The notes beneath the pieces were generated by a model. That model was not told the origin of the DNA, ran no database searches, and saw only the letters and a program-made list of their open reading frames with translations. Source: Escherichia coli 042 (GTDB lineage Bacteria; Pseudomonadota; Gammaproteobacteria; Enterobacterales; Enterobacteriaceae). Taken from it: a stretch of DNA of 64,000 bases. Location: the NCBI RefSeq assembly GCF_000027125.1, contig NC_017626.1; one strand, 5' to 3'. Positions 1 through 64,000 of this stretch are shown here, one piece after another; within the stretch, counting starts at the first letter, position 1; each line of letters starts with the position of its first letter. The translations under genes and the position numbers were made by a program.

Positions 1-36
1 CATTAAAAGCAACAGGAGTACCGCACTGGTACTCCT
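1..36 (-). terminator. Putative rho-independent terminator downstream of yhiD
   Basis: Hairpin ggagtacc/ggtactcc (15-35) followed on the minus strand by a U-rich tract; sits just 3' of the yhiD stop. Confidence 0.45.
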
Positions 37-57
37 GCGAATAAATAACTATACAGA

Positions 58-705
58 TTAGCTAATTGAAACGCCTTTCACCCCTGCCATACCTTTTAAT
101 AATCGCAACAGATCTTCTATCGACGTTGTGGCATGAAGCTGGATATCAATGGCGACCACTTCATGATCTTCATTTTCCTGCAACGAAACTAAATCAGTTT
201 TTATTTTTTGCTGCTTAAACCAGTCGAGCATTGACACCGTATTACCGTTCACTAATGTCAGCTGTAAATGGTAATTTTTGTTCATCAGGCGGAAGGTTAA
301 TTGATGGAAGACTTCCAGCACCAGTAAGGTCATCACTGAACCATAAATGCCCAGTTCGTACATACCGCTACCAATAACCATACCAATGGCGGCGGTCACC
401 CAGATATCCGCTGCCGTCGTCAGACCTACAATATTTTGGTTACGAACGAGAATGTTACCTGCACCGATAAACCCGACGCCCGTCACCACCTGAGCAGCAA
501 TACGGCTGGGGTCCAGTCCGACGTGATCTAAAGACAGCACGTCAGCAAAACCATATTTCGAAACAATCATAAACAGGGCGCTTCCCATGCCAATTAATAC
601 ATGTGTGCGTAACCCTGCTCCTTTGCCGCGCATTTGCCTTTCCATGCCAATAGCGCCACAGGCAATTGCTGCGAGTATAAGACGTATAATAAATTCTGCT
701 GTCAT
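58..705 (-). CDS. yhiD: MgtC-family inner membrane protein YhiD
   Basis: ORF 58..717 trimmed to the ATG at 703-705 (MTAEFIIRL...); the ORF-track start at 717 is a TTG. 215 aa, MgtC-like hydrophobic protein in the expected position next to hdeB. Confidence 0.9.
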   Translation of the reverse strand: MTAEFIIRLILAAIACGAIGMERQMRGKGAGLRTHVLIGMGSALFMIVSKYGFADVLSLDHVGLDPSRIAAQVVTGVGFIGAGNILVRNQNIVGLTTAADIWVTAAIGMVIGSGMYELGIYGSVMTLLVLEVFHQLTFRLMNKNYHLQLTLVNGNTVSMLDWFKQQKIKTDLVSLQENEDHEVVAIDIQLHATTSIEDLLRLLKGMAGVKGVSIS

Positions 706-768
706 ATAAAAATGCAAAAAGGAGCAGCAAGATGGCTCAACTTGCTACTCCTTTTTACTTGTACCTCA

Positions 769-1095
769 TTAATTCGGCAAGTCATTAGATGCTTGATTTT
801 TGAAGGTATACAAATTTTTCTGCGGGTTTTTCTTGCAGTATTCGATCACTTTAGGAATTTGAGTGAGATCGGTTTCATTTAAAGTAACGGTATCGCCACC
901 TTTATATACTGTTTCTTCATGCAGCATCCACCATGCAACCGGTGTCATGGCTTTTGGATTCAGATCAATAAATTCCTGGCAGGTCATATCTTTAGCGGAT
1001 TCATTGGCTGCCAGCGCAGATTGTGCGTTCACCAGTGACAAAGCCGCTACAGCGCCCATAAAAATAAACGCTTTACGGAGAGATGAAATATTCAT
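769..1095 (-). CDS. hdeB: Periplasmic acid-stress chaperone HdeB
   Basis: ORF 769..1107 trimmed to the ATG at 1093-1095 (MNISSLRKAFIFMGAVAALSLVNAQSALA, signal peptide); 108 aa; immediately downstream of hdeA on the same strand. Confidence 0.93.
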   Translation of the reverse strand: MNISSLRKAFIFMGAVAALSLVNAQSALAANESAKDMTCQEFIDLNPKAMTPVAWWMLHEETVYKGGDTVTLNETDLTQIPKVIEYCKKNPQKNLYTFKNQASNDLPN

Positions 1096-1210
1096 TTTGT
1101 AACCCATTCAATATAGAGATTATATATGAACAGGAGGAATAGCTGCTTTTAAAGAAGATATTCCGGCCTGTTCAATATGCAAGGAAGTACGATGTAACGC
1201 ATTCCCGGAA

Positions 1211-1543
1211 TTACATATCTTTCTTAATTTTGTCCCATTCGCCTTTAACTTTATCTTTAAAGTTGGCTTGTTTATCCTGAGTACAAGCCTGAACGATAGC
1301 TGGGGTTACGGTTGCAATACCCTGAACATCTAAAACCGCATCTTCTGGTTTATCTTTGTTGTTCAGCGCTTCAGCAAAACCAACTGCAGTTGGCTGGAAG
1401 GATTCGTCCACAGCCAGGAAATCTTCACAGGTCCAGGAGTTGACCGGTTTTTTGTTATCAGCTGCTTTTTGCGCATCCGCTGCATTGCTCACAACTGGCA
1501 GAAGAAGCAGACCACCAAGAATAACGCCTAATACTTTTTTCAT
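1211..1543 (-). CDS. hdeA: Periplasmic acid-stress chaperone HdeA
   Basis: 110-aa ORF MKKVLGVILGGLLLLPVVSNAADAQKAADNKKPVNSWTCEDFL... matching HdeA; signal peptide present. Confidence 0.95.
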   Translation of the reverse strand: MKKVLGVILGGLLLLPVVSNAADAQKAADNKKPVNSWTCEDFLAVDESFQPTAVGFAEALNNKDKPEDAVLDVQGIATVTPAIVQACTQDKQANFKDKVKGEWDKIKKDM

Positions 1544-1797
1544 CGTAATATCCTCAACTATAAAGTGAAAGAGCCGTCACGAATCAATTTCGACACTGAG
1601 GTTATAACCTGGTTTTCTGTATATGTCATGTTGATGGAAAATATCAAAATCAGATATTTTTATTTCAATACAATGAGTTACAGATGCATCAGATACTGTA
1701 ATTAGGAAATTTTTATTAAATCGACTGCATTCTTAGACGCGTTTTTGGCATAGATTGATAGCAGGGGATTTTCTTCTTAATTTTATAGGGTGGTTCT

Positions 1798-2370
1798 ATG
1801 TTATATATAGATAAGGCAACAATTTTGAAGTTTGATCTGGAGATGCTGAAAAAGCATCGCAGAGCAATCCAGTTTATTGCCGTGTTGCTGTTTATCGTCG
1901 GGTTGCTGTGTATCAGTTTCCCGTTCGTCTCTGGCGATATTTTAAGCACGGTAGTGGGTGCATTATTAATATGCTCGGGCGTTGCGCTTATTGTTGGATT
2001 ATTCAGCAACCGCAGTCATAATTTCTGGCCGGTATTATCCGGTTTCCTCGTCGCAGTCGCCTATTTATTGATCGGCTATTTCTTCATCCGCGCACCGGAG
2101 CTGGGCATTTTTGCCATTGCGGCATTTATTGCCGGTTTGTTCTGTGTTGCAGGGGTTATTCGCCTGATGAGTTGGTATCGTCAGCGTTCAATGAAAGGCA
2201 GCTGGCTACAGCTCGTTATTGGTGTGCTGGATATCGTCATTGCCTGGATATTCCTTGGTGCAACGCCGATGGTGTCTGTAACTTTGGTTTCCACACTGGT
2301 GGGTATTGAACTGATATTTAGCGCCGCCAGCCTGTTCAGCTTCGCCAGTTTGTTCGTTAAGCAGCAATAA
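1798..2370 (+). CDS. hdeD: Acid-resistance membrane protein HdeD
   Basis: 190-aa multi-TM ORF divergent from hdeAB; matches HdeD. Confidence 0.93.
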   Translation: MLYIDKATILKFDLEMLKKHRRAIQFIAVLLFIVGLLCISFPFVSGDILSTVVGALLICSGVALIVGLFSNRSHNFWPVLSGFLVAVAYLLIGYFFIRAPELGIFAIAAFIAGLFCVAGVIRLMSWYRQRSMKGSWLQLVIGVLDIVIAWIFLGATPMVSVTLVSTLVGIELIFSAASLFSFASLFVKQQ

Positions 2371-3166
2371 TTATCCCAGTTGTCACCCGGATCATAGTCA
2401 CTTGATGTGACTATGATCCGATTAATACTCTCTCCGCTACACAGCGTTGTAGATCAATTGCGCACTATCATTGAAATAATTACCTGCTGATGATTATTTC
2501 AACCTACTGAATTTCATCTGATTTTTTCATTCCATGGCAAATTAGCCATTTCAAACATTATCATGGCTGATATTTTCCGTAGTCAGGTTTAATGTTTTAA
2601 AAGTGCTGTGGGAAAGTGAACAAAGAGTTCCGTAAGCGTTGATGCTATGGGCGGTTAAATAAGTAATCCGGGTTCATTTTTTGCAACAGGCGTTGATTAC
2701 ATTGCATAAATATCCGTGTCTCCAGACGCTATATAAAAACCTGAAGACATGAATGAGTTATTTACTCAGGTAATTTCAATGCGTTAAAAGAAAGCTGGCA
2801 ATCCAATTGCCAGCTTAAGTCGAAACAAGGAGACTCGATATTTAAATCGGATTACATTTTAACTTTAGTAATATTCTTCAGAGATCACAAACTGGTTATT
2901 GATAACTTATTCTTGGGCAGTAATCCGCAAACGTTAACTTTTTGTTTACTATTTACAAACTGTTAACAACCAGGAATCTTACTTAGGATCAATATATGGA
3001 GTGCGTGATGGATAAATCTGAAGTATTGATTAGTGTTAATAAACGTATTAGTTCACGAAGGGCAAAGTTCTTATAGGCGTTTACTATATTGAACAACGAT
3101 TCGGACAAGGATGTAAATAATGAAAAGGATGACATGTGCGAAACGATAACGGCTAAGGAGCAAGTT

Positions 3167-3694
3167 ATGATTTTTCTCATGACGAAAGATTCTTTTCTTT
3201 TACAGGGCTTTTGGCAGTTGAAAGATAATCACGAAATGATAAAAATCAATTCCCTGTCAGAGATCAAAAAAGTAGGCAATAAACCCTTCAAGGTTATCAT
3301 TGATACCTATCACAATCATATCCTTGATGAAGAAGCGATTAAATTTCTGGAGAAATTAGATGCCGAGAGAATTATTGTTTTGGCACCTTATCACATCAGT
3401 AAACTAAAAGCTAAAGCGCCTATTTATTTTGTCAGCCGCAAAGAAAGTATCAAAAATCTTCTTGAGATTACTTATGGTAAACACTTGCCCCATAAGAATT
3501 CACAATTATGTTTTTCACATAATCAGTTCAAAATTATGCAACTGATTCTGAAAAATAAAAATGAAAGCAATATCACGTCGACGCTCAATATTTCGCAACA
3601 AACATTAAAGATTCAGAAATTCAACATTATGTACAAGCTGAAACTAAGACGTATGAGCGACATCGTCACCCTGGGTATCACATCTTATTTTTAG
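3167..3694 (+). CDS. gadE: LuxR-family acid-resistance master regulator GadE
   Basis: ORF 3089..3694 trimmed to the ATG at 3167 (MIFLMTKDSFLLQGFWQL...), preceded by AAGGAG at 3155-3160; 175 aa with C-terminal LuxR-type HTH. Confidence 0.93.
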   Translation: MIFLMTKDSFLLQGFWQLKDNHEMIKINSLSEIKKVGNKPFKVIIDTYHNHILDEEAIKFLEKLDAERIIVLAPYHISKLKAKAPIYFVSRKESIKNLLEITYGKHLPHKNSQLCFSHNQFKIMQLILKNKNESNITSTLNISQQTLKIQKFNIMYKLKLRRMSDIVTLGITSYF

Positions 3695-4032
3695 TCAGGA
3701 CATAAGCAACTGAAATTGATGGCTGGCATGACGAGGGATGCAGATGCTGATTTCATTACCCCCGGTGATTACTAAAGGAGAGGCGAAAACGACTTTATTC
3801 CCCTGGTATGTGTATCCACCAGTAGAACCCTTCGTTGCCCGAATGCTGGCAGGAACTGTTGGCAGAACGGCAACATTTTTTTTGTCGTTGACCTCACCAT
3901 GTCGATCACTATGCCTGTATCCCACCTTACTGGCTGACAACCCCACTATGCCGCTGGTCTGTAAATCCCTCATATCTCTCCTCGCGCGCAATTTAAAGAA
4001 CCGTTATTTCTCAAGAATTTTCAGGGACTAAA

Positions 4033-5190
4033 ATGAACAGAAGAAGAAAGCTGTTAATACCGTTGTTATTCTGCGGCGCGATGCTCACCGCCTGCGATGA
4101 CAAATCGGCGGAAAACGCCGCCGCCATGACGCCTGAGGTCGGTGTCGTCACGCTCTCCCCCGGTTCGGTCAATGTGTTGAGCGAATTACCCGGTAGAACC
4201 GTTCCTTATGAAGTTGCCGAGATACGTCCCCAGGTGGGCGGTATTATCATTAAACGCAACTTTATCGAAGGCGATAAAGTGAACCAGGGCGATTCGCTGT
4301 ATCAGATTGATCCTGCACCTTTACAGGCCGAGCTGAACTCCGCCAAAGGCACGCTGGCGAAAGCGCTCTCTACCGCCAGCAATGCCCGCATCACCTTTAA
4401 CCGCCAGGCATCGTTGCTGAAGACCAACTACGTTAGCCGTCAGGATTACGACACCGCGCGCACCCAGTTGAATGAAGCAGAAGCCAATGTCACCGTCGCC
4501 AAAGCGGCTGTTGAACAGGCGACTATCAACCTGCAATACGCAAATGTCACCTCGCCGATTACGGGCGTCAGCGGGAAATCGTCGGTGACCGTCGGCGCAC
4601 TCGTTACCGCTAATCAGGCAGATTCGCTGGTTACCGTACAACGTCTGGACCCGATTTATGTCGATCTCACGCAGTCGGTGCAGGATTTCTTGCGTATGAA
4701 AGAAGAGGTCGCCAGTGGGCAAATCAAACAGGTTCAGGGCAGTACGCCAGTACAGCTCAATCTGGAAAATGGTAAACGTTACAGCCAGACCGGCACGCTG
4801 AAATTCTCCGACCCGACGGTGGATGAAACCACGGGCTCCGTGACGTTACGGGCGATTTTCCCCAACCCAAATGGTGACTTGCTGCCTGGCATGTATGTCA
4901 CGGCATTAGTGGATGAAGGTAGCCGCCAGAATGTATTACTGGTGCCGCAGGAAGGTGTCACCCACAACGCCCAGGGTAAAGCAACGGCGCTCATTCTGGA
5001 TAAAGACGATGTTGTGCAGCTACGCGAAATTGAAGCCAGCAAAGCCATCGGCGACCAGTGGGTCGTCACCTCTGGCTTACAGGCTGGCGATCGGGTGATT
5101 GTTTCCGGTTTGCAACGCATTCGTCCGGGTATCAAAGCACGAGCAATTTCCTCCAGCCAGGAAAACGCCAGCACCGAATCGAAACAATAA
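4033..5190 (+). CDS. mdtE: RND efflux periplasmic adaptor (membrane fusion lipoprotein) MdtE
   Basis: 385-aa ORF with lipoprotein signal (LLFCGAMLTAC) and membrane-fusion-protein features; directly upstream of the RND pump gene. Confidence 0.95.
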   Translation: MNRRRKLLIPLLFCGAMLTACDDKSAENAAAMTPEVGVVTLSPGSVNVLSELPGRTVPYEVAEIRPQVGGIIIKRNFIEGDKVNQGDSLYQIDPAPLQAELNSAKGTLAKALSTASNARITFNRQASLLKTNYVSRQDYDTARTQLNEAEANVTVAKAAVEQATINLQYANVTSPITGVSGKSSVTVGALVTANQADSLVTVQRLDPIYVDLTQSVQDFLRMKEEVASGQIKQVQGSTPVQLNLENGKRYSQTGTLKFSDPTVDETTGSVTLRAIFPNPNGDLLPGMYVTALVDEGSRQNVLLVPQEGVTHNAQGKATALILDKDDVVQLREIEASKAIGDQWVVTSGLQAGDRVIVSGLQRIRPGIKARAISSSQENASTESKQ

Positions 5191-5214
5191 CGTTGCAGGC
5201 TTAAGGGGACTTTC

Positions 5215-8200
5215 ATGGCTAACTATTTTATTGATCGCCCGGTTTTTGCCTGGGTACTTGCCATTATTATGATGCTTGCAGGCGGTCTGGCGATCATGAA
5301 CTTACCGGTTGCGCAGTATCCGCAGATTGCGCCACCGACCATTACCATCAGCGCTACCTATCCAGGTGCCGATGCGCAAACGGTAGAAGACTCGGTCACT
5401 CAGGTGATTGAGCAAAATATGAATGGGCTTGATGGCCTGATGTACATGTCTTCAACCAGTGATGCGGCGGGTAATGCCTCTATTACTCTGACCTTCGAGA
5501 CTGGGACATCTCCTGATATCGCACAGGTTCAGGTGCAAAATAAACTGCAGCTCGCTATGCCTTCATTACCTGAAGCGGTGCAGCAGCAGGGGATTAGCGT
5601 CGATAAGTCGAGCAGTAATATCCTGATGGTAGCGGCGTTTATTTCTGATAACGGCAGCCTCAACCAGTACGATATCGCGGACTATGTAGCGTCTAATATC
5701 AAAGACCCGCTAAGCCGTACCGCGGGCGTTGGTAGCGTACAGCTCTTTGGTTCCGAGTACGCCATGCGTATCTGGCTGGACCCGCAAAAACTCAATAAAT
5801 ACAATCTGGTACCTTCCGATGTTATTTCCCAGATTAAGGTGCAGAACAACCAGATTTCTGGTGGGCAATTGGGTGGCATGCCACAGGCGGCAGACCAGCA
5901 GCTAAACGCCTCGATCATTGTGCAGACGCGTCTGCAAACGCCGGAAGAATTTGGCAAAATCCTGTTGAAAGTTCAGCAAGATGGTTCGCAAGTGCTGCTG
6001 CGTGATGTCGCCCGCGTCGAACTTGGAGCGGAAGATTATTCCACCGTGGCGCGCTATAACGGCAAACCTGCTGCCGGGATCGCCATCAAACTGGCTACCG
6101 GAGCAAACGCCCTGGATACCTCGCGGGCAGTCAAAGAGGAGCTGAACCGCTTATCAGCCTATTTCCCCGCAAGTCTGAAGACGGTTTATCCTTACGACAC
6201 CACGCCGTTTATCGAAATTTCTATTCAGGAAGTTTTTAAAACACTGGTTGAGGCTATCATCCTCGTCTTCCTGGTCATGTATCTGTTTTTGCAGAATTTC
6301 CGTGCCACAATCATCCCGACGATTGCCGTACCGGTGGTTATTCTCGGGACGTTTGCGATCTTGTCGGCGGTCGGTTTCACCATCAACACGTTAACTATGT
6401 TCGGGATGGTGCTGGCGATAGGGTTACTGGTGGATGACGCCATCGTGGTGGTGGAGAACGTCGAGCGTGTCATTGCGGAAGATAAGCTACCGCCGAAGGA
6501 AGCAACGCATAAATCGATGGGGCAGATCCAACGTGCGCTGGTCGGGATTGCCGTTGTTCTTTCCGCAGTGTTTATGCCGATGGCCTTTATGAGCGGTGCA
6601 ACCGGGGAGATCTACCGCCAGTTCTCCATCACGCTGATCTCCTCCATGCTGCTTTCAGTATTTGTGGCAATGAGCCTGACCCCTGCCCTGTGCGCCACCA
6701 TTCTGAAAGCCGCGCCGGAAGGCGGTCATAAACCTAACGCCCTGTTCGCACGCTTCAACACGCTGTTTGAAAAATCAACTCAGCACTATACCAATAGCAC
6801 CCGCTCGCTGTTGCGTTGTACCGGTCGCTACATGGTGGTCTACCTGCTGATTTGCGCCGGGATGGCGGTGCTGTTCCTGCGTACGCCGACCTCTTTCTTA
6901 CCAGAAGAGGATCAGGGGGTATTTATGACCACCGCGCAGTTACCTTCCGGTGCCACCATGGTTAACACCACGAAAGTGCTGCAACAGGTGACGGATTATT
7001 ATCTGACTAAAGAGAAAGATAATGTTCAGTCGGTGTTTACCGTTGGCGGCTTTGGCTTCAGCGGCCAGGGGCAAAACAACGGTCTGGCGTTTATCAGCCT
7101 CAAACCGTGGTCTGAACGTGTCGGTGAGGAAAACTCGGTTACCGCGATCATTCAGCGGGCAATGATTGCGTTAAGCAGTATCAATAAAGCCGTCGTCTTC
7201 CCGTTCAACTTACCCGCGGTGGCTGAACTGGGTACCGCGTCAGGTTTTGATATGGAACTGCTGGACAACGGCAACCTGGGGCACGAAAAACTGACCCAGG
7301 CGCGAAACGAGCTATTATCACTGGCAGCGCAATCACCGAATCAAGTCACCGGGGTACGTCCGAACGGACTGGAAGATACGCCGATGTTCAAAGTGAACGT
7401 CAACGCCGCGAAAGCTGAGGCAATGGGTGTGGCGCTGTCTGATATCAACCAGACAATTTCCACCGCCTTCGGCAGCAGCTACGTGAACGACTTCCTCAAC
7501 CAGGGGCGGGTGAAAAAAGTGTATGTCCAGGCAGGCACGCCGTTCCGTATGTTGCCGGATAACATCAACCAATGGTATGTACGCAACGCCTCTGGCACGA
7601 TGGCACCGCTTTCGGCCTATTCGTCTACCGAATGGACCTATGGTTCACCGCGACTGGAACGCTACAACGGCATCCCGTCAATGGAGATTTTAGGTGAAGC
7701 GGCGGCCGGGAAAAGTACCGGTGACGCCATGAAATTTATGGCAGACCTGGTCGCTAAACTTCCGGCAGGCGTCGGCTACTCATGGACCGGACTGTCGTAT
7801 CAGGAAGCGTTATCCTCAAATCAGGCTCCCGCGCTGTATGCCATTTCACTGGTCGTGGTGTTCCTCGCCCTCGCCGCACTTTATGAGAGCTGGTCAATTC
7901 CGTTCTCGGTGATGTTGGTTGTACCGTTAGGCGTCGTTGGCGCATTACTGGCCACCGATCTACGCGGCTTAAGTAATGACGTCTACTTCCAGGTTGGTTT
8001 GCTGACCACCATCGGGCTTTCCGCCAAAAACGCCATCCTGATTGTCGAATTTGCCGTTGAGATGATGCAGAAAGAAGGGAAAACGCCGATAGAGGCGATC
8101 ATCGAAGCGGCGCGAATGCGTTTACGCCCAATCCTGATGACCTCTCTGGCCTTTATTCTCGGCCTGCTGCCGCTGGTTATCAGTCATGGTGCCGGTTCTG

Positions 8201-8328
8201 GCGCGCAAAACGCGGTAGGTACCGGCGTGATGGGCGGGATGTTTGCCGCAACAGTGCTGGCAATTTACTTCGTTCCGGTCTTTTTCGTTGTAGTGGAACA
8301 TCTCTTTGCCCGCTTTAAAAAAGCGTAA
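5215..8328 (+). CDS. mdtF: RND multidrug efflux transporter MdtF
   Basis: 1037-aa ORF, AcrB-like 12-TM RND permease ([28 protein letters not shown]...). Confidence 0.96.
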
Positions 8329-8340
8329 CGTGTAAATGAG

Positions 8341-8380
8341 AGTAAGGTTGAACGTGAGGGTTCAGCCTTACTCTTTCCTG
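8341..8380 (+). terminator. Putative intrinsic terminator after mdtF
   Basis: Inverted repeat agtaaggttgaac / gttcagccttact followed by a T-rich tract, 13 nt after the mdtF stop. Confidence 0.4.
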
Positions 8381-8690
8381 CCAACCATTCACCACTCAAC
8401 AACCAGCTAACCGTCAGGAATACCAGGCTTAGTACACAGCACTGAAAGTAGAAACCACTCCAGCCATTCGTCATCAATTTGAATAACACAATAGTGACCC
8501 ACATTCCCGTAATCGTATGAATTGTCAGCTTAATAATCCCAAACATGCCGAGTCTTTTCCTCCTGAAAATACCTATACCGCCTGGCAAACTGCGAAAGAG
8601 AACTAGCCGGTAGCCCGGCAGAAATCATCAGGGAAGAGTTTCACATGAAGCAGGTGTGAGATCCTGACCAATATTCAAATGCAAAATATG

Positions 8691-9419
8691 TCAGGAAAAG
8701 GTACCTGGCGAATGTTGCGCAAACTGATGTGGCGTTACACCATAATATTGTCGAAATGTGTTTATAAAGTACGATGTACTGCTATAGCCACATTTTTCCG
8801 CAATAGTATGCAGAGGAATTTGACGTAACTCGAGTAATCGTCTGGCCATCGACATCCTGGAGGCGAGTAATATTTTACTGAAACAGGTATTTTCATCCTG
8901 CAACTTTTTTTTGATTAGACTCTCGCTGGTATACATTCTTTCCGCGATATCGCGCAGATACCAACGTTTAGCGATATCAAAGCTAATAAGGCGTTCAACT
9001 TTTCCTGAAACAGTACTGATACTATTGAAAAGTAAGGGGATCAGTTCTTTCTTATGAGAAAACATCGATAAACAGGAAAGATAGAGCATTTTGCTCAGTA
9101 TCGGCGAATTTACCCCGGAGTCATTGAAACTATCAAAAATCGCCGTCACCAGCGGCATGGGGGGTGACTGGTTAATTAACAGACGGTCTTTGCTATGTAA
9201 CCCTAAATTGCGTGGTATCTGACGAATATTTTGTAAGTAATGGCAAACTGTCAGCTCATCGATATCCAGTCGTCGCGTATCCGGTGAACAAAACGCAAAA
9301 TCGTCTGCCAAATTTTTATCCAGTAACAGGATACTCTCGTTGTGCAACGATATTTTTTGCTGTTCATGATAAATATCGAATGAACGACGAACGAGGATCA
9401 CCGAGCAGACATGAGTCAT
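8691..9419 (-). CDS. gadW: AraC-family acid-resistance regulator GadW
   Basis: 242-aa ORF with C-terminal AraC-type HTH (…YFINTFRQYYGVTPHQFAQHSPGTFS). Confidence 0.94.
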   Translation of the reverse strand: MTHVCSVILVRRSFDIYHEQQKISLHNESILLLDKNLADDFAFCSPDTRRLDIDELTVCHYLQNIRQIPRNLGLHSKDRLLINQSPPMPLVTAIFDSFNDSGVNSPILSKMLYLSCLSMFSHKKELIPLLFNSISTVSGKVERLISFDIAKRWYLRDIAERMYTSESLIKKKLQDENTCFSKILLASRMSMARRLLELRQIPLHTIAEKCGYSSTSYFINTFRQYYGVTPHQFAQHSPGTFS

Positions 9420-9665
9420 GACTATCCCTTATATTTCATTACTGCGATTATTTCAATTTCAGTATACTAATGAAATGATGCCAGACTGTTTCTTAGCGCA
9501 AAAACTGCCAGATTTGGTAGGACCAAAATTTATCCACAAAGTAGTTTTGCATAACAGTTAATTGATAATAAGTAAATGCAACACGAATATATTTTCGCAC
9601 AGCGTATAGCTTATGTTTATAAAAAAATGGCTGATCTTATTTCCAGTAAAAGTTATATTTAACTT

Positions 9666-9771
9666 ACTGAGAGCACAAAGTTTCCCGTGCCAACAGGGAG
9701 TGTTATAACGGTTTATTAGTCTGGAGACGGCAGACTATCCTCTTCCCGGTCCCCTATGCCGGGTTTTTTTT
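9666..9771 (+). ncRNA. gadY: Small regulatory RNA GadY, cis-antisense to the gadX 3' UTR
   Basis: Sequence actgagagcacaaagtttcccgtgccaacagggagtgttataacgg...cccggtcccctatgccgggtttttttt matches the GadY sequence as I recall it and ends in a GC hairpin plus T8 terminator on the plus strand, in the gadX-gadW intergenic region. Confidence 0.75.
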
Positions 9772-9787
9772 ATGTCTGAGTAAAACT

Positions 9788-10612
9788 CTATAATCTTATT
9801 CCTTCCGCAGAACAGTCAGTGCCGTAAAAATTCCCTTGCGCAACAATACTTGCCGCCGAGTCACGGTTCGACAATCCCTGCGCCGATCGCTCCTGATACT
9901 CTGTGGGCGTCATCCCATAATAATTTCGAAAGACGTAAATGAAATACGACACGCTGTGATATCCACAGGACACTGCGACTCGCTTAATTGAAAAGCCATG
10001 TATAACAATAAGTTGCAAAGCATGTTGCATTCTACACTCAGTAAGCAACTGTGAATATGAAGTCTCTTCTTCGCGCAATTTTTTCTTTAACAGGCTTGGA
10101 CTCATCAACAGCTCGCTGGCGATTCGGGCTAGTGTCCACTCATGGGCGATATTATTATTGATAACCGTACAAACTCGTGTTCGCATGTTCGGTTGCAAAA
10201 CGTTCAGAAGTAGCGGTATAAACTGCTCATCCTCCAGAAAAACAGATAACAGCGCAAAGATTAATGCTCTTTTACGTAGCGTTTCTGCATAGCGAAGATT
10301 CTTATTCTGCGATAGTTGCGCAACTTCCTGAAAAACAGGAATATCTCTGGTACAGTGATGAACGAGTAATGAAGGAACTTTTTTATGTGCATGAAGTTTT
10401 AATGCCTCCTCCTTGAGCATCGGGAGAAATAATGAAAGCGTATCCCTTGAAACTAATATGAAATGTTCACCACACTTATCTACTCGAATTTGGCTTGCAT
10501 CCGCAAAAACCAGGTCACCGCCATTAAAATAGCGATATTCACCATTAACCATGGTGAGAATATATTTATGTCTTGCGTACGCAATTAGACAATTCCCATG
10601 TAGTGATTGCAT
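9788..10612 (-). CDS. gadX: AraC-family acid-resistance regulator GadX
   Basis: 274-aa ORF MQSLHGNCLIAYARHKYILTMVNGEYRY... with C-terminal AraC HTH. Confidence 0.94.
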   Translation of the reverse strand: MQSLHGNCLIAYARHKYILTMVNGEYRYFNGGDLVFADASQIRVDKCGEHFILVSRDTLSLFLPMLKEEALKLHAHKKVPSLLVHHCTRDIPVFQEVAQLSQNKNLRYAETLRKRALIFALLSVFLEDEQFIPLLLNVLQPNMRTRVCTVINNNIAHEWTLARIASELLMSPSLLKKKLREEETSYSQLLTECRMQHALQLIVIHGFSIKRVAVSCGYHSVSYFIYVFRNYYGMTPTEYQERSAQGLSNRDSAASIVAQGNFYGTDCSAEGIRL

Positions 10613-10912
10613 AGTTGGCTTAATATTACATAAACATATTACTGTTTATTAATGTAGCACGCCGCCCTCTTAAGTCAAATTGATTGATAAATAAATTTTA
10701 ACGAAGCGGGAAAACAGGATGATAATCTACGGGCAGGATGACTGGATTTATAATACAAAAGGCGCGCTTAAGAACGCAGTGAAATTAATAATAAGCAAAT
10801 AATACCTTGTAGTGACATGAAAAATATCCGTTACATTGAATAAACATTCATATAACATATATCTTATCAACACGATGAATAGACAGCCAATATATTATTG
10901 CGATTAATAAGC

Positions 10913-10958
10913 AACCGAATGCCCAACTGTTTTTTAAAGGTTGGGCATTCGGTTTTTA
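10913..10958 (-). terminator. Putative terminator downstream of gadA
   Basis: Perfect 14-15 bp inverted repeat aaccgaatgcccaac / gttgggcattcggtt between the gadA stop and the gadX start. Confidence 0.5.
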
Positions 10959-10971
10959 CAACGTTATGTTA

Positions 10972-12372
10972 TCAGGTGTGTTTAAAGCTGTTCTGCTGGG
11001 CAATACCCTGCAGTTTCGGGTGATCGCTGAGATATTTCAGGGAGGCTTTGTAGTCTTCCAGCAACAGTTCAGCAAAGTCCATTTCGAAGCCGCGACGACA
11101 CATAATGCGCATCACCACGATGTCGGTGGCTTCACCGCCGAGAGTGAAGGCCGGAACCTGCCAGCCGCGCAGACGCAGACGTTCAGAGAGGTCGTACAGG
11201 GTGTATCCCGGATCTTCACCATCTTTCAGTTTGAAGCAAACCGCCGGGATGCCTTCGTCCGGGCGACCGGTACAGATGAACTCATACGGCCCCAGTTTGG
11301 CGATTTCATCCGCCAGATAGGCAGCGACCTGGTAGGAAGCATTCTGTACTTTGGTATAGCCTTCACGACCGAGGCGCAGGAATTCATAGTACTGTGCAAT
11401 TACCTGACCCGCCGGGCGGGAGAAGTTGATGGCGAAAGTCCCAATCTGACCACCGAGATAGTCAACGTTGAACACCAGTTCCTGCGGCAGCGCTTCTTCA
11501 TCACGCCAGATAACCCAGCCGCAGCCCAGCGGAGCCAGACCGAATTTATGGCCTGAAGCACTGATCGATTTCACACGCGGCAGGCGGAAGTCCCAGACGA
11601 TATCCGGGGCGACGAACGGTGCCAGGAAGCCACCGCTGGCGGCGTCGATGTGCATGTCGATGTCGATGCCGGTGTCGGCCTGGAATTTATCCAGCGCATC
11701 GTGCAGCGGCTGCGGGAACTCATAGTTACCGGTGTAGGTCACGCCGAAAGTCGGCACCACGCCGATGGTGTTTTCGTCGCAGGCTTCAATCATGCGTTTC
11801 GGGTCCATAAACAACTGACCGGGGCGCATAGGGATCTCACGCAGCTCCACATCCCAGTAGCGGGCAAATTTATGCCAGCAGATTTGTACCGGACCGCACA
11901 CCAGGTTTGGTTTGTTGGTCGGCTTACCTGCGGCTTCCATACGCTTGCGCCAACGCCATTTCATCGCCATCCCGCCGAGCATACAGGCCTCGGAAGAACC
12001 AATGGTGTTGGTGCCAACGGCCTGACCATTTTTCGGCGCAGGCGCATGCCACAGATCGGCAACCATGTTTACGCAACGCAGGTCGATGGCTGCAGATTGC
12101 GGATATTCTTCTTTGTCGATCCAGTTTTTATTGATCGACAAATCCATCAATTTATGGACGTTTTCGTCGTCCCAGGTCTGGCAGAAAGTGGCCAGGTTCT
12201 GACGAGCGTTGCCATCAAGATATAATTCATCATTGATAATCTGGAATGCGACATCATCGCGCATTTCGTGCAGCGGAAATCGTTTTGACTCCGCGATAGT
12301 AGAAATGGCCTTTGCGCCAAAACGTGAATCGAGTAGTTCTGAGCGGAAATCCGTTAACAGCTTCTGGTCCAT
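10972..12372 (-). CDS. gadA: Glutamate decarboxylase A (PLP-dependent)
   Basis: ORF 10972..12435 trimmed to the ATG at 12370-12372 ([21 protein letters not shown]...); 466 aa; contains the PLP-lysine region [10 protein letters not shown]. Called gadA rather than gadB from its position next to gadX. Confidence 0.95.
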
Positions 12373-12451
12373 TTCGAACTCCTTAAATTTATTTGAAGGC
12401 AATAAAAAAGTAGGATTTATCCGCAATGGAAGCAAGGCATTACAGGCTTAA

Positions 12452-12471
12452 TTTAAATAACAAAATCCTAA
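12452..12471 (-). promoter_or_regulatory. GAD box (GadE/GadX/GadW-responsive element) upstream of gadA
   Basis: Minus-strand sequence TTAGGATTTTGTTATTTAAA, an exact match to the 20-bp GAD box, about 80 bp upstream of the gadA ATG. Confidence 0.8.
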
Positions 12472-12539
12472 GCAGAAAAACGACTTTTTATAATATAAAC
12501 ATTTAACATGATAATATTAAAAACAGACTTTATTATCGT

Positions 12540-12574
12540 AATGAAAATCGCCCAAACATTCCTGTTCGGGCGAT
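12540..12574 (-). terminator. Putative terminator downstream of ccp (yhjA)
   Basis: Inverted repeat tcgcccaaac / gttcgggcga followed on the minus strand by a U-rich tract, immediately 3' of the ccp stop. Confidence 0.45.
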
Positions 12575-12582
12575 TAAATTAA

Positions 12583-13980
12583 TTATTGTTTATCCTGCAT
12601 ATACGGCGTGTAAACCCCGTTCAGACTGTGCAGGAAAGCTACGATATCATCCACATCCTCCTGCGGCAGCTCTTTGCCTACCTGATAGCGCAACATCAGT
12701 TTCACCGCCCCGTCCAGCGTCGGCACATCACCGCGATGGAAGTACGGTGCCGTTAGTGCAACGTTACGTAAACCGGGTACTTTCTGACGCAATTTATCGC
12801 GCTCTTCTTTAGTAACATTCATACGACCAATATCCGCCGCCGTAATTTCACCAAAGTTAAAGTCTTTTTTCAGCCCCAACGGTTCGAAGGAACGTCCGCC
12901 GAGAATAATACCACCATGACAAGTTGCACATTTATTATCTTTAAATAATTGATAGCCTTTTTTCTGTTGTGCCGTCAGCGCATTCTCATCTCCACGCAAC
13001 CATTTATCAAATGGGGAATCCGGCGTAATTAATGTTTTCTCAAATTCAGCAATGGCATCAGTAATATTTTCGCCACTGAAACCTTGCGGATAGACTTCGA
13101 GGAACTGCGCTTTAAGCTGCGGATCTTTTTCCAGCTTAGCAATAATTTCGTCCCAGGATTTCGACGCCATTTCAATCGGATTCAACGGCGGTCCACCAGC
13201 CTGATCCTGCAATGTTGCCGCACGACCATCCCAGAACTGCTCAACGTTAAATACTGAGTTAAATACCGTCGGCGCGTTAATCGGGCCCACTGCGCCACCA
13301 ACACCAATCGATGTTTTTCTGCCATCGACGCCCCCCGCATTCAACGCATGGCAATGAGCGCATGAAATGGTGCTATCAGCCGATAAACGGGGATCGTGAT
13401 ACAGCGCAAAACCCAACTCCACTTTTTGCGCATCGGTAGGCAGTTTTTGCGGGATGGGCTGCACCGGTTCATTGCGATGCTCCGGAGCAGTATCATTGCT
13501 GGCGTAATATTCCGCGCGCTGTTTTGCAATCCAGGCCAGTATTTCCGCCCGCTCTTCATCACTCACCTTACCCGCCCAGTGTAGCGCGGTATAACGCGTT
13601 GGCGGCATAGTTTCATACTGCATCACCCATTCAATCTTATTCAGATCGCTTTGCGAAACGGGTTTATCAGCCAACAGAGCCGCACGCACGGCCTCGAGGT
13701 TAAAAGATTTATATCCAAGCTTTATGTCGTAATCCATCAACTGTTTCGCGCCGGGAATATAATAATAGGCAGGTAATTCTGCCGAAGGCGTATGGCAATA
13801 ATCGCATCCTTTTTCGCGGAGAAAGCCTAAAACCTGATTATTTTCACTGACAGCAGATGCCTGAACATCGGCCTGTTTACTGCGTTTATTATCGTGGTAC
13901 CACACATAACCAGATAACCCTAAATAGCAAATCGCGACGCCAGCCAGGCCGATCGCGGTAATACGTGAGACCATTTTCAT
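12583..13980 (-). CDS. ccp: Di-haem cytochrome c peroxidase
   Basis: 465-aa ORF with N-terminal membrane anchor and haem-binding CxxCH motifs (CDYCH, CAHCH, CATCH); matches YhjA/Ccp. Confidence 0.92.
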   Translation of the reverse strand: MKMVSRITAIGLAGVAICYLGLSGYVWYHDNKRSKQADVQASAVSENNQVLGFLREKGCDYCHTPSAELPAYYYIPGAKQLMDYDIKLGYKSFNLEAVRAALLADKPVSQSDLNKIEWVMQYETMPPTRYTALHWAGKVSDEERAEILAWIAKQRAEYYASNDTAPEHRNEPVQPIPQKLPTDAQKVELGFALYHDPRLSADSTISCAHCHALNAGGVDGRKTSIGVGGAVGPINAPTVFNSVFNVEQFWDGRAATLQDQAGGPPLNPIEMASKSWDEIIAKLEKDPQLKAQFLEVYPQGFSGENITDAIAEFEKTLITPDSPFDKWLRGDENALTAQQKKGYQLFKDNKCATCHGGIILGGRSFEPLGLKKDFNFGEITAADIGRMNVTKEERDKLRQKVPGLRNVALTAPYFHRGDVPTLDGAVKLMLRYQVGKELPQEDVDDIVAFLHSLNGVYTPYMQDKQ

Positions 13981-14354
13981 TATTCTTCCCTCACGGTGGT
14001 GAGTTATTGTGACCCAGAAAATTTTCCAGAATGCTGCAAACGTCTCTGCGAGACAAAGCCATCATAAAAAACAGGGAGATACGCTTTTTGATAGGAATCA
14101 ATCAATTACATGAATATAAACTATCAATAAGATAGCCTGTGCCTATTACCCAGATCAGAAATGGCATATCATGATTGCGGCGAGAGCAGGATTGAATGTT
14201 CTGAAAATGAAAAACAAAACCAAATCCGTATTTTTATAAATTCCATTGATATTAGTGCGTTATATTTTTTGACAAGTTAATAAACGTGATCTACCGCACG
14301 CTTTGTCGCCCACCAGGCGGAGCGAATGACTACCCTTAAAGAAAAGCCCGATAA

Positions 14355-16034
<1,680 letters not shown>

Positions 16035-16042
16035 TATTTTTA

Positions 16043-16077
16043 CAGCCAGCCGCTAACTTCCTGCTGGCTGTAAAATT
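16043..16077. terminator. Bidirectional terminator shared by convergent treF and yhjB
   Basis: Inverted repeat cagccagc / gctggctg flanked by T-runs on both strands, between the two stop codons. Confidence 0.5.
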
Positions 16078-16084
16078 ATCCTCT

Positions 16085-16687
16085 TCAGGAGGAGATATTT
16101 AACATCATTGCCGCCTGGGTGCGATTTTTCACTTCCAGACGGCGATACAGGGATTCCAGATGCGCTTTTACCGTTCCGGTACTGATATTCAGCGCCCTGC
16201 CGATCTCTTTATTTGATTCGCCCGCCGCTAACATGGTTAAAATCTCCCGCTGGCGGGCGCTTAACGATTTGAGATCTTTAATGTCCTTTTCCGGCGTCGT
16301 CCGCCAGTCTCCAGGCAGAAACATCATCCCCATCGCCGCACTATTTACCGCCAACGCAAATGTCTCGACGGTTGAATCACGAGGCACAATGGCCAGCACA
16401 TTAAAATGGATAACTTCCTGTAACCACCGTTTATTACAATCCGTCGCCGTAATTAACACCTTAACCTCAGGAAATTGCACCACGGTTTTTTGCAGCAACC
16501 AGTAGCAAAACTCACCATCCTGATCGCCATCGAGCATCACTAAGGCTTCAGGGTAACTTTCCAGCTTTTGCCATAACTCGTCTGCCTGACCGGCCCCCTG
16601 AATACTCACTCCTGGAATACGCTGCTGTAAACTGATTTTCATTCCATGAATAAATATTGACTGCCTGTCAAACATGACTATTTGCAT
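16085..16687 (-). CDS. yhjB: LuxR/NarL-family response-regulator-like protein YhjB
   Basis: 200-aa ORF with C-terminal LuxR-type HTH (LSARQREILTMLAAGESNKEIGRALNISTGTVKAHLESLYRRLEV). Confidence 0.9.
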   Translation of the reverse strand: MQIVMFDRQSIFIHGMKISLQQRIPGVSIQGAGQADELWQKLESYPEALVMLDGDQDGEFCYWLLQKTVVQFPEVKVLITATDCNKRWLQEVIHFNVLAIVPRDSTVETFALAVNSAAMGMMFLPGDWRTTPEKDIKDLKSLSARQREILTMLAAGESNKEIGRALNISTGTVKAHLESLYRRLEVKNRTQAAMMLNISS

Positions 16688-17206
16688 AACTGAATCTCCA
16701 CCTGAATACGTTAAAAAGACTTAAGTAGTGGAAGGGTATTACCCGCGAGAAAAAATAAGAATTCGCCATTTGGCGGTGGCCATTCTACAGAGATGACGCG
16801 TAGAAAATAGTTACCGATATAAATAGTTACAGCTAAACGCCTGAAATTACATGTCGAGGGCACTATTTAAAACAATTTTGAGGATTTCCTTATATTGATG
16901 GTTAGTACGCATGCAATTAAAAATGAAACTCCGCGACCACAAGCAAAAATAACAAACGGCAATGAGACAAAAATAAGCACAAATAGCCAACACGTCCTCT
17001 GTTCACTTTAAAGGGAATCGCTGAAAAAAACGCTCTGTTTAGGGAAATTCACCTTTCTCATAAAGCTATTCCGCCCTTTTCCTGCTGAGAAATCGCCACA
17101 TTCGTCATGACAACATTGTGAAACCCGGCATAAGATGTTAGAAAAAACAATAAACAATGCGATATGCGCGCTACTGTTTCGCTGTGAACAACAATCGGTC
17201 AAAGAA

Positions 17207-18106
17207 ATGGATAAAATTCACGCAATGCAGTTGTTCATCAAAGTCGCTGAGCTGGAAAGTTTTTCCCGCGCAGCGGATTTCTTTGCTTTGCCAAAGGGAA
17301 GTGTTTCGCGCCAGATACAGGCACTGGAACATCAACTTGGCACCCAGCTTCTCCAGCGCACCACGCGGCGGGTCAAACTCACGCCAGAAGGCATGACCTA
17401 TTATCAACGGGCAAAAGATGTGTTGAGTAATCTCAACGAACTGGACGGTCTGTTTCAACAGGATGCCACCAGTATCAGCGGTAAATTACGCATCGACATC
17501 CCGCCAGGAATCGCGAAAAGCCTGTTACTGCCGCGTCTGTCGGAATTTCTCTATCTGCATCCGGGAATTGAGCTGGAGCTGAGTAGCCATGACCGTCCGG
17601 TAGATATTCTTCACGATGGTTTTGATTGCGTGATACGCACTGGCGCGTCACCGGAAGATGGCGTTATCGCCCGTCCCCTCGGCAAACTGACCGTGGTCAA
17701 TTGTGCCAGTCCACACTATCTGACGCGCTTTGGTTATCCTCAAAGCCCCGACGATCTGACTTCGCACGCAATAGTGCGTTACACACCGCACCTGGGTGTA
17801 CATCCGTTAGGTTTTGAGGTTGCCAGCGTTAATGGCGTCCAGTGGTTTAAGTCTGGCGGCATGTTGACGGTAAACAGTCGCGAAAACTATCTCGCCGCCG
17901 GTCTTGCCGGTCTGGGGATTATTCAGATCCCGCGCATTGCCGTGCGCGAAGCCCTGCGTGCCGGGCGGCTTATTGAAGTGTTGCCTGGCTACCGTGCCGA
18001 GCCGCTCTCCCTTTCGCTGATTTATCCGCAGCGTCGGGAGCTTTCCCGGCGTGTAAACCTGTTTATGCAGTGGCTGGCTGGCGTAATGAAAGAGTACCTG
18101 GACTGA
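17207..18106 (+). CDS. yhjC: LysR-family transcriptional regulator YhjC
   Basis: ORF 17135..18106 trimmed to the ATG at 17207 (MDKIHAMQLFIKVAELESFSRAADFF..., LysR HTH); 299 aa. Confidence 0.88.
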   Translation: MDKIHAMQLFIKVAELESFSRAADFFALPKGSVSRQIQALEHQLGTQLLQRTTRRVKLTPEGMTYYQRAKDVLSNLNELDGLFQQDATSISGKLRIDIPPGIAKSLLLPRLSEFLYLHPGIELELSSHDRPVDILHDGFDCVIRTGASPEDGVIARPLGKLTVVNCASPHYLTRFGYPQSPDDLTSHAIVRYTPHLGVHPLGFEVASVNGVQWFKSGGMLTVNSRENYLAAGLAGLGIIQIPRIAVREALRAGRLIEVLPGYRAEPLSLSLIYPQRRELSRRVNLFMQWLAGVMKEYLD

Positions 18107-18154
18107 CCGACTATACTTTTTAAGAATGACCACGACAGAAGGACAAAAGAGCGG

Positions 18155-19168
18155 ATGACGCAGGAAAACGAGATCAAACGTCCCACCCAGGATCTGGAGC
18201 ACGAGCCGATTAAGCAGTTGGATAATAGCGAGAAAGGCGGCAAAGTTAGCCAGGCGCTGGAAACCGTCACCACCACTGCCGAAAAAGTCCAACGCCAACC
18301 GGTTATTGCGCACCTGATTCGCGCAACAGAACGCTTTAACGATCGGCTGGGTAACCAGTTTGGTGCGGCTATCACCTATTTCTCATTTTTATCGATGATC
18401 CCGATTTTGATGGTGTCGTTTGCCGCAGGGGGCTTTGTGCTGGCCTCCCATCCGATGTTGCTACAGGATATCTTCGACAAAATTCTGCAAAACATCAGCG
18501 ATCCGACGCTAGCCGCCACGTTGAAAAACACCATCAACACCGCCGTTCAGCAGCGTACTACCGTAGGGCTTGTCGGCCTGGCGGTGGCGCTTTATTCCGG
18601 CATCAACTGGATGGGTAACCTGCGTGAAGCGATTCGCGCCCAGTCGCGCGATGTCTGGGAACGCTCGCCGCAAGATCAGGAGAAGTTCTGGGTAAAATAT
18701 CTGCGTGATTTTATTTCGCTGATTGGTTTGTTGATTGCACTGATTGTGACGCTTTCGATCACCTCGGTTGCCGGTTCGGCGCAGCAAATGATTATTAGCG
18801 CCCTGCACCTGAACAGCATTGAGTGGCTGAAACCGACGTGGCGGTTGATTGGCCTGGCGATTTCCATCTTCGCCAACTATCTGCTTTTCTTCTGGATCTT
18901 CTGGCGCTTGCCGCGCCACCGTCCGCGCAAAAAAGCCCTGATTCGCGGAACATTTCTGGCTGCGATTGGTTTTGAAGTGATTAAAATCGTGATGACCTAC
19001 ACCCTGCCATCGCTGATGAAATCCCCCTCTGGCGCAGCATTTGGTTCCGTGCTGGGACTGATGGCGTTTTTCTACTTCTTCGCCCGTTTGACGCTGTTTT
19101 GCGCGGCGTGGATTGCCACCGCCGAATATAAAGATGACCCGCGAATGCCGGGGAAAACGCAGCGGTAA
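18155..19168 (+). CDS. yhjD: Inner membrane protein YhjD (YihY/virulence-factor BrkB family)
   Basis: 337-aa polytopic membrane ORF MTQENEIKRPTQDLEHEPIKQLDN... Confidence 0.9.
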   Translation: MTQENEIKRPTQDLEHEPIKQLDNSEKGGKVSQALETVTTTAEKVQRQPVIAHLIRATERFNDRLGNQFGAAITYFSFLSMIPILMVSFAAGGFVLASHPMLLQDIFDKILQNISDPTLAATLKNTINTAVQQRTTVGLVGLAVALYSGINWMGNLREAIRAQSRDVWERSPQDQEKFWVKYLRDFISLIGLLIALIVTLSITSVAGSAQQMIISALHLNSIEWLKPTWRLIGLAISIFANYLLFFWIFWRLPRHRPRKKALIRGTFLAAIGFEVIKIVMTYTLPSLMKSPSGAAFGSVLGLMAFFYFFARLTLFCAAWIATAEYKDDPRMPGKTQR

Positions 19169-19559
19169 TTCAATGGTTTATAATGCCTGATAAACGCACG
19201 GTCGATCCCCTCGCCCCTTCGGGGAGAGGATTAGGGTGAGGGGGTACAAGCCAGCCAGAGACCAGGCAATGACATGCACATAACCACCTGAAACTACATT
19301 TCTTCAGGAGCAAACAATTTCATACCAACTCATAACCCCAGCATATAAATCCAGTTGGTAACTTTTATTTAACCTGAAACCAGTTTTATCCACTATTTAT
19401 AAAATTATGTGAAGCATTTCATAGAAGAAAAATCACTGGCCTAAACATTATCCCCTTTTTGCCTGGTTTTTGACCATTTCCGCGATTTGTTACACATTGA
19501 AATATCACTTTTGCTGTGCGTAATATGGCTATTCGTTAGCCAAAAAATAAGAAAAGATT

Positions 19560-20882
19560 ATGCAAGCAACAGCCACAACACTCGACCACGAGCAAGAATA
19601 CACGCCGATCAACTCGCGTAATAAAGTCCTTGTCGCCTCTCTCATTGGCACGGCCATTGAGTTTTTCGACTTTTACATTTACGCCACTGCGGCCGTTATT
19701 GTGTTTCCGCATATCTTCTTCCCGCAGGGCGATCCTACGGCAGCAACGCTCCAGTCGCTCGCCACCTTCGCCATCGCCTTCGTCGCGCGCCCCATTGGCT
19801 CTGCCGTTTTTGGTCATTTTGGCGATCGCGTTGGGCGTAAAGCGACGCTGGTCGCCTCGTTGCTAACGATGGGGATTTCGACCGTGGTGATTGGTCTGCT
19901 GCCGGGCTATGCCACGATTGGTATTTTCGCCCCGCTGCTGCTGGCGCTGGCTCGATTTGGTCAGGGTCTGGGCTTAGGCGGTGAATGGGGCGGCGCGGCG
20001 CTGCTGGCGACTGAAAACGCCCCACCGCGCAAACGTGCACTGTATGGCTCCTTCCCGCAGCTGGGCGCACCGATTGGCTTCTTCTTTGCCAACGGCACTT
20101 TCTTGCTGCTTTCCTGGCTACTGACCGACGAGCAGTTTATGAGCTGGGGCTGGCGTGTGCCATTTATCTTCTCAGCGGTGCTGGTCATTATCGGCCTGTA
20201 TGTTCGCGTGTCGCTGCATGAGTCGCCGGTGTTTGAGAAAGTCGCTAAAGCGAAAAAGCAGGTGAAGATCCCGCTGGGTACGCTGCTGACCAAACACGTA
20301 CGCGTCACGGTGCTCGGTACCTTCATCATGCTGGCAACCTATACGCTGTTTTACATCATGACGGTCTACTCTATGACCTTTAGTACCGCCGCCGCGCCAG
20401 TTGGGCTTGGCCTGCCGCGTAACGAAGTGTTGTGGATGCTGATGATGGCAGTTATTGGTTTTGGCGTGATGGTGCCAGTCGCCGGATTACTGGCTGATGC
20501 CTTTGGTCGCCGTAAAAGCATGGTAATCATCACCACGCTGATCATCCTGTTCGCGCTGTTCGCCTTTAACCCGCTGCTCGGTTCTGGCAACCCGATTCTG
20601 GTTTTTGCCTTCCTGCTGCTGGGGTTAAGTCTGATGGGACTGACCTTCGGGCCGATGGGCGCGCTGTTACCAGAGCTGTTCCCGACAGAAGTGCGTTACA
20701 CCGGAGCATCGTTCTCTTACAACGTAGCGTCGATTCTCGGGGCTTCCGTTGCGCCGTATATCGCAGCCTGGTTGCAGACTAACTACGGGTTAGGTGCGGT
20801 GGGGTTATATCTGGCGGCGATGGCTGGCTTGACCTTAATCGCCCTACTGCTGACCCATGAGACGCGACATCAATCGTTGTAA
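19560..20882 (+). CDS. yhjE: MFS transporter YhjE
   Basis: 440-aa 12-TM ORF with MFS signature (GHFGDRVGRK). Confidence 0.92.
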   Translation: MQATATTLDHEQEYTPINSRNKVLVASLIGTAIEFFDFYIYATAAVIVFPHIFFPQGDPTAATLQSLATFAIAFVARPIGSAVFGHFGDRVGRKATLVASLLTMGISTVVIGLLPGYATIGIFAPLLLALARFGQGLGLGGEWGGAALLATENAPPRKRALYGSFPQLGAPIGFFFANGTFLLLSWLLTDEQFMSWGWRVPFIFSAVLVIIGLYVRVSLHESPVFEKVAKAKKQVKIPLGTLLTKHVRVTVLGTFIMLATYTLFYIMTVYSMTFSTAAAPVGLGLPRNEVLWMLMMAVIGFGVMVPVAGLLADAFGRRKSMVIITTLIILFALFAFNPLLGSGNPILVFAFLLLGLSLMGLTFGPMGALLPELFPTEVRYTGASFSYNVASILGASVAPYIAAWLQTNYGLGAVGLYLAAMAGLTLIALLLTHETRHQSL

Positions 20883-20894
20883 TAAGAGTGAAAA

Positions 20895-21057
20895 GCCTGA
20901 TGCGCTACGCTTATCAGGCCTGAATTTCCATACAATATATTGAATTCGCAAAGATTTGTAGGACGGATAAGGCGTTCACGCCGCATCCGGCATGAACAAA
21001 GCACACTTTGCCAACACTCTAAATCTGTTTAATTGCCGGATGTCAGACATCCGGCAA
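20895..21057. repeat. REP/BIME palindromic element cluster
   Basis: Three REP-type palindromes: gcctgatgcgctacgcttatcaggcc, gtaggacggataaggcgttcacgccgcatccggca, ttgccggatgtcagacatccggcaa, between convergent yhjE and yhjG. Confidence 0.75.
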
Positions 21058-21063
21058 TTATCA

Positions 21064-23124
21064 TCACTTCTTCATCTGCGACAATATCGTCCGACACTGA
21101 TTAGCCTCCCCTTCGGAAGGTGAGATCAGCGCCAGTAACGCCGCCGCTGGCGTAACCAGCGTTGCCAGTGCCGCCGCAACGGCTCCGCGAGCAATCAACG
21201 GCCCGGCTTTCACCCCAGCCTGCGGATTTTTAAACGTCCCACGCACATACAGCGGCGAACGCAGTGTGATAATCCGAATTCCTTTACTCTCCGGATCAAT
21301 AGTCAAATCCAGCTGTTCCGAAGCAAAACTTGCCGTGCCGGTAATGTTAATCAACGCGTTCTCAGTATCGAAAGCAAAAATCTGCGGACGCGCCACGCCG
21401 TTGGCAATATCCAGATTCGCCGCCGCACAGTTCACCCGCACCTCATCGTCACCAAATATCGCACCGACAATGTAGTTACCGACATTCAGCCCGACAATCT
21501 CCATCAGGTTGCGGCTCACCAGCCCGTCATTCATCAGCAGTTTCAGGTTGCCGTTACTGTTGCCTAAAAGCGCCGCCACCGAGTTACCGCTACCGCGTAG
21601 TTCCGCGTCACCGTTCATTTCCCCCAGCGTCTTCTGCATCAGTTCTACATCGGGCATCAGTTCTTTCAGTTTCAGCCGACGAGCCTGAATATCCGCCCGC
21701 CCCTGCATCGGTTTTTTATCGCCCTCCAGATGAATATTCGCCGCAATGCTGCCGCCCGCCATGCCAAATTTCAGCGGTTGCAGGCGCAGGTCAGCATTTT
21801 TGAGGATGATATGAGTAGAAAGATCGCTAATCGGCAGGCTACTGCCATGCTCAATGCGCCGCCCTTTGAAGCGAACATCGGCATCCATAACGTCCCATTT
21901 ATCGGTTTCGAAGCGGTCATAAGGCAGCACTTTGCCCGCAGGCTGAATGCTTTTTTCACCCTTCTTCTGTTCAGACCGTTTCGACTTTTCAGCTCCTTTC
22001 CCGGAATCAACGCCAATCAACGGTCCCAGGTCCACCAGCCGCAATTGCCGCGACTCGACATCACCTTCTAGTTTTGGTCGTGGCTTGCCGGTGGTGTAGA
22101 CCAGAGAACCGTGGATATCGCTATCGCCAATGCGCCCATTAAAACCGCGATAATCAAAGACCGACGATTTTTCAGTGTCGATTTTCGCTACCAGCCGACC
22201 ATCCGTTTCAAACGGCGGGGTATCGGGCAGCAGAACGCCCGTCAGTTCATAGAGATCACCCAGCGAATCGCCAGAAAATTTAAGCCGTAAATCGACACCA
22301 CCCATCTTCATTGGGTCATTCACAACGCCATCAAAAGCAACACGGGTGTTACCAGAGCGGAAATCAGCCTGTACCGGAAACGGCGTCCCTTCGCCACGCA
22401 GCGCCAGCATACCGCCAATTTTCCCCTTACCCGCGAGCGGCTCTCCGTTATAACGTCCCTGCGCCTTCAGGCCAAAAACGTAATCGCCCACCTTTTCTTT
22501 ATCCGCTTTACCTTTCGATCCAGTAACTTCGCTGAACGGCAGCGGCTTGCCTAACGGATCGACAAAAATTTCCAGATCCGCTTTGCTTACTTTGTCATCA
22601 ATGGCGATCCGCCCTTGATCGAACAGAATATTATCCAGCCGAAACGACCATGCCGACGGCTTTGCATTCGTGTCTTTGTTGTCATCGTTGGCGAGATTAA
22701 AGGTCCAGTTATTGTTCTTTTCAGAGAGGCGAATCAGGCGTGCGTCGGGCTTTTCCAGTTTGATCCACGGTAGCCAGACCGTTTTGGTCAGCAGCGCCAA
22801 CGGTGCCAGCGTTGCCTCTACGCGTGGCAAATGCACCATCGTGACTTCGGGAATATCCGGTGGATTGCCAAGAATGATGTCTTCCGCGTGTACATGGGGC
22901 CACGGCACCCAGCTGCGCCAGCCAGTTTCTTGTTTTTGTCGCTCCCACTCCACGCCCAGATCGCCACGGATAGCGAACGGACGATTCAGTTCAGTAGAGA
23001 CTTTCTGGTTGATGGTCGGTTTAAGGCGATTCCAGTCAAAAGTTGCAATCAAAATGATCGCCACGACAATCAACAACAAGAAAGCCCCTGAAATCGCAGC
23101 GGTTATTTTGCCTGCCTTGCTCAT
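21064..23124 (-). CDS. yhjG: AsmA-family outer-membrane biogenesis protein YhjG
   Basis: ORF 21064..23139; start placed at the ATG at 23122-23124 (MSKAGKITAAISGAFLLLIVV...) because AGGAAG lies 6 nt upstream; the alternative ATG at 23139 gives 691 aa. Confidence 0.88.
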   Translation of the reverse strand: MSKAGKITAAISGAFLLLIVVAIILIATFDWNRLKPTINQKVSTELNRPFAIRGDLGVEWERQKQETGWRSWVPWPHVHAEDIILGNPPDIPEVTMVHLPRVEATLAPLALLTKTVWLPWIKLEKPDARLIRLSEKNNNWTFNLANDDNKDTNAKPSAWSFRLDNILFDQGRIAIDDKVSKADLEIFVDPLGKPLPFSEVTGSKGKADKEKVGDYVFGLKAQGRYNGEPLAGKGKIGGMLALRGEGTPFPVQADFRSGNTRVAFDGVVNDPMKMGGVDLRLKFSGDSLGDLYELTGVLLPDTPPFETDGRLVAKIDTEKSSVFDYRGFNGRIGDSDIHGSLVYTTGKPRPKLEGDVESRQLRLVDLGPLIGVDSGKGAEKSKRSEQKKGEKSIQPAGKVLPYDRFETDKWDVMDADVRFKGRRIEHGSSLPISDLSTHIILKNADLRLQPLKFGMAGGSIAANIHLEGDKKPMQGRADIQARRLKLKELMPDVELMQKTLGEMNGDAELRGSGNSVAALLGNSNGNLKLLMNDGLVSRNLMEIVGLNVGNYIVGAIFGDDEVRVNCAAANLDIANGVARPQIFAFDTENALINITGTASFASEQLDLTIDPESKGIRIITLRSPLYVRGTFKNPQAGVKAGPLIARGAVAAALATLVTPAAALLALISPSEGEANQCRTILSQMKK

Positions 23125-23193
23125 CGTTCGCTTCCTCATATTCTTCCTGTGCCAGTCCTAAAGATAGTCCAGCCAGGCGGAAAATGAGGCAGC

Positions 23194-23961
23194 TTATAGC
23201 GCCAGAACCGCCGTATTCAGCGTTTCTATCGGTGCCGGGCGTGAAAGAAACCAGCCTTGTGCGGCGAATGCGGGCGAGTTCTGAACATCACGCCACTCTT
23301 CCGGCGTTTCTACGCCCTCGACGATCACCCCGCGACAATAGCGATTCATGAGATGTAAAAGCTGAGAAAAGAGTGTGCGTCCTTCCGGCGACTGACGCAG
23401 CATCACAAACAGCTCTCGCGCGATTTTGATGTAGTCATAACGCACTTCACTTAGCGCAGAGAAATTTGCCATCCCGGTGCCAAAATCATCCAGCCACAGC
23501 GGGCCAAATTCACACATCGAGGCAAAGGTTGAATCTTTCGGCAGACGGATGTGTTCCACCAGTTCGAAACGCAGCCAGGGAAGACGCTCAATCTGGCGCA
23601 GGATTTTTGGTTGCTGACGCAGGGCGATGAGCGTAGGGCCATCAATATTGACCGATGCCAGCAGGTCGTGCTCTACAAAGAAGTCGGCTTTTTGCGCCAG
23701 CAAATCAATCTGCTCTTTCACAACCTCCATCCGATAGCTGACGGTGATTTCAGTAAAATAGCGATCCGGCGGCAGGCGTTGCGAAGGGTTCAAGGGATGC
23801 GTGACCACCGTTAATAGCTCCACGGCCATTAACCGCCCGCATGTTTGATAGATCGGCTGCCAGGTGTAAGCACGCTCACACTGCAACCAAAAACGCCGTT
23901 CCTGCAAGCTCTCGATGCTTGCTTCAGGGTTGCTTATTCGCTGGATAACCTGCCTTATCAT
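23194..23961 (-). CDS. pdeH: c-di-GMP phosphodiesterase PdeH (EAL domain)
   Basis: ORF 23194..24006 trimmed to the ATG at 23959-23961 (MIRQVIQRISNPEASIESLQERRF...); 255 aa; EAL-domain protein. Confidence 0.92.
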   Translation of the reverse strand: MIRQVIQRISNPEASIESLQERRFWLQCERAYTWQPIYQTCGRLMAVELLTVVTHPLNPSQRLPPDRYFTEITVSYRMEVVKEQIDLLAQKADFFVEHDLLASVNIDGPTLIALRQQPKILRQIERLPWLRFELVEHIRLPKDSTFASMCEFGPLWLDDFGTGMANFSALSEVRYDYIKIARELFVMLRQSPEGRTLFSQLLHLMNRYCRGVIVEGVETPEEWRDVQNSPAFAAQGWFLSRPAPIETLNTAVLAL

Positions 23962-24009
23962 CAAAGATGTCCTGTGTTTAAAAGTGATGCTGCCCGGACT
24001 CGACAAAGA

Positions 24010-24036
24010 TTATCGGCGCGCAAGGGCAGAACTTTA
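24010..24036 (-). promoter_or_regulatory. Sigma-28 (FliA) promoter for pdeH
   Basis: On the minus strand TAAAGTTC-N11-GCCGATAA (consensus TAAAGTTT-N11-GCCGATAA), about 40-50 nt upstream of the pdeH ATG. pdeH is a known class 3 flagellar gene. Confidence 0.65.
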
Positions 24037-24108
24037 CCGCCTGGCCGGGTTAAATTTCCCCACTCCACAACGGAATCTTTCAGGAATACGTTCTGGCTCA
24101 AAAAAATA

Positions 24109-24126
24109 ATGGAACACTGTTTTAAT
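24109..24126 (+). promoter_or_regulatory. Putative KdgR operator upstream of kdgK
   Basis: ATGGAACACTGTTTTAAT resembles the KdgR palindrome ATGAAACAnTGTTTCAT (about 15 of 17), about 70 bp upstream of the kdgK ATG. Confidence 0.4.
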
Positions 24127-24192
24127 ATGGTTGACCAGCAAACCACCACAGCGCAAACTAACGCTAATTTTTTACAGATCAGGTTCACGACT

Positions 24193-25122
24193 ATGTCCAA
24201 AAAGATTGCCGTGATTGGCGAATGCATGATTGAGCTTTCCGAGAAAGGCGCGGACGTTAAGCGCGGTTTCGGCGGCGATACCCTGAACACCTCCGTCTAT
24301 ATCGCCCGTCAGGTCGATCCTGCGGCATTAACCGTTCATTACGTAACGGCGCTGGGAACGGACAGTTTTAGCCAGCAAATGCTGGACGCCTGGCACGGCG
24401 AGAACGTTGATACTTCCCTGACCCAACGGATGGAAAACCGTCTTCCGGGCCTTTACTACATTGAAACCGACAGCACCGGCGAACGTACGTTCTACTACTG
24501 GCGTAACGAAGCCGCCGCCAAATTCTGGCTGGAGAGCGAGCAGTCTGCGGCGATTTGCGAAGAGCTGGCGAATTTCGATTATCTCTACCTGAGCGGGATT
24601 AGCCTGGCGATCTTAAGCCCGACCAGCCGCGAGAAACTGCTTTCTTTGTTGCGCGAATGCCGCGCCAACGGCGGAAAAGTAATTTTCGACAATAACTATC
24701 GTCCGCGCCTGTGGGCCAGCAAAGAAGAGACACAGCAGGTGTACCAGCAAATGCTGGAATGCACGGATATCGCCTTCCTGACGCTGGACGACGAAGACGC
24801 GCTATGGGGTCAACAGCCGGTGGAAGACGTCATTGCGCGCACCCATAACGCGGGCGTGAAAGAAGTGGTGGTGAAACGCGGGGCGGATTCTTGCCTGGTG
24901 TCCATTGCTGGCGAAGGGTTAGTGGATGTTCCGGCGGTGAAACTGCCGAAAGAAAAAGTGATCGATACCACCGCAGCTGGCGACTCTTTCAGTGCCGGTT
25001 ATCTGGCGGTACGTTTGACGGGCGGCAGTGCGGAAAACGCGGCGAAACGCGGGCACCTGACCGCAAGTACCGTTATTCAGTATCGCGGCGCGATTATCCC
25101 GCGTGAGGCAATGCCGGAATAA
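24193..25122 (+). CDS. kdgK: 2-dehydro-3-deoxygluconokinase
   Basis: ORF 23845..25122 trimmed to the ATG at 24193 (MSKKIAVIGECMIELSEKGADVKRGFGGDTLNTSVY...); 309 aa; PfkB sugar-kinase family. Confidence 0.93.
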   Translation: MSKKIAVIGECMIELSEKGADVKRGFGGDTLNTSVYIARQVDPAALTVHYVTALGTDSFSQQMLDAWHGENVDTSLTQRMENRLPGLYYIETDSTGERTFYYWRNEAAAKFWLESEQSAAICEELANFDYLYLSGISLAILSPTSREKLLSLLRECRANGGKVIFDNNYRPRLWASKEETQQVYQQMLECTDIAFLTLDDEDALWGQQPVEDVIARTHNAGVKEVVVKRGADSCLVSIAGEGLVDVPAVKLPKEKVIDTTAAGDSFSAGYLAVRLTGGSAENAAKRGHLTASTVIQYRGAIIPREAMPE

Positions 25123-25678
25123 TGGTTTTTGACGGAGAACGGGTAGATATTCGTTCTCCGTTAATCGCCTTGCAGGGGTGAACCGAACTATGCTGATAAT
25201 TTGAAGTAAACTGCTGACGCATATCATTCAAACTACGCGTAAATTTAAGCGGGTTCTCACCTTTAATTTCGACCGTGACGAAGACATTCCCATTGTTGTT
25301 AAAGAAGCCAAAATAATAGTCATGTTGATGACGACGATTGGTTTTAAATTGACGAAATGATAAATAGCAGCGGTTATCGTAGGTAATTAAAAAATCATTT
25401 TCTCCGTATTCGTTTATCATCTTATTTTTCAGGCTACCATCGAAGAGCACTGCATACTTATCTTTGTCAGCAAATAATTCGGCATCAGTTTCTCGGTTGA
25501 TCGTGTTGACGCTGATACCGAATTCTATTTTTACCTTGTCTTTATCGATATTATTTCTTGTGCTGACATACATATTATTGGCATCCCAGAGTAAGAGAAA
25601 GTTTTTGTTGCAGGAATAAAGACCTGTTAAGCAAAGAATGACTGTTAGCAAGAATAGTATGCGTTTTTTGTTACGCAT
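25094..25678 (-). CDS. Hypothetical lipoprotein (islet ORF A); 3' end reads across the islet junction into kdgK
   Basis: ATG at 25676-25678 preceded by AGGAG with 5-nt spacing; N-terminus MRNKKRILFLLTVILCLTGLYSC looks like a lipoprotein signal. The frame stays open across the junction near 25167 and ends inside the kdgK 3' end, so the native C-terminus may be truncated. Confidence 0.45.
   Translation of the reverse strand: MRNKKRILFLLTVILCLTGLYSCNKNFLLLWDANNMYVSTRNNIDKDKVKIEFGISVNTINRETDAELFADKDKYAVLFDGSLKNKMINEYGENDFLITYDNRCYLSFRQFKTNRRHQHDYYFGFFNNNGNVFVTVEIKGENPLKFTRSLNDMRQQFTSNYQHSSVHPCKAINGERISTRSPSKTIIPALPHAG
25133..25160 (+). terminator. Hairpin downstream of the kdgK stop (putative kdgK terminator)
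   Basis: Inverted repeat cggagaacg / cgttctccg starting 11 nt after the kdgK stop. Confidence 0.4.
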
Positions 25679-25739
25679 TTATACTCCTGAAAATGCGTTG
25701 AGGTCGCAAATATAATTAAATAGTCTGACATAAATAAAA

Positions 25740-26060
25740 TTAATTCCCTATCAATAATACATCTGCGACTTTTCTTGGTCCTTCGTAGATCTCAAATGCC
25801 TCGTACTTAGTCATCCATTGTTCAGGGGCGGTATCGAAAAGGAACTGAACGCACCCCATTGAAACGATACGTCCATCGGTTACATTAGGTTTTTCCAATT
25901 CAAAAACAACGCTCCATGCATTATTTTGCCAGTCAGTTTTCTCCTCTGGAAACCTGGAGACGGGATAATATCTACCGATAGGAGGTGCGCTCCTTCTGCC
26001 ACCTTCATTTTCTGTAAGCCAAACAACCTTTACACGATACATATGTTTCCATTCATTCAT
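25740..26060 (-). CDS. Hypothetical protein (islet ORF B, 106 aa)
   Basis: ATG at 26058-26060 lies 3 nt after the ORF C stop (TAA-TTA-ATG), suggesting translational coupling; no family recognised. Confidence 0.4.
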   Translation of the reverse strand: MNEWKHMYRVKVVWLTENEGGRRSAPPIGRYYPVSRFPEEKTDWQNNAWSVVFELEKPNVTDGRIVSMGCVQFLFDTAPEQWMTKYEAFEIYEGPRKVADVLLIGN

Positions 26061-26063
26061 TAA

Positions 26064-26543
26064 TTAAATTAAGTGTGAATTATATAATATTGCCACCCCA
26101 TGCGATCTTTCCCATTTTAGTCCATCAACTAATAATGATAGAAAAGAATACTGGAAGCTTATATTTTTAATCACTTCTATTTTTTCATCATCTAATGACA
26201 AGATTACCCACCCCCCGTAATTTTTGCTAACCAGGTTGTTAATAAATTTAATTATAGGATTGGTTGAAATATCCTTTCCTTTATTCACAGCCATTTCCAG
26301 GTCATCGACTAAAGAACCATTGAAGTTGTAAACATGATATTCATTAAAGTCTATGTGCTCATCTAAAGGTGGGCCATAAGTAATCGGTAGATTGCATCTC
26401 TGCAAAAGATGATGATTACACCAGGCGTATACCGGAGGGTCGCGATGAAAGGTTTCCCCACCCCAGTGAACCATAACCTCTTGTAGATCTAGTTCCTCTG
26501 GAGCGAATCGTGTAGGGAGTAAAATATCCAAGTGAAAATCCAT
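26064..26543 (-). CDS. Hypothetical protein (islet ORF C, 159 aa)
   Basis: ATG at 26541-26543 preceded by AGGATAGG; no recognisable motif; AT-rich codon usage. Confidence 0.45.
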   Translation of the reverse strand: MDFHLDILLPTRFAPEELDLQEVMVHWGGETFHRDPPVYAWCNHHLLQRCNLPITYGPPLDEHIDFNEYHVYNFNGSLVDDLEMAVNKGKDISTNPIIKFINNLVSKNYGGWVILSLDDEKIEVIKNISFQYSFLSLLVDGLKWERSHGVAILYNSHLI

Positions 26544-26642
26544 AGCCTATCCTAAATTTGGCACCCATAACATAAACTGTGTAAGAATCAACGACTGCCC
26601 CCCCAAAAATGGGAAAATTTACTTATTATGCAAAGTTACTTA

Positions 26643-26897
26643 TTAAGAAGCCCATTCCTCATTTTTTGGCAAATAGCCCTTTCGCCAACAGGTCAGAATC
26701 TTAAAACTCGCTCGCAAATAAAATTTATTAGCCGAATCGTTTTTAACCATTCTGACTAATGTCATCTCACCCGTTCTTTTATCTATCACGAACTCGCCGT
26801 AATCAGATCTACAATAGTCAGAAGATGTAGGTCCAAATTCATATTTTACTACTTTATCAGTTTCTTCAATTTTCAATATTTCTATATGATAGGCCAT
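26643..26897 (-). CDS. Hypothetical protein (islet ORF D, 84 aa)
   Basis: ATG overlaps the ORF E stop (TAATG, 26895-26899), a classic translational-coupling arrangement; no family recognised. Confidence 0.4.
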   Translation of the reverse strand: MAYHIEILKIEETDKVVKYEFGPTSSDYCRSDYGEFVIDKRTGEMTLVRMVKNDSANKFYLRASFKILTCWRKGYLPKNEEWAS

Positions 26898-27322
26898 TAT
26901 TTAACACCATCTATTGCCTGGCATCGTATACAGCTAAAACCAGTAGCTAAAATCTCAACATAACTATCATAACCTGCTATAATATAATGTTTTAACTTTA
27001 ACCGTTTTTTAGGGTCATATAATCTCTCTTTTTCTTCAAGCGGTACAGAATTCATTACTTGATATATACCGGAGTCCAGATTTTCACCATCAACCTTCTT
27101 AATAACAATATTGTTATAGTTGGCTTCATGAAAATTGACGGTAGCACACTTAACTTCAGCAACTGTAGTGAAGACCAGTTCAATTTGAACATAATCTTTC
27201 TCTGTTGATATTAACTCCAGAGCATCTACTTTAATGTTGACGCCATCAGACTCTGTATATGTTAAAGATAAATAAGTTGTGGAAATCCTGAATCCAATCG
27301 ATTGTGATTTTAACACAAGCAT
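26897..27322 (-). CDS. Hypothetical protein (islet ORF E, about 141 aa)
   Basis: ORF 26897..27346 starts at a GTG; the in-frame ATG at 27320-27322 (MLVLKSQSIGF...) has AAGGAG 7 nt upstream and is preferred. First gene of the minus-strand cluster. Confidence 0.45.
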   Translation of the reverse strand: MLVLKSQSIGFRISTTYLSLTYTESDGVNIKVDALELISTEKDYVQIELVFTTVAEVKCATVNFHEANYNNIVIKKVDGENLDSGIYQVMNSVPLEEKERLYDPKKRLKLKHYIIAGYDSYVEILATGFSCIRCQAIDGVK

Positions 27323-27489
27323 AAACTCACTCCTTCCAGTAGGCACAGGTATAATTTATTCAGCTAATAAATAATTAAACCCACTCTACGGTAAGTTTAT
27401 TTTAATAATGAATGGTTATCTGCGCGCTACCGCCGTGCCCGGAAAAATATCTGCGGTTATATCACGGTAACTAATTTATTACCGTTAAT

Positions 27490-27518
27490 CCCGGCAGCGC
27501 AGAAGAAACGCTGCCGGG
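27490..27518. terminator. Terminator hairpin at the yhjJ 3' end
   Basis: Inverted repeat cccggcagcg / cgctgccggg followed by ttatttatt on the plus strand, abutting the yhjJ stop; it looks like the original convergent kdgK/yhjJ terminator, now separated from kdgK by the islet. Confidence 0.5.
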
Positions 27519-27525
27519 TTATTTA

Positions 27526-29022
27526 TTACTGTGCGGGGGGAATATCCGTCACTTCAGGATGTACGTCATCCGTGGCGACAGAGGTGGTCGCAGCGGCGGT
27601 AGATGGGGTCATGATTTGATCCCAGGCCGCCTGCAACGCTTTCATGTTAAATTCCGGCTCGCCTTTCGGCTGCAGAAGTATTAACGCCATATCATTCGAC
27701 AACTGCTGACGCAGATCCTGATTTAACATCTCCACCGTCAGGCTGTTAAGGAAGTCCTGGCGCAGTTTCTGATATTGCTCCGGCGCGATATCAACGACCT
27801 GATTTTGCAACGAACGCATCCGCTGACCCATCAGAATATCGGTATCAGCTCGCGCATAGGCGGCAAACAGTTTCTGCAGCTCCAGTTTCTTTTGCGCCAC
27901 TAACGCATTGAACTCTTCTTCCGGCAGACCTTTATCGCGAACCTTCGCCAGTTCACGCGCCACCAGATTAAGGTTGCTGCTCAGCTTGTCGTTTGGTGAT
28001 TCGATGTTAATGGCACACTGCGCACGCAGATACAGCACACGACAGTCAAATCCAAGACCGATATCTTTGCTGTTACTGGCGCTTAACGCTTGCTGAACAT
28101 GCCAGAACAGCGCCTCACGGGCCAGGTCCGCACGCCAGTAGCGCAGCAGTGCGGCTGATTCACGAATCGGCTGCCACGGCGTATCCCACATGATTGATAA
28201 CCGGTCCTGACGCACCGCGTCAGTCATAATACTCACCGCTTCCGCACGCAGCGGAGAAAGCGTCGGCACCGGAGCCGGTGTTTCACGTTTGCCTTTCAGT
28301 TCGCCAAACGTTTTATTGATTTGGTCGACGACCGAGCGCGCATCCACGTTTCCCACCACCAGCAGCGTCATTGCATCCGGGGTATACCATTTCTGATAGA
28401 AATCTTTAATCTTTTCCGCTTCAACGGGTTGTTTCAGCGGATCGGCAGGATCGTGACCTAACAAGGTTGATCCTTTCAGACGATAGCGCCACCAGCCCTC
28501 TTTAGTATCGGCAGGCCAGGTTGCCACCATGTCCTGACTTTGCAGCGCGTGGTTGATGGTTTCTGGCGTGATAGTCAGTTTGCCAGTGGCATTTGCCAGA
28601 TAAGAGAGCGCTTCTTTCAGCAAGTCGTTACGGTTATTGGGCAAACTCAGATTAAACAGCGTGGTGTCATAAGAGACAATTACCGGCGGCATCGGGCGTT
28701 TAGGGTCGATCCCCTGCTGCCACAATGAACGCGCCTGTGCTGCTTCAAGGCCACCGCTTTGCGTTAACGCAATACGAGGGATGGCGTGGCTGTAACCGCT
28801 CTGTTGTGTACTTTCGGCGAGCGAACCGGTATTAACCAGCAGGCGAATTTCAACACGATCGCTGGGACGCTGGGGTGTGGTCAGCACTTGCCACTGTAAA
28901 CCGTTGGAAAGCGTCCCCTGTTGCCATGCTGGATCAGGCTGGAGCGCATCTGCCTGCACATAGCCAGCAGTGGCCATCATCAGCAAACCGCCCGCTAAAA
29001 GTCGAATTTTTGTGCCCTGCAT
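27526..29022 (-). CDS. yhjJ: Periplasmic M16-family zinc peptidase-like protein YhjJ
   Basis: 498-aa ORF with signal peptide (MQGTKIRLLAGGLLMMATAGYVQA). Confidence 0.9.
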   Translation of the reverse strand: MQGTKIRLLAGGLLMMATAGYVQADALQPDPAWQQGTLSNGLQWQVLTTPQRPSDRVEIRLLVNTGSLAESTQQSGYSHAIPRIALTQSGGLEAAQARSLWQQGIDPKRPMPPVIVSYDTTLFNLSLPNNRNDLLKEALSYLANATGKLTITPETINHALQSQDMVATWPADTKEGWWRYRLKGSTLLGHDPADPLKQPVEAEKIKDFYQKWYTPDAMTLLVVGNVDARSVVDQINKTFGELKGKRETPAPVPTLSPLRAEAVSIMTDAVRQDRLSIMWDTPWQPIRESAALLRYWRADLAREALFWHVQQALSASNSKDIGLGFDCRVLYLRAQCAINIESPNDKLSSNLNLVARELAKVRDKGLPEEEFNALVAQKKLELQKLFAAYARADTDILMGQRMRSLQNQVVDIAPEQYQKLRQDFLNSLTVEMLNQDLRQQLSNDMALILLQPKGEPEFNMKALQAAWDQIMTPSTAAATTSVATDDVHPEVTDIPPAQ

Positions 29023-29241
29023 GTGAACCCCTGATCAACTATCCTGGTAATAAAAAACTGCCCGTTGTCGGTCAGTCTAAATGACGTTAAAAACACTTCG
29101 TGTTAGACCGCAAGAACATGAAAATGTCACGGAAGAAGTGAAATAAACCTGAACTCACCCAGGTGGTAAGTTCAGGCACAGGGGTCAATTATGCGCAAAC
29201 ACCCGCACTCGGGGAAGGGAGTGCGGGCATAAGTGATGAGA

Positions 29242-30564
<1,323 letters not shown>

Positions 30565-30710
30565 TTATGGGGTACCTGCGGCCTTAAAATAACACCCAGA
30601 CAACATCACAGAAATGTACCTGGATCATAATTGAAACAAAAAGGTTAAAAAGTTTGAGCTGGCTCGCACAAACCAGCACTTTTTAAAGTTTTGTAATCAG
30701 TTTGGGGTAG

Positions 30711-32699
30711 CTACTTTTCTTCCAGGTAACTCTCTTCGAAGATTTCAATAGGGAGTGGGCGAGCAAAAAGGAAGCCCTGGGCAATACCAACGCCCGCTTT
30801 TGCCAGCCAGTCGCGTTGTGCTTCAGTCTCCACGCCTTCGGCAATCATTTGTAAGTTCAGGCTTTGCGCCAACATGATAATTGCAGCAATCATGCTGCTA
30901 TCTTCCGGCAAGCCTTCAACAAACATTTTGTCGATTTTTAACACGTCGATTGGCAACGATTTCATATGCTGCAGCTGACGCAGCCCTGCGTAGCCCATGC
31001 CGAAATCATCCAGCGCCACCCGAACTCCGGCATTGCGCAGCGGACGGAGGATTGCCACCGCAGCATGAGGGTCGTCAATACGTCGGCTTTCTGTCACTTC
31101 CAGAATCAGTGTTCCCGGCTGAATGCGATAGCGGGTTAACAGTTCCAGCATATCCGCCACCATATTCGGGTGCATCAGTTGCAGCGCAGAGAGGTTTACC
31201 GACAAGGGCAGCATAATGCCGCGCTCTTGCCAGGCTGCAAGCAATCGACAGGACTCTTCCAGCACCCAGTGACCGACGGTAACCATCAGCCCACAGCACT
31301 CAATGCGATCGATTAAGCCATCCGGCAGATCCCAACTGCCATCCGGTTGCTGGATACGCAGTAACACTTCCGCACTGACCAGTTTACCGCTGTTCATCTC
31401 GACCTGTGGCTGTAACCAAATCGCAAACTGATGATTTTCCAGCGCATTAAGGATATCGCTCTCTTCCGTCAACCGCTGCTGGGCGGCTTCCATCTGCTGC
31501 GGATCAAAGAACTGAATCTGATTCTTGCCTTTATGGCGAGCGGTAAATGCCGCAGAAATAGCGCGACTGTAAAGCTGTTCGGCGGTGAGATCGCCGTAGA
31601 ACATCGCCACGCCAATGCTACAGTGCGGACGGAGTTGAATACGTTCAATCGGCAGGCGCTCGCTCATGATAGTGAGCACTTGCTGACCTAAAGTGATTGC
31701 GTGCCACGGTTCCTGTACACCATTGGCAATGACAGCAAAGTCATAACCACTAATCTGCGCGAGGATCATACGTGGCGACAGTACCGATTTGAGTTTTTCC
31801 ACCAGCGTCAGCAGCAGAATTTCTCGTTGCGCCTCTTTCAGCACGCCCGCAGTATCACGCAGGGTTTCACAGGTGATGATCATCAGCGCGGTGGTTTGTT
31901 TACGCGCGACAACCTGCTCCAGCATCTCCATCAGCAAGGCTTTGTTCGGCAAATCCGACACCGGGAAGCGCATCGCGTTTTCGTTCTGTTCTTCATAATG
32001 GCGCTGCAGCAATTGCTGGTTGAGGTTGTAACTGCGCACCAACATACCGATTTCATCATCCTGATGCAGACGCGGTAATGCCAGTTGGTGACCAACAAGC
32101 TCCTGGGCTGGGATGGCGTTAAGTTCGCGAGCAATATTGCGTAAAGGATGTAAAATCAGTCGATTAATACACCAGCTGATGGCGACGGTCAGGATAAGCG
32201 ACAAAAGTAAGTAAATGGTCACTAACGTTGAGAGGGTGCTCATCACGAACTTATACATGCGGAAGGAATCCGCCTGTAGCACCAGATAGGCAATTGGCTG
32301 CGGGTTTGCCGGACGTTCCAGCGAGTAAACGCCCAGCGAGATTTGCACCGGTAGCTCAAACAGGCGAGTAACCATTACCGGCACCGGACGCTCTGGAATA
32401 AAACTTTTACGCAGTGCCTGGAACTGGTTGGGCAGCACCACATCGGCACGGCTGACCACGCCTGCCGGTTTAATGCTGGCAAGAATAGCTTCCGCTTCGG
32501 GAATATCGCCTTTCAAAATAGCTGAAGATAAGGGTTCGCGGACAGAGCGAGCAATGCTTTCCAGTTGCGTAGCCGTGTTATAGCGATTCTGCTGGACCAG
32601 ATGGAACAGCAAAACGGTGCAAAAAATAAAAACGAACACCAGGACAACGGCTGCCACCATTGCCATCTGCTTGATTGTTAACGAGCGACTTACGCGCAA
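30711..32699 (-). CDS. pdeK: c-di-GMP phosphodiesterase PdeK (HAMP-GGDEF-EAL membrane protein)
   Basis: 662-aa ORF from a TTG at 32697-32699 preceded by GGAGA; in-frame ATGs at 32666 and 32660 are alternatives. EAL-domain motifs in the C-terminal half. Confidence 0.85.
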
Positions 32700-32780
32700 A
32701 TTGTCTCCCCCCGGAAATCCCAGATTGCCGCCCGAGTATACCCGATCGCAGCGGCATTAAGAGAGGCGCTATCTGAAAAC

Positions 32781-35700
32781 TTACCAGTCGGCGTAAGGTA
32801 TCAGCGGCTGCGGCGGTAAATCCATGTCACCCTGCCATCCGGCGGCGGAATAACGTACGTAGAGCAGGAAATGGCTGGGTGCGTAATCTTTCGCCTGCTG
32901 GATATCAATTGCCGTGCCGACAAACCAGTTGGAAGTAACACGTCGTTCAAGTAATGCCCGCGCCGTGTAGCCAAAGCCCTGACTGCTGCCGCCATCGTTC
33001 GATTGCCGCGCAGCTTCTTCCTGCCAGTCGGTCGGGATCAGATTCATCAGCGGATAACGCGGCATGGTTTTGGTGCGTGAATGCGACCACGAGCCAGACG
33101 CCCCCAGCTCCCACGACCAGTTTTCCGTCCGCTCCCGCCACATCACCGGTATGGCAAACGACAGGTATTCCTGCGGGCTGTAGTAACCGCCCTGACCAAG
33201 TGAGTAGCCACTCAGGTCTTTGTCGTAATGCCAGATCATGTTGTTCAGGCCGATGGTGACGCGGCGATTGTTCTGGTTAATGACCTTATAGTAATAGCCC
33301 GTCATCCAGCGCACGCGCCAGTTATCTTCGACATTTTTACCGGTTAACTGATCACCGCTAAGCGATGCCCAGACGCCGTTTGCTTCACCTTTATCGTAGC
33401 TCAGGCTTAGCCCCACGCCGTCGGCACGCACGCCGCCCCATTTTTTCCCGGTATTGCTCGGGGAGTCTTTTTGCCCGCCAAAGGCCAGCAAAGAACTGGA
33501 GATGGGCCGACGATGGGCGTTAACGGTGTAACCCAGCGGCCCGATATCATCGCTGTAACTGATGCCGCCGACCACATCCACCACATTGAAGCCCATCGGC
33601 GTAGTGCCGATATCCCAGCTCCAGACGTCATTTCGCCAGCCGACCGCCACGCTGGCACCGGAATCCGACTGGCTGCGGTTGCCGCTACAGTCTTGTAATG
33701 TACAGGTGCCCCAGTTGTCATCCCATTTGCCATCGGCATTAGTGGAAAAACTGCCGACGTTCATATTGACGAAATCACTACGAAAGAACATCCGCCCGTC
33801 AGAATACGGCGCATCCACCTGCAACATAGTGGTGTGCGCTTTCAGATCGGAGTAACCACCGGTGCCGCTCGAACCCCAGTAATCGTGCTCGAGGGTGACA
33901 TTAAGATCCTGCTGACGATAGAGGTCCGCCGCATCGCTGCGCACGCCGCGTTTCAGCCAGTCATCTTTCTCGTCATTGCGGGTCAGTCGGGTAAAGGTGT
34001 CGTTATCCTGTGGACGCATCGTGGTCACACCGGATGCAACCATGGCGTCTTTGTAGGTTTCCAGCGCCTGCGTTGGATCGCCCGCCTGCGCTTCAAACTT
34101 CGCACCGTCGCGCAGTACCATCGCGCTTTCCATCGACGGCGGCTGAGATTTTGCCTGCGGGATCAACTTATTAAACGTCTGCTGCGCCGCTGCGGTATCG
34201 CCAAGCTGCGCCTGTGCCAGCGCCACGCGCCGCTGTGTGTTCAGCGAGGCGTTATCGGTAGCGGGCAGTTTCGCCAGCTGGCTACGTGCCGCCGCTTTGT
34301 CACCGGCAGCAATATCCACTTCCGTCAGACCAAGAATGGCATCGGCGTTAGTTGGCTCCCGCGTCAGGACATTCTGATATGCAGCGCGAGCGGCGGTGTA
34401 ATCACGTCGTTGTTGCGCCCAGTCAGCCAGCGTGAGGTCTATGCGCGTGGAAGGTGGTTGCTGGCGCAGCATCGCTTCCGCTTCAGCTTCTTTGCCGCTT
34501 TCTCGCAGGCGATTAGCGGTTTCCAGTACCTGATTGCTTTGCAGTCGATTAACCAGCTCCTGAATATTGCTGCTCCACTGCGCGCGCGGCAGGCTGTTGA
34601 TATGCGCCAGCGCCGCTCTGTCCTGGTCATGACCAGAGAGATACAGCCCGTAAGCGTAAACCTGCTCCGGGTCGTTCGGCTTCTGCTGCGCCAGATTACG
34701 CATTAACGTATCGGCCTGGCTGCGTTGTCCGGCCTGCCAGAGATCCTGCGAAAGTCGGTAAGTAATCCATACGCTGCCGGGGTCCAGCGCCAGTCGTTGC
34801 CGCTGAAGTGCTGCCGCCTGCGCCCATTTGCCCTGGTTTTCCAGTGCCTCTGCCTGCTGTGCCAGACGGTCGTTTTGCAGGCTGCGTTCGATATCATCAA
34901 TGCTTCGCCGCTGACTGGCAGAGAGCGAGGCGATAAACGCTTCAGCTTTTTCTGGCGATTGCTGGCGGTATATATTCGCCAGCCCGCGCACGGCGTTAGT
35001 GTTGCCGCTGTCCATACGCAAGGTCTGCTGATAATAACGTTCGGCGGCGGGATAATCTTTTCGCGCCATCGCCACATCGCCCAGCCCCAGCACTGCATAG
35101 CTGTCGGTGTTATCGACATTACGCGCCTGCTGGAACAGGCGTTCTGCCCGGTCAGGATTATTGGCTTTCAGCGCAGCATCGCCCTGCTGGATCGCCAGCC
35201 AGTAGCGGTTTACTTTCAGGAGACTGTTCCATTTGTCGTTGTTGCTGCTGTGCGGATCCAGGGCGAGGGCTTTTTCCAGATTCGCCACCGCATTGGCGCG
35301 ATCGCCTTTCTGAGAATACGCCTGGCCCAGCGCCCCCAGAGCCTCACTGTCTTTCGGGTTCGCCCGCACTGCCTGTTGTAGTTCGGGAATGGCTTTACCC
35401 GCCATACCAGAGTCCACCGCCGCTAAACCTTGCGCACGAGCGCGGAAAGCAGGGTCGGCCAGCTGTTTTTGCTGTTCTGCCAGTTGCGATTGCGCCGCAG
35501 CTACGCTATCGCCATCACTAAAGATCGAGAGATATTTTTTCAGCGCCGACACACTGGCATCGCTGACGGGCATGTCTTTAATCTGCCCGTACCAGATTTT
35601 AGAGGCCCCTTCGCGCCCGGCGTTTGATTTCGCCATCTGTTCCAGGACGGCAAAACCTTCGTCACGGCGATCGCTACTAAACAGCAATAGCGCCAGATTG

Positions 35701-36254
35701 TTTTGTAGGCCCGTATTGCCCGGCGTATCCGCATTAATGCGTTTTAGCTGATTAATCGCTTCGCCACGGCGAGCCGGAATTTTCGCCACCGTACTCCAGT
35801 ACTCGACGGCAATGTCACCTTCCGGCGGCGCACCGTTGAACAGTTTGTTGTAACTCGCCACAGCTTCTTCTGCATGACCGGTCGTCGCCTGCAATCTTGC
35901 CTGTTGCAGTGCCTGACGACCATCCGGCGTGGAAAGCAACATTGTGGTCCGCGACGATTTATACGCATTTGAACTCGGCGCTAACTGCGACAGCCGATCG
36001 AGCTGTTTTTGCGCGCCATCAATATCGCCCTGACGTAACAGAGAACGGAAACGGGCGGCAACGACGTCCGGGTTATTCGGATCAATAAGTTCCAGACGAT
36101 ACAACGACTGTTGCACCAGGTCTTCACGATGGGTCGCTTCGCCTAACCGAACTTGCTCCAGCAACTGTTGCTGAGCGGTTGGTGCTGCCTCGACCATCGG
36201 CATGACGGCCAGACCGAGAGAAAGCGTGAATATGTTTAGTGTGAATTTGCGCAT
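32781..36254 (-). CDS. bcsC: Cellulose synthase outer-membrane subunit BcsC (TPR repeats plus beta-barrel)
   Basis: 1157-aa ORF with signal peptide, extensive TPR region and C-terminal beta-barrel; last gene of bcsRQABZC. Confidence 0.95.
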
Positions 36255-37342
36255 TCCTGGCCCCAGTCAGGTAATAACTCACCTTTTGTCGAGAAGCGGA
36301 AACGGTGTTGATCCCAGCCTTGTCCAAACAGGGTCAGCACATAGTTGTAATAGGCATCGCTGCCGGGAAAGTTATCGGCCACGCGCTGGCGCTGAACGGC
36401 CTGCGCATCGCGGTTTTGTAAAAAGGGCAGCATGGCGGCAGAAAAACCGACCGGTCCTTTACCCTGCGCTTTCCCCGTAGCCACATCCACTTTTTCTGGC
36501 GGATAGCCGTTTTTCTCGGTGAATGTCGCCATCGGTTTAAACCGGTTGAGCATCCGCGCTTTTTGCGGATCGCTGTCAGGCATCATGCCTACCCACATGT
36601 AAACGCGGATCGCGTCGTAGCTGCTGATCAATGTTTTTTCGGCTTTTAGCTGCCAGCCTTTGTCTTTCTCATAGCGCACCCAGTCTGGCGAAAAGCCTTT
36701 CGGGGCGGTTTCCAGCAATAAACGTTGATTGGTTTCGCGCAGCGTAGTCCACGGCGCGCCAAAGCGGGTGAAATACTGCGCCAGCGTCGGCGGCAGGTAG
36801 CTGGGGTTAAAACGCCAGCTGTTATCCTCAGCAAAACCCACTTTGCCCGGTAACAACATGGAACCCAGCCCAGGCACCGTCACCACTTCCTCCCGCGCGA
36901 TACGTTTTAACAACGCGCTGCCGATGTCGGTATAACGCTGCTCTTTCCACAAACGCCCCGCCTCCAGCAACGACCAGGCCATCCAGACATCACCATCGGA
37001 GGCCGAATTGCTGTCCAGCACTTCCCACTTACTGTTCTCTTTCTTGCCCCACAGCCAGGCAGGCAAACGTTCTTTTAAAGAACCCTGAGCGAGATTGTTC
37101 TGCGTCCAGTCGAGAATATTATCGAAAGCTGCACGGTCGTTAGCCGCCAGGGCAAAGAACATGCCGTAACTTTGCCCTTCGGAGGTGGTGATTTTGCGCG
37201 CGTCGCTGGGGTCGATGACGCGCCCTTCCTGACTGATGTAATCCTTTTTAAACTGCTCCCAGGCAGGCCAGGTACAGGCTGCCTGAACACTAAAGGCAGC
37301 CAGCAGCAGCATCGTCACGAGTCCACTACGCAACACATTCAT
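36236..37342 (-). CDS. bcsZ: Periplasmic endo-1,4-beta-glucanase BcsZ (GH8)
   Basis: ORF 36236..37348 trimmed to the ATG at 37340-37342 (MNVLRSG...); 368 aa; overlaps the bcsC start by 19 nt. Confidence 0.93.
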
Positions 37343-37348
37343 CTTCAA

Positions 37349-39688
37349 TTACTCGTTATCCGGGTTAAGACGACGACGGCTGATAATACGCAGCAGACGC
37401 CACAGTACCCATGCCAGCAGCACGACGCTGATTGCCGCCAGCACCGCCAGCAGAATCGGATGGTTTGCCAGCGCATACCATAAGCGTTCGAACCACGGCA
37501 GATGGCCAACGTAATAGACGTCGCCAACGCGTAGGCTATTGATACCGGACTCGCGGATCACCGCGACCGAACCGAACATGGTGGCGCGTTTGCCGCTATC
37601 GTTCACCGCATCGTTAAGCATTTCATAACCGCGTGGGCTATCTGCCAGCAGCGCAATCACGCTGCGCTGGTCGTTATACGGCGACTGGAAGCCAATCACC
37701 GCCGCCATCGCACCGGAAGAGGTCAGCGTTGACTGGGTTTCTGCCGCGCGATCGCTCTCGTCCGGAACAATGCCGGGGAACGGGGTCTGGCGCATCGGCG
37801 TTTTCACCCAGCTTTCGGTCGCCTGCACCAACAGGTCGATCTGCTTGTCGTCTTTCAGTTTGTCCGGGATACCACCGATGATCATGATGTCGGCATCTTT
37901 GCCCTGAATGGTGCTGCCATCATCGGTCACCGTCAGATTAATCGCCGGGAAGCCCGTCTGTGCGCCGATAAAACCAACAGTATTCAGCAAGGTTTCCATC
38001 TGTGCTTCGTTAGGCGTTTTCGGCATCACGGTGATGGTTTGCGACAGATCCGCCATCCGGCTGAACGGGAAGCCCGCGTTAGCAAAGGCGCGTAGATCCG
38101 GCATCGGGATGAAGTGGTAATACTTCGAGAAGTCGATGGTGGAGTCGTCACCAATCACCACATGATTCTGCACCGGCTGGAAGGTAATACAGTTATCCAC
38201 CGAACCGCCAGGCATCGGGTTCATATACTCAAAGTCAAAGCGCAGCTGGTTGGTCGCGCCCAGTTTCAGCGCCGGAATAGAGACATCCGTTTTGCCATCC
38301 AGCAAACCTTGTAATACCGGAATCCGCAGCAGCAGGCGGTTCGCCTCCTGTTTGCTGCTCAGATTGAATGATTGCAGGAACTGGTTATTCAGGCTGATAT
38401 CCATCCGCGAACTGTCTTTCACCGGCGGCATGGTGTAGCGATAGTTGATATCCATATCAATGCCGGTACTACGCATCAAGTAGAGATCTGGCGGCAGGTT
38501 TAGCGAAACATTAATCGCTGCTGGCTCAAGACCGCTGGATTGCAACTGTTCTTCATAGGTTTTCAGTTCACCAAAGGTGACCGGACGATCGGTACGCACC
38601 CAGTTCGGCGCATCGTACGGCTTACGCGGTAGCAGCGGTTTCACTTCATTCACTACCACGCTTTCACCACGGAACAGAATGTTACCCTGAGCGATACCTT
38701 TCGCTGCCTGCAACAGGTCTTTGTCGTCACGACCAAACACCACCAGCAGTTTGACGTAAGGATTCTGCGGATGGTTGATCATCTCAATCACCGGGGCTTT
38801 TACCGCCGGATGATCGCGCAGGAAGTCCGGCCGTTTGTCGTTGGTTGCAAAGACAATGGCATTGCGATCCGGCAGTTGGTTATAGAGCACCGGGAAGTTC
38901 TGCCCACGCCAGCCAGAACGCGAACCAAACCACGAGGCAACAATGGCAGATGCTTGTTGCAGCCCAACATCCGGCGCACCCGCAAAGACCATCGGCAAGG
39001 TGTTAGTACGGTTATCACGCGGGTCAAAGAATGGTACCGGGAAGTGTGACAGGTCATTCTTCACATTCAGGGTCTGATAGGTCAAATCCAGTCCACTGCT
39101 CCGCCCAACATCCAGCCAAAGCGTGGTGCTGGCCGGGTTTTCGCACACGTCCTGATAATGGCCGACAAACTCCAGCCGCACACGGTTGAAATCAGTAATA
39201 AACAGCGGGTTAATGGGCATTTGTGCCAGCGTTTTTTTACCCAACTGTTCTTTGGTCACTGGCAGCACGCCCATCAGTTCATCATTGAGATAAACCTTTA
39301 ACTGCGACTGGACAGGCAGTAACGATGGCGATGGCGTGTATTCGAGATTGAGCATCGCCTTCGTCACCACTTCATCGCTGCGCATACCAAACTCAATGCT
39401 GCCGTTCGGGTTAATGCCACGTAGCACCATGCTGCCCGGCGGCGGCGCAATTTGCGCAAAGGTCAGCTTCACATCACGCGAAGGACCGTTCTGCGCCACG
39501 ACTGGCGCATCAGCGCCCTGCACGCCTGGCATCACTTGTCCCACCTGCGGATTTTGTTCCGTCTGGGCGGCTACAGCTGGCTCAGCATTGATCAGTGGTT
39601 GCGTTGCTGGCGTCGCCTGCGTCATGAAAGAGGGGAACGCACTCATCCCCATAGCCACTGCACAAATCCAGAATAGTTTTCTTTTCAT
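37349..39688 (-). CDS. bcsB: Cellulose synthase periplasmic subunit BcsB
   Basis: ORF 37349..39775 trimmed to the ATG at 39686-39688 (MKRKLFWICAVAMGMSAFPSFMTQA...); 779 aa; C-terminal TM anchor. Confidence 0.94.
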   Translation of the reverse strand: MKRKLFWICAVAMGMSAFPSFMTQATPATQPLINAEPAVAAQTEQNPQVGQVMPGVQGADAPVVAQNGPSRDVKLTFAQIAPPPGSMVLRGINPNGSIEFGMRSDEVVTKAMLNLEYTPSPSLLPVQSQLKVYLNDELMGVLPVTKEQLGKKTLAQMPINPLFITDFNRVRLEFVGHYQDVCENPASTTLWLDVGRSSGLDLTYQTLNVKNDLSHFPVPFFDPRDNRTNTLPMVFAGAPDVGLQQASAIVASWFGSRSGWRGQNFPVLYNQLPDRNAIVFATNDKRPDFLRDHPAVKAPVIEMINHPQNPYVKLLVVFGRDDKDLLQAAKGIAQGNILFRGESVVVNEVKPLLPRKPYDAPNWVRTDRPVTFGELKTYEEQLQSSGLEPAAINVSLNLPPDLYLMRSTGIDMDINYRYTMPPVKDSSRMDISLNNQFLQSFNLSSKQEANRLLLRIPVLQGLLDGKTDVSIPALKLGATNQLRFDFEYMNPMPGGSVDNCITFQPVQNHVVIGDDSTIDFSKYYHFIPMPDLRAFANAGFPFSRMADLSQTITVMPKTPNEAQMETLLNTVGFIGAQTGFPAINLTVTDDGSTIQGKDADIMIIGGIPDKLKDDKQIDLLVQATESWVKTPMRQTPFPGIVPDESDRAAETQSTLTSSGAMAAVIGFQSPYNDQRSVIALLADSPRGYEMLNDAVNDSGKRATMFGSVAVIRESGINSLRVGDVYYVGHLPWFERLWYALANHPILLAVLAAISVVLLAWVLWRLLRIISRRRLNPDNE

Positions 39689-39698
39689 CGCGTTATCA

Positions 39699-42317
39699 TC
39701 ATTGTTGAGCCAAAGCCTGATCCGATGGTTGTGCCGTTTCGCTCCGCTCCGGGCGGCGCGGAATAAACGATACAACCCAGGAAACCAGAGAAGTCAGCAC
39801 ACGGAATATGCCCTTCACCGAAGAAGGCGCAAACTCCGCCAGATGGCGGTAGCCACGGAAGCCGAGCTTCAGAATATCCAGCAGACTTTCCAGCGGCTTA
39901 TCTTCCGGGTAGCTGTCCTGCCAGAGCGCCCATGTATCCGCACGGGCAAACGTACACTGCACAAAATCGATATGTTGCTGGGTGGTGAGCGGCATTAATT
40001 TCAGCCCAACTTCATTACCCATCACGCGCGCCACCTGGGTGGGGAAGACGTATTCCTGCTGACCGCGTTTAAGCAACAGATTCACTTTCTGCCCTTCCAG
40101 AATCTGCGCCTGACCGTTGATCTTGATCCCCAAACCACCGTCGGAGAAATCCTGAACGGTACACGAGAAGAGGTGACCATCTTCGCGGGCAATTGCCGCG
40201 GGCATCGTCATCTCCACGCGGTGCGATCGGCGTACCTGTTTGCTTTCTACCGATACCGCAACTGCGCCGCCAAGAACAATCAGGTTGTAGAATACCCACA
40301 CCATACTGACGACCACGGTGAGCATCTCGGTTGGCGGGCCATAGAAGTAGCGCCAGATGCCTACCGCAACGCCCACCAGGTTGAGCAGAACAAGGAAGAT
40401 GTAGGGCCGCGAGATCACCCAGTCGACGTACTCTTCTTCCACCAGTCCACCTTTGGCGGTAACGTTAAATTTGCCTTTGTGCGGGTTAATCAGCGCCACC
40501 AGCGTCGGTGGTGCGATATACCACGCCAGCACCGTTTCGTAGATTTCACTCCAGAAAGAGTGGCGATATTTGCCCTGGATCTTCGAGTTGGTCAGGCTGG
40601 CATGAATCATATGCGGCAGCACGAACAGGGCGATCATCAACGCTGGCGCATAGATGATGTAGGCATGAAGCAGTAGGAACGCCAGCGGCGCAGTCAGGAA
40701 GATCAGCCGTGGAATGCCCGACAAGAAGTGGAACATGGCGTTGACGTAACATAGCCGCTGAGCAAACTTCAGCCCTTTACCGGTGAGCGGGTTATCGAGA
40801 CGGAAGATTTGCACCATCCCGCGCGCCCAGCGAATACGCTGACCGATATGCGCCGACAGACTTTCGGTCGCCAGCCCCGCCGCCTGCGGAATACGCATAT
40901 ACGCGGAGGTATAGCCACGACGGTGCAAACGCAGAGAAGTATGCGCATCTTCAGTCACGGTTTCGACAGCAATGCCGCCAATTTCATCCAGCGGCTTACG
41001 GCGAATCACCGCACAGGAACCGCAGAAGAAAGTGGCGTCCCACATATCGTTGCCATCCTGCACCAGACCATAGAACAGCGTGCCTTCGTTCGGTGTTTTA
41101 CGGAAACGTCCCAGGTTGCGTTCAAACGGGTCCGGTGAGAAGAAGTGGTGCGGCGTCTGCATCATCGCCAGTTGTTTTTCTTTCAGGAACCAGCCCATGG
41201 TCATTTGCAGGAACGATCGCGTTGGTACGTGGTCGCAGTCGAAAATCGACACGAACTCGCCTTTGGCATATTTCAGCGCATTGTTGATGTTGCCCGCTTT
41301 CGCATGTTCATGAGTGGTACGGGCGATATATTTCACCCCCACGTTTTGCGCAAACTGGCGAAACTCTTCCCTGCCGCCGTCATCAAGGATCCAGATGTTC
41401 AGCTTGTCTTTCGGCCAGTCGATACCCAGCGAGGCGTAAATGGTATTTTTCACCACGTTGAGATCTTCGTTGTAAGTCGGGACAAAGATATCCACCGACG
41501 GCCACAACGACATATCTTTCGGCAATGGCACCGGCTGACGATTCAGCGGCCATACTACCTGGAAGTAGCCGAGCACCAGCACAATCCACGCGTACGTTTC
41601 GGCGAACAGCAGAATAAGCCCGCACACCAGGCTGACCGGATCGTCCCAGTTCAGCGTAGAGGTGTAGCGCCACCAGATATAACGGCAAGAAACGGTCAGC
41701 GACAGCACAATCAACATTAGCGCCGAGAAGCGCCCCGGCATCCGCCGTACGATCAGCGCTACCCCCCACAGCAGCATCAGGAAGATAAACTGCGCCAGCG
41801 GGTTAAACGGCTGAGTAACGCAGATTAACGCCAGAATCAGCGAGAAGGTGACGATGATACCGAGGATCAACCGCCGCGCCCCGGCACTCAAATGGCCGAG
41901 CTCTTTTTTCTCATCAAGATGCTGTGTTTTATGGCTAACGCGCTCAGGCAGCTCGTTCATCCATTGATGGTAACGTCCACGAATATTTTGCAGACCTGAA
42001 AATGCCCGCCTGCGCGGTTTCGGCGTTTCTTTGCGCGATGCACCGATCAGTAACCAGCATGTTTGAATGAGATAACGGACCGGATCCAGCGGACGCGGAC
42101 GCGAGGCGTTGATATGCGGATACAGGTTTTTATGTTCTGCGCGAATACGCTGCCAGCGCGGGTGCTCCAGCGGAATAAAAATCCAGGCCAGGATCAACCA
42201 AAAACAGCCGAGCGTCGCGCTGAAAGCCGACGCGCCATGACGACGATAATCGCGATAACGCCCGATAAGCCGCGCGTTGACCGGCGGGATAAGCAACCAC
42301 CGGGTCAGGATACTCAT
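39699..42317 (-). CDS. bcsA: Cellulose synthase catalytic subunit BcsA (GT2, C-terminal PilZ domain)
   Basis: 872-aa ORF with a GT2 region (DCDH, QRIRWARG) and a C-terminal PilZ c-di-GMP-binding region. Confidence 0.96.
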   Translation of the reverse strand: MSILTRWLLIPPVNARLIGRYRDYRRHGASAFSATLGCFWLILAWIFIPLEHPRWQRIRAEHKNLYPHINASRPRPLDPVRYLIQTCWLLIGASRKETPKPRRRAFSGLQNIRGRYHQWMNELPERVSHKTQHLDEKKELGHLSAGARRLILGIIVTFSLILALICVTQPFNPLAQFIFLMLLWGVALIVRRMPGRFSALMLIVLSLTVSCRYIWWRYTSTLNWDDPVSLVCGLILLFAETYAWIVLVLGYFQVVWPLNRQPVPLPKDMSLWPSVDIFVPTYNEDLNVVKNTIYASLGIDWPKDKLNIWILDDGGREEFRQFAQNVGVKYIARTTHEHAKAGNINNALKYAKGEFVSIFDCDHVPTRSFLQMTMGWFLKEKQLAMMQTPHHFFSPDPFERNLGRFRKTPNEGTLFYGLVQDGNDMWDATFFCGSCAVIRRKPLDEIGGIAVETVTEDAHTSLRLHRRGYTSAYMRIPQAAGLATESLSAHIGQRIRWARGMVQIFRLDNPLTGKGLKFAQRLCYVNAMFHFLSGIPRLIFLTAPLAFLLLHAYIIYAPALMIALFVLPHMIHASLTNSKIQGKYRHSFWSEIYETVLAWYIAPPTLVALINPHKGKFNVTAKGGLVEEEYVDWVISRPYIFLVLLNLVGVAVGIWRYFYGPPTEMLTVVVSMVWVFYNLIVLGGAVAVSVESKQVRRSHRVEMTMPAAIAREDGHLFSCTVQDFSDGGLGIKINGQAQILEGQKVNLLLKRGQQEYVFPTQVARVMGNEVGLKLMPLTTQQHIDFVQCTFARADTWALWQDSYPEDKPLESLLDILKLGFRGYRHLAEFAPSSVKGIFRVLTSLVSWVVSFIPRRPERSETAQPSDQALAQQ

Positions 42318-43066
42318 GATTTACTCCCGACTGGCGTTTTCAGCCCGGAATAGTTCAACAGGCACCAGTTAGCCAGCGTCAGTATCTCTTCAGCGGCCAG
42401 CGCATCACTGCGATATTCACCGACTGGTTGCTTAGCCGCCAGGCATTCAGCCATCGCTTCATCACGATGAATGAGCATTGGCAGTAATCGGCGCTGGCTT
42501 TGCAACCAAAGCTGGTAAATATCGTCCTGAACTTGACTGCCGATACGGAAGTCATTAATCAAAATATGCGCGCCATCCGGCAGCGCCTGCTGATGCAGCC
42601 GGATATGGCAGTTGGCATCCACATTGACGATTGCCAGCGAGTGATCGCACAAACTCAGCAGCTGGTGGGTTATCTGCGAGGAATCACGCGGTAAGTCGAT
42701 TAAAATCCACTGGTAACGCCCGCTGGCTTTTAGTTGCTGTAAGCCGGAGCAAATATCGCTCAGCCGGGTTTGCCAGTGCTGTGGATTTTCTTGTTCTTCA
42801 ATGGATAACTGACCAAAAGGCAGCAAATCGAGCTGCGAGGTATAGCGCAACCCGGCGTCACGCCAGTCCTGGTCATCCAGCATAGCTCTGGCCCAGCCCT
42901 GACGGTGGGTAAAATCAACGTTAAATGACAGGCGCAACAAGTTGTCCGGGCAGGCATCGACCACCAGGACATTTTCTCCCAACATTTGTAATGACCAGGC
43001 TAATGCGGCGGTGATGGTTGTTGTCCCCACGCCTCCCCGCACCCCCTGCAATCCCAGTACGGCCAT
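42314..43066 (-). CDS. bcsQ: Cellulose biosynthesis ATPase BcsQ (MinD/ParA family), intact
   Basis: 250-aa uninterrupted ORF MAVLGLQGVRGGVGTTTITAAL... with a deviant Walker A. Codon 6 is TTG (Leu), not the TAG I recall for K-12. Confidence 0.9.
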   Translation of the reverse strand: MAVLGLQGVRGGVGTTTITAALAWSLQMLGENVLVVDACPDNLLRLSFNVDFTHRQGWARAMLDDQDWRDAGLRYTSQLDLLPFGQLSIEEQENPQHWQTRLSDICSGLQQLKASGRYQWILIDLPRDSSQITHQLLSLCDHSLAIVNVDANCHIRLHQQALPDGAHILINDFRIGSQVQDDIYQLWLQSQRRLLPMLIHRDEAMAECLAAKQPVGEYRSDALAAEEILTLANWCLLNYSGLKTPVGSKS

Positions 43067-43077
43067 TCACCAATCCC

Positions 43078-43266
43078 CTACTTTTGTTGCGCAAACTCTG
43101 CCAGCAACGGCCAGCGTTTTAATGCCGCGGCCAACTGTTCGCGTTGGGAAATATCGGCATAATCAATATCAGGCAGTGAAAATGCCTGCTTTAACGCCAA
43201 AATATCATTCTGGAAGATATAGCCTATCGCGGGATCAGGCAGAGTATCTGGTTCATTGTTATTCAT
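43078..43266 (-). CDS. bcsR: Cellulose biosynthesis small protein BcsR
   Basis: ORF 43078..43308 trimmed to the ATG at 43264-43266 (MNNNEPDTLPDPAIGYIFQNDILALKQAF...); 62 aa; directly upstream of bcsQ. Confidence 0.85.
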   Translation of the reverse strand: MNNNEPDTLPDPAIGYIFQNDILALKQAFSLPDIDYADISQREQLAAALKRWPLLAEFAQQK

Positions 43267-43537
43267 TTGCTTGATCCCTATGAAATAACCGTACCGTTCA
43301 TGAGACAATTCTAACCGTGAGCATTTCGCCGGTTTATTGTTTACGGCGAGACGGGAATTTGCTCACTTTTTGACTTTCCGTTACGCAACAAAAAAAGTTA
43401 AAAACGAAAAGACTAAAATCACACGTCTTGTGACCTGCTAAATTGATTCACATGCTAAATCTGATAAGTTTTAATTTCAATGGTAGGTTTATTTCTTAGC
43501 TTTCGCTAGTAAACTGATAATCAGACAAAATGATGAC

Positions 43538-45109
43538 ATGAGGGACATTGTGGACCCTGTATTCTCTATCGGTATCTCATCATTATGGGATGAGCTGCGA
43601 CATATGCCAGCAGGCGGCGTCTGGTGGTTTAACGTCGATCGCCATGAAGATGCTATCAGTCTGGCGAATCAAACAATTGCATCCCAGGCTGAAACCGCAC
43701 ACGTCGCGGTCATTAGCATGGACAGCGATCCGGCGAAAATCTTTCAATTAGATGATTCTCAAGGACCGGAAAAAATAAAATTATTTTCAATGCTAAATCA
43801 TGAAAAAGGTCTATACTATTTGGCCCGTGATTTGCAGTGTTCTATTGATCCCCATAATTACCTTTTTATTCTTGTTTGCGCAAATAACGCATGGCAAAAC
43901 ATTCCTGCCGAGCGGCTTCGCTCATGGTTGGATAAAATGAATAAATGGAGCAGGTTAAACCATTGTTCGCTTTTGGTAATTAATCCCGGAAATAATAACG
44001 ATAAACAATTTTCATTGTTGCTTGAGGAATACCGTTCACTTTTTGGTCTTGCCAGTTTGCGTTTTCAGGGCGACCAACATTTGCTGGATATTGCCTTCTG
44101 GTGCAACGAAAAAGGGGTTAGCGCCCGTCAGCAGCTTAGCGTTCAGCAACAAAATGGTATCTGGACATTAGTTCAAAGCGAAGAGGCGGAGATCCAACCA
44201 CGCAGCGACGAAAAACGCATTCTGAGTAATGTTGCTGTACTGGAAGGTGCGCCGCCGCTATCAGAACACTGGCAACTGTTCAACAATAACGAAGTCCTGT
44301 TCAATGAAGCCCGTACCGCTCAGGCGGCGACGGTGGTCTTTTCTTTACAACAAAATGCGCAAATCGAGCCACTGGCCCGCAGCATTCATACTCTGCGTCG
44401 CCAGCGCGGTAGTGCGATGAAAATCCTCGTACGGGAAAATACCGCTAGCCTGCGCGCCACCGATGAACGTTTGTTATTGGCCTGCGGTGCAAATATGGTT
44501 ATCCCATGGAATGCCCCACTCTCCCGCTGTCTGACGATGATCGAAAGCGTGCAAGGGCAGAAGTTTAGTCGCTATGTGCCGGAAGATATCACTACCTTGC
44601 TGTCAATGACCCAGCCGCTCAAACTGCGTGGTTTCCAGAAGTGGGATGTGTTCTGTAATGCCGTCAACAACATGATGAATAACCCTCTATTACCTGCCCA
44701 CGGTAAAGGCGTTCTGGTTGCCCTACGTCCGGTACCGGGTATCCGCGTTGAGCAAGCCCTGACGCTGTGTCGCCCTAACCGCACCGGCGATATCATGACT
44801 ATTGGCGGTAATCGGCTGGTGCTGTTTCTCTCATTCTGTCGGATTAACGATCTGGATACCGCGTTGAATCATATTTTCCCATTGCCGACTGGCGACATTT
44901 TCTCAAACCGTATGGTCTGGTTTGAAGATGATCAAATCAGTGCCGAGCTGGTGCAGATGCGCCTGCTTGCCCCAGAACAATGGGGCATGCCGCTGCCTTT
45001 AACGCAAAATTCTAAACCGGTCATTAATGCCGAGCACGATGGTCGCCACTGGCGACGAATACCAGAACCAATGCGACTGTTAGATGATGCTGTGGAGCGC
45101 TCATCATGA
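43538..45109 (+). CDS. bcsE: c-di-GMP-binding cellulose biosynthesis protein BcsE
   Basis: 523-aa [36 protein letters not shown]..., divergent from bcsR. Confidence 0.93.
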
Positions 45110-45297
45110 TGACCATCAGCGATATCATTGAAATTATTGTCGTTTGCGCACTGATATTTTTCCCGCTGGGCTATCTGGCGCGGCACTCTTTGCGACGCAT
45201 TCGCGACACCTTACGTTTGTTCTTTGCTAAACCTCGTTATGTTAAACCGGCCGGGACGTTACGCCGCACGGAAAAAGCCAGGGCAACCAAAAAATGA
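45106..45297 (+). CDS. bcsF: Small membrane protein BcsF
   Basis: 63-aa single-TM ORF overlapping the bcsE stop and the bcsG start by 4 nt each. Confidence 0.88.
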
Positions 45298-46973
45298 CTC
45301 AATTTACGCAAAATACCGCCATGCCTTCTTCCCTCTGGCAATACTGGCGCGGCCTTTCCGGCTGGAACTTCTATTTTCTGGTTAAGTTCGGCCTGTTGTG
45401 GGCGGGATATCTTAACTTCCATCCGCTCCTCAATCTGGTGTTTGCCGCGTTTCTGCTGATGCCCATTCCGCGCTACAGCCTGCATCGCTTACGCCACTGG
45501 ATTGCCCTGCCGATCGGCTTTGCTTTGTTCTGGCATGACACCTGGTTGCCTGGCCCGGAAAGCATAATGAGCCAGGGTTCGCAGGTGGCGGGGTTCAGTA
45601 CCGATTATTTAATCGACCTTGTCACACGCTTTATTAACTGGCAGATGATTGGGGCCATTTTTGTTTTATTAGTGGCCTGGTTATTCCTGTCACAATGGAT
45701 TCGCATTACCGTTTTTGTGGTTGCCATTCTGCTATGGCTGAACGTACTTACCCTGGCGGGACCAAGTTTCTCCTTGTGGCCAGCCGGTCAACCGACGACC
45801 ACTGTAACAACGACGGGTGGCAACGCAGCGGCAACCGTTGCGGCGACGGGTGGCGCACCGGTAGTGGGTGATATGCCCGCACAAACTGCACCGCCAACAA
45901 CGGCGAACCTTAACGCCTGGCTGAATAATTTCTATAACGCGGAGGCGAAACGTAAATCGACCTTCCCGTCTTCGCTGCCCGCTGATGCTCAACCATTTGA
46001 ACTACTGGTGATTAATATCTGTTCGCTTTCCTGGTCGGATATTGAAGCCGCCGGGTTGATGTCGCATCCGCTGTGGTCGCATTTCGATATTGAGTTCAAG
46101 AACTTTAACTCCGCCACCTCCTACAGTGGCCCGGCGGCGATCCGTTTACTGCGCGCCAGCTGCGGGCAGACTTCGCACACTAATCTGTATCAACCGGCAA
46201 ATAATGACTGCTATCTGTTTGATAACCTGTCGAAACTGGGCTTTACCCAGCACCTGATGATGGGACATAACGGCCAGTTCGGCGGTTTTTTGAAAGAAGT
46301 TCGCGAAAATGGCGGCATGCAGACCGAATTGATGGATCAAACAAATCTGCCGATTATTTTGCTGGGCTTTGATGGTTCGCCGGTTTATGACGATACCGCC
46401 GTGCTTAACCGCTGGCTGGACGTTACCGAAAAAGATAAAAACAGCCGTAGTGCCACGTTCTACAACACGCTTCCACTGCATGACGGCAACCATTATCCGG
46501 GCGTCAGCAAAACAGCGGATTACAAAGCGCGGGCGCAGAAATTCTTTGATGAACTGGACGCCTTCTTTACTGAACTGGAGAAATCGGGTCGTAAAGTGAT
46601 GGTGGTCGTGGTGCCGGAACACGGCGGCGCGCTGAAGGGCGACAGAATGCAGGTATCTGGCCTACGTGATATCCCTAGCCCGTCTATCACAGACGTCCCC
46701 GTTGGGGTGAAATTCTTCGGCATGAAGGCACCACATCAGGGGGCACCGATTGTCATCGACCAACCGAGCAGCTTCCTGGCTATCTCCGATCTGGTGGTTC
46801 GCGTTCTTGATGGCAAGATTTTCTCCGAAGACAATGTTGACTGGAAAAAACTCACCAGTGGGTTGCCACAAACAGCACCGGTCTCCGAGAACTCAAATGC
46901 AGTAGTTATTCAATACCAGGATAAACCGTACGTTCGCCTGAACGGCGGCGACTGGGTGCCTTACCCGCAATAA
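45294..46973 (+). CDS. bcsG: Cellulose phosphoethanolamine transferase BcsG
   Basis: 559-aa ORF with N-terminal TM helices and a C-terminal alkaline-phosphatase-like domain. Confidence 0.93.
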
Positions 46974-47059
46974 GAACGAAAAAGGCCGCAGAGTTTCACC
47001 CCTGCGGCCTGATCCGGGCGCAAATTGCCATTACGGCAGCCTGACGCCCGCATGACACG

Positions 47060-47167
47060 TTACTTCCGCTTATTCAGCGAGTTCACGATCAGACTGGCAA
47101 GAATGCCAGCAATGACCGGAGCCGCTAAATCATGCCAGAAGGCCATGCCCAGTTCTGCGAGCGTCAT
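47060..47167 (-). CDS. ldr: Ldr-family type I toxin peptide (35 aa), copy 1
   Basis: MTLAELGMAFWHDLAAPVIAGILASLIVNSLNKRK; ATG at 47165-47167. The ORF-track 80-aa ORF is an upstream in-frame extension. Confidence 0.85.
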   Translation of the reverse strand: MTLAELGMAFWHDLAAPVIAGILASLIVNSLNKRK

Positions 47168-47215
47168 ATAGCCGCCTCTGTTGTAATGACAACGTTTCGC
47201 GGCTATTCTTGAGTT

Positions 47216-47283
47216 GTTTGGGTTCAAGATTAGCCCCCGTGATGTTGTCAGGTGCATACCTGCAACGTGCGGGGGTTTTCTCT
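47216..47283 (+). ncRNA. rdl: Rdl-family antisense RNA, copy 1
   Basis: Plus-strand element ending in the hairpin gcccccg...cgggggttttctct within the ldr leader; coordinates inferred from my recollection of RdlD. Confidence 0.55.
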
Positions 47284-47542
47284 CTCCAGCAACCAATGCC
47301 ACCAGGGATTAAGCCCCCGCAACATTGCGCCTCACCGGAACCCTTCCGGCTTGCCGCTGATTCTACGGCCATTTTTGTTCGTCGAAATCCATCACTTCTT
47401 CACTCTGTGCTGCGCATTCCGCAGAATATTATCCGCTTGCAGCCGTTGCATTTTTCTTACGAAAAAGGCCGCAGAGTTTCACCTCTGCGGCCTGGTCCGG
47501 GCGCAAATTGCCATTACGGCAGCCTGACGCCCGTCTGACACG

Positions 47543-47650
47543 TTACTTCCGCTTATTCAGCCAGTTCACGATCATGCTGGCAAGAATGCCAGCAATGACC
47601 GGAGCCGCTAAATCATGCCAGAAGGCCATGCCCAGCTCTGCGAGCGTCAT
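47543..47650 (-). CDS. ldr: Ldr-family type I toxin peptide (35 aa), copy 2
   Basis: Same frame and length as copy 1; C-terminus ...ASMIVNWLNKRK; not reported separately in the ORF track. Confidence 0.8.
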   Translation of the reverse strand: MTLAELGMAFWHDLAAPVIAGILASMIVNWLNKRK

Positions 47651-47698
47651 ATAGCCGCCAGTGTTGTAATGACAACGTTTCGCGGCTATTCTTGAGTT

Positions 47699-47766
47699 GT
47701 GTAGGTTCAAGAATGGCCCCCGTCATATTGTCAGGTGAATACCTGCAACGTGCGGGGGTTTTCTCT
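47699..47766 (+). ncRNA. rdl: Rdl-family antisense RNA, copy 2
   Basis: Repeat-unit copy of the rdl element with terminator hairpin. Confidence 0.5.
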
Positions 47767-48025
47767 CTCCAGCAACCAATGCCACCAGGGATTAAGCCCC
47801 CGCAACATTGCGCCTCACCGGAACCCTTCCGGCTTGCCGCTGATTCTACGACTGTTTTTCTGTTCCGAAATCCATCACTTCTTCACTCTGTGCTGCGCAT
47901 TCCGCAGAATATTATCCGCTTGCAGCCGTTGCATTTTTCTTACGAAAAAGGCCGCAGAGTTTTATCCCTGCGGCCTGATCCGGGCGCAAATTGCCATTAC
48001 GGCAGCCTGACGCCCGTCTGACACG

Positions 48026-48133
48026 TTACTTCTGCTTGTTCAGCCAGTTCACGATCATGCTGGCAAGAATGCCAGCAATGACCGGAGCCGCTAAATCGTG
48101 CCAGAAGGCCATGCCCAGCTCTGCGAGCGTCAT
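48026..48133 (-). CDS. ldr: Ldr-family type I toxin peptide (35 aa), copy 3
   Basis: MTLAELGMAFWHDLAAPVIAGILASMIVNWLNKQK. Confidence 0.85.
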   Translation of the reverse strand: MTLAELGMAFWHDLAAPVIAGILASMIVNWLNKQK

Positions 48134-48181
48134 ATAGCCGCCTCTGTTGTAATGACAACGTTTCGCGGCTATTCTTGAGTT

Positions 48182-48249
48182 GTGTAGGTTCAAGAATGGC
48201 CCCCGTGATGTTGTCAGGTGCATACCTGCAACGTGCGGGGGTTTTCTCT
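48182..48249 (+). ncRNA. rdl: Rdl-family antisense RNA, copy 3
   Basis: Repeat-unit copy of the rdl element with terminator hairpin. Confidence 0.5.
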
Positions 48250-48508
48250 CTCCAGCAACCAATGCCACCAGGGATTAAGCCCCCGCAACATTGCGCCTCA
48301 CCGGAACCCTTCCGGCTTGCCGCTGATTCTACGACTGTTTTTCTGTTCCGAAATCCATCACTTCTTCACTCTGTGCTGCGCATTCCGCAGAATATTATCC
48401 GCTTGCAGCCGTTGCATTTTTCTTACGAAAAAGGCCGCAGAGTTTCACCTCTGCGGCCTGGTCCGGGCGCAAATTGCCATTACGGCAGCCTGACGCCCGT
48501 CTGACACG

Positions 48509-48616
48509 TTACTTCCGCTTGTTCAGCCAGTTCACGATCATGCTGGCAAGAATGCCAGCAATGACCGGAGCCGCTAAATCATGCCAGAAGGCCATGCCCA
48601 GTTCTGCGAGCGTCAT
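48509..48616 (-). CDS. ldr: Ldr-family type I toxin peptide (35 aa), copy 4
   Basis: MTLAELGMAFWHDLAAPVIAGILASMIVNWLNKRK. Confidence 0.85.
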   Translation of the reverse strand: MTLAELGMAFWHDLAAPVIAGILASMIVNWLNKRK

Positions 48617-48664
48617 ATAGCCGCCTGAGTTGTAATGACAACGTTTCGCGGCTATTCTTGAATG

Positions 48665-48732
48665 GTCTAGATGCAAGAATGGCCCCCGTGGTGTTGTCAG
48701 GTGCATACCTGCAACGTGCGGGGGTTTTCTCT
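48665..48732 (+). ncRNA. rdl: Rdl-family antisense RNA, copy 4 (RdlD-like)
   Basis: gtctagatgcaagaatggcccccgtggtgttgtcaggtgcatacctgcaacgtgcgggggttttctct, the copy closest to the RdlD sequence as I recall it. Confidence 0.6.
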
Positions 48733-48991
48733 CTCCAGCAACCAATGCCACCAGGGATTAAGCCCCCGCAACATTGCGCCTCACCGGAACCCTTCCGGCT
48801 TGCCGCTGATTCTACGGCCATTTTTGTTCGTCGAAATCCATCACTTCTTCACTCTGTGCTGCGCATTCCGCAGAATATTATCCGCTTGCAGCCGTTGCAT
48901 TTTTCTTACGAAAAAGGCCGCAGAGTTTTATCCCTGCGGCCTGATCCGGGCGCAAATTGCCATTACGGCAGCCTGACGCCCGTCTGACACG

Positions 48992-49099
48992 TTACTTCTG
49001 CTTGTTCAGCCAGTTCACGATCATGCTGGCAAGAATGCCAGCAATGACCGGAGCCGCTAAATCGTGCCAGAAGGCCATGCCCAGCTCTGCGAGCGTCAT
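48992..49099 (-). CDS. ldr: Ldr-family type I toxin peptide (35 aa), copy 5
   Basis: MTLAELGMAFWHDLAAPVIAGILASMIVNWLNKQK. Confidence 0.85.
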   Translation of the reverse strand: MTLAELGMAFWHDLAAPVIAGILASMIVNWLNKQK

Positions 49100-49147
49100 A
49101 TAGCCGCCTCTGTTGTAATGACAACGTTTCGCGGCTATTCTTGAGTT

Positions 49148-49215
49148 GTGTAGGTTCAAGAATGGCCCCCGTGATGTTGTCAGGTGCATACCTGCAACGT
49201 GCGGGGGTTTTCTCT
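49148..49215 (+). ncRNA. rdl: Rdl-family antisense RNA, copy 5
   Basis: Repeat-unit copy of the rdl element with terminator hairpin. Confidence 0.5.
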
Positions 49216-49574
49216 CTCCAGCAACCAATGCCACCAGGGATAAAGCCCCCGCAACATTGCGCCTCACCGGAACCTTTCCGGCTTGCCGCTGATTCTACGA
49301 TTGCTTTTTACCGTCAGCACCCGGCAATCTTCCTCATTGCGCGATGCCTTCCAGCTTAATTTCTTTATTTGCAATAGTTGCAGTTCATATCCGGGCTGAC
49401 TCCAGACTGGTAGTGAAATGCGCAATTTTGTAGAATTGCGCCTCCTCGCGACCTCCCCAGTGAATCTGTTGCCTCATTTTTTACATACTGCGTATTCGAC
49501 TTCTCCACCTGTTGCGCAAGAGAAACTGGGTTTATTCATTTTTGCGAGGCCGACTTCTTTCTGGACAGGACTTT

Positions 49575-50846
49575 ATGCAGCACAACACACTACCGAAACA
49601 CGATCAGAAATTGCCGTTTACACGCTACGACTTCGGCTGGGTTTTATTATGCATAGGCATGGCGATTGGTGCCGGAACCGTGCTGATGCCAGTACAAATT
49701 GGCTTGAAGGGAATTTGGGTATTTATTACCGCAGCGATCATTGCTTATCCTGCCACCTGGGTAGTGCAGGACATTTATTTAAAAACCCTTTCTGAAAGCG
49801 ATTCCTGTAATGACTACACCGATATTATCAGTCATTACCTGGGGAAGAACTGGGGAATTTTCCTCGGGGTTATCTACTTTTTGATGATTATCCACGGGAT
49901 TTTTATCTACTCTCTCTCCGTGGTTTTCGACAGCGCCTCGTACCTGAAAACCTTCGGTTTAACCGATGCCGATCTTTCACAATCTCTACTTTATAAAGTC
50001 GCCATTTTCGCCGTACTGGTGGCGATTGCGTCTGGTGGTGAACGATTACTGTTTAAGATTTCCGGGCCAATGGTGGTGGTCAAAGTAGGGATTATTGTCG
50101 TGTTCGGTTTTGCGATGATCCCGCACTGGAATTTCGCCAATATAACCGCCTTCCCGCAAGCCTCCGTCTTTTTCCGCGATGTCCTGCTTACCATTCCATT
50201 TTGCTTCTTTTCTGCAGTATTTATTCAGGTACTTAACCCAATGAATATTGCCTATCGTAAACGGGAAGCAGATAAAGTACTGGCAACCCGGCTCGCGCTG
50301 CGTACCCACCGAATTAGTTATATCACGCTCATCGCGGTGATCCTGTTTTTTGCCTTTTCGTTTACCTTCTCAATTAGCCACGAAGAAGCCGTTTCTGCCT
50401 TTGAACAAAATATCTCGGCACTGGCACTGGCCGCGCAGGTGATCCCTGGACATATCATTCATATCACCTCGACGGTGCTGAATATCTTTGCCGTACTGAC
50501 CGCATTCTTTGGCATTTATCTCGGTTTCCACGAGGCCATTAAAGGCATTATTCTCAATCTGTTAAGCCGAATCATTGATACCAAGAAAATTAACTCACGC
50601 GTGCTGACTCTGGCGATCTGCGCTTTTATCGTCATTACGTTGACGATTTGGGTTTCGTTTCGTGTATCGGTGCTGGTGTTCTTTCAGTTGGGAAGCCCGT
50701 TATATGGCATTGTGTCGTGCCTCATTCCATTTTTCCTGATCTATAAAGTCGCACAACTGGAAAAACTTCGCGGGTTTAAAACCTGGCTGATTCTGCTGTA
50801 CGGCATTTTGCTATGCTTGTCGCCACTGTTGAAGCTGATTGAGTAA
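49575..50846 (+). CDS. yhjV: Amino acid permease-like inner membrane transporter YhjV
   Basis: ORF 49512..50846 trimmed to the ATG at 49575 ([36 protein letters not shown]...); 423 aa; polytopic. Confidence 0.9.
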
Positions 50847-50875
50847 ACCGGAGCGCACGGCCCCGGTTTTGTGAG

Positions 50876-51880
50876 TTAACGCTGCGGATTTTCATCCTGA
50901 TCAACAGCAAAACAAGCTACCAGTTGACCGCCGTAGTCTTTTAGCTGCGGCTGCAACTGGGTGCAGGGGCCGAAGCGCCGACGACAGCGGGCGTTAAACG
51001 CGCAGCCCGGCGGTGGATTGAGCGGGCTTGGCAGTTCACCGGTGAGCTTGATGCGCTCGCGGCGATCGTCCGGGTTCAGGCGCGGCGTCGCGGAGAGTAG
51101 CGCCTGAGTGTACGGATGACGCGGGTTATTGAAGATTTGGTCCTTCGTTCCCTTCTCCACGCAGCGGCCCAGGTACATCACCATCACTTCATCGGCAATG
51201 TGCTCAACCACTGACAGGTCGTGCGAGATAAAGACATAAGACAGCCCCAACTCCTGCTGCAAATCCATCATCAGATTCAGCACCTGCGCACGCACTGAAA
51301 CGTCCAGCGCGGAAACCGGTTCATCGGCAATCACCACATCCGGGTCGAGCATCAGACCACGGGCAATGGCGATACGCTGACGCTGACCGCCGGAGAACAT
51401 ATGCGGATAGCGGTCGTAATGCTCGGTTTTCAGGCCGACTTTCGCCATCATCGACAGGGCTTTTTCCCGACGCTGTTCTTTGCTTAAGCTGGTGTTGATC
51501 AGCAGCGGTTCTTCAAGAATTTGCCCGACTTTTTTACGCGGATTCAGCGAACCGTAGGGATTCTGGAAGACGATCTGGATTTTCTGCCGACGCAGCTTCT
51601 GCGCCTGCGGATCGTGCTTGAGCAGATCCTGCCCCTGGTAATACAGCTCACCGCCGGTGGGCGTTTCGATCATCGTAAGCAACCGACCGAGGGTAGATTT
51701 ACCGCAGCCGGATTCACCTACTACCGCCAGCGTTTTGCCACGTTCAAGGTTAAACGAAACGCCATCCAGCGCCTTCACCAGACGTTCCGGCGCGAACATA
51801 CCTTTCTTCACCGGATAATGTTTTTTCAGGTCGATAGCCTGCAACAGCGGTTGTTGCGAGGTGGCCTCATGCGTACTCAT
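50876..51880 (-). CDS. dppF: Dipeptide ABC transporter ATP-binding protein DppF
   Basis: 334-aa ORF with Walker [10 protein letters not shown] and ABC signature. Confidence 0.95.
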
Positions 51881-52860
51881 AGTGTCGGCCTCCCGGCATC
51901 ATCAAGTGGGTAATGGCATTTGGACTGACGCCCGTCAGAGAGCATATTCAGCGCCGGTTCTTCAGCGCGACATCTGTCAGTGGCATAGGGGCAGCGCGGG
52001 TTAAGCAGGCAGCCGTTCGGGCGGTCATACTTGCCGGGAACAACACCTGGCAACGACGCCAGACGTTCTTTGTCCTGAGCAAATTCCGGCAGCGCACGCA
52101 GCAATGCCTGAGTATATGGATGACGCGGCGCATGGAAGATGGCGTGGGCATCGCCCGTTTCCACCACCTGGCCTGCATACATCACGATGATTTTATGTGC
52201 CGCTTCCGCCACCAGTGCCAGGTCATGAGTGATCAACACCAGCGCCATGTTCTCTTTCTGCTGTAGCTCCAGCAGCAGTTCGATAATTTGCGCCTGAATG
52301 GTCACGTCCAGCGCAGTGGTTGGTTCATCGGCAATCAGCAGCTTTGGCCGACAGGCAATCGCCATGGCGATCATCACGCGCTGGCTCATGCCGCCGGAAA
52401 GCTGATGCGGGTAAACATCCAGACGCGATGCCGGATCGGGAATACCGACCTGATTCAGCAGGTCAATCGCCCGCTGACGGCGGGTACTTTTGTTGCCGCC
52501 CTGATGCACCTTAATCGCTTCCATAATCTGGAAACCCACGGTGTAGCACGGGTTAAGGCTGGTCATCGGGTCCTGGAAGATCATCGCCACTTCGGCACCC
52601 ACCAGGTTGCGGCGCTCTTTTTCTGAGATACGCTGTAAATCCTGACCGTTAAACTCCAGCTTTTCCGCCATTACGCGGCCCGGATAATCAATCAGCCCCA
52701 TAATCGCCAGCGAACTGACCGATTTACCAGAGCCGGACTCACCCACAATCCCGACCACTTCGCCCTGTTTTACGCTGTAGCTGATGCGGTCTACGGCGCG
52801 GAACGGTGCGCTTTCGTCGCCGAAATGCACCGATAATTTATCTACATTTAATAACGCCAT
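51877..52860 (-). CDS. dppD: Dipeptide ABC transporter ATP-binding protein DppD
   Basis: 327-aa ORF with Walker A GESGSGKS and signature LSGGMSQR; overlaps the dppF start by 4 nt. Confidence 0.95.
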
Positions 52861-52870
52861 CTCGAACCTC

Positions 52871-53773
52871 TTACTGCTTCAGTTTGGGATCGAGCGCGTC
52901 ACGCAGACCGTCACCCATCAGGTTAAATGCCAGCACCGTCAGCAGGATCGCCAGACCCGGGAAGGTCACGACCCACCAGGCGCTTTGCGCGAACTGCAAC
53001 ACGTCGGAGAGCATGGTGCCCCACTCCGGCGTTGGCGGCTGCGCCCCCATGCCGAGGAAACCAAGAGCAGCCATATCGAGAATGGCGTTAGAGAAACCGA
53101 GCGACGCCTGAACAATCAGAGGCGCAAGGCAGTTCGGGAAGATGTTAATAAACATCTGACGCATCGCCCCGGCACCTGCCACGCGAGACGCGGTAACGTA
53201 ATCGCGATTCACCTCCACCAGCACGGCGGCGCGTGTTAAGCGCACATAGTGCGGCAAGGCAACGAAGGTCAGCGCCAGCGCGGCGTTACCAATCGACGGG
53301 CCGAAAATCGCCACCAGCACCAGTGCCAACAGCAGACTTGGTAGCGCCAGCATGATATCGACCACGCGCATGATGATGTTATCGACCAGGCCGCCGAAGT
53401 AACCGGCGATCAGGCCGAGAATAACGCCCATAATCAGCGATAACACAACTACCAGACAGCCAACCAGCAGTGACAATCGCGCACCGTACATCAGACGCGA
53501 CAGCACATCACGGCCTACGTCATCGGTGCCCAGCAAGTGCGCCATGCTGCCGCCTTCCTGCCAGGCTGGCGGGGCGAGCAGTGCATCGCGGAACTGTTCC
53601 GCCGGGTTATAGGGTGCAATCCAGTTGGCAAAGATCGCGATAAACAGCACGATGACGACGTAAACCAGCCCGACGACCGCGCCTTTGTTGCGTTTAAAAT
53701 AGTGCCAGAACTCCTGTAACGGGGTCATCGGCACCGGTGCGCTAATCACTTTATTTTCAGTAACCTGTGACAT
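52871..53773 (-). CDS. dppC: Dipeptide ABC transporter permease DppC
   Basis: 300-aa polytopic [34 protein letters not shown]... Confidence 0.95.
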
Positions 53774-53782
53774 GATGTCCCC

Positions 53783-54802
53783 TTACTTCTTATGACGAAT
53801 ACGCGGGTTCACCACGCCGTACAGCAGATCGACCAGCAAGTTGACGAGGATAATCATCGTCGCCACCAGCAATACGCCGCCCTGCACTACCGGATAGTCG
53901 CGGCGTTGCAGTGCGTCAATCAACCAGCGCCCCAGACCGGGCCACGAGAAGATGGTTTCGGTCAGAATCGCCCCCGCCAGCAATGTTCCCACCTGGAGGC
54001 CGATAACGGTCACTACCGGCAGCATCGCGTTACGCAGCGCATGGACGATAATCACCCGCATGCGGGTCAGCCCTTTGGCGCGCGCGGTGCGGATATAATC
54101 TTCACCTAGCACTTCCAGCATCGAGGAGCGTGTCATACGCACAATGACCGCCAGCGGGATAGTACCCAGCACAATGGCGGGCAAGATCATATGGGCGACG
54201 GCATCGATAAAGTTACCGTCTTCACCCCAGATGGCGGTGTCGATCAGCATAAAACCGGTTAACGGATTGGAATCATCGAGGAACACCATGTCGCTCACGC
54301 GACCGGAGACGGGCGTCAGGTTCCAGTGCACCGAAACCAGCATGATCAGCATCATGCCCCACCAGAAGATAGGCATTGAATAACCTGTCAGCGCCAGGCC
54401 AACCGCCGTGTGATCGAAAATGGAACCGCGTTTAACCGCAGCCAGCACACCAACCGGAATACCGACTGCCGTAGCAAAAATCATCGCGCAGACGCCAAGT
54501 TCCAGCGTGGCCTGAAAGCGCGGCACGAACTCTTCCCATACCGGGATGCGGCTTTTCATCGAAATGCCTAAATCGCCGTGCATTACGCCCCAAATGTAAT
54601 GGAGATACTGCTGCCACATCGGTTTATCTAAGCCGAGTTCAGCCAGCAGCTGCGCGTGACGCTCTGGGGAGATCCCACGCTCGCCCGCCATGATCATCAC
54701 CGGATCGCCCGGGATCATGTGGACAAAGGCAAATGTGAGAAGGGTAATACCGATAAACGTGGGGATGACGAGTCCCAAACGTCGGAGAATAAACTGCAAC
54801 AT
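53783..54802 (-). CDS. dppB: Dipeptide ABC transporter permease DppB
   Basis: ORF 53783..54958 trimmed to the ATG at 54800-54802 (MLQFILRRLGLVIPTFIGITLLTFAF...); 339 aa. Confidence 0.93.
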   Translation of the reverse strand: MLQFILRRLGLVIPTFIGITLLTFAFVHMIPGDPVMIMAGERGISPERHAQLLAELGLDKPMWQQYLHYIWGVMHGDLGISMKSRIPVWEEFVPRFQATLELGVCAMIFATAVGIPVGVLAAVKRGSIFDHTAVGLALTGYSMPIFWWGMMLIMLVSVHWNLTPVSGRVSDMVFLDDSNPLTGFMLIDTAIWGEDGNFIDAVAHMILPAIVLGTIPLAVIVRMTRSSMLEVLGEDYIRTARAKGLTRMRVIIVHALRNAMLPVVTVIGLQVGTLLAGAILTETIFSWPGLGRWLIDALQRRDYPVVQGGVLLVATMIILVNLLVDLLYGVVNPRIRHKK

Positions 54803-54900
54803 AACCCGGATTCTCTGTAGTGACCCGCAGCCTGGAACTGCGTGTCTGTATTGCTCACAAATCAATTCCCGCCCGTGCCGGACAGGGAATGAAGTATTGC

Positions 54901-55072
<172 letters not shown>

Positions 55073-55108
55073 AGTTTTGCCTTTGCCATCAGTCTTGTAT
55101 GGCTTTAA

Positions 55109-56716
55109 TTATTCGATAGAGACGTTTTCGAAGTGATGTTTGCCTAATGGATCAACCACATAGCCTTTAACTTCTTTGCGTACCGGTTCAAACACGGTGG
55201 AGTGAGCGATGATCAGTGCCGGAGCCTGATCGTGCATCACCACCTGTGCTTGCTTATACAGCTCAATACGCTTGTTGTGGTCGTCAGTAGCACGTGCCGG
55301 TTGAATCAGATCTTCAAACGGCTTGTAGCACCATTTTGAGTAGTTGGAACCTTGTTCAGAAGCAGCGCAGCTGAACAGGGTGGCGAAGAAGTTATCCGGA
55401 TCCCCGTTGTCGCCAGTCCAGCCCATCATTACCGTCTGATGCTCGCCATCTTTCGCGCGCTTGAGGTACTCACCCCATTCGTAGGTGACGATTTTGGCCT
55501 GTACGCCCACTTTCGCCCAGTCTGCCTGAATCATCTCCGCCATGCGGCGAGCGTTCGGGTTATACGGACGTTGTACCGGCATCGCCCACAGGTCGATGGA
55601 GAAACCTTTTTCCAGACCCGCTTCTTTCAGCAAGGCTTTCGCTTTTTCGGGATCGTAGGTGTAGTCCTGAACGTCGTCGTTATAGCCCCACATGGTTGGC
55701 GGGATCAGGTTTTTCGCTGCCACGCCCGCGCCCTGATAAACCGCTTTGATGATCGCGTCTTTGTTCACCGCGTAGGTCAGAGCCTGGCGAACTTTCACAT
55801 CATCGAGTGGTTTTTTCTGCACGTTATATGAAAGATAGCCGACGTTCAGCCCCGGCATTTCCATCAGGTTGATGGATTTATCCTGCTTCATGCGAGCGAT
55901 GTCTGCCGGGTTCGGGTACGGCATCACCTGGCATTCATTCTTCTGCAATTTCGCGTAACGCACGGAAGCATCAGGGGTAATAGAGAAAACCAGCGTATCG
56001 ATCTGCGGTTTGGTGCCCCAGTAGCCATCAAACGCTTTGTAGCGGATACGGGAATCTTTTTGGTACTGCTGTAACTGGAACGGACCGGTGCCGATTGGGT
56101 TGAGGTCCAGTTTTTCCGGTGTACCGGCTTTCATCATCGCGTCAGCATATTCTTTTGACAGAATAGAGGCGAAGTCCATTGCCAGATCCGCGAGGAACGG
56201 CGCTTCCGGGCGAGTCAGCACGAACTGAACGGTGTTATCGTCCACCTTTTTCACTTCGCTGATCAGCTCCGGCAAGCCCATGCCTTCGAAGTATTCGTAG
56301 CTGCCGCCAGAAACTTTATGGTACGGGTTTTGCGCGTTTTTCTGACGATCGAACGAGAACACCACGTCATCGGCGTTCAGTTCGCGCGTCGGTTTGAATT
56401 CTTTATTGTCGTGCCACTTCACACCTTTACGCAGATGGAAGGTATAGGTTTTACCGTCTTCGCTGACTTCCCACTTTTCAGCGAGGCCCGGGATCACTTC
56501 GGTGGTGCCGATTTTAAATTCAACCAGGCGGTTATAAAGCGGCACGGAAGAGGCGTCATAGGTAGTACCGGAGGTAAACAACTGCGGGTTAAACCCTTCC
56601 GGAGATCCTTCTGAGCAATAAACCAGAGTTTTAGCCTGAACACTTGCTGCGACGGTCATAGCCACCAGGCTGAGACCAAGCTTCAGCATCCCTGACTTTT
56701 TCAAGGAAATACGCAT
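55109..56716 (-). CDS. dppA: Periplasmic dipeptide-binding protein DppA
   Basis: 535-aa ORF with signal peptide (MRISLKKSGMLKLGLSLVAMTVAASVQA); first gene of dppABCDF. Confidence 0.96.
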   Translation of the reverse strand: MRISLKKSGMLKLGLSLVAMTVAASVQAKTLVYCSEGSPEGFNPQLFTSGTTYDASSVPLYNRLVEFKIGTTEVIPGLAEKWEVSEDGKTYTFHLRKGVKWHDNKEFKPTRELNADDVVFSFDRQKNAQNPYHKVSGGSYEYFEGMGLPELISEVKKVDDNTVQFVLTRPEAPFLADLAMDFASILSKEYADAMMKAGTPEKLDLNPIGTGPFQLQQYQKDSRIRYKAFDGYWGTKPQIDTLVFSITPDASVRYAKLQKNECQVMPYPNPADIARMKQDKSINLMEMPGLNVGYLSYNVQKKPLDDVKVRQALTYAVNKDAIIKAVYQGAGVAAKNLIPPTMWGYNDDVQDYTYDPEKAKALLKEAGLEKGFSIDLWAMPVQRPYNPNARRMAEMIQADWAKVGVQAKIVTYEWGEYLKRAKDGEHQTVMMGWTGDNGDPDNFFATLFSCAASEQGSNYSKWCYKPFEDLIQPARATDDHNKRIELYKQAQVVMHDQAPALIIAHSTVFEPVRKEVKGYVVDPLGKHHFENVSIE

Positions 56717-56728
56717 TATTCTGCTCCA

Positions 56729-56750
56729 ATTGTGATGTTTGTTGTTTTAA
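56729..56750 (-). promoter_or_regulatory. C/A-rich element in the dppA 5' leader, probable GcvB sRNA target site
   Basis: Minus-strand aaaacaacaaacatcacaa immediately upstream of the GGAGCAG Shine-Dalgarno and the ATG; dppA is an established GcvB target through such a C/A-rich site. Confidence 0.5.
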
Positions 56751-57295
56751 CCCTTTGCAGTGGGTTGTCGCTGCCTGACCTTTTTTGTTTTTTGCCCGGT
56801 CGGGTCAACGTTATGAGGTGGGGATGCCGTACTAATTAACATCAGTGTAACAGTGCGGATCCTCCATAAAATGCCCCTCGTGACCTACAATCTGTCAACA
56901 GAATGTGAAAACGTCAATACAGCCAACCGGGATTTACACCAACGGTGAGAATCCACAAACAAAGATTAAAAAAACTTCAAACAGCTATTTGCAGCAGAGA
57001 AATTTGTGCTACTCCAACATGACCAGAACAATCAGCTTAATATTTAGCAACAATTGGTGATTAAGTTTTATGCATTTTGTGAAAAAAATCTGAGGAAAAG
57101 GTGGATATCTGAGCGATTAATACCATGAACGCTAAAACGCACAGCGGAAAATGCCAGCGCCAGCCATAAGTAACGCAAAAAAAAATTTAAGCAAATATAA
57201 AAAAAGACAATGGTTTCTGTCACAAATCCGTTAATGGATAGTGAGATATGGGCGCAAATTTGGCAGGAAAATGTGTGGTGTGTAGGTCGAATAAG

Positions 57296-57794
57296 GCGGT
57301 CGCGCCGCATCCGACAATGGGCCGGCACATTTGCCTGATGCGACGCTGGCGCGTCTTATCAGGCCTACGTCGAATCGAACCTCCCTGCCCCCGGAAGTTC
57401 TCATCCTCTTCAGGCCGCAGAAAGCAAAAAACCAGCCCGTAGGCTGGTTTTTCTAAATTGGTCGGTGATAGAGGATTACTCGCCACTTCGTGGCTCGCCC
57501 TGCGGGCCGTTGCTGGCGCAACGTTCTCTCGCTTCGCTCGAGTCGAATCTCCCTGCCCCCGGAGGTTCTCATCCTCATAGGCTACAAATGCAAAAAAGCC
57601 TGCTCGCTGAGCAGGCTTTTCGAATTTGGTCGGTGCCAGAGGATTACTCGCCACTTCGTGGCTCGCCCTGCGGGCCGTTGCTGGCGCAACGTTCTCTCGC
57701 TTCGCTCGAGTCGAACCTCCCTGCCCCCGGAGGTTCTCATCCTCATGGGCTACAAATGCAAAAAAGCCTGCTCGCTGAGCAGGCTTTTCGAATT
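57296..57794. repeat. Three tandem imperfect direct repeats (about 150-185 bp), each ending with a terminator hairpin plus a roughly 20-nt copy of the proK 3' end
   Basis: Units at about 57296-57479, 57480-57648 and 57649-57794. Each contains tcgaa(t/c)ctccctgcccccgga(a/g)gttctcatcctc, a hairpin (aaaaaaccagcccgtaggctggttttt or aaaaaagcctgctcgctgagcaggctttt) and aatttggtcggtg(at/cc)agaggatt, which matches the proK 3' terminus. Confidence 0.7.
57762..57790 (-). terminator. Rho-independent terminator of proK
   Basis: On the minus strand aaaagcctgctcagcgagcaggcttttttg, 5 nt after the tRNA 3' end. Confidence 0.65.
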
Positions 57795-57871
<77 letters not shown>

Positions 57872-57962
57872 AATGCGGGGCGCATCTTACTGCGCAGATA
57901 CGCCCTCGTCAATCCCTTAATAGCAAAATGCCTTTTGATCGGCGAGAAAGTCAGCAGGCCTC

Positions 57963-59654
57963 TTAGTTAGCCGCTGCCTCTTTTGCCTGCGGGATGTGAC
58001 ACCAGTTGTTGTTTTCGTTAATTCCACCATCAGGTGAAGTATAGCCAAGACACCCCATGATGGTGTCGTACAGCTCTACGTGACGGCGTGGCACTTTCAT
58101 GTCGGCTTCTTTTTTCAGCTGCGCAAATGCCTGCGCATTGGCCGGATTTTCCAGATATTTATCCGACATCCAGACCATCATCGGCACACGGAACTGTTCC
58201 GGCGGTGCCAGTTCACGCGGCGTGCCGTGCAGGTGCTCGCGTTCGTTAATTGACTCACCGTGGTCAGCTGCGTAGAACACAATCGCTTTCTTATCGCGAA
58301 CCTGATCAATCACGCTGGAGATAAAGTGATCCACATAGGTCACCGAGTTGTCATAGGAGTTGATCATCTGCGCTTTGGTACAGCCGCTATCAACACCAAT
58401 ACATTCCGGCTTCCACTGCGCAAAGCTGCGCGGGTAACGCTGGGTGTAGTTAAAGTGCGAACCTTTGGTATGCAAAATGATCAGATGCTTGCCATCCGGG
58501 TTGCGCCCCAGCGATTGCTGCATTTCGTCTACCAGCAACATATCATCTACCGGCTTGCCACGGTTACGTGGCTCCGCACCAATCTGCTCACGATAAGCAA
58601 TGTTGTCCGCCATCGTGTTGCTGTAGAACCACATTTCGCTCTGCATAGCGTAGAGGTCAGAACTGAATCCTAACTGCTTCAGCACCGCGAAAATGTTCTG
58701 TTCTTTTAATGTGCGCTGCGGATTATCTTCCGCTCCACCCTCTCGTACAAACATGCAACGCAGAGAAAGTTTGGTCGCCGTGTCACAAGAATAGCCACGG
58801 AACGCCGCCAGATTTTTCTCCTGGGCCAGCTTCGGCGTGGTATTACGCTCATAGCCGAAAATGCCCATATGGTCCCAACGCGTAGTTTCACCGATGATAA
58901 ACACGACATAAGTGTCATCAACGTTTTGCGGTGCCTGATAAGTGAATTTCTTCGCCGGATTAAGCAATGAATTGTTATCGGAAGATTCATCGACCCGCGC
59001 CCAGGCATACAGCCCCAATGCCGAAAGCCAGTTTGATGGCAGATAAGAGTTCGCTACGACGCCGCCATAGCTTGGCAAATCAACACCGGTCGCCCTCTCC
59101 ACTTTCTTCTGCTGGATATCCAGCAAACGAATCGGTGCCCAAACCATAATACCCGCTAGCACGACGACCGCCAGGCTGCGAATACGCTGTCCAGGGGTTC
59201 GCAGCTGTCGGAGCAAGGTGTAACGACAGCGGTTATTCCAGATAAGGATAAGAGGCAATGCACTTACGGCGATTAACCAGAGAATAAAGTTCAGACCAAC
59301 AACTTCTTTTGACAGGTCGATATCGGTGGTCATGACGGAAGCGATGATGCCATAACCAATGACCACATTAAGGAAGGTCATGTAATAGCTGGCACCTGCG
59401 GAAAAGAGCACCACCAGCGACGCCAGAATACGCCAACTGCGGCGGCCAAACAGCGAAAGAAGACGTAGTAAAAAGAAGGTCACCAGTACGGTGGCGGCCA
59501 GTTCAACAACAGCAGAAATGCCTTTCCAGACGGTAAAATCGTGCGCATAGCTGCCGAAGCGGCGGTAAAAAACCGCGCCATTCATAAAAAGGCCAATATA
59601 GATTGCAAGCAAAAAGCTCAGCTTCTGCTGTGTAATCGATTTGATGTATCTCAT
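57963..59654 (-). CDS. eptB: Kdo(2)-lipid A phosphoethanolamine transferase EptB
   Basis: ORF 57963..59687 trimmed to the ATG at 59652-59654 ([26 protein letters not shown]...); 563 aa; N-terminal TM helices plus sulfatase-like domain. Confidence 0.92.
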
Positions 59655-59869
59655 GCAAACAAACCCTGGGCAAACAGGTGATAACACCCTGCTTAGTGGC
59701 TTTTCAGGCCAGGCAGGGGAAAAGTGCGGAGGTAGTCAGATAAGTAAAATCTACACGCGCGAATAAGTAGACCACAGCAAAGGGAAAAAGTGTGGGGAAA
59801 GAGTGTGCATGAAGCACAAATTTACAAAAATGCAAGTTTGAAAAGAGACTTTAGCGTTACAAAAAGCAG

Positions 59870-59900
59870 TAAAAAGGGCCAGTTAACTGGCCCAAATTTT
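59870..59900 (-). terminator. Putative terminator downstream of yhjX
   Basis: Palindrome gggccagttaactggccc followed on the minus strand by tttttactg. Confidence 0.45.
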
Positions 59901-59977
59901 ACGCGTTATTGTTTATACATTTCGTTGATGCGTTTGATGCATACTGAAGCTGAAGCCCAGTAGCTCACGGCTGAGCA

Positions 59978-61186
59978 TTAAAGGGAGCCATGCGCCTCAC
60001 GCAACACTTTCTGCTCTGGCTGACGAATCGTCGTAGAGAGCGCCAGTGACAGAATCAGCAGGGCGAAAATCACGTAGAAGGTCACATAGAAGCCGCCAAA
60101 CAGTGAGGCGATAATCGACCCACAAATGCTGCCGATACCGAAACCGAGATAAATCACACCGTAGTTTTTCGCCAGGTTATTGAGGCCGAAGAACTCACTG
60201 ACCAGTGACGGGAACACCGTGATAGTGCCGCCAAAGTTAAACGCCACGCAGGCAATCGCTGCAAAGAACGTCACTGCATTCAATGGTGCAAACAGCAGGG
60301 CCGCCATACCCACCAGCGAAATCACCTGACCAATAGTGATAACACGGATACGGGCGATTTTGTCAGACAGTATCCCCAGAACCAGACGACCTGAAAGGTT
60401 GGCGATGGAAATAACAGTGACTGCATTAGCTGCGGAAACCACATCAAGGTGTGCCAGACTTTGGGCGATATCTTTCGCTACTCCAATCACGTACAGACCG
60501 CTCATGCAGGCAGTCAGGAACATTACCGCTAACATCCAGTACTGCGGTTTACGCATCGACTCTGCCAGCGTGTAATCTTTCTCCACCACACCATTGCTGG
60601 TTTTCACTTCCTGTTTTGGTGCGTCTTTCATTAACGTTGCGCCGAAAACAATCATCACCAGCGCAATCGCTCCCCAAATCACAAAGGTTTTTTCCAGACC
60701 CACCGTTTCGAGCAGCTGCGTGTCGATAAATTTGAAACCCAGGCTACCCAGACCATAAGAACCGATAGCGAACGCGGAGATCAGACCTTTACGCTCCGGG
60801 AACCACTTCACGCAGTTTGAGAGCGTCAGCAGGTAGCCCGCACCATCCGCCAAACCGACCAACACACCGGCGCTTAACCACAGCATCATCAGGTTGTCAG
60901 AATGCGCTGTCAGGAAGAAGCCTAATCCCAGCAAAATGCCGGAAGCCATAGTGACGCGTTTAACGCCAAAACGTTCCTGCAATTTGCCCGCAACAGAAGA
61001 TGAAATTGCCAGCCCCAGACTTAACAAGCCGAAAGAGAAAGCGACCTGGCTTACCGGCGCATCCAGCTTGGCAGAAAGCGCGCCGTTAAACAGGCTCCAG
61101 GTATAAACCGACCCAAGGGCAAACTGGGTAATGATAGTACCGATGAGTGTCAACCAGCGGGTACGCTGATAATTTGAAGGTGTCAT
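59978..61186 (-). CDS. yhjX: MFS (oxalate/formate antiporter family) transporter YhjX
   Basis: ORF 59978..61231 trimmed to the ATG at 61184-61186 (MTPSNYQRTRWLTLIGTIITQFALGSVYTWSLF...); 402 aa. Confidence 0.92.
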   Translation of the reverse strand: MTPSNYQRTRWLTLIGTIITQFALGSVYTWSLFNGALSAKLDAPVSQVAFSFGLLSLGLAISSSVAGKLQERFGVKRVTMASGILLGLGFFLTAHSDNLMMLWLSAGVLVGLADGAGYLLTLSNCVKWFPERKGLISAFAIGSYGLGSLGFKFIDTQLLETVGLEKTFVIWGAIALVMIVFGATLMKDAPKQEVKTSNGVVEKDYTLAESMRKPQYWMLAVMFLTACMSGLYVIGVAKDIAQSLAHLDVVSAANAVTVISIANLSGRLVLGILSDKIARIRVITIGQVISLVGMAALLFAPLNAVTFFAAIACVAFNFGGTITVFPSLVSEFFGLNNLAKNYGVIYLGFGIGSICGSIIASLFGGFYVTFYVIFALLILSLALSTTIRQPEQKVLREAHGSL

Positions 61187-61414
61187 GGCAGTATTCCTGC
61201 AGTAATAAAAAGGAAAAATCTCTGCTGACAACCATAACGAAGTGCACTTTATGCCTGGGGAAAAACGGCATGAAATGCCATCAGAACGGAATGAAATGCC
61301 TTAGTTCAGGAATGAATGACGTGACAATTATTCACCAAATTTATTATTTGGTAAGTTAGCACCCACTATCGCCACAACTGCTGTTATTCAATGGTTTTAA
61401 TTGTGACTGTTACG

Positions 61415-62113
61415 TTAAAATCTGGCACTAACCCCCATCGTATACAGATAGTCGCTATTGTTAGTGGTATTTTCTGCCTGAGATAGCGCCGCATAGGCGG
61501 CAATATTTTGATTGAGCAACATATCAGCGCCTACGGTGACATCCAGCCAGTTGCCGTTCTGGTTTGTCGCCGTCATCCGGCTCAGGCCTGATTGCGCCTT
61601 CCAGATATTCTCGCCAAATTGCTGGTTATAGCTGATTTGCGCCCAGGGTCGGAGATCGCCAAGCCGGGAGTCAACACGCCAGCCTAAGGTACTCACGCTG
61701 GCATGCCATAACGGATCGGCCAGCGTGGTAGTACTGTCGCCAAACTCGTTATACATCGAGGTGGTTGTGCCATCGTAATGTAATGCCGCGACCGGGCCGG
61801 TTGTAACCTGCTCATATAAAGGAAAATTCCAGCCCATACTCATACTGCTGGTCACATCCACAGGGGTTTCTTCCGCCAGATTGACTTCCAGTCCCAGCGC
61901 CCTTTGGCTACTTTGAATACGTTGCGACAAAATATCGTTGTAATCAGGTTGATGATCGCTATCCCAGGTGTAACGCTCTGTGGAATGTCCGGGTTGCGTA
62001 TCAACGATATATTCTTGTTGCCAGGCGTAAGCTGTGTTGAGAAAAAAGGCACTGATTACCACGCTCACCAGCAGGCTTAGCTGCCAGCGACCACCGCTTT
62101 TTTTTATGATCAT
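61415..62113 (-). CDS. yhjY: Outer-membrane beta-barrel (autotransporter-domain-like) protein YhjY
   Basis: ORF 61415..62119 begins at a GTG; the ATG at 62111-62113 gives 232 aa (MIIKKSGGRWQLSLLVSVVISAFFLNTAYA...), signal peptide, C-terminal aromatic residue. Confidence 0.85.
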   Translation of the reverse strand: MIIKKSGGRWQLSLLVSVVISAFFLNTAYAWQQEYIVDTQPGHSTERYTWDSDHQPDYNDILSQRIQSSQRALGLEVNLAEETPVDVTSSMSMGWNFPLYEQVTTGPVAALHYDGTTTSMYNEFGDSTTTLADPLWHASVSTLGWRVDSRLGDLRPWAQISYNQQFGENIWKAQSGLSRMTATNQNGNWLDVTVGADMLLNQNIAAYAALSQAENTTNNSDYLYTMGVSARF

Positions 62114-62270
62114 TAACACGACTCCAGGGAAGAGCCGAATTCGGCAATATTATTGTCATTGTATGAAGGATATCGGGCATAGTAGCCCTGTATTAAATAT
62201 TGACTTTTTCACCGATGCGTCAAGAAAAGCGGCTGAAATTTTTACGATCGGGTACATAGCGAGGGAAAGT

Positions 62271-62834
62271 ATGGAACGTTGCGGCTGGGTGAGTCAGGAC
62301 CCGCTTTATATTGCCTACCATGATAATGAATGGGGCGTGCCTGAAACTGACAGTAAAAAACTGTTCGAAATGATCTGCCTTGAAGGGCAGCAGGCTGGAT
62401 TATCGTGGATCACCGTCCTCAAAAAACGCGAAAACTATCGCGCCAGCTTTCATCAGTTCGATCCGGTGAAGGTGGCTGCAATGCAGGAAGAGGATGTCGA
62501 AAGACTGGTACAGGACGCCGGGATTATCCGCCATCGCGGGAAAATTCAGGCAATTATTGGTAATGCGCGGGCGTACCTGCAAATGGAACAGAACGGCGAA
62601 CCGTTTGCCGACTTTGTCTGGTCGTTTGTCAATCATCAACCACAGGTGACACAAGCCACAACGTTGAGCGAAATCCCTACATCTACGCCCGCCTCCGACG
62701 CTCTATCTAAAGCCCTGAAAAAGCGTGGTTTTAAGTTTGTTGGTACCACAATCTGTTACTCCTTTATGCAGGCATGTGGGCTGGTGAATGATCATGTGGT
62801 TGGCTGCTGTTGCTATCCGGGAAATAAACCATGA
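62271..62834 (+). CDS. tag: 3-methyladenine DNA glycosylase I
   Basis: ORF 62034..62834 trimmed to the ATG at 62271 (MERCGWVSQDPLYIAYHDNEWGVPETDSKKLFEMICLEGQQAGLSWITVL...), preceded by GAGGGAAAG; 187 aa. Confidence 0.94.
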   Translation: MERCGWVSQDPLYIAYHDNEWGVPETDSKKLFEMICLEGQQAGLSWITVLKKRENYRASFHQFDPVKVAAMQEEDVERLVQDAGIIRHRGKIQAIIGNARAYLQMEQNGEPFADFVWSFVNHQPQVTQATTLSEIPTSTPASDALSKALKKRGFKFVGTTICYSFMQACGLVNDHVVGCCCYPGNKP

Positions 62835-63271
62835 TTCGGGAAGCGCAACGTTCAGAACTCCCCGCGATCCTCGAACTGTGGCTGGAAAGTACAACCTGGG
62901 GGCATCCCTTTATAAAAGCGAATTACTGGCGTGATTGCATTCCGCTGGTGCGGGATGCCTATCTTGCCAACGCGCAAAACTGGGTCTGGGAAGAAGACGG
63001 TAAGCTTCTCGGTTTTGTCAGCATTATGGAAGGCCGATTTCTGGCTGCAATGTTTGTCGCACCGAAGGCCGTCAGACGCGGTATTGGTAAGGCGCTAATG
63101 CAGTATGTGCAGCAGCGCCATCCCCATCTGATGCTGGAGGTTTATCAAAAAAATCAACCGGCGATAGATTTTTACCATGCGCAGGGTTTTCACATTGTCG
63201 ACTGCGCATGGCAGGATGAAACCCAACTACCCACCTGGATTATGAGCTGGCCGGTGGTTCAAACGCTGTAA
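62831..63271 (+). CDS. yiaC: GNAT-family N-acetyltransferase YiaC
   Basis: 146-aa ORF overlapping the tag stop by 4 nt; GNAT acetyl-CoA-binding motif (RRGIGKALMQY). Confidence 0.9.
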   Translation: MIREAQRSELPAILELWLESTTWGHPFIKANYWRDCIPLVRDAYLANAQNWVWEEDGKLLGFVSIMEGRFLAAMFVAPKAVRRGIGKALMQYVQQRHPHLMLEVYQKNQPAIDFYHAQGFHIVDCAWQDETQLPTWIMSWPVVQTL

Positions 63272-64000
63272 GTGTCAGTTCCGGACCGTTGTATTTTTCT
63301 AGCCATGCCAAAGCCGTGTTGCCTGCACAACCATTCCCCAGCCGCGAGCTGGGGAGGTCTTTAGTCAATACATTCACTGCGCCGTTTTTACAAATGCCGT
63401 CAGCGGTTAAATCCAGATCCGGCCATGCCCCTTCGTGAATACAAATCACGCCAGGTTTAATTCCCTCGCTAATGACTGCCCCGGCAAGAATTTGCCCGCG
63501 TGCGTTCCACAGCCGAACAGTATCGCCATCTTGTATGCCGCGCGCCTGAGCATCGTCAGGATGAATGGTGACAGGCTCACGATTTGCCACCGCGTACAAT
63601 TCGCGCAGAGAACTGTAATTCAGCTGGCTGTGCAGACGATGTGCCGGATGAGCAGAAAGTACCTGCAACTGTTCCGGTTCGGCATTGCCCTGCCATTCGT
63701 CCGGCTCCAGCCACATTGGATGCCCAGGGCAATCCGGATAAGCGTAATCGGCAATACGCTGCGAGAAGATTTCAATCTTGCCGCTGGCGGTTTTTAATGG
63801 ATGCGCCTGCGGATCGCGGCGAAAATCGGCGAAGCGAATAAACCGCTCGCTGTCCGGGTTTTCCGGCATCTCAATTAACTGGTTGGCTTGCCAGAACTCA
63901 GCAAATGGCGGCAATTCAACCTGCTGGCTTGCCCCGCGCTGCCGGGCAACGTTATAAAACGTTTCCAGCCATTGCAGCTCACTTTTTCCTTCCGTAAACC
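63240..64000 (-). CDS. bisC: Biotin sulfoxide reductase BisC (molybdopterin oxidoreductase), C-terminal part only; gene continues beyond the window end
   Basis: Minus-strand frame encodes the C-terminal domain of a DMSO-reductase-family enzyme (…PDDAQARGIQDGDTVRLWNARGQILAGAVISEGIKPGVICIHEGAWPDLD…). The ORF-track Met at 63914 is internal, and the frame is open to position 64000. Confidence 0.85.
   Translation of the reverse strand, partial: FTEGKSELQWLETFYNVARQRGASQQVELPPFAEFWQANQLIEMPENPDSERFIRFADFRRDPQAHPLKTASGKIEIFSQRIADYAYPDCPGHPMWLEPDEWQGNAEPEQLQVLSAHPAHRLHSQLNYSSLRELYAVANREPVTIHPDDAQARGIQDGDTVRLWNARGQILAGAVISEGIKPGVICIHEGAWPDLDLTADGICKNGAVNVLTKDLPSSRLGNGCAGNTALAWLEKYNGPELTLTAFEPPASS

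Follow-up and report, generated by a model that had tools for sequence, protein, structure and literature searches.

A full-length, wild-type bcsQ allele in a complete bcs cellulose locus of Escherichia coli

The stretch of DNA analysed here, 64,000 nucleotides in length and hereafter called the window, carries all nine bcs genes (bcsRQABZC and bcsEFG) in two divergent operons, each gene being full length and gapless relative to its K-12 counterpart. All nine predicted proteins scored above the equivalog cut-offs of NCBIfam, and each alignment covered its profile from end to end. The features of the region are as follows.

30711..32699, minus strand: pdeK (hmsP), c-di-GMP phosphodiesterase beside the bcs operon, intact, 662 aa (NF008807, 781.5 bits)
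32781..36254, minus strand: bcsC, outer-membrane TPR/porin subunit, 1157 aa, full length (NF008520, 2201 bits)
36236..37342, minus strand: bcsZ, periplasmic endoglucanase, 368 aa, full length (NF008305, 595.5 bits)
37349..39688, minus strand: bcsB, periplasmic subunit, 779 aa, full length (NF008325, 1387.6 bits)
39699..42317, minus strand: bcsA, cellulose synthase catalytic subunit, 872 aa (NF008558, 1793 bits)
42314..43066, minus strand: bcsQ, intact, 250 aa, SIMIBI/MinD-like ATPase of the cellulose secretion complex (ORF, NF007460, PDB 6YBU)
43049..43051, minus strand: bcsQ codon 6, TTG (Leu); TAG in K-12
43078..43266, minus strand: bcsR (yhjR), first gene of the bcsRQABZC operon, 62 aa (NF040717, 75.8 bits, cut-off 46)
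43267..43537, no strand assigned: divergent intergenic control region between bcsR and bcsE, 271 bp
43538..45109, plus strand: bcsE, c-di-GMP-binding regulator, 523 aa (NF011619, 1189.9 bits)
45106..45297, plus strand: bcsF, membrane anchor, 63 aa (TIGR03493, 116.4 bits)
45294..46973, plus strand: bcsG, phosphoethanolamine transferase, 559 aa (TIGR03368, 817 bits)

The original prediction stated that bcsQ is open for all 250 codons and that its sixth codon is TTG, and both points were confirmed by the ORF of the window and by direct readout of the codon. The frame runs from ATG to TGA with zero internal stops, and codon 6 appears as CAA on the plus strand. When the protein was scored against the BcsQ equivalog model NF007460, it reached 538.6 bits where 399 is required, and the alignment spanned positions 1-249 of the 250 in the profile; against TIGR03371 it reached 297.3 bits (cut-off 157.85). 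Judged by the NF007460 score and the match to PDB entries 6YBU and 6YAR, this is not a chance ORF. The P-loop at the N-terminus (GVRGGVGTT, residues 8-16, including T15) was intact, and T15, C39, R156, N171, and R219, residues named in structural and mutational work (PMC8892547), were all kept. At least 1,000 public contigs encode exactly this protein; the variants D65 and S129 were found in 311 and 460 genomes, respectively. Within the operon, bcsQ lies between bcsR and bcsA; bcsQ starts 11 nt after the bcsR stop, and its own TGA shares bases with the start codon of bcsA (ATGA).

The remaining eight bcs genes had no internal stops and encoded proteins with 98.4-100% amino-acid identity to those of K-12; over all nine Bcs proteins, 30 substitutions were counted, codon 6 excluded. 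BcsR differed by V23L and kept R51 and W52. Between the window and K-12, bcsA showed 31 nucleotide differences, of which one changed an amino acid (M41L), a pattern that points to continuing purifying selection. The GT-2 catalytic motifs of BcsA are D, DxD, TED, and QxxRW, and its c-di-GMP-binding PilZ motifs are RxxxR and DxSxxG. BcsA of the window kept the former (DCD360, TED455, and QRIRW493) as well as the latter (RRSHR696...DFSDGG), and FFCGS430 was also present. BcsB (7 substitutions) had the same sequence as its counterpart in isolate O17_K12a, BcsZ (2 substitutions) kept Glu55, and BcsC carried 7 substitutions. In the other operon, BcsF was 100% identical to K-12; BcsE (2 substitutions) kept the I-site motifs RATD306 and RTGD415 along with R503/H504, and BcsG (5 substitutions) kept the nucleophile Ser278, Cys243, Glu442/His443, and His396. 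BcsG S278 and the RxxD I-site residues of BcsE are named in published work (PMC8892547, PMC11379886). The bcsR-bcsE intergenic region, compared by eye, differed from K-12 at few positions. The adjacent PdeK, which has been functionally linked to cellulose synthase (PMC7397504), carried 4 substitutions. Full-length genes, NCBIfam scores, and intact key motifs thus bear out the prediction that bcsRQABZC and bcsEFG are complete.

Given that nine intact bcs genes with their key residues are present, the locus is genetically competent for the synthesis of phosphoethanolamine-cellulose; the complete genes and motifs support the predicted cellulose capacity at the level of the locus only. The phenotype of the strain also depends on the regulators csgD, dgcC (adrA), and rpoS, which are located outside the window. 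It is therefore conceivable, although we regard it as somewhat unlikely, that the strain is cellulose-negative despite intact ORFs, owing to a defective or silent regulator elsewhere or to hypomorphic missense changes such as BcsQ G65D, BcsQ A129S, or BcsZ S63F. Precedents exist: BL21 and H10407 have no premature stops in their bcs genes and yet were calcofluor-negative at 30 C (PMC5944007), and cellulose loss is frequent and convergent across E. coli lineages (PMC10881479). However, the substitutions seen here are lineage-wide alleles present in hundreds of genomes, the residues with known functions are all unaffected, and the scarcity of amino-acid changes in bcsA points to purifying selection.

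When bcsQ was aligned with that of K-12 strain MG1655 (NC_000913.3, 3695233-3695985), 19 nucleotide differences were found, 18 of them besides codon 6. In MG1655, codon 6 is TAG through the change T17A and the gene is annotated as a pseudogene, as had been anticipated; K-12 is thus not identical to the window at this codon. The TAG that marks the K-12 laboratory lineage was not found at bcsQ codon 6 of the window, which carries TTG instead. The distribution of the two alleles was then measured with an exact 33-mer spanning codon 6 in 5,426 complete E. coli genomes. The TTG 33-mer was present in 3,592 genomes and the TAG 33-mer in 349; all 60 of the TAG genomes that were sampled were K-12-like laboratory strains (4.52-4.70 Mb). 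Roughly 5,285 complete genomes bear bcsQ. In the supplementary tables of one survey (PMC10881479), truncated bcsQ is listed for ST10, ST167, and ST617, with no codon given there. We conclude that TTG is the wild-type state of the species, and that it is ordinary because the stop codon, judging by the 60 TAG genomes sampled, is confined to the K-12 laboratory lineage. That TTG might be a sequencing or assembly error masking a stop codon is most improbable: nothing speaks for it, 3,592 complete genomes of independent origin contain the same 33-mer, and close relatives have an identical haplotype around it.

The original prediction also held that the K-12 TAG is polar on bcsA/B and renders the strain cellulose-negative. 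The second part stood: repairing TAG to TTG in W3110, which yields AR3110, restored cellulose (PMC7397504, PMC5014196, PMC5944007). As W3110 becomes cellulose-positive through this repair alone, K-12 carries working copies of the other eight bcs genes. Polarity, on the other hand, is one of two explanations left standing in the sources consulted, the other being loss of BcsQ itself (PMC5944007). A search downstream of codon 6 for a C-rich, G-poor Rho-loading signal that might account for polarity revealed C only slightly in excess of G, around nt 281-440. In K-12, TAG at codon 6 would remove BcsQ and would probably lower BcsA as well, given the translational coupling of bcsQ to bcsA across what becomes a 735-nt untranslated stretch.

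The sequence was 1-3% divergent from K-12, and the bcs genes other than bcsQ were 0-2.7% divergent from MG1655. Moreover, five ldr/rdl units were present in the window compared with one in K-12, and a 2.3-kb islet was present that is absent from K-12; collinearity and the extra islet were inferred from the annotation tables of K-12 and strain 118UI. The five ORFs of the islet had no match in NCBIfam, PADLOC, or Pfam scans. The chu haem-uptake genes adjoin the left end of the window in its nearest relatives. The bcsQ differences and the nearby structural differences clearly bear out the prediction that the DNA is not from a standard K-12 laboratory strain. An origin from a K-12 derivative with the stop repaired, for example AR3110 (which carries exactly TTG at codon 6), was likewise rejected, and has a negligible probability in view of the 18 further bcsQ differences from MG1655, the divergence of the other bcs genes, the ldr/rdl units, the islet, and the chu neighbourhood.

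Among natural isolates, BEC1-S17-ESBL-09 differed from the window by 6 nt in the 14,281 nt of the bcs cluster, and eight of the nine Bcs proteins were identical to those of O17_K12a; all but BcsE were also common to other isolates. In both of these isolates, every bcs gene is annotated as intact. The bcs alleles of the window are those of many natural isolates. The cluster was nearly identical to that of O17-type and other isolates resembling phylogroup D; no MLST genes lie within the window. In Supplementary Data 3 of PMC10881479, 68% of ST69 genomes are recorded with truncated bcsA plus truncated bcsC. Should the window derive from ST69, which is less likely than not, it would represent the cellulose-retaining minority, or the ancestral state, within a pandemic ExPEC clone whose other members are losing cellulose. 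It would then offer a useful natural point of comparison in testing whether virulence increases when cellulose is lost.

Taken together, these data strongly suggest that the source is a natural E. coli from outside the K-12 lineage, in which a wild-type bcsQ forms part of a complete Bcs locus of the E. coli type (type II). According to publications on strains 1094 and AR3110, BcsQ is an ATPase resembling MinD and combines with BcsR to give ATP-bound BcsR2Q2. By analogy with the crystallised protein, from which it differs at 3 of 250 residues, BcsQ of the window would be expected to form the same ATP-dependent BcsR2Q2 sandwich dimer and to be needed in cellulose secretion. As in those two strains, BcsR2Q2 would be recruited to the membrane by BcsE and BcsF and would dock on the PilZ domain of BcsA, with BcsQ as an essential part of secretion; BcsG would then attach phosphoethanolamine to the polymer. 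As nothing in the bcs locus is broken, we infer that it can make pEtN-cellulose once it is activated by CsgD, DgcC, and c-di-GMP signalling, the genes for which are located elsewhere.

The original prediction is thus right, and what it describes is unremarkable: most natural isolates have this wild-type form of bcsQ, which was to be expected here and is fully described in the literature. The DNA comes from such an isolate and not from a laboratory strain of K-12. The cellulose locus is without the loss-of-function lesions that are common in K-12, ST95, ST1193, O157 (ST11), Shigella, and others. Such a genotype call is useful in predicting biofilm matrix or virulence traits, and has little importance beyond annotation.

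Compared with known systems, MinD/ParA-type SIMIBI ATPases (e.g., MinD, PDB 4V02) have the N-terminal P-loop/fold region in common with BcsQ (residues 6-152). This similarity is weak (E about 1e-5), with scores that fall far short of the cut-offs for the MinD and ParA models, and BcsQ has GGVGTT where MinD/ParA have a lysine-containing Walker A. The K-12 bcsQ pseudogene (b3534, L6*) has the same locus and length and 97.5% nucleotide identity, but its codon 6 is TAG whereas that of the window is TTG; the window bcsQ is therefore not the K-12 pseudogene allele. AR3110 bcsQ(wt), repaired from the TAG of W3110, has TTG at codon 6 as in the window, and the other AR3110 bcs genes are collinear with those of the window at 98-100% protein identity; the strain background differs, and bcsQ shows 18 other nucleotide differences with three amino-acid changes (G65D, A129S, and A249K). 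Structures of the Bcs macrocomplex are available for the E. coli 1094 system (9FNN/9FP0/9FP2). BcsQ of this cellulose-producing strain (PDB 6YBU, 6YAR, 6YB3, 6YB5; 250 aa) matched end to end with E = 1e-167. The P-loop GVRGGVGTTT, residues T15, C39, R156, N171, and R219, and the placement between bcsR and bcsA are the same in both, and the three residues at which the window differs from 6YBU are G65D, A129S, and N172D.

The original prediction held that bcsQ is intact in this window, so that the bcs locus should be cellulose-proficient. The bcsQ frame (42314-43066, minus strand) ran from ATG to TGA and was open throughout its 250 codons, beginning ATG GCC GTA CTG GGA TTG; codon 6 was TTG (Leu; plus-strand CAA, 43049-43051), exactly as had been stated. 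When the protein was compared with the NCBIfam equivalog NF007460, it covered the profile end to end at 538.6 bits (cut-off, 399), and it aligned over all 250 residues, with 3 substitutions, to crystallised E. coli BcsQ (PDB 6YBU, 6YAR, and others; E = 1e-167), which together exclude a chance open reading frame. Residues T15, C39, R156, N171, and R219 were all kept; names of important Bcs residues were taken jointly from PMC8892547, PMC11379886, and established knowledge of BcsA.

In K-12 strain MG1655, bcsQ (b3534, NC_000913.3 3695233-3695985) is annotated as a pseudogene. Base-by-base comparison revealed 19 differences over 753 nt, including T17A in MG1655, which converts codon 6 from TTG in the window to TAG in K-12, as predicted; the others were synonymous apart from G65D, A129S, and A249K (K-12 to window). 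The claim that this stop makes K-12 cellulose-negative agrees with the literature: the SNP was given as 'TTG/TAG (17 T>A)', with cellulose regained on repair (PMC5944007), and AR3110, a W3110 derivative in which TTG replaces the TAG at codon 6, is thereby cellulose-proficient (PMC7397504, PMC5014196). Allele counts were approximated by megablast matches of a SNP-centred 33-mer, the seed of which requires an identical central base. The TAG 33-mer was found in 349 of 5,426 complete E. coli genomes. Sixty of these, sampled across the ranking, were all 4.52-4.70 Mb and mostly bore laboratory names (MG1655, BW25113, DH5alpha, DH1, HB101, J53, MC4100, TG1, XL1-Blue, and others), the remainder being K-12-like in size or of serotype O16:H48. 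The TTG 33-mer was found in 3,592 of the 5,426, and bcsQ-bearing genomes with neither 33-mer had mismatches elsewhere within it. No fewer than 1,000 public contigs carried the exact 250-aa protein; among complete genomes, 311 had the D65 haplotype and 460 the S129 haplotype. Because of these TTG, exact-protein, and haplotype counts, TTG at codon 6 is not special; the window has the species wild-type state, an ordinary condition that is already fully described.

Complete bcsRQABZC and bcsEFG operons had also been predicted, and all nine genes were found as full-length matches to K-12:

43078-43266, minus strand, bcsR
42314-43066, minus strand, bcsQ
39699-42317, minus strand, bcsA
37349-39688, minus strand, bcsB
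36236-37342, minus strand, bcsZ
32781-36254, minus strand, bcsC
43538-45109, plus strand, bcsE
45106-45297, plus strand, bcsF
45294-46973, plus strand, bcsG

Each aligned with K-12 without gaps or internal stops at 98.4-100% amino-acid identity and scored above the curated NCBIfam cut-off of its own family. BcsA kept DCD360, FFCGS430, TED455, QRIRW493, and the PilZ motifs RRSHR696...DFSDGG, which are established functional motifs of BcsA. Also kept were RATD306, RTGD415, and R503/H504 in BcsE; Ser278, Cys243, Glu442/His443, and His396 in BcsG; Glu55 in BcsZ; and R51/W52 in BcsR. Since repair of bcsQ alone turns W3110 into a producer, the K-12 copies of the other eight genes are functional, and the window proteins differ from these by 0-7 substitutions each. 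The 31 nucleotide differences in bcsA yielded just one amino-acid change (M41L), a sign of continuing, strong purifying selection; strong purifying selection on cellulose synthase was likewise remarked in PMC5944007. Two nearby c-di-GMP phosphodiesterase genes, pdeH (23194-23961) and pdeK (30711-32699), were intact, with 3 and 4 substitutions, respectively, relative to K-12.

In the cellulose producer E. coli 1094, BcsQ is a SIMIBI (MinD-like) ATPase that, in mutual stabilisation with BcsR, forms an ATP-bound BcsR2Q2 'sandwich'; this complex is bound by BcsE, brought to the inner membrane by BcsF, and docked on the BcsA PilZ domain, secretion being impossible without it, and BcsG puts phosphoethanolamine on the polymer (PMC7439463, PMC8892547). 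Every part of this mechanism is encoded intact in the window and, judging by near-identity, would work as in E. coli 1094. In the window, bcsQ and bcsA meet at ATGA, where the stop of the former overlaps the start of the latter. If codon 6 were a stop, ~735 nt would go untranslated and this coupling would be lost, and polarity on bcsA is therefore plausible; PMC5944007 allows either BcsQ loss or polarity as the K-12 defect.

CsgD, DgcC, and RpoS, regulators required for cellulose, are encoded elsewhere than in the window. Loss of bcs function is frequent and convergent (PMC10881479), with bcsA plus bcsC truncated in 68% of ST69 genomes and bcsQ truncated in many ST10, ST11, ST32, and ST405 genomes (its Supplementary Data 3). 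It is rather unlikely, though well worth considering, that the strain is cellulose-negative under standard assay conditions despite a competent locus: BL21 and H10407 are calcofluor-negative though their bcs genes lack premature stops (PMC5944007). None of the bcsA, bcsC, or bcsQ truncations listed in PMC10881479 was present in the window. For these reasons, the prediction is supported at the level of the locus, which is genetically competent for cellulose synthesis, with nine intact genes and key residues kept.

Over the 14.3-kb bcs cluster, 312 genomes were at least 99% identical, the isolate BEC1-S17-ESBL-09 differing by 6 nt and the stool isolate O17_K12a by 12 nt; 8 of 9 Bcs proteins were identical to those of O17_K12a, and RefSeq annotates every bcs gene as intact in both isolates. 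Eleven of the 12 differences from O17_K12a fell within ~1 kb of bcsE (43923-44911), in what looks like a small recombination patch. In the blood isolate GN02461 (NZ_CP095533.1), bcsQ (L002:20001-20795) is annotated at 795 bp, 42 bp longer than in the window, and the break of its BLAST match into two segments, each with 100% identity, is suggestive of an in-frame duplication within the gene.

The left part of the window matched genomes in which it adjoins the chu haem-uptake genes. Between kdgK and yhjJ lay a 2.3-kb AT-rich islet (25094-27346, minus strand; GC 35-39% versus 50-57% in the flanks), which K-12 lacks and which only 169 of the 5,426 complete genomes carry in full. Its five small ORFs (194, 106, 159, 84, and 149 aa) are annotated as hypothetical proteins in those carriers, and 0 of 5 matched Pfam, NCBIfam, or PADLOC. 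Other features were ordinary for this chromosomal region:

57285-57871, a tRNA, identified as tRNA-Pro (proK) by comparison with K-12 and GN02461, then a pair of RtT repeats (Rfam RF00391, 97-100 bits) and a match to naRNA4
9663-9776, GadY

Between bcsG and yhjV, a tandem array (46976-49309) comprised 4.8 units of 483 bp and contained five 35-aa ldr type I toxin ORFs, each paired with a plus-strand rdlD-family antisense RNA (Rfam RF01813, 78-90 bits):

47060-47167, minus strand, ldr ORF 1
47543-47650, minus strand, ldr ORF 2
48026-48133, minus strand, ldr ORF 3
48509-48616, minus strand, ldr ORF 4
48992-49099, minus strand, ldr ORF 5

A K-12 or repaired K-12 source is ruled out by the chu-adjoining left part, the islet, and the five ldr/rdl units, and the prediction that the DNA is not from a standard K-12 laboratory strain was thus correct. 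In contrast to the five units of the window, this site holds one in K-12 (ldrD/rdlD), three in GN02461, and four in the closest relatives, BEC1-S17-ESBL-09 and O17_K12a, so ldr/rdl copy number varies from strain to strain.

Follow-up and report, generated by a model that had tools for sequence, protein, structure and literature searches.

The bcs region of this Escherichia coli chromosome raises the question of whether the strain keeps a complete and genetically competent cellulose secretion system with its c-di-GMP inputs, and of whether an islet of small genes nearby has any part in it. The window, that is the whole stretch of 64,000 nucleotides that was analysed, was therefore read gene by gene against annotated genomes, domain models and solved structures.

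Identity and extent of the bcs locus

The original prediction placed a complete cellulose module, bcsRQABZC and bcsEFG, at 39699-45297. The genes are all there, but these coordinates span only bcsA to bcsF, 5.6 of the 14.2 kb that the whole module covers from bcsC (32781) to bcsG (46973). This 5.6-kb segment cannot be a chance pattern because it aligns along its entire length (100% of the query) with annotated E. coli genomes at 99.9% identity; of 5426 complete E. coli genomes, 5371 (about 99%) contain it, and the gene-by-gene annotation of E. coli genomes maps one to one onto the bcs genes of the window, which are the following.

32781..36254, minus strand: bcsC, 1157 aa, outer-membrane TPR and beta-barrel cellulose export subunit (Pfam BCSC_C, E=4e-120, and TPR repeats)
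36236..37342, minus strand: bcsZ, 368 aa, periplasmic GH8 endoglucanase (Pfam Glyco_hydro_8, E=2.5e-161)
37349..39688, minus strand: bcsB, 779 aa, periplasmic co-catalytic subunit (Pfam BcsB, E=3.3e-224)
39699..42317, minus strand: bcsA, 872 aa, cellulose synthase catalytic subunit (Pfam GT2 at 277-447 and C-terminal PilZ)
42314..43066, minus strand: bcsQ, 250 aa, intact SIMIBI/MinD-like ATPase (Pfam CBP_BcsQ, E=4.6e-114)
43078..43266, minus strand: bcsR (yhjR), 62 aa, leader gene of bcsRQABZC (Pfam CBP_BcsR, E=2.8e-17)
43538..45109, plus strand: bcsE, 523 aa, predicted c-di-GMP-binding regulator whose GIL portion is a degenerate REC-GGDEF
45106..45297, plus strand: bcsF, 63 aa, membrane anchor for BcsE (Pfam CBP_BcsF, E=1.9e-34)
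45294..46973, plus strand: bcsG, 559 aa, phosphoethanolamine transferase modifying cellulose (Pfam CBP_BcsG, E=2e-235)

Each of the nine genes, bcsB and bcsC included, is as long as its K-12 MG1655 counterpart, has no internal stop, carries zero to seven amino acid substitutions and is matched over its full length by its Pfam model (9/9). They form two divergent, tightly packed operons, with junctions of -19 to +11 bp in bcsRQABZC (19 bp of overlap between bcsZ and bcsC, 4 bp between bcsQ and bcsA) and overlaps of 4 bp in bcsEFG, where bcsF overlaps both bcsE and bcsG.

This gene content corresponds to a type II system. Indeed, the core is present in full (bcsA with GT2 and PilZ, bcsB, the GH8 gene bcsZ, and bcsC with its TPR and C-terminal barrel, all with full-length Pfam matches), bcsR and an intact bcsQ head the synthase operon (PF10945 and PF06564), and a separate bcsEFG operon (PF10995, PF11120 and PF11658) adjoins it across 271 bp, an arrangement by which type II, or E. 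coli-like, systems are defined (PMC8892547). As judged from sequence, the locus is almost certainly an intact canonical E. coli-like (type II) Bcs cellulose secretion system, and nothing in the sequence contradicts this reading. Publications and solved structures already cover the locus, the organisation of its operons, both of its c-di-GMP receptors and what PdeK and PdeH do; the original prediction was thus apt in resting on established knowledge, the system being a textbook one.

Catalytic and ligand-binding motifs

All the catalytic and binding motifs that were checked in the Bcs proteins are kept. BcsA, which differs from the K-12 protein by the single change M41L and matches over residues 1-872 the E. 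coli BcsA chains solved by cryo-EM (9fmv_A, for example, with 2041 bits), contains DCD360, FFCGS430, TED455 and QRIRW493. The C-terminal PilZ domain anticipated for it was found at residues 694-790 (PF07238, E=8.6e-15), with RRSHR696 and DFSDGG723 as the predicted counterparts of the RxxxR and D/NxSxxG signatures of a PilZ receptor. BcsQ has the deviant Walker A motif GVRGGVGTTT and, at codon 6, a Leu in place of the TAG stop of K-12 (*6L). In the periplasmic proteins, E55 and D243 of BcsZ are kept, as are C243, S278, H396, E442 and H443 of BcsG. Differences from K-12 amount to seven residues in BcsC, five in BcsG and one in BcsR, and the nucleotide sequence of bcsF is that of K-12.

BcsE probably provides the second c-di-GMP-binding component that had been proposed. 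PF10995 (CBP_BcsE) covers residues 6-514 (E=2.9e-227), and an RTGD at position 415 fits the I-site-like RxGD expected in the degenerate GGDEF module of GIL, R415TGD being the c-di-GMP motif defined for BcsE (PMC8892547; PMC7439463). Full-length matches were obtained to the solved BcsE chains 9fnn_E and 6tj0_A, and residues 217-523 match by sequence the crystallised fragments 6tj0_A, 6ybb_E and 6ybu_E.

The divergent control region and operon boundaries

The two operons diverge from a control region whose predicted position proved right and whose length is 271 bp. Three intergenic or intragenic elements were recorded around the operons:

43267..43537, no strand assigned: divergent control region between bcsR and bcsE, AT-rich (36% GC), with coordinates taken from the gene starts
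43170..43188, minus strand: terminator-like hairpin within bcsR, from a consensus scan
46983..47010, no strand assigned: 11-bp GC-rich hairpin between bcsG and the first ldr gene, from a terminator scan that called it on the minus strand

A scan of 43000-43700 with the sigma-70 consensus gave two sites, both on the minus strand, for 1.3 +/- 1.2 expected; since this matches chance expectation, we claim no promoter in the control region. The Rfam scan of the whole window left both the control region and the bcs genes without a family match, and an inverted-repeat search of the spacer returned a single 11-nt pair, straddling the bcsR start, from which no operator-like site can be claimed. The hairpin within bcsR corresponds to the published "putative intrinsic terminator in bcsR" (PMC7439463). 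At the other end, the terminator scan found two sites for 0.2 expected. From its minus-strand call, the hairpin at 46983-47010 is read as a terminator-like site of the convergent ldr gene, and a role in ending bcsEFG is putative.

PdeK and PdeH

The original prediction further described two EAL phosphodiesterase genes flanking the module within 20 kb. Both genes and the distance were borne out, but they do not flank it, since both lie on the bcsC side:

23194..23961, minus strand: pdeH (yhjH), 255 aa, stand-alone EAL c-di-GMP phosphodiesterase (Pfam EAL, E=4.5e-32)
30711..32699, minus strand: pdeK (yhjK/hmsP), 662 aa, TTG start, membrane phosphodiesterase with a GAPES3-HAMP-degenerate GGDEF-EAL architecture (Pfam; EAL domain, E=3.8e-60)

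From the end of pdeH it is 8.8 kb to bcsC and 19.3 kb to the spacer, while pdeK starts only 81 bp past the bcsC stop. Terminator and promoter scans found neither element in this 81-bp gap, and co-transcription of bcsC and pdeK is neither supported nor excluded by the scan. The Pfam matches and signature motifs of both proteins point to EAL phosphodiesterases (E-x-L, N, E, DDFGxG, K, EGVE, Q), with ELL48, DDFGTG158, EGVE215 and Q235 in PdeH and EVL444, DDFGMG564 and EGVE621 in PdeK. The middle domain of PdeK has the GGDEF fold (E=2.7e-11) but SGYDF in place of the GG[DE]EF of diguanylate cyclases; the domain is therefore degenerate, as is also described for K-12 PdeK (PMC7397504), and PdeK is classed solely as a phosphodiesterase. 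The activity of K-12 PdeK has been demonstrated in vitro (PMC7397504). PdeH, so named in the K-12 annotation, differs from the K-12 protein at three residues, and PdeK at four. The domain annotation of BcsA, BcsE, PdeH and PdeK thus returned the predicted PilZ and EAL domains, and no frameshift was encountered.

Proposed mechanism

The mechanism proposed here is drawn from E. coli proteins studied by experiment, to which those of the window are at least 98% identical in amino acid sequence. BcsA and BcsB would polymerise UDP-glucose and translocate the glucan, and binding of c-di-GMP to the PilZ domain of BcsA through RxxxR and DxSxxG would free the gating loop and switch the synthase on. An ATP-bound BcsR-BcsQ complex would be brought to the membrane by BcsE and the membrane peptide BcsF, BcsE also holding, through its I-site-like motif, a second, synthase-proximal pool of c-di-GMP. 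In the periplasm, BcsG would add phosphoethanolamine and BcsZ would trim the glucan, with export via BcsC. The local source of c-di-GMP for BcsA would be DgcC, which is CsgD-controlled and encoded elsewhere (both dgcC and csgD lie outside the window), whereas PdeK, encoded directly after bcsC, would drain c-di-GMP locally, docked on BcsB, and PdeH would do so globally. Published work describes PilZ activation, the roles of BcsE, BcsF and BcsG, the local source and sink formed by DgcC and PdeK, and the global sink PdeH (PMC7397504), as well as the assembly of BcsRQ with BcsE and BcsF, the R415TGD motif and the separate operons (PMC8892547; PMC7439463). Lacking the polar bcsQ stop codon of K-12, the locus is predicted to be genetically competent for the production of pEtN-cellulose.

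Alternative readings and the kdgK-yhjJ islet

Lesions in bcs genes are common in nature (PMC10881479) and known from K-12, so that a frameshift or stop might have turned at least one gene here into a cryptic pseudogene, as in K-12, Shigella or ST95. Sequencing errors aside, this was rejected as vanishingly improbable in view of the absence of internal stops, the reference lengths and the full-length Pfam coverage; neither the recorded natural knockout alleles BcsA fs186, BcsA W55*, BcsG fs418 and BcsQ Q178* (PMC10881479) nor the codon-6 TAG of K-12 BcsQ was found in the window. A locus intact on paper could still be phenotypically silent, either because its regulation fails elsewhere in the genome (csgD, mlrA, rpoS, dgcC) or because of a deleterious missense change. 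Indeed, cellulose is made under the control of the RpoS/MlrA/CsgD cascade and of DgcC (PMC7397504), none of which is encoded within the window, some lineages have lost cellulose often and convergently (PMC10881479), and most of the proteins carry one to seven substitutions relative to K-12 that may affect function, among them PdeK G599E, PdeH G99D and BcsQ G65D. Nevertheless, no bcs gene has a stop or a change of length, every catalytic and ligand-binding residue that was checked is kept, and the module differs from that of another sequenced isolate at only 6 of 16263 nt, so we consider silence unlikely, and an intact, competent type II system remains the preferred reading.

A different question is whether the islet at 25115-27515 is a functional accessory of this neighbourhood, acting on the cellulose and c-di-GMP circuitry or co-regulated with bcs or csgD. 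It was correctly placed between pdeH-kdgK and yhjJ-dctA-pdeK, more precisely between kdgK and yhjJ, and consists of five orphan genes, of which one encodes a putative lipoprotein and the other four small cytoplasmic proteins. Position is what speaks for such a role, and the same small ORFs occur at the same site in other Escherichia. However, the islet is rare (169 of the 5426 genomes, compared with 5371 for bcs), its GC content of 35-39%, where the flanks have about 53%, indicates a foreign origin, and the kdgK-yhjJ site is a variable hotspot whose cargo changes from genome to genome, with TPR-like, DUF3142 and LRR proteins among it. Furthermore, the islet proteins have no match in Pfam, NCBIfam or PADLOC, with no PilZ, GGDEF, EAL or glycosyltransferase domain, and obtained only two weak matches of unknown function in PHROGs (E=0.009 and 0.058). 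A PDB sequence search with the 194-aa and 159-aa ORFs gave no matches or chance-level ones only, ORF3 is nearly devoid of homologues (four closely related clusters), and the AlphaFold2 models of ORF5 (single sequence, mean pLDDT 38) and ORF3 (four-sequence alignment, 56) are too low in confidence for a fold search. As c-di-GMP and polysaccharide domains are absent from the islet, position alone ties it to bcs; the functional tie implied by the original prediction is thus unsupported and in our view very improbable. If it were nevertheless true, the locus would be a form of the Bcs regulatory neighbourhood particular to this strain.

The main use of these results is in annotation: the strain has probably retained a pEtN-cellulose system that is competent at the genetic level, which is relevant to predicting its biofilm and virulence phenotype and contrasts with K-12 and with many ST95, Shigella and typhoidal Salmonella lineages. 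The conserved bcs frame also sets off the strain-specific features of the region, namely the kdgK-yhjJ islet and a five-unit ldr/rdl array.

Comparison with known systems

The order, strands and lengths of the genes are those of the K-12 MG1655 locus (b3529-b3538: pdeK, bcsC, bcsZ, bcsB, bcsA, bcsQ, yhjR/bcsR, bcsE, bcsF and bcsG), with 97-100% nucleotide identity per gene and zero to seven amino acid differences per protein. The spacer measures 272 bp in K-12 and differs by three substitutions and one indel. A further difference resides in bcsQ, which in K-12 has TAG at codon 6 and is annotated as a pseudogene. K-12 also lacks the kdgK-yhjJ islet, and has one ldr/rdl unit and one RtT copy, whereas the window has five and two, respectively.

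Compared with the local signalling module formed by DgcC, PdeK and BcsB (Richter et al. 2020, PMC7397504), PdeK has the same architecture and the same place downstream of bcsC, with the changes K199Q, K408Q, T436N and G599E separating it from the K-12 protein, while dgcC lies elsewhere. As in other type II systems of enterobacteria such as that of Salmonella, a comparison taken from the literature (PMC8892547), bcsEFG stands next to bcsRQABZC as the hallmark of the type, and the c-di-GMP inputs through the PilZ domain of BcsA and through BcsE are likewise found in the window (PMC8892547). Finally, BcsA 1-872 and BcsE 1-523 match over their whole length, at very high scores, the chains of the E. 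coli BcsRQABEF macrocomplex resolved by cryo-EM and crystallography (e.g. PDB 9FMV, 9FNN, 7LBY, 6TJ0 and 6YBB), whose R415TGD and PilZ motifs are those of the window; allelic substitutions were the only differences detected, with none in domains or structure.

The bcs operons are complete and intact

The bcsRQABZC and bcsEFG operons are complete and divergently arranged, as the original prediction held, but the interval assigned to them (39699-45297) covers bcsA to bcsF only, and the real module spans 32781-46973. Each gene of the window was translated and compared with K-12 MG1655. The nine bcs genes have the K-12 length, with 0-7 amino-acid differences each and neither internal stops nor frameshifts; pdeH, pdeK, kdgK, yhjJ, dctA and yhjG are likewise of K-12 length and free of internal stops, with differences ranging from 0 to 9 amino acids per gene across the whole comparison.

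Pfam analysis identified a GT2 domain in BcsA together with the anticipated PilZ domain (residues 694-790, E=8.6e-15), which carries the RRSHR696 and DFSDGG723 motifs. Full-length matches were obtained for BcsB (E=3.3e-224), BcsE (E=2.9e-227), BcsZ (GH8), BcsC (TPR and BCSC_C), BcsQ, BcsR, BcsF and BcsG. The description of BcsE as a second c-di-GMP-binding component agrees with this match and with the presence of R415TGD. Furthermore, BcsA keeps DCD360, FFCGS430, TED455 and QRIRW493, BcsQ has the deviant Walker A GVRGGVGTTT, and residues C243, S278, H396, E442 and H443 of BcsG and E55 and D243 of BcsZ are in place. BcsA and BcsE of the window also align over their entire length with chains from the solved structures of the E. 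coli Bcs macrocomplex.

Operon junctions and the divergent spacer

The within-operon junctions are tight.

Junctions within the bcs operons (spacing; negative values, overlap)
bcsR-bcsQ: +11 bp
bcsQ-bcsA: -4 bp
bcsA-bcsB: +10 bp
bcsB-bcsZ: +6 bp
bcsZ-bcsC: -19 bp
bcsE-bcsF: -4 bp
bcsF-bcsG: -4 bp

Between the start codons of bcsR and bcsE, the spacer occupies 43267-43537, exactly as predicted, and measures 271 bp (36% GC) rather than 270 bp. Relative to the K-12 spacer it has three substitutions and one indel. Promoter consensus matches in the spacer occur only at chance level, so no promoter was assigned there; Rfam gave no family match in it, and its single inverted repeat is short and located at the bcsR start. 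The terminator scan returned one hairpin within the bcsR coding sequence:

43170-43188, minus strand, terminator-like hairpin

This hairpin coincides with the "putative intrinsic terminator in bcsR" already in print and fits a proposed scheme in which intrinsic termination and Nus/BcsE-S10 antitermination would regulate bcsRQABZC (PMC7439463). The two bcs operons are separately expressed (PMC8892547; PMC7439463).

Phosphodiesterase genes

The EAL domains expected in both phosphodiesterases were found: PdeH consists of an EAL domain alone (E=4.5e-32), and PdeK has a GAPES3-HAMP-GGDEF-EAL architecture with an intact EAL signature and a degenerate GGDEF motif (SGYDF). Both genes do lie within 20 kb, as the distance from the end of pdeH is 8.8 kb to bcsC and 19.3 kb to the spacer, yet they do not flank the module, since both are on the bcsC side. 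An 81-bp gap (32700-32780) separates the bcsC stop from the downstream start codon (TTG) of pdeK, and no promoter- or terminator-like consensus match was found in it; transcription of bcsRQABZC may or may not read through into pdeK.

The kdgK-yhjJ islet

The predicted islet between kdgK and yhjJ is real and replaces the 95-bp K-12 spacer with 2.4 kb of 35-39% GC.

About 25115-27515, islet of five minus-strand ORFs, from the last kdgK codons to the yhjJ end

The ORFs encode a 194-aa putative lipoprotein, whose gene shares 29 bp with the 3' end of kdgK, then proteins of 100, 155/159, 84 and 141 aa, all orphan. None of the five has a Pfam, PADLOC or NCBIfam match, PHROG matches are weak, and a PDB search with two of them (194 and 159 aa) gave no meaningful relatives; AlphaFold2 models of two islet proteins are of low confidence (pLDDT 38 and 56). 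For ORF3, close homologues form only four clusters. The islet is new only relative to K-12, because public records, including E. coli UMN026, E. albertii and E. fergusonii, already hold its proteins as "hypothetical protein" or "Lipoprotein". Of 5426 complete E. coli genomes, only 169 have the whole islet. Other Escherichia contigs (L003-L006) carry the same small ORFs at kdgK-yhjJ with variable cargo (a 664-aa TPR-like protein, DUF3142 and LRR proteins, more orphans), which marks this site as an insertion hotspot. No domain tied to c-di-GMP or polysaccharide synthesis was found in the islet proteins, and nothing but adjacency would point to a link to bcs or csgD.

Other neighbouring genes

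About 5 kb upstream of pdeH, yhjC/rcdB (17207-18106, plus strand) encodes a LysR-type protein with 98% identity to its K-12 counterpart, recorded there as "putative DNA-binding transcriptional regulator YhjC". The name rcdB is taken to mean "regulator of csgD", and the gene adds to the biofilm-related content of the bcs neighbourhood. Matches to the sRNAs GadY (9663-9776) and ES205 (3812-3883) identify the left part of the window as the gad acid-resistance region (gadX-gadW), unrelated to the bcs module.

Directly after bcsG, an ldr/rdl type I toxin-antitoxin array comprises five tandem 483-bp units (46976-49309):

47060-47167, 47543-47650, 48026-48133, 48509-48616, 48992-49099, minus strand, Ldr peptides
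47216, 47699, 48182, 48665, 49148, plus strand, rdlD RNAs

The closest genome (L001) has four units at this site and K-12 one (ldrD/rdlD); copy number therefore varies. A similar tandem difference concerns RtT RNA, with two copies (57459-57592 and 57627-57762, minus strand) adjoining tRNA-Pro (57798-57871), whereas the equivalent K-12 place has a single match.

Genetic competence and comparison with known systems

Near-identity to characterised E. coli proteins, together with the literature, allows the mechanism to be carried over. Binding of c-di-GMP to the BcsA PilZ domain would allosterically activate the BcsAB synthase, BcsG would add phosphoethanolamine with BcsE and BcsF in control, and PdeH would keep the global c-di-GMP pool low (PMC7397504). 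ATP-bound BcsR/BcsQ complexes would reach the membrane via BcsE and BcsF, and BcsE would bind c-di-GMP at R415TGD in its degenerate REC-GGDEF tandem (PMC8892547; PMC7439463). The natural knockout alleles BcsA fs186, BcsA W55*, BcsG fs418 and BcsQ Q178* (PMC10881479) are all absent from the proteins of the window. Because cellulose output needs csgD and dgcC, both located outside the window, the claim for the module is limited to genetic competence.

The sole qualitative difference from K-12 is at bcsQ codon 6, a stop in K-12 (annotated pseudogene) and Leu in the window. The 5.6-kb interval of the original prediction matches many annotated E. coli chromosomes over its full length with 99.9% identity; it is present in 5371 of 5426 complete genomes, of which 5183 have 80% or more of it as a single stretch. 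The annotation of NZ_AP022298, the best-matching locus (L001), corresponds 1:1 with the window (offset 19698): yhjE, yhjG, pdeH, kdgK, five hypothetical genes, yhjJ, dctA and pdeK (as hmsP) are followed by bcsC, bcsZ, bcsB, bcsA, bcsQ and bcsR, the divergent bcsE, bcsF and bcsG and, beyond these, ldr toxin genes, yhjV and the dpp operon. The bcs system of the window is already known, and the wording "divergent bcsRQABZC-bcsEFG operons" is itself in print (PMC10881479).

Follow-up and report, generated by a model that had tools for sequence, protein, structure and literature searches.

The intergenic region between bcsG and yhjV in the window, a stretch of 64,000 nucleotides from Escherichia coli 042, carries five ldrD/rdlD-type type I toxin-antitoxin units in tandem, each of them self-contained. 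Strains differ in how many LDR-D units they carry (one to at least five), and we consider the array in the window very probably a genuine and ordinary, albeit uncommon, allele of this site. As judged from sequence comparison, it amounts to a four-unit haplotype that is widespread (units 1-2-4-5 in the numbering used here) with one additional unit, unit 3, a hybrid whose head is that of unit 5 and whose tail is that of unit 2.

Architecture of the array

Tandem Repeats Finder (TRF) reported a single tandem array at 46976-49309 with a period of 483 bp, 4.8 copies, 95% matches, no indels, and a score of 4268. A repeat search of the window recovered five head-to-tail copies with a spacing of exactly 483 bp, and the end of unit 5 at about 49299 is the onset of unique sequence upstream of yhjV. 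The neighboring genes are those of the LDR-D site, bcsG (yhjU) and yhjV, as in the annotated loci of K-12, A10, and SMS-3-5. An earlier note on this DNA had described five Ldr/Rdl units between these two genes, which TRF, the five Ldr open reading frames (ORFs), and five rdlD matches bear out; its coordinates, 46976-49297, were correct within about 10 bases. The array, its flanks, and its units are as follows.

45294..46973, plus strand: bcsG, left flank (ORF; annotation of homologous loci)
46976..49309, no strand assigned: LDR-D tandem array, 4.8 copies of a 483-bp unit (TRF, repeat search, column-by-column unit comparison)
46976..47458, no strand assigned: unit 1, adjoining bcsG, identical to the first unit of A10 and Ecol_316
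47459..47941, no strand assigned: unit 2, identical to Ecol_316 unit 2
47942..48424, no strand assigned: unit 3, the extra hybrid, positions 1-334 equal to unit 5 and positions 281-483 equal to unit 2
48425..48907, no strand assigned: unit 4, identical to Ecol_316 unit 3
48908..49309, no strand assigned: unit 5, truncated terminal unit adjoining yhjV, same sequence as the final units of Ecol_316 and TUM1226
49575..50846, plus strand: yhjV, right flank (ORF; start set by the 423-aa coding sequence annotated in homologous loci)

The units differ by 2.5-5% and carry private variants, with the exception of units 3 and 5, which are identical over 334 bp. Further identical stretches that could serve as crossover substrates are positions 281-483 of units 2 and 3 and the tails of units 1 and 4.

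Toxin and antitoxin genes of the units

Each unit contains an ldr coding sequence (CDS) on the minus strand and an rdl gene on the plus strand.

47060..47167, minus strand: ldr CDS of unit 1, 35 aa, MTLAELGMAFWHDLAAPVIAGILASLIVNSLNKRK, ending ...SLIVNSLNKRK (ORF; Pfam PF13940, E=1.2e-23)
47543..47650, minus strand: ldr CDS of unit 2, 35 aa, ending ...SMIVNWLNKRK (ORF; 34/35 identical to K-12 LdrD, PDB 5LBJ)
48026..48133, minus strand: ldr CDS of unit 3, 35 aa, ending ...NWLNKQK (ORF)
48509..48616, minus strand: ldr CDS of unit 4, 35 aa, ending ...NWLNKRK (ORF)
48992..49099, minus strand: ldr CDS of unit 5, 35 aa, ending ...NWLNKQK (ORF)
47216..47281, plus strand: rdl of unit 1 (Rfam RF01813, 90.4 bits)
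47699..47764, plus strand: rdl of unit 2 (Rfam RF01813, 78.3 bits)
48182..48247, plus strand: rdl of unit 3, same sequence as in unit 5 (Rfam RF01813, 83.8 bits)
48665..48730, plus strand: rdl of unit 4 (Rfam RF01813, 81.8 bits)
49148..49213, plus strand: rdl of unit 5 (Rfam RF01813, 83.8 bits)

The Ldr variant of unit 1 matched the Ldr_toxin profile PF13940 over its full length (positions 1-35 of 35, E=1.2e-23), and precomputed PF13940 matches in related loci covered all Ldr variants. The experimentally characterized 'Small toxic polypeptide LdrD' (PDB 5LBJ) is identical to the unit 2 variant at 34 of 35 residues (E=3e-19). A search of all Ldr variants with the NCBIfam HMMs gave no match. Proteins identical to these variants are labeled 'type I toxin-antitoxin system toxin Ldr family protein' by PGAP, presumably through a type of rule other than an NCBIfam HMM.

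All five rdl genes belong to the RdlD family: their RF01813 scores of 78.3-90.4 bits exceed the gathering score, which is 50, and model positions 1-66 are aligned in each case. They are arranged in cis-antisense, each lying on the strand opposite to its own ldr and 49-114 nt upstream of the ldr ATG. The complementary region is the ldr 5' UTR, outside the ribosome-binding site and the CDS, in agreement with the description of the K-12 system (PMC4147584). The Rdl 5' tails diverge, with 0-7 differences per 66 nt between units and the variable sites of the tails at positions 3-17, and the tail of unit 4 is the most divergent of the five.

The terminator scan detected one ldr hairpin on the minus strand and one rdl terminator on the plus strand in every unit, ten sites in total, as compared with 3.0 +/- 1.9 in shuffled sequences. 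A scan of the window array for sigma-70 consensus promoters returned no site, so the candidate promoters are deduced only from conservation and from knowledge of K-12. One such candidate, TTGTAA-17-TATTCT upstream of rdl, was found by eye to be conserved in all units. The putative -35 region of ldr sits in the variable tail and differs between unit classes.

46983..47010, minus strand: terminator hairpin of the unit 1 ldr mRNA, with an 11-bp stem and a TTTTT tract after it (terminator scan)
47466..47493, minus strand: ldr terminator hairpin of unit 2 (terminator scan)
47949..47976, minus strand: ldr terminator hairpin of unit 3 (terminator scan)
48432..48459, minus strand: ldr terminator hairpin of unit 4 (terminator scan)
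48915..48942, minus strand: ldr terminator hairpin of unit 5 (terminator scan)
47360..47365, minus strand: TAGAAT, putative ldr -10 box of unit 1 (conservation, by eye)
47843..47848, minus strand: TAGAAT box of unit 2 (conservation, by eye)
48326..48331, minus strand: TAGAAT box of unit 3 (conservation, by eye)
48809..48814, minus strand: TAGAAT box of unit 4 (conservation, by eye)
49292..49297, minus strand: TAGAAT box of unit 5 (conservation, by eye)

The predicted ldr mRNA of about 370 nt would start after the TAGAAT box, end at the strong terminator hairpin, and encode a 35-aa single-helix membrane toxin. The 66-nt Rdl from the plus strand, which has full complementarity to a stretch of the ldr 5' UTR lying ahead of the ribosome-binding site, would repress the translation of the toxin. 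We infer both functions for the window units from their near-identity to K-12, where LdrD is toxic upon overexpression and RdlD represses ldrD translation (PMC4147584, PMC8309996). The mechanism and the lineage-specific duplications of Ldr have been described (PMC4147584, PMC8309996, PMC2887945). The first reported effect of LdrD is nucleoid condensation (PMC8309996), and proton-gradient dissipation is unchanged in chromosomal ldrD and rdlD mutants (PMC11997105); the term 'membrane-depolarising' used in the earlier note is not established for LdrD. Neither does the array imply the higher toxin dose proposed there, since every unit adds its own Rdl antitoxin gene along with the toxin. Unit 2 differs from the others in its ldr leader, where an upstream in-frame ATG, kept in the other units and in K-12, is replaced by ATT and an in-frame TGA is present. 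If the missing ATG is the start of a proposed leader ORF, unit 2 may not express its toxin.

Copy-number variation and origin of the allele

Among 5,421 complete E. coli genomes, the locus holds one unit in about 45%, two in 12%, three in 25%, and four in 15%, and about 38 genomes (0.7%) have the spacing expected for five. These counts come from flank-only queries of chosen length, in which the joining distance acts as a size threshold: flanks were joined in 5275 genomes at a threshold of 2100 bp and in 5313 at 2450 bp. A query combining the flanks with the whole array was unusable for counting, as out-of-register pieces were joined and three-unit genomes reached 100% coverage. The five-unit total is approximate because not all records in which the flanks matched in two separate places represent long arrays; GPEC673, one such record that we inspected, has an IS200C insertion and four units. 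A search with a different five-unit array found five Ldr genes annotated at the locus in at least 33 RefSeq complete genomes, including SMS-3-5. The comparison with other E. coli assemblies suggested in the earlier note hence yielded complete genomes with one, two, three, four, or five units. The single ldrD that it gave for this site in K-12 was confirmed by locus comparison, and 'expanded' is apt relative to K-12 but not among E. coli at large, where about 55% of complete genomes have two or more units.

Ecol_316, THO-008, and about 20 further complete genomes have a four-unit haplotype that shares units 1-2-4-5 and the flanks with the window except for one SNP but lacks unit 3. Beyond the shared stretch, at 50003-50927, this haplotype differs by 15 SNPs, which fall in the 3' portion of yhjV and at the end of dppF. 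Units 1-4 of Ecol_316 equal units 1, 2, 4, and 5 of the window; the left side is identical over 1950 bp apart from the SNP at 47422, and on the right side identity extends to 50003. Only units 1 and 5 are present in A10 and seven other genomes, whose flanks are 100% identical to those of the window; the clade with such flanks includes A10, 2021CK-01784, ECA64, CB6837, LSC52, and CH4796. No genome among the 5,426 complete genomes searched matched the arrangement of units 2-3-4 above 97.5%, and the exact arrangement of the window was absent from the 20 loci returned by two exact-protein look-ups, which covered 24 blocks each and are weak negative evidence.

Unequal homologous recombination between the 483-bp repeats would change the number of units, and gene conversion would shuffle variants between them. 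Unequal recombination, already proposed in the earlier note, is the best explanation for the copy-number change, with the identical stretches within the array as substrates. A single unequal crossover in the window array would produce the four-unit allele already known, and a different single crossover would produce the two-unit one; the reverse route would take two events. Two relationships are conceivable: the window allele gave rise to the four-unit and two-unit alleles, each through one deletion, or it arose from the four-unit allele in two steps. An origin from the four-unit allele by one unequal crossover was rejected; it gives another order of units or a hybrid that joins a unit 4 head to a unit 2 tail, whereas the observed hybrid joins a unit 5 head to a unit 2 tail and lies between units 2 and 4. 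The direction of change, taken as a gain in the earlier note, may be the opposite, as single deletions lead to the commoner four-unit and two-unit alleles.

Unit 3 is the sole unit that no other assembly supports, and the possibility of misassembly raised in the earlier note concerns this unit only. The true locus might have four units (1-2-4-5), unit 3 having been introduced when the repeats were wrongly resolved or when mis-mapped reads were used for polishing. Unit 3 is indeed made solely of sequence found elsewhere in the array, the unit 5 head (334/334) and the unit 2 tail; without it the locus is identical to Ecol_316 but for one SNP, and the arrangement occurs in none of the 5,426 complete genomes. 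However, the usual fault of assemblers is to collapse repeats, not to gain copies, and the new junctions keep the exact 483-bp phase. Just such a hybrid is expected from recombination or gene conversion, and at least 33 other complete genomes carry genuine five-unit arrays. On balance, we regard an artefact as unlikely.

A recent adaptive amplification from one K-12-like unit, selected for toxin dose, for instance in persistence or phage defence, is scarcely credible. Tandem arrays can grow by unequal recombination, and the 334-bp identity of units 3 and 5 attests to at least one recent duplication or conversion event. The divergence and private variants of the other units argue against a recent origin for more than unit 3, contrary to the amplification assumed in the earlier note, and units 1, 2, 4, and 5 occur unchanged in other lineages, which implies an old array. 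Moreover, each unit brings an antitoxin with its toxin, the chromosomal mutants showed no phenotype in the proton-gradient assay (PMC11997105), and single deletions from the window array account for the shorter related alleles.

Apart from the reading as an ordinary allele, which we prefer, LDR-D could be imagined as a contingency locus. Units would often be gained and lost by unequal recombination, which, together with diverging Rdl 5' tails and differing -35 regions, would then create partly independent toxin-antitoxin pairs whose number and mix tune stress tolerance or phage defence between lineages, and the five-unit allele of the window would be a surviving ancestor of the commoner four- and two-unit alleles. 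We deem this reading quite improbable.

Relation to known Ldr loci

The Ldr toxin/Rdl antisense RNA system has been characterized since 2002. Both the system and its polymorphism are already known, and five-unit arrays at this site are annotated in dozens of public complete genomes. Lineage-specific duplication of tandem type I toxin-antitoxin loci has been documented (PMC2887945); a full-text literature search found no paper specifically on copy-number variation at the ldrD locus. K-12, with its single ldrD, represents one allele at a highly polymorphic site, where the unit count ranges from one to at least five, and the series of five-, four-, and two-unit alleles with otherwise identical sequence is a clean display of unequal crossover in a toxin-antitoxin array. 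Caution is advised for assemblies and for toxin-antitoxin gene counts, as short-read assemblies may miscount the units.

LDR-D of K-12 MG1655 occupies the same bcsG-yhjV site with one unit instead of five, differing from the window units at 15-20 of 392 bp. It shares the rdl gene layout and terminators, and it also agrees with the terminal unit in its upstream part: the sequence upstream of ldr in unit 5 matches that of the single K-12 unit. K-12 LdrD is identical to the window Ldr at 34 of 35 residues in units 2 and 4 and at 31-33 of 35 in the others. All window variants have Leu3 in place of Phe3 in K-12, and some differ at the C-terminus, ending ...SLIVNSLNKRK or ...NKQK. SMS-3-5 (NC_010498.1), E200086, MSB1_4I, and about 30 other complete genomes have five intact Ldr genes at the same locus as annotated by PGAP, but the sequences and order of their units differ from those of the window, the nearest units being 2-20 positions apart. 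Some of their spacings are 484 bp and some of their Ldr proteins end ...SLIVNWLNKRK, making them haplotypes separate from that of the window. The ldrA-ldrB-ldrC array of K-12, like ibs/sib and zorO/zorP, likewise combines small hydrophobic toxins with cis-antisense RNAs in tandem within one intergenic region. This array has another chromosomal location and is a member of the LdrA/B group, with 57% identity to LdrD (PMC8309996), whereas the units in the window are all of the LdrD type.

Layout of the five-unit array

The 483-bp LDR units of the window form a single tandem array at 46976-49309 (Tandem Repeats Finder; period 483, 4.8 copies, 95% matches, 0 indels, score 4268), and a repeat search of the window placed the five copies at a spacing of exactly 483 bp. 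Units are numbered 1 to 5 from the bcsG side.

Array and flanking genes
45294-46973, + strand, bcsG, left flank
47060-47167, - strand, ldr ORF of unit 1, 35 aa, intact
47543-47650, - strand, ldr ORF of unit 2, 35 aa, intact
48026-48133, - strand, ldr ORF of unit 3, 35 aa, intact
48509-48616, - strand, ldr ORF of unit 4, 35 aa, intact
48992-49099, - strand, ldr ORF of unit 5, 35 aa, intact
ending at 50846, + strand, yhjV, right flank

The antitoxin RNA rdlD (Rfam RF01813) was matched at full length on the + strand in all five units, scoring 78-90 bits (gathering score 50). Every unit has a terminator hairpin 3' of the ldr ORF on the - strand, with an 11-bp G+C-rich stem and a T-run, and a second terminator on the + strand at the end of rdl; 10 terminator-like sites were observed, compared with 3.0 +/- 1.9 in shuffled sequence. 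The repeats, ORFs, RF01813 matches and terminators bear out the earlier note, which had described a five-unit Ldr/Rdl array between bcsG and yhjV and had correctly located it at 46976-49297.

The Pfam Ldr_toxin profile covers 35/35 residues of the peptides (E=1.2e-23), which occur in three variants, ending in SLIVNSLNKRK (unit 1), SMIVNWLNKRK (units 2 and 4) and SMIVNWLNKQK (units 3 and 5). The variant of units 2 and 4 is identical to K-12 LdrD (PDB 5LBJ, NMR structure) at 34/35 residues.

Other RNA features in the window
3812-3883, known sRNA ES205
9663-9776, known sRNA GadY
55009-55051, known sRNA ES036
57285-57365, naRNA4, REP-derived match
57459-57592 and 57627-57762, - strand, two tandem RtT matches (Rfam, 97-100 bits) downstream of tRNA-Pro(CGG)
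57795-57871, - strand, tRNA-Pro(CGG), which we take to be proK

Subtracting the four extra LDR units presumably brings the GadY-to-ldr and ldr-to-tRNA-Pro(CGG) spacings to those of K-12. No large insertion was seen in the rest of the window.

Antisense pairing, transcription signals and toxin dose

Each rdl lies on the strand opposite ldr, in the interval 49-114 nt before the ldr start codon, and is thus antisense to the 5' UTR rather than to the ribosome-binding site, a layout likewise described for ldrD/rdlD (PMC4147584). The five Rdl copies differ from one another at 0-7 of 66 positions, solely in the 5' tail and mid-hairpin. Each Rdl is a perfect complement of its own unit's mRNA and a near-perfect one of the mRNAs from the other units, which makes cross-repression between units likely.

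Alignment with the K-12 unit revealed two elements kept in all five units: a TAGAAT box that precedes the ldr ATG by about 190 nt, and TTGTAA-17 nt-TATTCT directly upstream of rdl. Since a generic promoter scan found no site, we only infer the ldr and rdl promoters. The ldr transcript would start after the TAGAAT box and end at the hairpin, giving about 370 nt. The putative ldr -35 region falls in unit positions 393-483, the most variable part of the unit. Units 1 and 4 have one form of this part (tail A), units 2 and 3 another (tail B), and the terminal unit 5 a third, K-12-like form. Therefore, the five ldr genes may differ in transcription level. The tail sequences just upstream of the TAGAAT box lie at 47366-47458, 47849-47941, 48332-48424, 48815-48907 and 49298-49390.

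In K-12, overproduction of LdrD causes growth arrest, cell killing and nucleoid condensation within minutes, and RdlD prevents this toxicity post-transcriptionally; in one hypothesis, ldrD translation is coupled to a leader ORF, ldrX, and RdlD acts by blocking this ORF (PMC4147584, PMC8309996). Near-identity suggests that each unit in the window would work as K-12 ldrD/rdlD does. Units 1, 3, 4 and 5, like K-12, carry a minus-strand ATG (47257, 48223, 48706 and 49189) within the Rdl-complementary hairpin region, from which the reading frame leads into ldr without a shift (MHLTT...GGY-MTLAEL...). Unit 2 has ATT in place of this ATG (around 47740), followed by an in-frame TGA, as does the identical unit of Ecol_316, a four-unit strain. 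If the upstream ATG frame is the proposed leader ORF, the unit 2 toxin may go untranslated.

Calling the toxin membrane-depolarising and its dose higher, as had been done previously, overstates the case. A drop in ATP was shown for LdrA, a homologue of LdrD, and in a proton-gradient assay chromosomal ldrD and rdlD mutants showed wild-type behaviour (PMC11997105). Because every unit brings its own antitoxin gene, a higher net toxin dose does not follow from having five of them.

Mosaic units, related alleles and direction of change

The units differ pairwise at 2.5-5% of positions, except that units 3 and 5 show no difference in their first 334 positions. Variants are distributed as a mosaic: units 2 and 4 have head variants in common as well as private variants missing from units 1 and 5, and unit 3 combines the head of unit 5 with the tail of unit 2. 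Ecol_316 carries a four-unit allele that matches window units 1, 2, 4 and 5 exactly; its left flank is identical at 1950/1950 positions, one SNP lies at 47422, and the right side is identical up to 50003, the remaining 15 differences all falling within 50003-50927. Adding one 483-bp unit in phase to that four-unit haplotype thus gives the window array. About 20 complete genomes match a query of units 2-3-4 as Ecol_316 does (97.5%), and no complete genome gave a match above 97.5% to this segment or above 97.7% to the whole array. Two-unit arrays with 100% identical flanks occur in eight complete genomes, including A10, whose aligned units correspond to window units 1 and 5.

The 50003-50927 segment (925 bp) comprises the 3' portion of yhjV together with the end of dppF, and the two-unit strains are identical to the window across it. 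To its left, over 4.9 kb that include the array, Ecol_316 differs just by the extra unit of the window and one SNP, a pattern suggestive of a recombination boundary within yhjV.

The earlier note called the locus expanded, which holds as a comparison with the single unit of K-12, but this view is K-12-centred and the direction may be wrong. A single unequal crossover within a 203-bp stretch common to units 2 and 3 would convert the window array into the four-unit allele, and a single exchange between the tails that units 1 and 4 share would yield the two-unit allele. The reverse change from four to five units would need two events, for instance an offset-2 crossover that gives six units and then a deletion, or a duplication and then gene conversion. 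Given these crossover substrates, the window array as parent of the shorter alleles fits the sequence at least as well as expansion from a shorter allele, although the rarity of the window allele counts against a parental array and the identity of units 3 and 5 suggests that unit 3 took part in a recent event.

The concern about an assembly artefact narrows to unit 3, since units 1, 2, 4 and 5 were confirmed base-for-base and in the same order by independent complete assemblies. Unit 3 alone is without such support and is made wholly of sequence found elsewhere in the array. However, assemblers more often collapse such repeats than add copies, and five-unit arrays are genuine in other genomes; we consider a one-unit error improbable.

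Copy number at the bcsG-yhjV site

The complete-genome set gave 5,426 matching records from 5,421 genomes, and copy number was sampled in 60 of these records at even spacing. One unit was found in 27/60 records, including K-12 and O157:H7, two in 7, three in 15 and four in 9, with 2 others. The single K-12 unit given in the earlier note is correct, and it represents one allele among several. Longer arrays were counted with flank-only queries, joining matching pieces within half the query length plus 500 bases. Flanks were joined in 5275 genomes at a 2100-bp limit (four units or fewer) and in 5313 at 2450 bp, which puts about 38 genomes (0.7%) at the 2334-bp spacing of five units. The gap is wider in 37 genomes at most; in the one examined, GPEC673, it contains an IS200C insertion and four units rather than a longer array.

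IS insertion is frequent in the bcs-ldr region of other strains: IS200C lies between bcsG and the LDR array in GPEC673 (L001 7713-8171), IS1 replaces bcsE in CP164765.1 (L006 8443-9140), and IS4-family elements lie within bcsG at two further comparison loci (L010 6291-7307; L027 6094-7422).

As a cross-check, a different five-unit array (locus L006, GenBank CP164765.1) was used as query, and at least 33 complete RefSeq genomes have five PGAP-annotated Ldr family proteins within the matching region. In the two loci examined, SMS-3-5 (NC_010498.1) and E200086, all five Ldr genes lie between bcsG and yhjV. Five-unit arrays at this site are uncommon, yet annotated examples are already public. Ldr genes were reported in 2010 to have undergone lineage-specific duplication, reaching as many as 10 copies in Shigella sonnei Ss046 (PMC2887945). 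The Ldr/Rdl system is well known, and five copies are an uncommon value of a common polymorphism.

What the first reader, a model, noticed from the sequence alone, without database searches (positions are those of the whole stretch)
47060..49215. The five Ldr/Rdl copies are not identical: peptide and antisense-RNA variants coexist
Ldr C-termini differ between copies: ...ASLIVNSLNKRK (copy 1), ...ASMIVNWLNKRK (copies 2 and 4) and ...ASMIVNWLNKQK (copies 3 and 5). The 5' part of the rdl element also varies: gtttgggttcaagattagcccccgtgatg (copy 1), gtgtaggttcaagaatggcccccgtgatg (copies 2, 3 and 5) and gtctagatgcaagaatggcccccgtggtg (copy 4). Because Rdl acts by base pairing, this could make the antitoxins copy-specific, or it could simply reflect drift between copies.
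Basis: seen in the sequence. Interest (0 to 1): 0.4.

Follow-up and report, generated by a model that had tools for sequence, protein, structure and literature searches.

The report
Five variant Ldr/Rdl toxin–antitoxin repeats
This is an ordinary E. coli array of five tandem Ldr toxin / Rdl antisense-RNA modules; the copies differ mostly where the antisense RNA first touches its target, so they probably form three partly private antitoxin classes rather than five, which is predicted but untested.

Summary
Window 46976-49390 holds five tandem 483-bp LDR-D units between bcsG and yhjV. Each has a 35-aa ldr ORF (Pfam PF13940) and a full-length rdlD match (Rfam RF01813).

The three peptide variants are exactly as reported. 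The Rdl description is partly wrong. Copy 2 differs from copies 3/5 at Rdl nt 26, 29 and 40, so there are four Rdl alleles.

Variation is non-random: 10 of 30 variable sites lie in Rdl nt 1-40 (Fisher p=4e-4). In 76 units from 23 E. coli genomes this segment is the diversity peak (pi 0.108 vs 0.012-0.046), with 25 Rdl alleles.

The hot spot is the predicted 11-nt apical loop of a conserved ldr-leader hairpin, which faces Rdl's unpaired 5' tail. Predicted seed energies give three classes (1 | 2,3,5 | 4), not five. Cognate pairs score -12.5 to -17 kcal/mol and most non-cognate pairs -10 to +6.

Other unconstrained loops are about as variable, so drift is not excluded. Because Rdl is cis-encoded, drift itself creates specificity.

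Copy 3 is a chimera of copies 2 and 5. Copy 1 lacks the family's signature Trp.

This is a known system. The specificity idea is plausible and testable but unproven.

The parts
46976..47458 (-). LDR-D unit 1 (adjacent to the bcsG stop codon)
   Evidence: 483-bp direct repeat family; alignment A1; 100% identical to unit 1 of NZ_AP022298
47060..47167 (-). ldr-1, 35 aa, MTLAELGMAFWHDLAAPVIAGILASLIVNSLNKRK (M26L, W30S)
   Evidence: ORF read; Pfam PF13940 E=1.1e-23. The W30S variant occurs in 9 of 76 units, always at array position 1
47216..47281 (+). rdl-1, allele R1, tail class A (GUUUGGGUUCA...)
   Evidence: Rfam RF01813, 90.4 bits, model positions 1-66 of 66; fold gives unpaired nt 1-11 plus a long terminator hairpin
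47199..47237 (-). ldr-1 leader hairpin; apical loop 47213-47223 (ACCCAAACAAC) faces the Rdl 5' tail
   Evidence: MFE fold and unpaired probability about 0.7; stem invariant in 76 units, 8 loop alleles
47459..47941 (-). LDR-D unit 2
   Evidence: 100% identical to unit 2 of NZ_AP022298
47543..47650 (-). ldr-2, 35 aa, ...ASMIVNWLNKRK (commonest peptide, P1); Shine-Dalgarno weakened from GAGG to CUGG
47699..47764 (+). rdl-2, allele R13: same tail as copies 3/5 but G26C, G29A, C40A
   Evidence: Rfam 78.3 bits, with one broken pair flagged; MFE -28.8 vs -32.3 kcal/mol; allele seen only in the window and NZ_AP022298
47682..47720 (-). ldr-2 leader hairpin; loop 47696-47706 (ACCUACACAAC)
47942..48424 (-). 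LDR-D unit 3, a chimera: unit columns 1-203 equal unit 2 and columns 150-483 equal unit 5
   Evidence: position-by-position comparison; absent from the otherwise identical 4-unit array of NZ_AP022298
48026..48133 (-). ldr-3, 35 aa, ...ASMIVNWLNKQK (R34Q)
48182..48247 (+). rdl-3, allele R4, tail class B (GUGUAGGUUCA...)
   Evidence: Rfam 83.8 bits
48165..48203 (-). ldr-3 leader hairpin; loop 48179-48189
48425..48907 (-). LDR-D unit 4
   Evidence: 100% identical to unit 3 of NZ_AP022298
48509..48616 (-). ldr-4, 35 aa, ...ASMIVNWLNKRK
48665..48730 (+). rdl-4, allele R2, tail class C (GUCUAGAUGCA...), the most 'private' tail
   Evidence: Rfam 81.8 bits; seed energies on non-cognate targets -0.8 to +6.1 kcal/mol
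48648..48686 (-). ldr-4 leader hairpin; loop 48662-48672 (AUCUAGACCAU)
48908..49299 (-). LDR-D unit 5 (yhjV side); repeat homology ends at unit column 92, and upstream of that it matches the K-12 single-copy flank
48992..49099 (-). ldr-5, 35 aa, ...ASMIVNWLNKQK (R34Q)
49148..49213 (+). rdl-5, allele R4, identical to rdl-3
   Evidence: Rfam 83.8 bits
49131..49169 (-). ldr-5 leader hairpin; loop 49145-49155

Best explanation
The region is the LDR-D locus of an E. coli chromosome, expanded to five tandem type I toxin-antitoxin modules.

Each module makes a roughly 375-nt ldr mRNA on the minus strand. This mRNA encodes a 35-aa membrane toxin. From the opposite strand of its 5' leader each module also makes a 66-nt Rdl RNA.

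The differences between copies are standing polymorphism of this repeat family. They are not five designed specificities. They concentrate at the few positions the heavily structured mRNA tolerates. The main such position is the apical loop of a conserved leader hairpin, which is complementary to Rdl's unpaired 5' tail.

Because Rdl is cis-encoded, each change keeps the cognate pair perfect and weakens non-cognate seed pairing. The predicted result is three seed classes: copy 1 | copies 2, 3, 5 | copy 4. These have asymmetric, partial cross-reactivity. Rdl-1 is the most promiscuous through G-U pairs, and Rdl-4 is the most private.

The array is reshuffled by unequal crossing-over or gene conversion. 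Copy 3 is a recent chimera of copies 2 and 5.

Shown: the anatomy, family membership, the distribution of variation, and the chimera. Inferred: the tail-to-loop first contact, by analogy with hok/sok; the hairpin and closed-mRNA folds; and any functional discrimination.
For: Family membership and locus: Rfam RF01813 matches five times at full length. Pfam PF13940 matches all three peptides. The bcsG-LDR-yhjV context is the same as K-12 ldrD/rdlD.

Variation in the window: 10 of 40 variable columns fall in Rdl nt 1-40, against 20 of 337 elsewhere in the transcript (odds ratio 5.3, p=3.7e-4).

Variation in the population: across 76 units from 23 genomes there are 25 Rdl alleles but one peptide accounts for 44 of 76 units. 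Pi is 0.108 in Rdl nt 1-40 against 0.012-0.046 in other segments and 0.050 at third codon positions. The sliding-window peak is 0.13 at unit columns 217-256.

Structure: Rdl nt 1-11 are unpaired by RNAfold and nt 1-16 by the Rfam consensus. The ldr leader hairpin at columns 222-260 has a stem invariant in 76 units and an 11-nt loop with 8 alleles.

The same hot spots differ among K-12 LDR-A/B/C.

Seed energies: for tail nt 1-11, cognate pairs are -17.6 to -18.1 kcal/mol and pairs between different seed classes are -2.8 to -11.6. Corrected for accessibility, cognate pairs are -12.5 to -17.0 and pairs between classes are -10.0 to +6.1. Rdl-3/5 and copy 2 are fully cross-reactive.

Precedent: Sib RNAs discriminate paralogous ibs mRNAs through recognition domains that lie in their variable regions (PMC2943612). 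An Rdl/ldr duplex forms in vivo in K-12 (PMC7373196).

Array dynamics: units 1, 2, 4 and 5 are 100% identical to the 4-unit array of NZ_AP022298, and unit 3 is a 2/5 chimera. Copy number at this locus ranges from 1 to 5 in the genomes listed from the 5,426 complete genomes searched.
Against: No experiment on Rdl cross-reactivity was found, and a 2021 review calls RdlD's mechanism 'currently unknown' (PMC8309996). The tail-to-loop contact is therefore an analogy, not a fact.

All non-cognate pairs keep 59-63 of 66 complementary bases and predicted duplexes of -108 to -130 kcal/mol.

The target loop (pi 0.253) is not clearly more variable than the ldr terminator loop (0.197) or a small 5' hairpin loop (0.204).

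Loop positions just outside Rdl (columns 244, 246, 247) vary as much as those inside it.

The hairpin and the long-range folds rest on energy minimisation. Almost all pairs are invariant, so covariation neither supports nor contradicts them.

The sample is 23 genomes chosen from a BLAST ranking. It is not a phylogenetically controlled set.
Confidence: 0.6

Rival explanations
1. Functionally silent drift. All five Rdl RNAs act as one pooled antitoxin on all five ldr mRNAs, and the differences have no regulatory consequence.
For: Only 3-7 mismatches in 66 nt separate any pair, and full duplexes are still -108 to -130 kcal/mol. Other unconstrained loops are about as polymorphic as the target loop. 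Identical-tail pairs within arrays number 10 of 108, against 13.1 +/- 3.3 expected at random (P=0.21). Loop positions not covered by Rdl vary just as much.
Against: In the one comparable family that has been tested, Sib/Ibs, paralogs of very high identity do not cross-repress. Discrimination there maps to the variable regions (PMC2943612). In this window, 2-4 of the first 11 tail nucleotides differ between classes, and the predicted seed loses 6-15 kcal/mol.
Confidence: 0.3
2. Selected orthogonality. The recognition loop and tail are under diversifying selection, so each unit is a private addiction module that cannot be deleted without toxin release. Arrays therefore accumulate distinct classes.
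For: The diversity peak at the tail/loop is 2-9 times that of the other segments of the unit and about twice that of third codon positions. There are 11 tail classes in 76 units. Within-array divergence equals between-array divergence (0.109 vs 0.108), so the arrays show no concerted homogenisation. The only recent gain or loss seen, unit 3 compared with NZ_AP022298, involves a unit whose Rdl allele is duplicated by unit 5.
Against: There is no excess of distinct tails within arrays (P=0.21). Redundant tails occur in the window (B three times) and in L007 (A three times). Neutral loops reach similar diversity. There is only a single case (n=1) for the deletion argument.
Confidence: 0.15
3. Some copies are decaying. 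Copy 1 has lost the signature Trp. Copy 2 has a weakened Shine-Dalgarno, a lost upstream in-frame AUG and a destabilised Rdl hairpin. These two copies are on the way to becoming pseudogenes.
For: W30S removes the conserved Trp of the Fst/Ldr superfamily (PMC2887945). In copy 2, GAGG becomes CUGG, ATG202 becomes ATT, and an in-frame TGA appears. The Rdl-2 hairpin is 3.5 kcal/mol weaker, with one broken pair.
Against: All five ORFs are intact. All still match Pfam with E<=1e-23. The -10-like and -35-like hexamers read by eye for rdl and the terminators are unchanged. The W30S allele is shared by 9 units in several lineages and always sits at the same array position, so it is old and maintained. 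The prototype Fst has Val at this position and is toxic (PMC7472228).
Confidence: 0.15

Closest known systems
ldrD/rdlD (LDR-D) of E. coli K-12, Ldr/Rdl type I toxin-antitoxin family (Kawano et al. 2002, as cited in PMC4147584)
   Same: Same chromosomal site between bcsG and yhjV. Same 35-aa toxin family (PF13940) and same 66-nt antisense RNA family (RF01813). The Rdl start lies at the same unit column and the terminators match.
   Different: Five tandem units instead of one. None of the five is identical to the K-12 unit (15-20 differences over unit columns 92-483). K-12's tail class (G) is absent from the window.
Ibs/Sib paralogous cis-antisense family of E. coli (Han et al. 2010, PMC2943612)
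   Same: Multiple near-identical toxin/antisense copies in one genome. The variable blocks coincide with the proposed target-recognition elements, which gives cognate-only repression in Sib/Ibs.
   Different: Sib covers the whole ibs ORF and translation initiation region and has two mapped recognition domains. Rdl covers only the 5' leader. Its recognition element is inferred here and has not been mapped, and cross-repression has not been tested.
hok/sok of plasmid R1 and its chromosomal homologues
   Same: Long structured toxin mRNA. The antisense RNA lies opposite the 5' leader rather than the toxin ribosome-binding site. A predicted single-stranded antisense 5' tail faces a target loop. A predicted 5'-3' fold-back occludes the Shine-Dalgarno. 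Reviews state that the organisation is similar (PMC4147584, PMC3874152, PMC8594479).
   Different: Unrelated sequences and toxin family. The proposed leader ORF (ldrX) could not be located unambiguously. The only starts inside the Rdl overlap are in frame with ldr, and the ATG is lost in copy 2 and in 7 of 76 units.
K-12 LDR-A/B/C tandem array (ldrABC/rdlABC)
   Same: A tandem array of Ldr/Rdl units whose copies differ at the same three Rdl hot spots: the tail, the internal loop at nt 26-27, and the apical loop.
   Different: Different locus (kdsA-chaA), a 535-bp period, and the LdrB-group peptide.

Membership tests
Ldr/Rdl type I toxin-antitoxin (LDR-D group) | 35-aa hydrophobic peptide matching the Ldr_toxin profile | tested here: met
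   PF13940 matches positions 1-35 of 35 for all three variants, 83-93 bits against a cut-off of 27. NCBIfam has no model that hits.
Ldr/Rdl type I toxin-antitoxin (LDR-D group) | Cis-encoded antisense RNA of about 66 nt, opposite the 5' leader and not overlapping the ldr ribosome-binding site or start codon | tested here: met
   Five RF01813 matches, 78-90 bits against a gathering score of 50, model positions 1-66 of 66. The Rdl 5' end lies 48 nt upstream of each ldr ATG.
Ldr/Rdl type I toxin-antitoxin (LDR-D group) | Lies in a long direct repeat at the bcsG-yhjV intergenic site | tested here: met
   RefSeq annotates 1-5 Ldr genes at this site in other E. coli genomes.
Ldr/Rdl type I toxin-antitoxin (LDR-D group) | Fst/Ldr superfamily signature: a conserved Trp after the transmembrane helix, followed by a charged C-terminus | tested here: met
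   Met in copies 2-5 (W30, then NKRK or NKQK). Not met in copy 1, which has S30. Signature as described in PMC7472228 and PMC2887945.
Ldr/Rdl type I toxin-antitoxin (LDR-D group) | The peptide is toxic and the toxicity is relieved by the cognate Rdl | not testable with these tools
   Known only for K-12 LdrD/RdlD (PMC4147584).
Paralog-discriminating cis-antisense antitoxins (Sib/Ibs type) | The recognition element coincides with the most variable block among paralogs | tested here: met
   The diversity peak lies at Rdl nt 1-37, which corresponds to the ldr hairpin loop. The element's role in recognition is itself inferred.
Paralog-discriminating cis-antisense antitoxins (Sib/Ibs type) | A non-cognate antitoxin fails to bind or repress under native conditions | not testable with these tools
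   Only predicted seed energies are available.
hok/sok-like regulation | A leader ORF whose start is covered by the antisense RNA and which is translationally coupled to the toxin ORF | tested here: inconclusive
   The only starts inside the overlap are ATG at column 202 and TTG at column 232, both in frame with ldr. The ATG is lost in copy 2, and an in-frame stop appears. ldrX is mentioned in PMC4147584 and PMC8167048 without coordinates.
hok/sok-like regulation | A 5'-3' fold-back that closes the full-length mRNA and hides the Shine-Dalgarno | tested here: inconclusive
   Predicted in all copies, with Shine-Dalgarno unpaired probability 0.00-0.06. Kept in the 30-sequence consensus that includes LDR-A/B/C, but the pairs are almost all invariant.
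hok/sok-like regulation | The single-stranded 5' tail of the antisense RNA contacts a target loop | tested here: inconclusive
   Both elements are predicted to be unpaired. No probing or kinetic data exist.

The most novel reading that the evidence does not exclude
The Rdl 5' tail and the ldr leader-hairpin loop form a hypervariable specificity determinant, analogous to plasmid incompatibility loops. E. coli carries a pool of at least 11 partly orthogonal Ldr/Rdl classes. Orthogonality would then govern which units an array can gain or lose by unequal crossing-over. A unit could be lost only if another Rdl covers its toxin mRNA.
Probability: 0.2. Interest if true: 0.55.

Novelty: already known. 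Interest (0 to 1): 0.3.

Why it matters
Why chromosomes keep many near-identical type I toxin-antitoxin copies is an open question. How Rdl represses ldr is also still described as unknown.

This analysis gives a concrete, cheap target for experiment. It points to an 8-11-nt tail/loop contact with natural allelic series: three classes in this strain and eleven in 76 units. It also provides a predicted cross-reactivity matrix that includes asymmetric cases.

If the classes are real, multi-copy Ldr arrays are sets of independent switches rather than gene dosage. If they are not real, the copies are redundant and the variation is neutral.

Either way the locus itself is an ordinary, annotated feature of E. 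coli.

Tried and rejected
- The sigma-70 consensus scan found no promoter at its threshold. The rdl promoter read by eye (TTGTAA, 17 nt, TATTCT) scores only 8 of 12. The ldr -10 (TAGAAT at unit columns 94-99) has no good -35. Transcript starts are therefore taken from the K-12 annotation and Rfam, not shown here.
- NCBIfam gave no hit for the peptides.
- I could not obtain Kawano 2002, Kawano 2012 or Gerdes & Wagner 2007. The coordinates of ldrX and of the mapped ldrD 5' end are therefore not verified.
- I looked for a mok-like out-of-frame leader ORF. None is conserved. A 37-aa frame-0 ORF that overlaps the ldr start exists only in copy 2's allele.
- A permutation test for an excess of distinct tails within arrays was not significant (P=0.21).
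- I tested whether the target loop is uniquely variable. It is not: the terminator loop and one 5' loop are similar.
- Covariation support for the leader hairpin and the 5'-3' closure is uninformative, because the pairs are invariant.
- Kissing between the 4-nt apical loops of Rdl and its mirror hairpin was considered as the first contact. I judged it less likely than tail-to-loop contact because the loops are only 4 nt.
- A YUNR U-turn motif is present in some loop alleles (CUAG, CUGA) but absent in others, including copies 1, 2, 3 and 5. It is therefore not used as evidence.
Full report
WHAT IS THERE

The window carries the E. coli bcs-yhjV-dpp region. A 4.9-kb flank is 100% identical to strain BEC1-S17-ESBL-09.

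Between the bcsG stop (46973) and yhjV (start about 49575) lie five head-to-tail repeats with a 483-bp period.

Each repeat has a 35-codon ORF on the minus strand, and all three peptide variants match Pfam Ldr_toxin end to end. On the plus strand, 48 nt upstream of that ORF's ATG, each repeat has a full-length match to Rfam rdlD. Each ldr and each rdl ends in a terminator-like hairpin.

This is the LDR-D site of K-12, which has a single unit there. RefSeq annotates 1 to 5 Ldr genes at this site in other complete E. coli genomes. The system and its copy-number variation are therefore known.

CHECKING THE OBSERVATION

I aligned the five units in ldr-sense orientation. 'Unit columns' below count from the 5' end of each 483-bp unit in that orientation.

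| Feature | Unit columns |
|---|---|
| Rdl (antisense) | 178-243 |
| ldr ATG | 292 |
| ldr stop | 397-399 |

In residue terms they are M26L+W30S (copy 1), the common form (copies 2 and 4), and R34Q (copies 3 and 5).

The quoted rdl strings are right for copies 1, 3, 4 and 5 but wrong for copy 2. Copy 2 differs from copies 3/5 at Rdl nt 26, 29 and 40. There are thus four Rdl alleles.

WHERE THE VARIATION FALLS

Thirty columns vary within the transcribed part (columns 107-483). Ten of them lie in the 40 nt that encode Rdl nt 1-40, against 20 of 337 elsewhere (odds ratio 5.3, p=3.7e-4).

To see whether this is general, I extracted 76 LDR-D units from 23 genomes with 1-5 copies. They contain 25 Rdl alleles but are dominated by one peptide (44 of 76).

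| Segment | Nucleotide diversity (pi) |
|---|---|
| Rdl nt 1-40 | 0.108 |
| Other segments | 0.012-0.046 |
| Third codon positions | 0.050 |
| Sliding-window peak (columns 217-256) | 0.13 |

K-12's LDR-A/B/C units differ from each other at the same three Rdl hot spots. The Rfam consensus is also degenerate there.

STRUCTURAL CONTEXT

Rdl is predicted to have an unpaired 5' tail, followed by one long terminator hairpin. The tail is nt 1-11 by RNAfold and nt 1-16 in Rfam's consensus.

The ldr mRNA is predicted to form a hairpin at columns 222-260. Its stem is invariant in all 76 units. Its 11-nt apical loop (columns 236-246) carries 8 alleles, and Rdl nt 1-8 are complementary to it.

Two linked stem positions (227/229) toggle a single internal mismatch between two places. 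They occur as UA or CU, 38 units each, and never as UU or CA.

The variable positions in the window fall as follows:
- Rdl tail nt 3, 5, 7 and 9 (the target loop).
- nt 15 and 17 (the toggle).
- nt 26, 27 and 29 (Rdl internal loop/stem).
- nt 40 (Rdl apical loop).

The full-length mRNA is also predicted to be closed by pairing of the leader and the Shine-Dalgarno/AUG with the 3' UTR. This arrangement resembles hok mRNA and agrees with reviews that call ldr/rdl hok/sok-like (PMC4147584, PMC3874152). Nearly all of these pairs are invariant, so covariation gives no independent support.

PREDICTED CONSEQUENCES

By tail sequence the five copies form three classes: copy 1 | copies 2, 3, 5 | copy 4.

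| Measure | Cognate pairs | Pairs between different classes |
|---|---|---|
| Tail nt 1-11 duplex (kcal/mol) | -17.6 to -18.1 | -2.8 to -11.6 |
| Full 66-nt duplex (kcal/mol) | -139 to -144 | -108 to -127 |

Within the 2/3/5 class, the tail duplex of non-cognate pairs equals the cognate value, and their full duplexes are -124 to -131 kcal/mol.

I then added opening energies for both RNAs:
- Cognate seeds are -12.5 to -17.0 kcal/mol.
- Rdl-1 on the other targets gives -6.4 to -10.0. G-U pairs make it relatively promiscuous.
- Rdl-3/5 gives -3.4 on ldr-1 and -2.9 on ldr-4.
- Rdl-4 gives -0.8 to +6.1 on the others.
- Rdl-3/5 and copy 2 are fully cross-reactive.

Across the 11 tail classes in the population, cognate seeds average -25.0 kcal/mol and non-cognate seeds -14.5 kcal/mol for nt 1-16. 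A few near-equivalent pairs exist.

Any discrimination would be kinetic, at the first contact. That is how closely related Sib RNAs discriminate ibs mRNAs through variable recognition domains (PMC2943612). I found no experiment on Rdl cross-reactivity. The mechanism of RdlD is still described as unknown (PMC8309996). An Rdl/ldr duplex does form in vivo in K-12 (PMC7373196).

DRIFT OR SELECTION?

The data do not separate them.

- Predicted unpaired positions are generally more variable than paired ones (pi 0.076 vs 0.018).
- The target loop (0.253) is matched by the ldr terminator loop (0.197) and a small 5' hairpin loop (0.204).
- Loop positions just outside Rdl vary as much as those inside it.
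- Arrays are not enriched for distinct tails: 10 identical pairs of 108, against 13.1 +/- 3.3 expected, P=0.21.
- On the other hand, units within an array are as divergent as units from different genomes (0.109 vs 0.108). There is therefore no concerted homogenisation.

The key logical point is that Rdl is encoded opposite its own target. Neutral change there automatically preserves the cognate pair and degrades non-cognate pairs. 'Drift' and 'specificity' are therefore not alternatives.

ARRAY HISTORY AND THE ODD COPIES

Units 1, 2, 4 and 5 are 100% identical to the four units of NZ_AP022298.

Unit 3 is identical to unit 2 over columns 1-203 and to unit 5 over columns 150-483. It is thus a recombinant with a junction in columns 150-203. 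This explains why copies 3 and 5 share Rdl and peptide.

The W30S peptide occurs in 9 of 76 units and always in the unit next to bcsG. It is therefore an old positional allele, not a fresh lesion. It removes the Trp that defines the Fst/Ldr superfamily, although Fst itself has Val at that position (PMC7472228).

Copy 2's allele is rare (2 of 76). It has the following features:
- It weakens the Shine-Dalgarno.
- It destroys the only ATG inside the Rdl overlap and adds an in-frame stop.
- It creates a 37-aa out-of-frame ORF across the ldr start.
- It weakens the Rdl hairpin by 3.5 kcal/mol.

VERDICT

This is a known system at its known locus.

The copy-specific idea is plausible and now sharpened. 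It becomes three classes, a defined tail/loop determinant, and an explicit predicted matrix. It remains unproven, and selection for it is not shown.

Noticed in passing
window 57459-57592 and 57627-57762 (-), next to 57795-57871 (-): Two RtT-family repeats (Rfam RF00391, 97-100 bits) lie immediately downstream of a tRNA-Pro(CGG) gene. RtT is best known from the tyrT operon (own knowledge, not checked here).
   Followed up: no
each unit, e.g. window 47944-48318 (-); unit columns 128-133/437-442, 266-276/425-435, 283-300/409-425: The predicted ldr mRNA is closed by long-range pairing of its 5' leader and Shine-Dalgarno/AUG with the 3' UTR, as in hok fold-back inhibition. The pairing is kept in a 30-sequence consensus that includes K-12 LDR-A/B/C, but the pairs are almost all invariant, so it is unproven.
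   Followed up: partly
window 47613-47726 (-), copy 2: Copy 2's allele changes ATG202 to ATT and adds an in-frame TGA. It also creates a new ATG that opens a 37-aa ORF in another frame, which runs across the ldr start codon in a mok-like layout. The allele is found only in this window and in NZ_AP022298.
   Followed up: partly
window 47942-48424 (unit 3): Unit 3 is a chimera of unit 2 (5' part) and unit 5 (3' part), with the junction in unit columns 150-203. The closest genome has the same array without this unit. This points to a recent unequal crossing-over or gene-conversion event.
   Followed up: yes
unit columns 227/229 and 235-247 in all units, e.g. window 47212-47232: Stem positions 227/229 toggle one internal mismatch between two places (UA or CU, 38 units each, never UU or CA). 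In 'CAU' loop alleles the closing pair is lost while two new pairs can form inside the loop. This hints that hairpin stability is maintained while the loop changes.
   Followed up: partly
loci L013 vs L014, and L016/L017 vs L018: Arrays built from the same tail classes carry them in a different order (F C J vs F J C; I D E vs D I E). This suggests that the tail block, or whole units, are exchanged between positions.
   Followed up: no
locus L013 (NZ_CP147608) 1-574: In strain GN06489, bcsG is truncated and abuts bcsA, so part of the cellulose operon is deleted right next to the LDR array.
   Followed up: no
window 9663-9776, 3812-3883, 55009-55051, 57285-57365: Other Rfam small-RNA matches in the window are GadY, ES205, ES036 and naRNA4. 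This fits an ordinary E. coli chromosomal segment.
   Followed up: no

What the first reader, a model, noticed from the sequence alone, without database searches (positions are those of the whole stretch)
49216..49400. Truncated distal end of the LDR array next to yhjV
The fifth unit departs from the repeat consensus after about 49297 (gattctacga then ttgctttttaccgtcagc..., where the other units read gattctacggccatttttgttcg...). The last ldr copy therefore has a different upstream region, which should contain the ldr promoter and leader. It may be regulated differently from the internal copies, or it may represent the ancestral single-copy junction.
Basis: seen in the sequence. Interest (0 to 1): 0.3.

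Follow-up and report, generated by a model that had tools for sequence, protein, structure and literature searches.

The report
Fixed outer edge of ldr/rdl array
The spot where the fifth toxin-antitoxin repeat stops matching the others is the ordinary, species-wide boundary between a copy-number-variable ldr/rdl array and its old single-copy flank next to yhjV. It falls inside the ldr promoter, between the -10 and -35 boxes, so the last copy shares its transcript with the others but not its upstream promoter DNA.

Summary
Window 46976-49299 holds five tandem LDR-D-type ldr/rdl modules between bcsG and yhjV: 392-bp cores 95-99.5% alike, 91-bp spacers, period 483. After 49299 unit 5 falls to 49% identity with the spacers.

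The flank beyond is the K-12 single-copy ldrD flank (99.6% over 275 bp). It occurs once in 5409 of 5426 complete E. coli genomes. The spacer occurs 1-4 times in 3262 genomes, so copy number varies from 1 to 5.

ldr lies on the minus strand. The published K-12 ldrD start (3,700,272) maps to window 49284, 7 nt below TAGAAT (49297-49292). Divergence therefore starts at -16:
- **Shared by all five copies:** the -10 box, start site, 185-nt leader, rdl gene, ORF and terminator.
- **Different in unit 5:** the spacer, the -35 region (distal GTGCTG, internal ATTTCG) and the upstream DNA.

Unit 5 is not truly truncated. Its flank still matches the spacers in exact register (49% against 21-33% at other offsets, z about 5).

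Single-copy LDR cores ending at the same CGTAGAAT sit beside bcsG in E. whittamii, Salmonella and Citrobacter. This supports the "ancestral junction" reading. Differential regulation is plausible but untested.

The locus is known and of low interest.

The parts
46976..49299 (-). Tandem LDR-D-type array. Five 392-bp cores: 46976-47367, 47459-47850, 47942-48333, 48425-48816, 48908-49299. Four 91-bp spacers: 47368-47458 and 48817-48907 (variant A); 47851-47941 and 48334-48424 (variant B).
48908..49299 (-). Core of unit 5, the yhjV-proximal copy: terminator, ldr ORF, leader with rdl on the opposite strand, and -10 box. It is 99.5% identical to unit 3 and 95.4% to K-12 LDR-D.
48992..49099 (-). ldr ORF of unit 5 (35 aa plus stop), MTLAELGMAFWHDLAAPVIAGILASMIVNWLNKQK.
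   Evidence: (PF13940, 89.7 bits)
49148..49213 (+). rdl antisense RNA gene of unit 5, complementary to ldr leader positions +72 to +137.
   Evidence: RF01813, 83.8 bits
48915..48942 (-). Intrinsic terminator hairpin of the unit 5 ldr mRNA. It gives a predicted transcript of about 376 nt from 49284.
49284..49284 (-). Inferred ldr transcription start of unit 5 (an A). It is the positional equivalent of the K-12 ldrD start at 3,700,272. A conserved 5' hairpin CCGG..CCGG begins at +4.
49292..49297 (-). -10 hexamer TAGAAT. It is shared by all five units, by K-12 ldrD and, as TAGTAT, by ldrA, ldrB and ldrC. It is the last element of the conserved core.
49315..49320 (-). -35-position hexamer GTGCTG of the distal copy (17-bp spacer, 2 of 6 matches to TTGACA). 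Internal units have ATTTCG here.
49300..49394 (-). Distal promoter-upstream segment. It is a diverged homologue of the inter-unit spacer (49% identity in exact register) and is orthologous to the K-12 ldrD upstream region.
49338..49353 (.). TGGAAGGCATCGCGCA on the minus strand. This is a degenerate remnant of a palindrome (TGCGA-N6-ACGCA) that is conserved in Salmonella and Citrobacter and centred at -61.5 from the ldr start.
49369..49382 (.). TGCAACTATTGCAA on the minus strand. The TGCAA-N4-TGCAA repeat is also kept in the internal spacers (TGCAACGGCTGCAA) and in the K-12 ldrB and ldrC spacers.
49575..50846 (+). yhjV, transcribed divergently from the distal ldr copy.
45294..46973 (+). bcsG. 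Its stop codon lies a few bases from the terminator of unit 1.

Best explanation
Positions 49216-49400 are the promoter region of the outermost, yhjV-proximal copy of a five-copy ldr/rdl (LDR-D type) type I toxin-antitoxin array.

Each repeat is a 392-bp core plus a 91-bp spacer. The core carries the terminator, the 35-aa toxin ORF, the 185-nt leader with the antisense rdl gene, the transcription start and the -10 box.

The array most likely grows and shrinks by unequal homologous recombination between units (inferred). Those exchanges never reach past the last core. The DNA upstream of the last -10 box is therefore the fixed, orthologous single-copy flank found in nearly every E. coli, including single-copy K-12.

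The homology break falls at -16 from the ldr start. All five copies should make the same mRNA from the same -10 box and start site. The distal copy differs in three ways:
- It has its own spacer, -35 region and upstream DNA.
- It is the only copy that faces yhjV.
- It is the only copy not preceded about 90 bp upstream by the terminator of another ldr unit.

Any difference in expression is therefore limited to promoter strength, upstream regulation or read-through. It cannot involve the leader or rdl control. The structure and orthology are shown by the data. The start site is carried over from K-12 by sequence identity. A regulatory difference is inference only.
For: - **Array anatomy:**
- **Unit 5 flank equals the K-12 ldrD flank:** 99.6% over 275 bp, and the bcsG end is 98.2% identical (alignment).
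- **Flank is single-copy and near-universal:** present once in 5409 of 5426 complete E. coli genomes.
- **Spacer varies in number:** present 1-4 times in 3262 genomes. Examples with 1, 2, 3 and 5 copies were inspected. Three pairs in BL21(DE3) are published (PMC5435950).
- **Start site:** the K-12 ldrD start of 3,700,272 comes from 5'-specific RNA-seq compiled in PMC7967276 Table S1. It maps to window 49284, 7 nt below TAGAAT. The predicted 376-nt mRNA fits the roughly 370 nt I recall from Kawano 2002.
- **Conserved 5' hairpin:** it starts right after the start site and shows compensatory changes across genera.
- **Core always ends at the same place:** all LDR paralogues and orthologues stop being alignable at CGTAGAAT.
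- **-35 position:** distal GTGCTG against internal ATT(T/C)CG in every genome inspected.
- **Residual homology:** flank against spacer is 49% identical in register, z about 5.
- **Orthologues:** single-copy LDR cores lie beside bcsG in E. whittamii, Salmonella arizonae and diarizonae, and many Citrobacter.
Against: - No transcript data exist for this strain or for any internal LDR-D-type unit. The start site is transferred from K-12.
- The -35 matches are poor in both contexts (2 of 6). The generic sigma-70 scan found no promoter at all in the region. The upstream difference may therefore have no effect.
- Spacer and flank differ by about 51%. That is far more than a recent local duplication would leave, so the origin of the spacer is not explained. 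The orthologous flank is itself only 56% identical between E. coli and E. albertii over this segment.
Confidence: 0.85

Rival explanations
1. The divergence has no regulatory effect. The ldr promoter is in practice the -10 box plus downstream sequence, the -35 region is non-functional in every copy, and all five copies are expressed alike.
For: Conservation among all LDR paralogues and orthologues begins exactly at -15. The -35-position hexamers match TTGACA at only 2 of 6 positions in both distal and internal units. The consensus scan finds no promoter.
Against: There is no TGn extended -10 to compensate; the sequence is CG-TAGAAT. A T at -35 is invariant, and TG at -35/-34 is kept in all single or distal copies across genera but is TT in the internal units. 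Internal units also sit about 90 bp below another unit's terminator, so read-through could affect them.
Confidence: 0.35
2. The break is the end of a mobile or inserted element: the LDR transposed in, and 49299/49300 is its insertion boundary.
For: The identity drop is sharp and occurs at the same base in all copies.
Against: - There are no terminal inverted repeats. The only inverted repeats are the terminator hairpins.
- There is no transposase ORF.
- The core lies beside bcsG in Escherichia, Salmonella and Citrobacter.
- The flank keeps in-register homology to the spacers.
- Fozo et al. 2010 found no horizontal transfer for Ldr.
Confidence: 0.03
3. The five-copy array or its edge is an assembly artefact: a mis-joined or over-expanded repeat.
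For: No complete genome matches the 3.1-kb region better than 97.6%.
Against: - The five units carry distinct SNP patterns and two spacer variants.
- Many finished genomes carry five annotated Ldr genes at this locus.
- The distal junction is identical in structure in genomes with 1, 2, 3 and 5 copies.
Confidence: 0.02

Closest known systems
LDR-D (ldrD/rdlD) of E. coli K-12, between bcsG and yhjV (Kawano et al. 2002; annotation in NC_000913.3)
   Same: - Same locus and same flanks (98.2% and 99.6% identity).
- Same 35-aa toxin family and the same rdlD RNA.
- Same -10 box and start-site position.
- The upstream DNA of unit 5 matches K-12 almost base for base.
   Different: K-12 has one copy and this window has five. 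The unit 5 body resembles unit 3 of the same array (99.5%) more than K-12 ldrD (95.4%).
LDR-A/B/C tandem array of K-12 (kdsA-chaA)
   Same: Tandem, co-oriented ldr/rdl units. The same core ends at CGTAG(T/A)AT, and a spacer lies between that point and the next unit's terminator.
   Different: - The period is 535 bp rather than 483 bp.
- The cores are about 81% identical to those here.
- In K-12 the distal ldrC keeps about 100 bp of upstream DNA that still resembles the ldrA and ldrB spacers. Here the distal flank is only 49% like the spacers.
Three ldrD/rdlD pairs between bcsG and yhjV in E. coli BL21(DE3) (Kim et al. 2017, PMC5435950)
   Same: Copy-number expansion at the same locus. The C41(DE3) locus shows the same arrangement: internal ATTCCG-type upstream DNA and distal GTGCTG-type upstream DNA.
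   Different: Three copies rather than five.
Other tandemly duplicated type I toxin-antitoxin loci (ibs/sib; Fozo et al. 2010, PMC2887945)
   Same: Lineage-specific tandem duplication of a small toxin gene with its antisense RNA in one intergenic region.
   Different: Different toxin and RNA families. No comparison of edge and internal promoters was made here for those loci.

Membership tests
ldr/rdl type I toxin-antitoxin module (LDR) | 35-aa hydrophobic Ldr toxin ORF | tested here: met
   All five ORFs match PF13940 Ldr_toxin over positions 1-35 at 83-93 bits, against a cut-off of 27.
ldr/rdl type I toxin-antitoxin module (LDR) | cis-encoded antisense Rdl RNA opposite the ldr leader | tested here: met
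   Five full-length RF01813 hits at 78-90 bits, against a gathering score of 50. Each lies 49 nt beyond the ldr ATG on the opposite strand.
ldr/rdl type I toxin-antitoxin module (LDR) | Long 5' UTR transcribed from a promoter about 185 nt upstream of the ATG | tested here: inconclusive
   The sequence around the K-12 ldrD start (3,700,272) is conserved in all five units, including TAGAAT and the A at +1. Transcription in this strain was not measured.
ldr/rdl type I toxin-antitoxin module (LDR) | Intrinsic terminator after the ORF | tested here: met
   Five hairpins of 11 pairs, each followed by a T-run, on the minus strand.
ldr/rdl type I toxin-antitoxin module (LDR) | Toxicity of Ldr and its repression by Rdl | not testable with these tools
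   This needs expression experiments.
LDR-D locus (orthologue of K-12 ldrD) | Position between bcsG and yhjV with K-12-type flanks on both sides | tested here: met
   The bcsG end is 98.2% identical and the yhjV-side flank 99.6% identical to K-12. Annotation agrees.
Transposable or mobile repeat element | Terminal inverted repeats, target-site duplication, transposase | tested here: not met
   The only inverted repeats are the terminator palindromes. There is no long ORF within the array.
CRP-S (Sxy-dependent CRP) site upstream of ldr | Symmetric core TGCGA-N6-TCGCA (C6 in the half-sites; Cameron and Redfield 2006) | tested here: not met
   The window has TGGAA-GGCATC-GCGCA at 49338-49353, so the left half lacks C6 and G7. 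Salmonella and Citrobacter orthologues have TGCGA-N6-ACGCA, a 9 of 10 match. Sxy and CRP dependence were not tested anywhere.

The most novel reading that the evidence does not exclude
Distal and internal ldr copies are transcribed differently because only the spacer, the -35 region and the upstream DNA differ. The ancestral single-copy promoter was activator-dependent: a conserved CRP-S-like palindrome, TGCGA-N6-ACGCA, is centred at -61.5 in Salmonella and Citrobacter. E. coli has let that site decay, and the internal copies have lost it further. Array expansion would then add constitutive or weaker toxin genes beside one copy that keeps the ancestral upstream context.
Probability: 0.15. Interest if true: 0.4.

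Novelty: already known. Interest (0 to 1): 0.15.

Why it matters
The result mainly serves annotation. The break is not a truncation, a scar or an error. It is the constant yhjV-side boundary of a known toxin-antitoxin array whose copy number varies among strains.

It also fixes where any copy-specific regulation could lie. That is upstream of -16, not in the leader and not in rdl control.

Finally, it offers a way to tell the nearly identical copies apart in RNA data. In this window only unit 5 carries T at +9 (49275) and A at +42 (49242).

Tried and rejected
- **Primary papers not held.** The LDR papers (Kawano 2002, both papers, and Kawano 2012), Fozo 2008, Thomason 2015 and Sinha 2009 are not in the library. 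The start site therefore comes from a secondary compilation.
- **No start-site supplements for BL21(DE3)**, and no ldrA, ldrB or ldrC start sites in the compilation. No start site for an internal unit was found.
- **Generic sigma-70 scan:** zero hits. It is too strict for this promoter, which matches 7 of 12 positions.
- **Gapped global alignment score:** my scheme was uninformative, because free end gaps and harsh mismatch penalties swamped the signal. The in-register identity and offset scan were used instead.
- **'Edge-linked SNPs' idea rejected.** I considered that the unit 5-specific bases at +9 and +42 mark a gene-conversion gradient at the array edge. C41(DE3) internal unit 1 carries the same bases.
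- **Palindrome not firmly tied to ldr.** I considered that the conserved palindrome belongs to the ldr promoter. It is retained in three loci whose LDR core is deleted (L010, L017, L021), so it may serve the divergent gene instead.
- **Mobile-element reading rejected**.

Full report
**1. What is in the sequence**

Window 46976-49299 is a head-to-tail array with a 483-bp period and five units.

- Each unit encodes a 35-aa ORF on the minus strand that matches Pfam Ldr_toxin over its full length.
- Each unit has a full-length rdlD RNA gene on the plus strand (Rfam RF01813, 78-90 bits).
- Each unit has an intrinsic terminator after the ORF.
- The array lies between bcsG (45294-46973) and yhjV (49575-50846). 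The best-matching E. coli genomes annotate these genes the same way.

Because ldr is on the minus strand, its promoter lies to the right of each ORF. The finding therefore concerns the promoter side of the last copy, the one nearest yhjV.

**2. The observation**

Each unit is a 392-bp core that ends in ...GATTCTACG on the plus strand, which is CGTAGAATC on the ldr strand. A 91-bp spacer follows.

- Cores are 95.2-99.5% identical to one another. Units 3 and 5 differ at only two bases.
- After 49299, unit 5 continues with attgctttttaccgtcagc.
- The internal units continue with one of two spacer variants. Units 1 and 4 read gccatttttgttcg. Units 2 and 3 read actgtttttctgttcc.

**3. Comparison with K-12**

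In MG1655 the same intergenic region holds a single ldrD/rdlD pair.

- The 275 bp between 49300 and yhjV are 99.6% identical to K-12.
- The bcsG end is 98.2% identical to K-12.
- The unit 5 core is 95.4% identical to K-12 LDR-D (alignment).

The distal junction is thus the K-12 single-copy junction.

**4. Where the promoter is**

A compilation of 5'-specific RNA-seq data (Thomason 2015; Ettwiller 2016) lists the ldrD start at 3,700,272 in NC_000913.3 (PMC7967276 Table S1). That position is 8 bp from the start of ATTCTA in K-12. The same register in the window gives 49284. This base is an A on the minus strand, 7 nt downstream of TAGAAT (49297-49292).

- The leader is 185 nt long.
- The distance to the terminator predicts an mRNA of about 376 nt. 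This fits the roughly 370 nt I recall from the abstract of Kawano et al. 2002. That paper is not held, so the figure rests on memory.
- A hairpin, CCGG..CCGG, starts at +4. It is conserved across Escherichia, Salmonella and Citrobacter with variable loops and compensatory GC/AU changes. This fits the 5' end of a stable transcript.

Unit 5 therefore departs from the internal units at -16.

| Region | Status across the five copies |
|---|---|
| -10 box, start site, whole leader, rdl gene, ORF, terminator | shared |
| 17-bp spacer, -35 position, everything upstream | differs in unit 5 |

At the -35 position the distal copy has GTGCTG and the internal units have ATTTCG. The same split (GTGCTG against ATT(T/C)CG) holds in K-12, C41(DE3), strain 118UI, strain R32_14_1F, Escherichia sp. 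E1V33, 'E. coli' SCPM-O-B-8794 and E. whittamii. Both hexamers are poor matches to TTGACA (2 of 6). The generic scan called no promoter in the region.

**5. The unit is not really truncated**

The 95 nt upstream of the unit 5 -10 box are 49% identical to the internal spacer in exact, ungapped register.

- Identity is 21-33% at every other offset from -8 to +8.
- Shuffled sequences give 28 +/- 4%, so z is about 5.
- Identity falls to background beyond about 100 nt, where the internal units run into the next terminator.

Shared blocks include TGCAA-N4-TGCAA (49369-49382), GGAA.GC and an A5 run. The flank is therefore an old, diverged counterpart of the spacer, and unit 5 is full length in that sense.

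The origin of the spacer is unexplained. Spacer and flank differ far more than a recent local duplication would allow. However, this segment evolves fast: the orthologous flank is only 56% identical between E. coli and E. albertii.

**6. Population and other species**

Among 5,426 complete E. coli genomes:

- The distal flank (49300-49420) occurs once in 5,409 genomes.
- The spacer occurs in 3,262 genomes, at 1-4 places each.

Copy number therefore ranges from 1 to 5, and five is the maximum seen. I inspected examples with one copy (K-12, O157:H7 E32511, UPEC 536), two (118UI), three (C41(DE3)) and five (R32_14_1F). Three pairs in BL21(DE3) are already published (PMC5435950).

A scan of one genome per species with YhjV, followed by blastn, found the 392-bp core immediately after bcsG in several taxa:

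| Taxon | Copies at the locus |
|---|---|
| E. whittamii | 1 |
| Escherichia sp. E1V33 | 2 |
| 'E. coli' SCPM-O-B-8794 | 2 |
| E. albertii | at least 1 (contig edge) |
| Salmonella enterica arizonae and diarizonae | 1 |
| Many Citrobacter | 1 |

In each of these the core alignment ends at the -10 box or within two bases of it. A single copy at this locus therefore looks ancestral, and the multi-copy state was seen only in Escherichia.

**7. Mechanism**

*Shown by the data.* The array has a fixed outer edge, and the break falls inside the ldr promoter.

*Inferred.*
- Unequal recombination between cores and spacers changes the copy number but cannot replace DNA beyond the last core. The distal promoter-upstream segment therefore persists as orthologous single-copy sequence.
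- Every copy should give the same mRNA under the same Rdl control.
- The distal copy can differ only in promoter strength or upstream regulation.
- It also differs in context. It faces yhjV, whereas each internal promoter sits about 90 bp below the terminator of the preceding ldr unit and could be affected by read-through.

No expression data for internal units were found.

**8. Side observation**

In 16 Salmonella and Citrobacter orthologues, aligned without gaps from the -10 box, two things stand out:

- The -35 position reads GTGATA or ATGATA (4 of 6 matches to TTGACA).
- A block, TGCGAgGCg..ACGCAgA at -69 to -52, is much more conserved than its surroundings (1.2 bits against 0.3-0.4).

The pattern TGCGA-N6-NCGCA occurs exactly once in each of 19 of the 22 non-Escherichia loci. 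About 1.5 occurrences in total would be expected by chance. Its centre, -61.5 from the ldr start, is the classic class I activator position. The core resembles the Sxy-dependent CRP-S half-site TGCGA (PMC1635313).

Two cautions apply.
- The motif is retained in three loci where the LDR core has been deleted (L010, L017, L021). It may therefore serve the divergent gene. In many Citrobacter that gene encodes a Cys/Met PLP enzyme and lies ahead of yhjV.
- In this window the site is degenerate (TGGAAGGCATCGCGCA, 49338-49353), and it is more degenerate still in the spacers.

It is a lead, not a finding.

**9. Verdict**

The feature is real but ordinary. It is the known right-hand junction of LDR-D, seen here at the end of an expanded array.

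- Right: the upstream promoter DNA differs, and the junction is the ancestral single-copy one.
- Wrong: the leader does not differ, and the unit is not truly truncated.

The only mildly new point is that the break lies between the -10 and -35 boxes. This confines any copy-specific regulation to the region upstream of -16.

Noticed in passing
window 47060-47167 (-): The Ldr peptide of unit 1, nearest bcsG, has Ser in place of the family's conserved Trp30, plus M26L (…ASLIVNSLNKRK). The same allele is the first unit in strains R32_14_1F and 118UI, so it is a recurrent allele at that position and not an error. Its Pfam score is the lowest of the five (83.4 bits).
   Followed up: partly
window 47368-47458, 47851-47941, 48334-48424, 48817-48907: There are two spacer variants, arranged A-B-B-A. 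They differ mainly in the 20 nt next to the -10 box. Cores 3 and 5 are 99.5% identical, but cores 2 and 4 are only 96.7% identical. The array is therefore a recombination mosaic and not a simple two-unit duplication.
   Followed up: partly
L007 about 3595-3610; L011, L013-L022 and L024-L029 at the equivalent position: The palindrome TGCGA-N6-ACGCA is conserved once per locus in Salmonella, Citrobacter and Buttiauxella. It is centred at -61.5 from the ldr start and resembles a CRP-S core. It is retained even where the LDR core is deleted (L010, L017, L021).
   Followed up: partly
L013 2687-3883 (+), and equivalent positions in many Citrobacter loci: A 398-aa Cys/Met-metabolism PLP enzyme gene, like methionine gamma-lyase, lies between the LDR and yhjV in many Citrobacter. 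It is absent from Escherichia and Salmonella arizonae.
   Followed up: partly
L030 about 2886-2891, L032 and L033 about 2993-2998 (equivalent to window 49292-49297): The distal -10 box is polymorphic. It reads TAGAAT in the window, K-12, C41(DE3) and 118UI, but TAAAAT in O157:H7 E32511, UPEC 536 and R32_14_1F.
   Followed up: no
window 49369-49382, and the same position in each spacer (e.g. 48886-48899): The direct repeat TGCAA-N4-TGCAA is kept at -98 to -85 in the distal flank, in the internal spacers and in the K-12 ldrB and ldrC spacers, despite about 50% overall divergence. A possibly related TTGCCA-N2-TGGCAA palindrome lies further upstream in Citrobacter.
   Followed up: no
window 46972-47010: The unit 1 ldr terminator hairpin starts about 10 nt after the bcsG stop codon on the opposite strand. 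It probably also terminates bcsG, acting in both directions.
   Followed up: no
L017 about 2440-2520; L010, L012 and L021 similar: There are independent deletions of most of the LDR core in some Citrobacter and Buttiauxella genomes. They leave the terminator and the upstream region behind.
   Followed up: no
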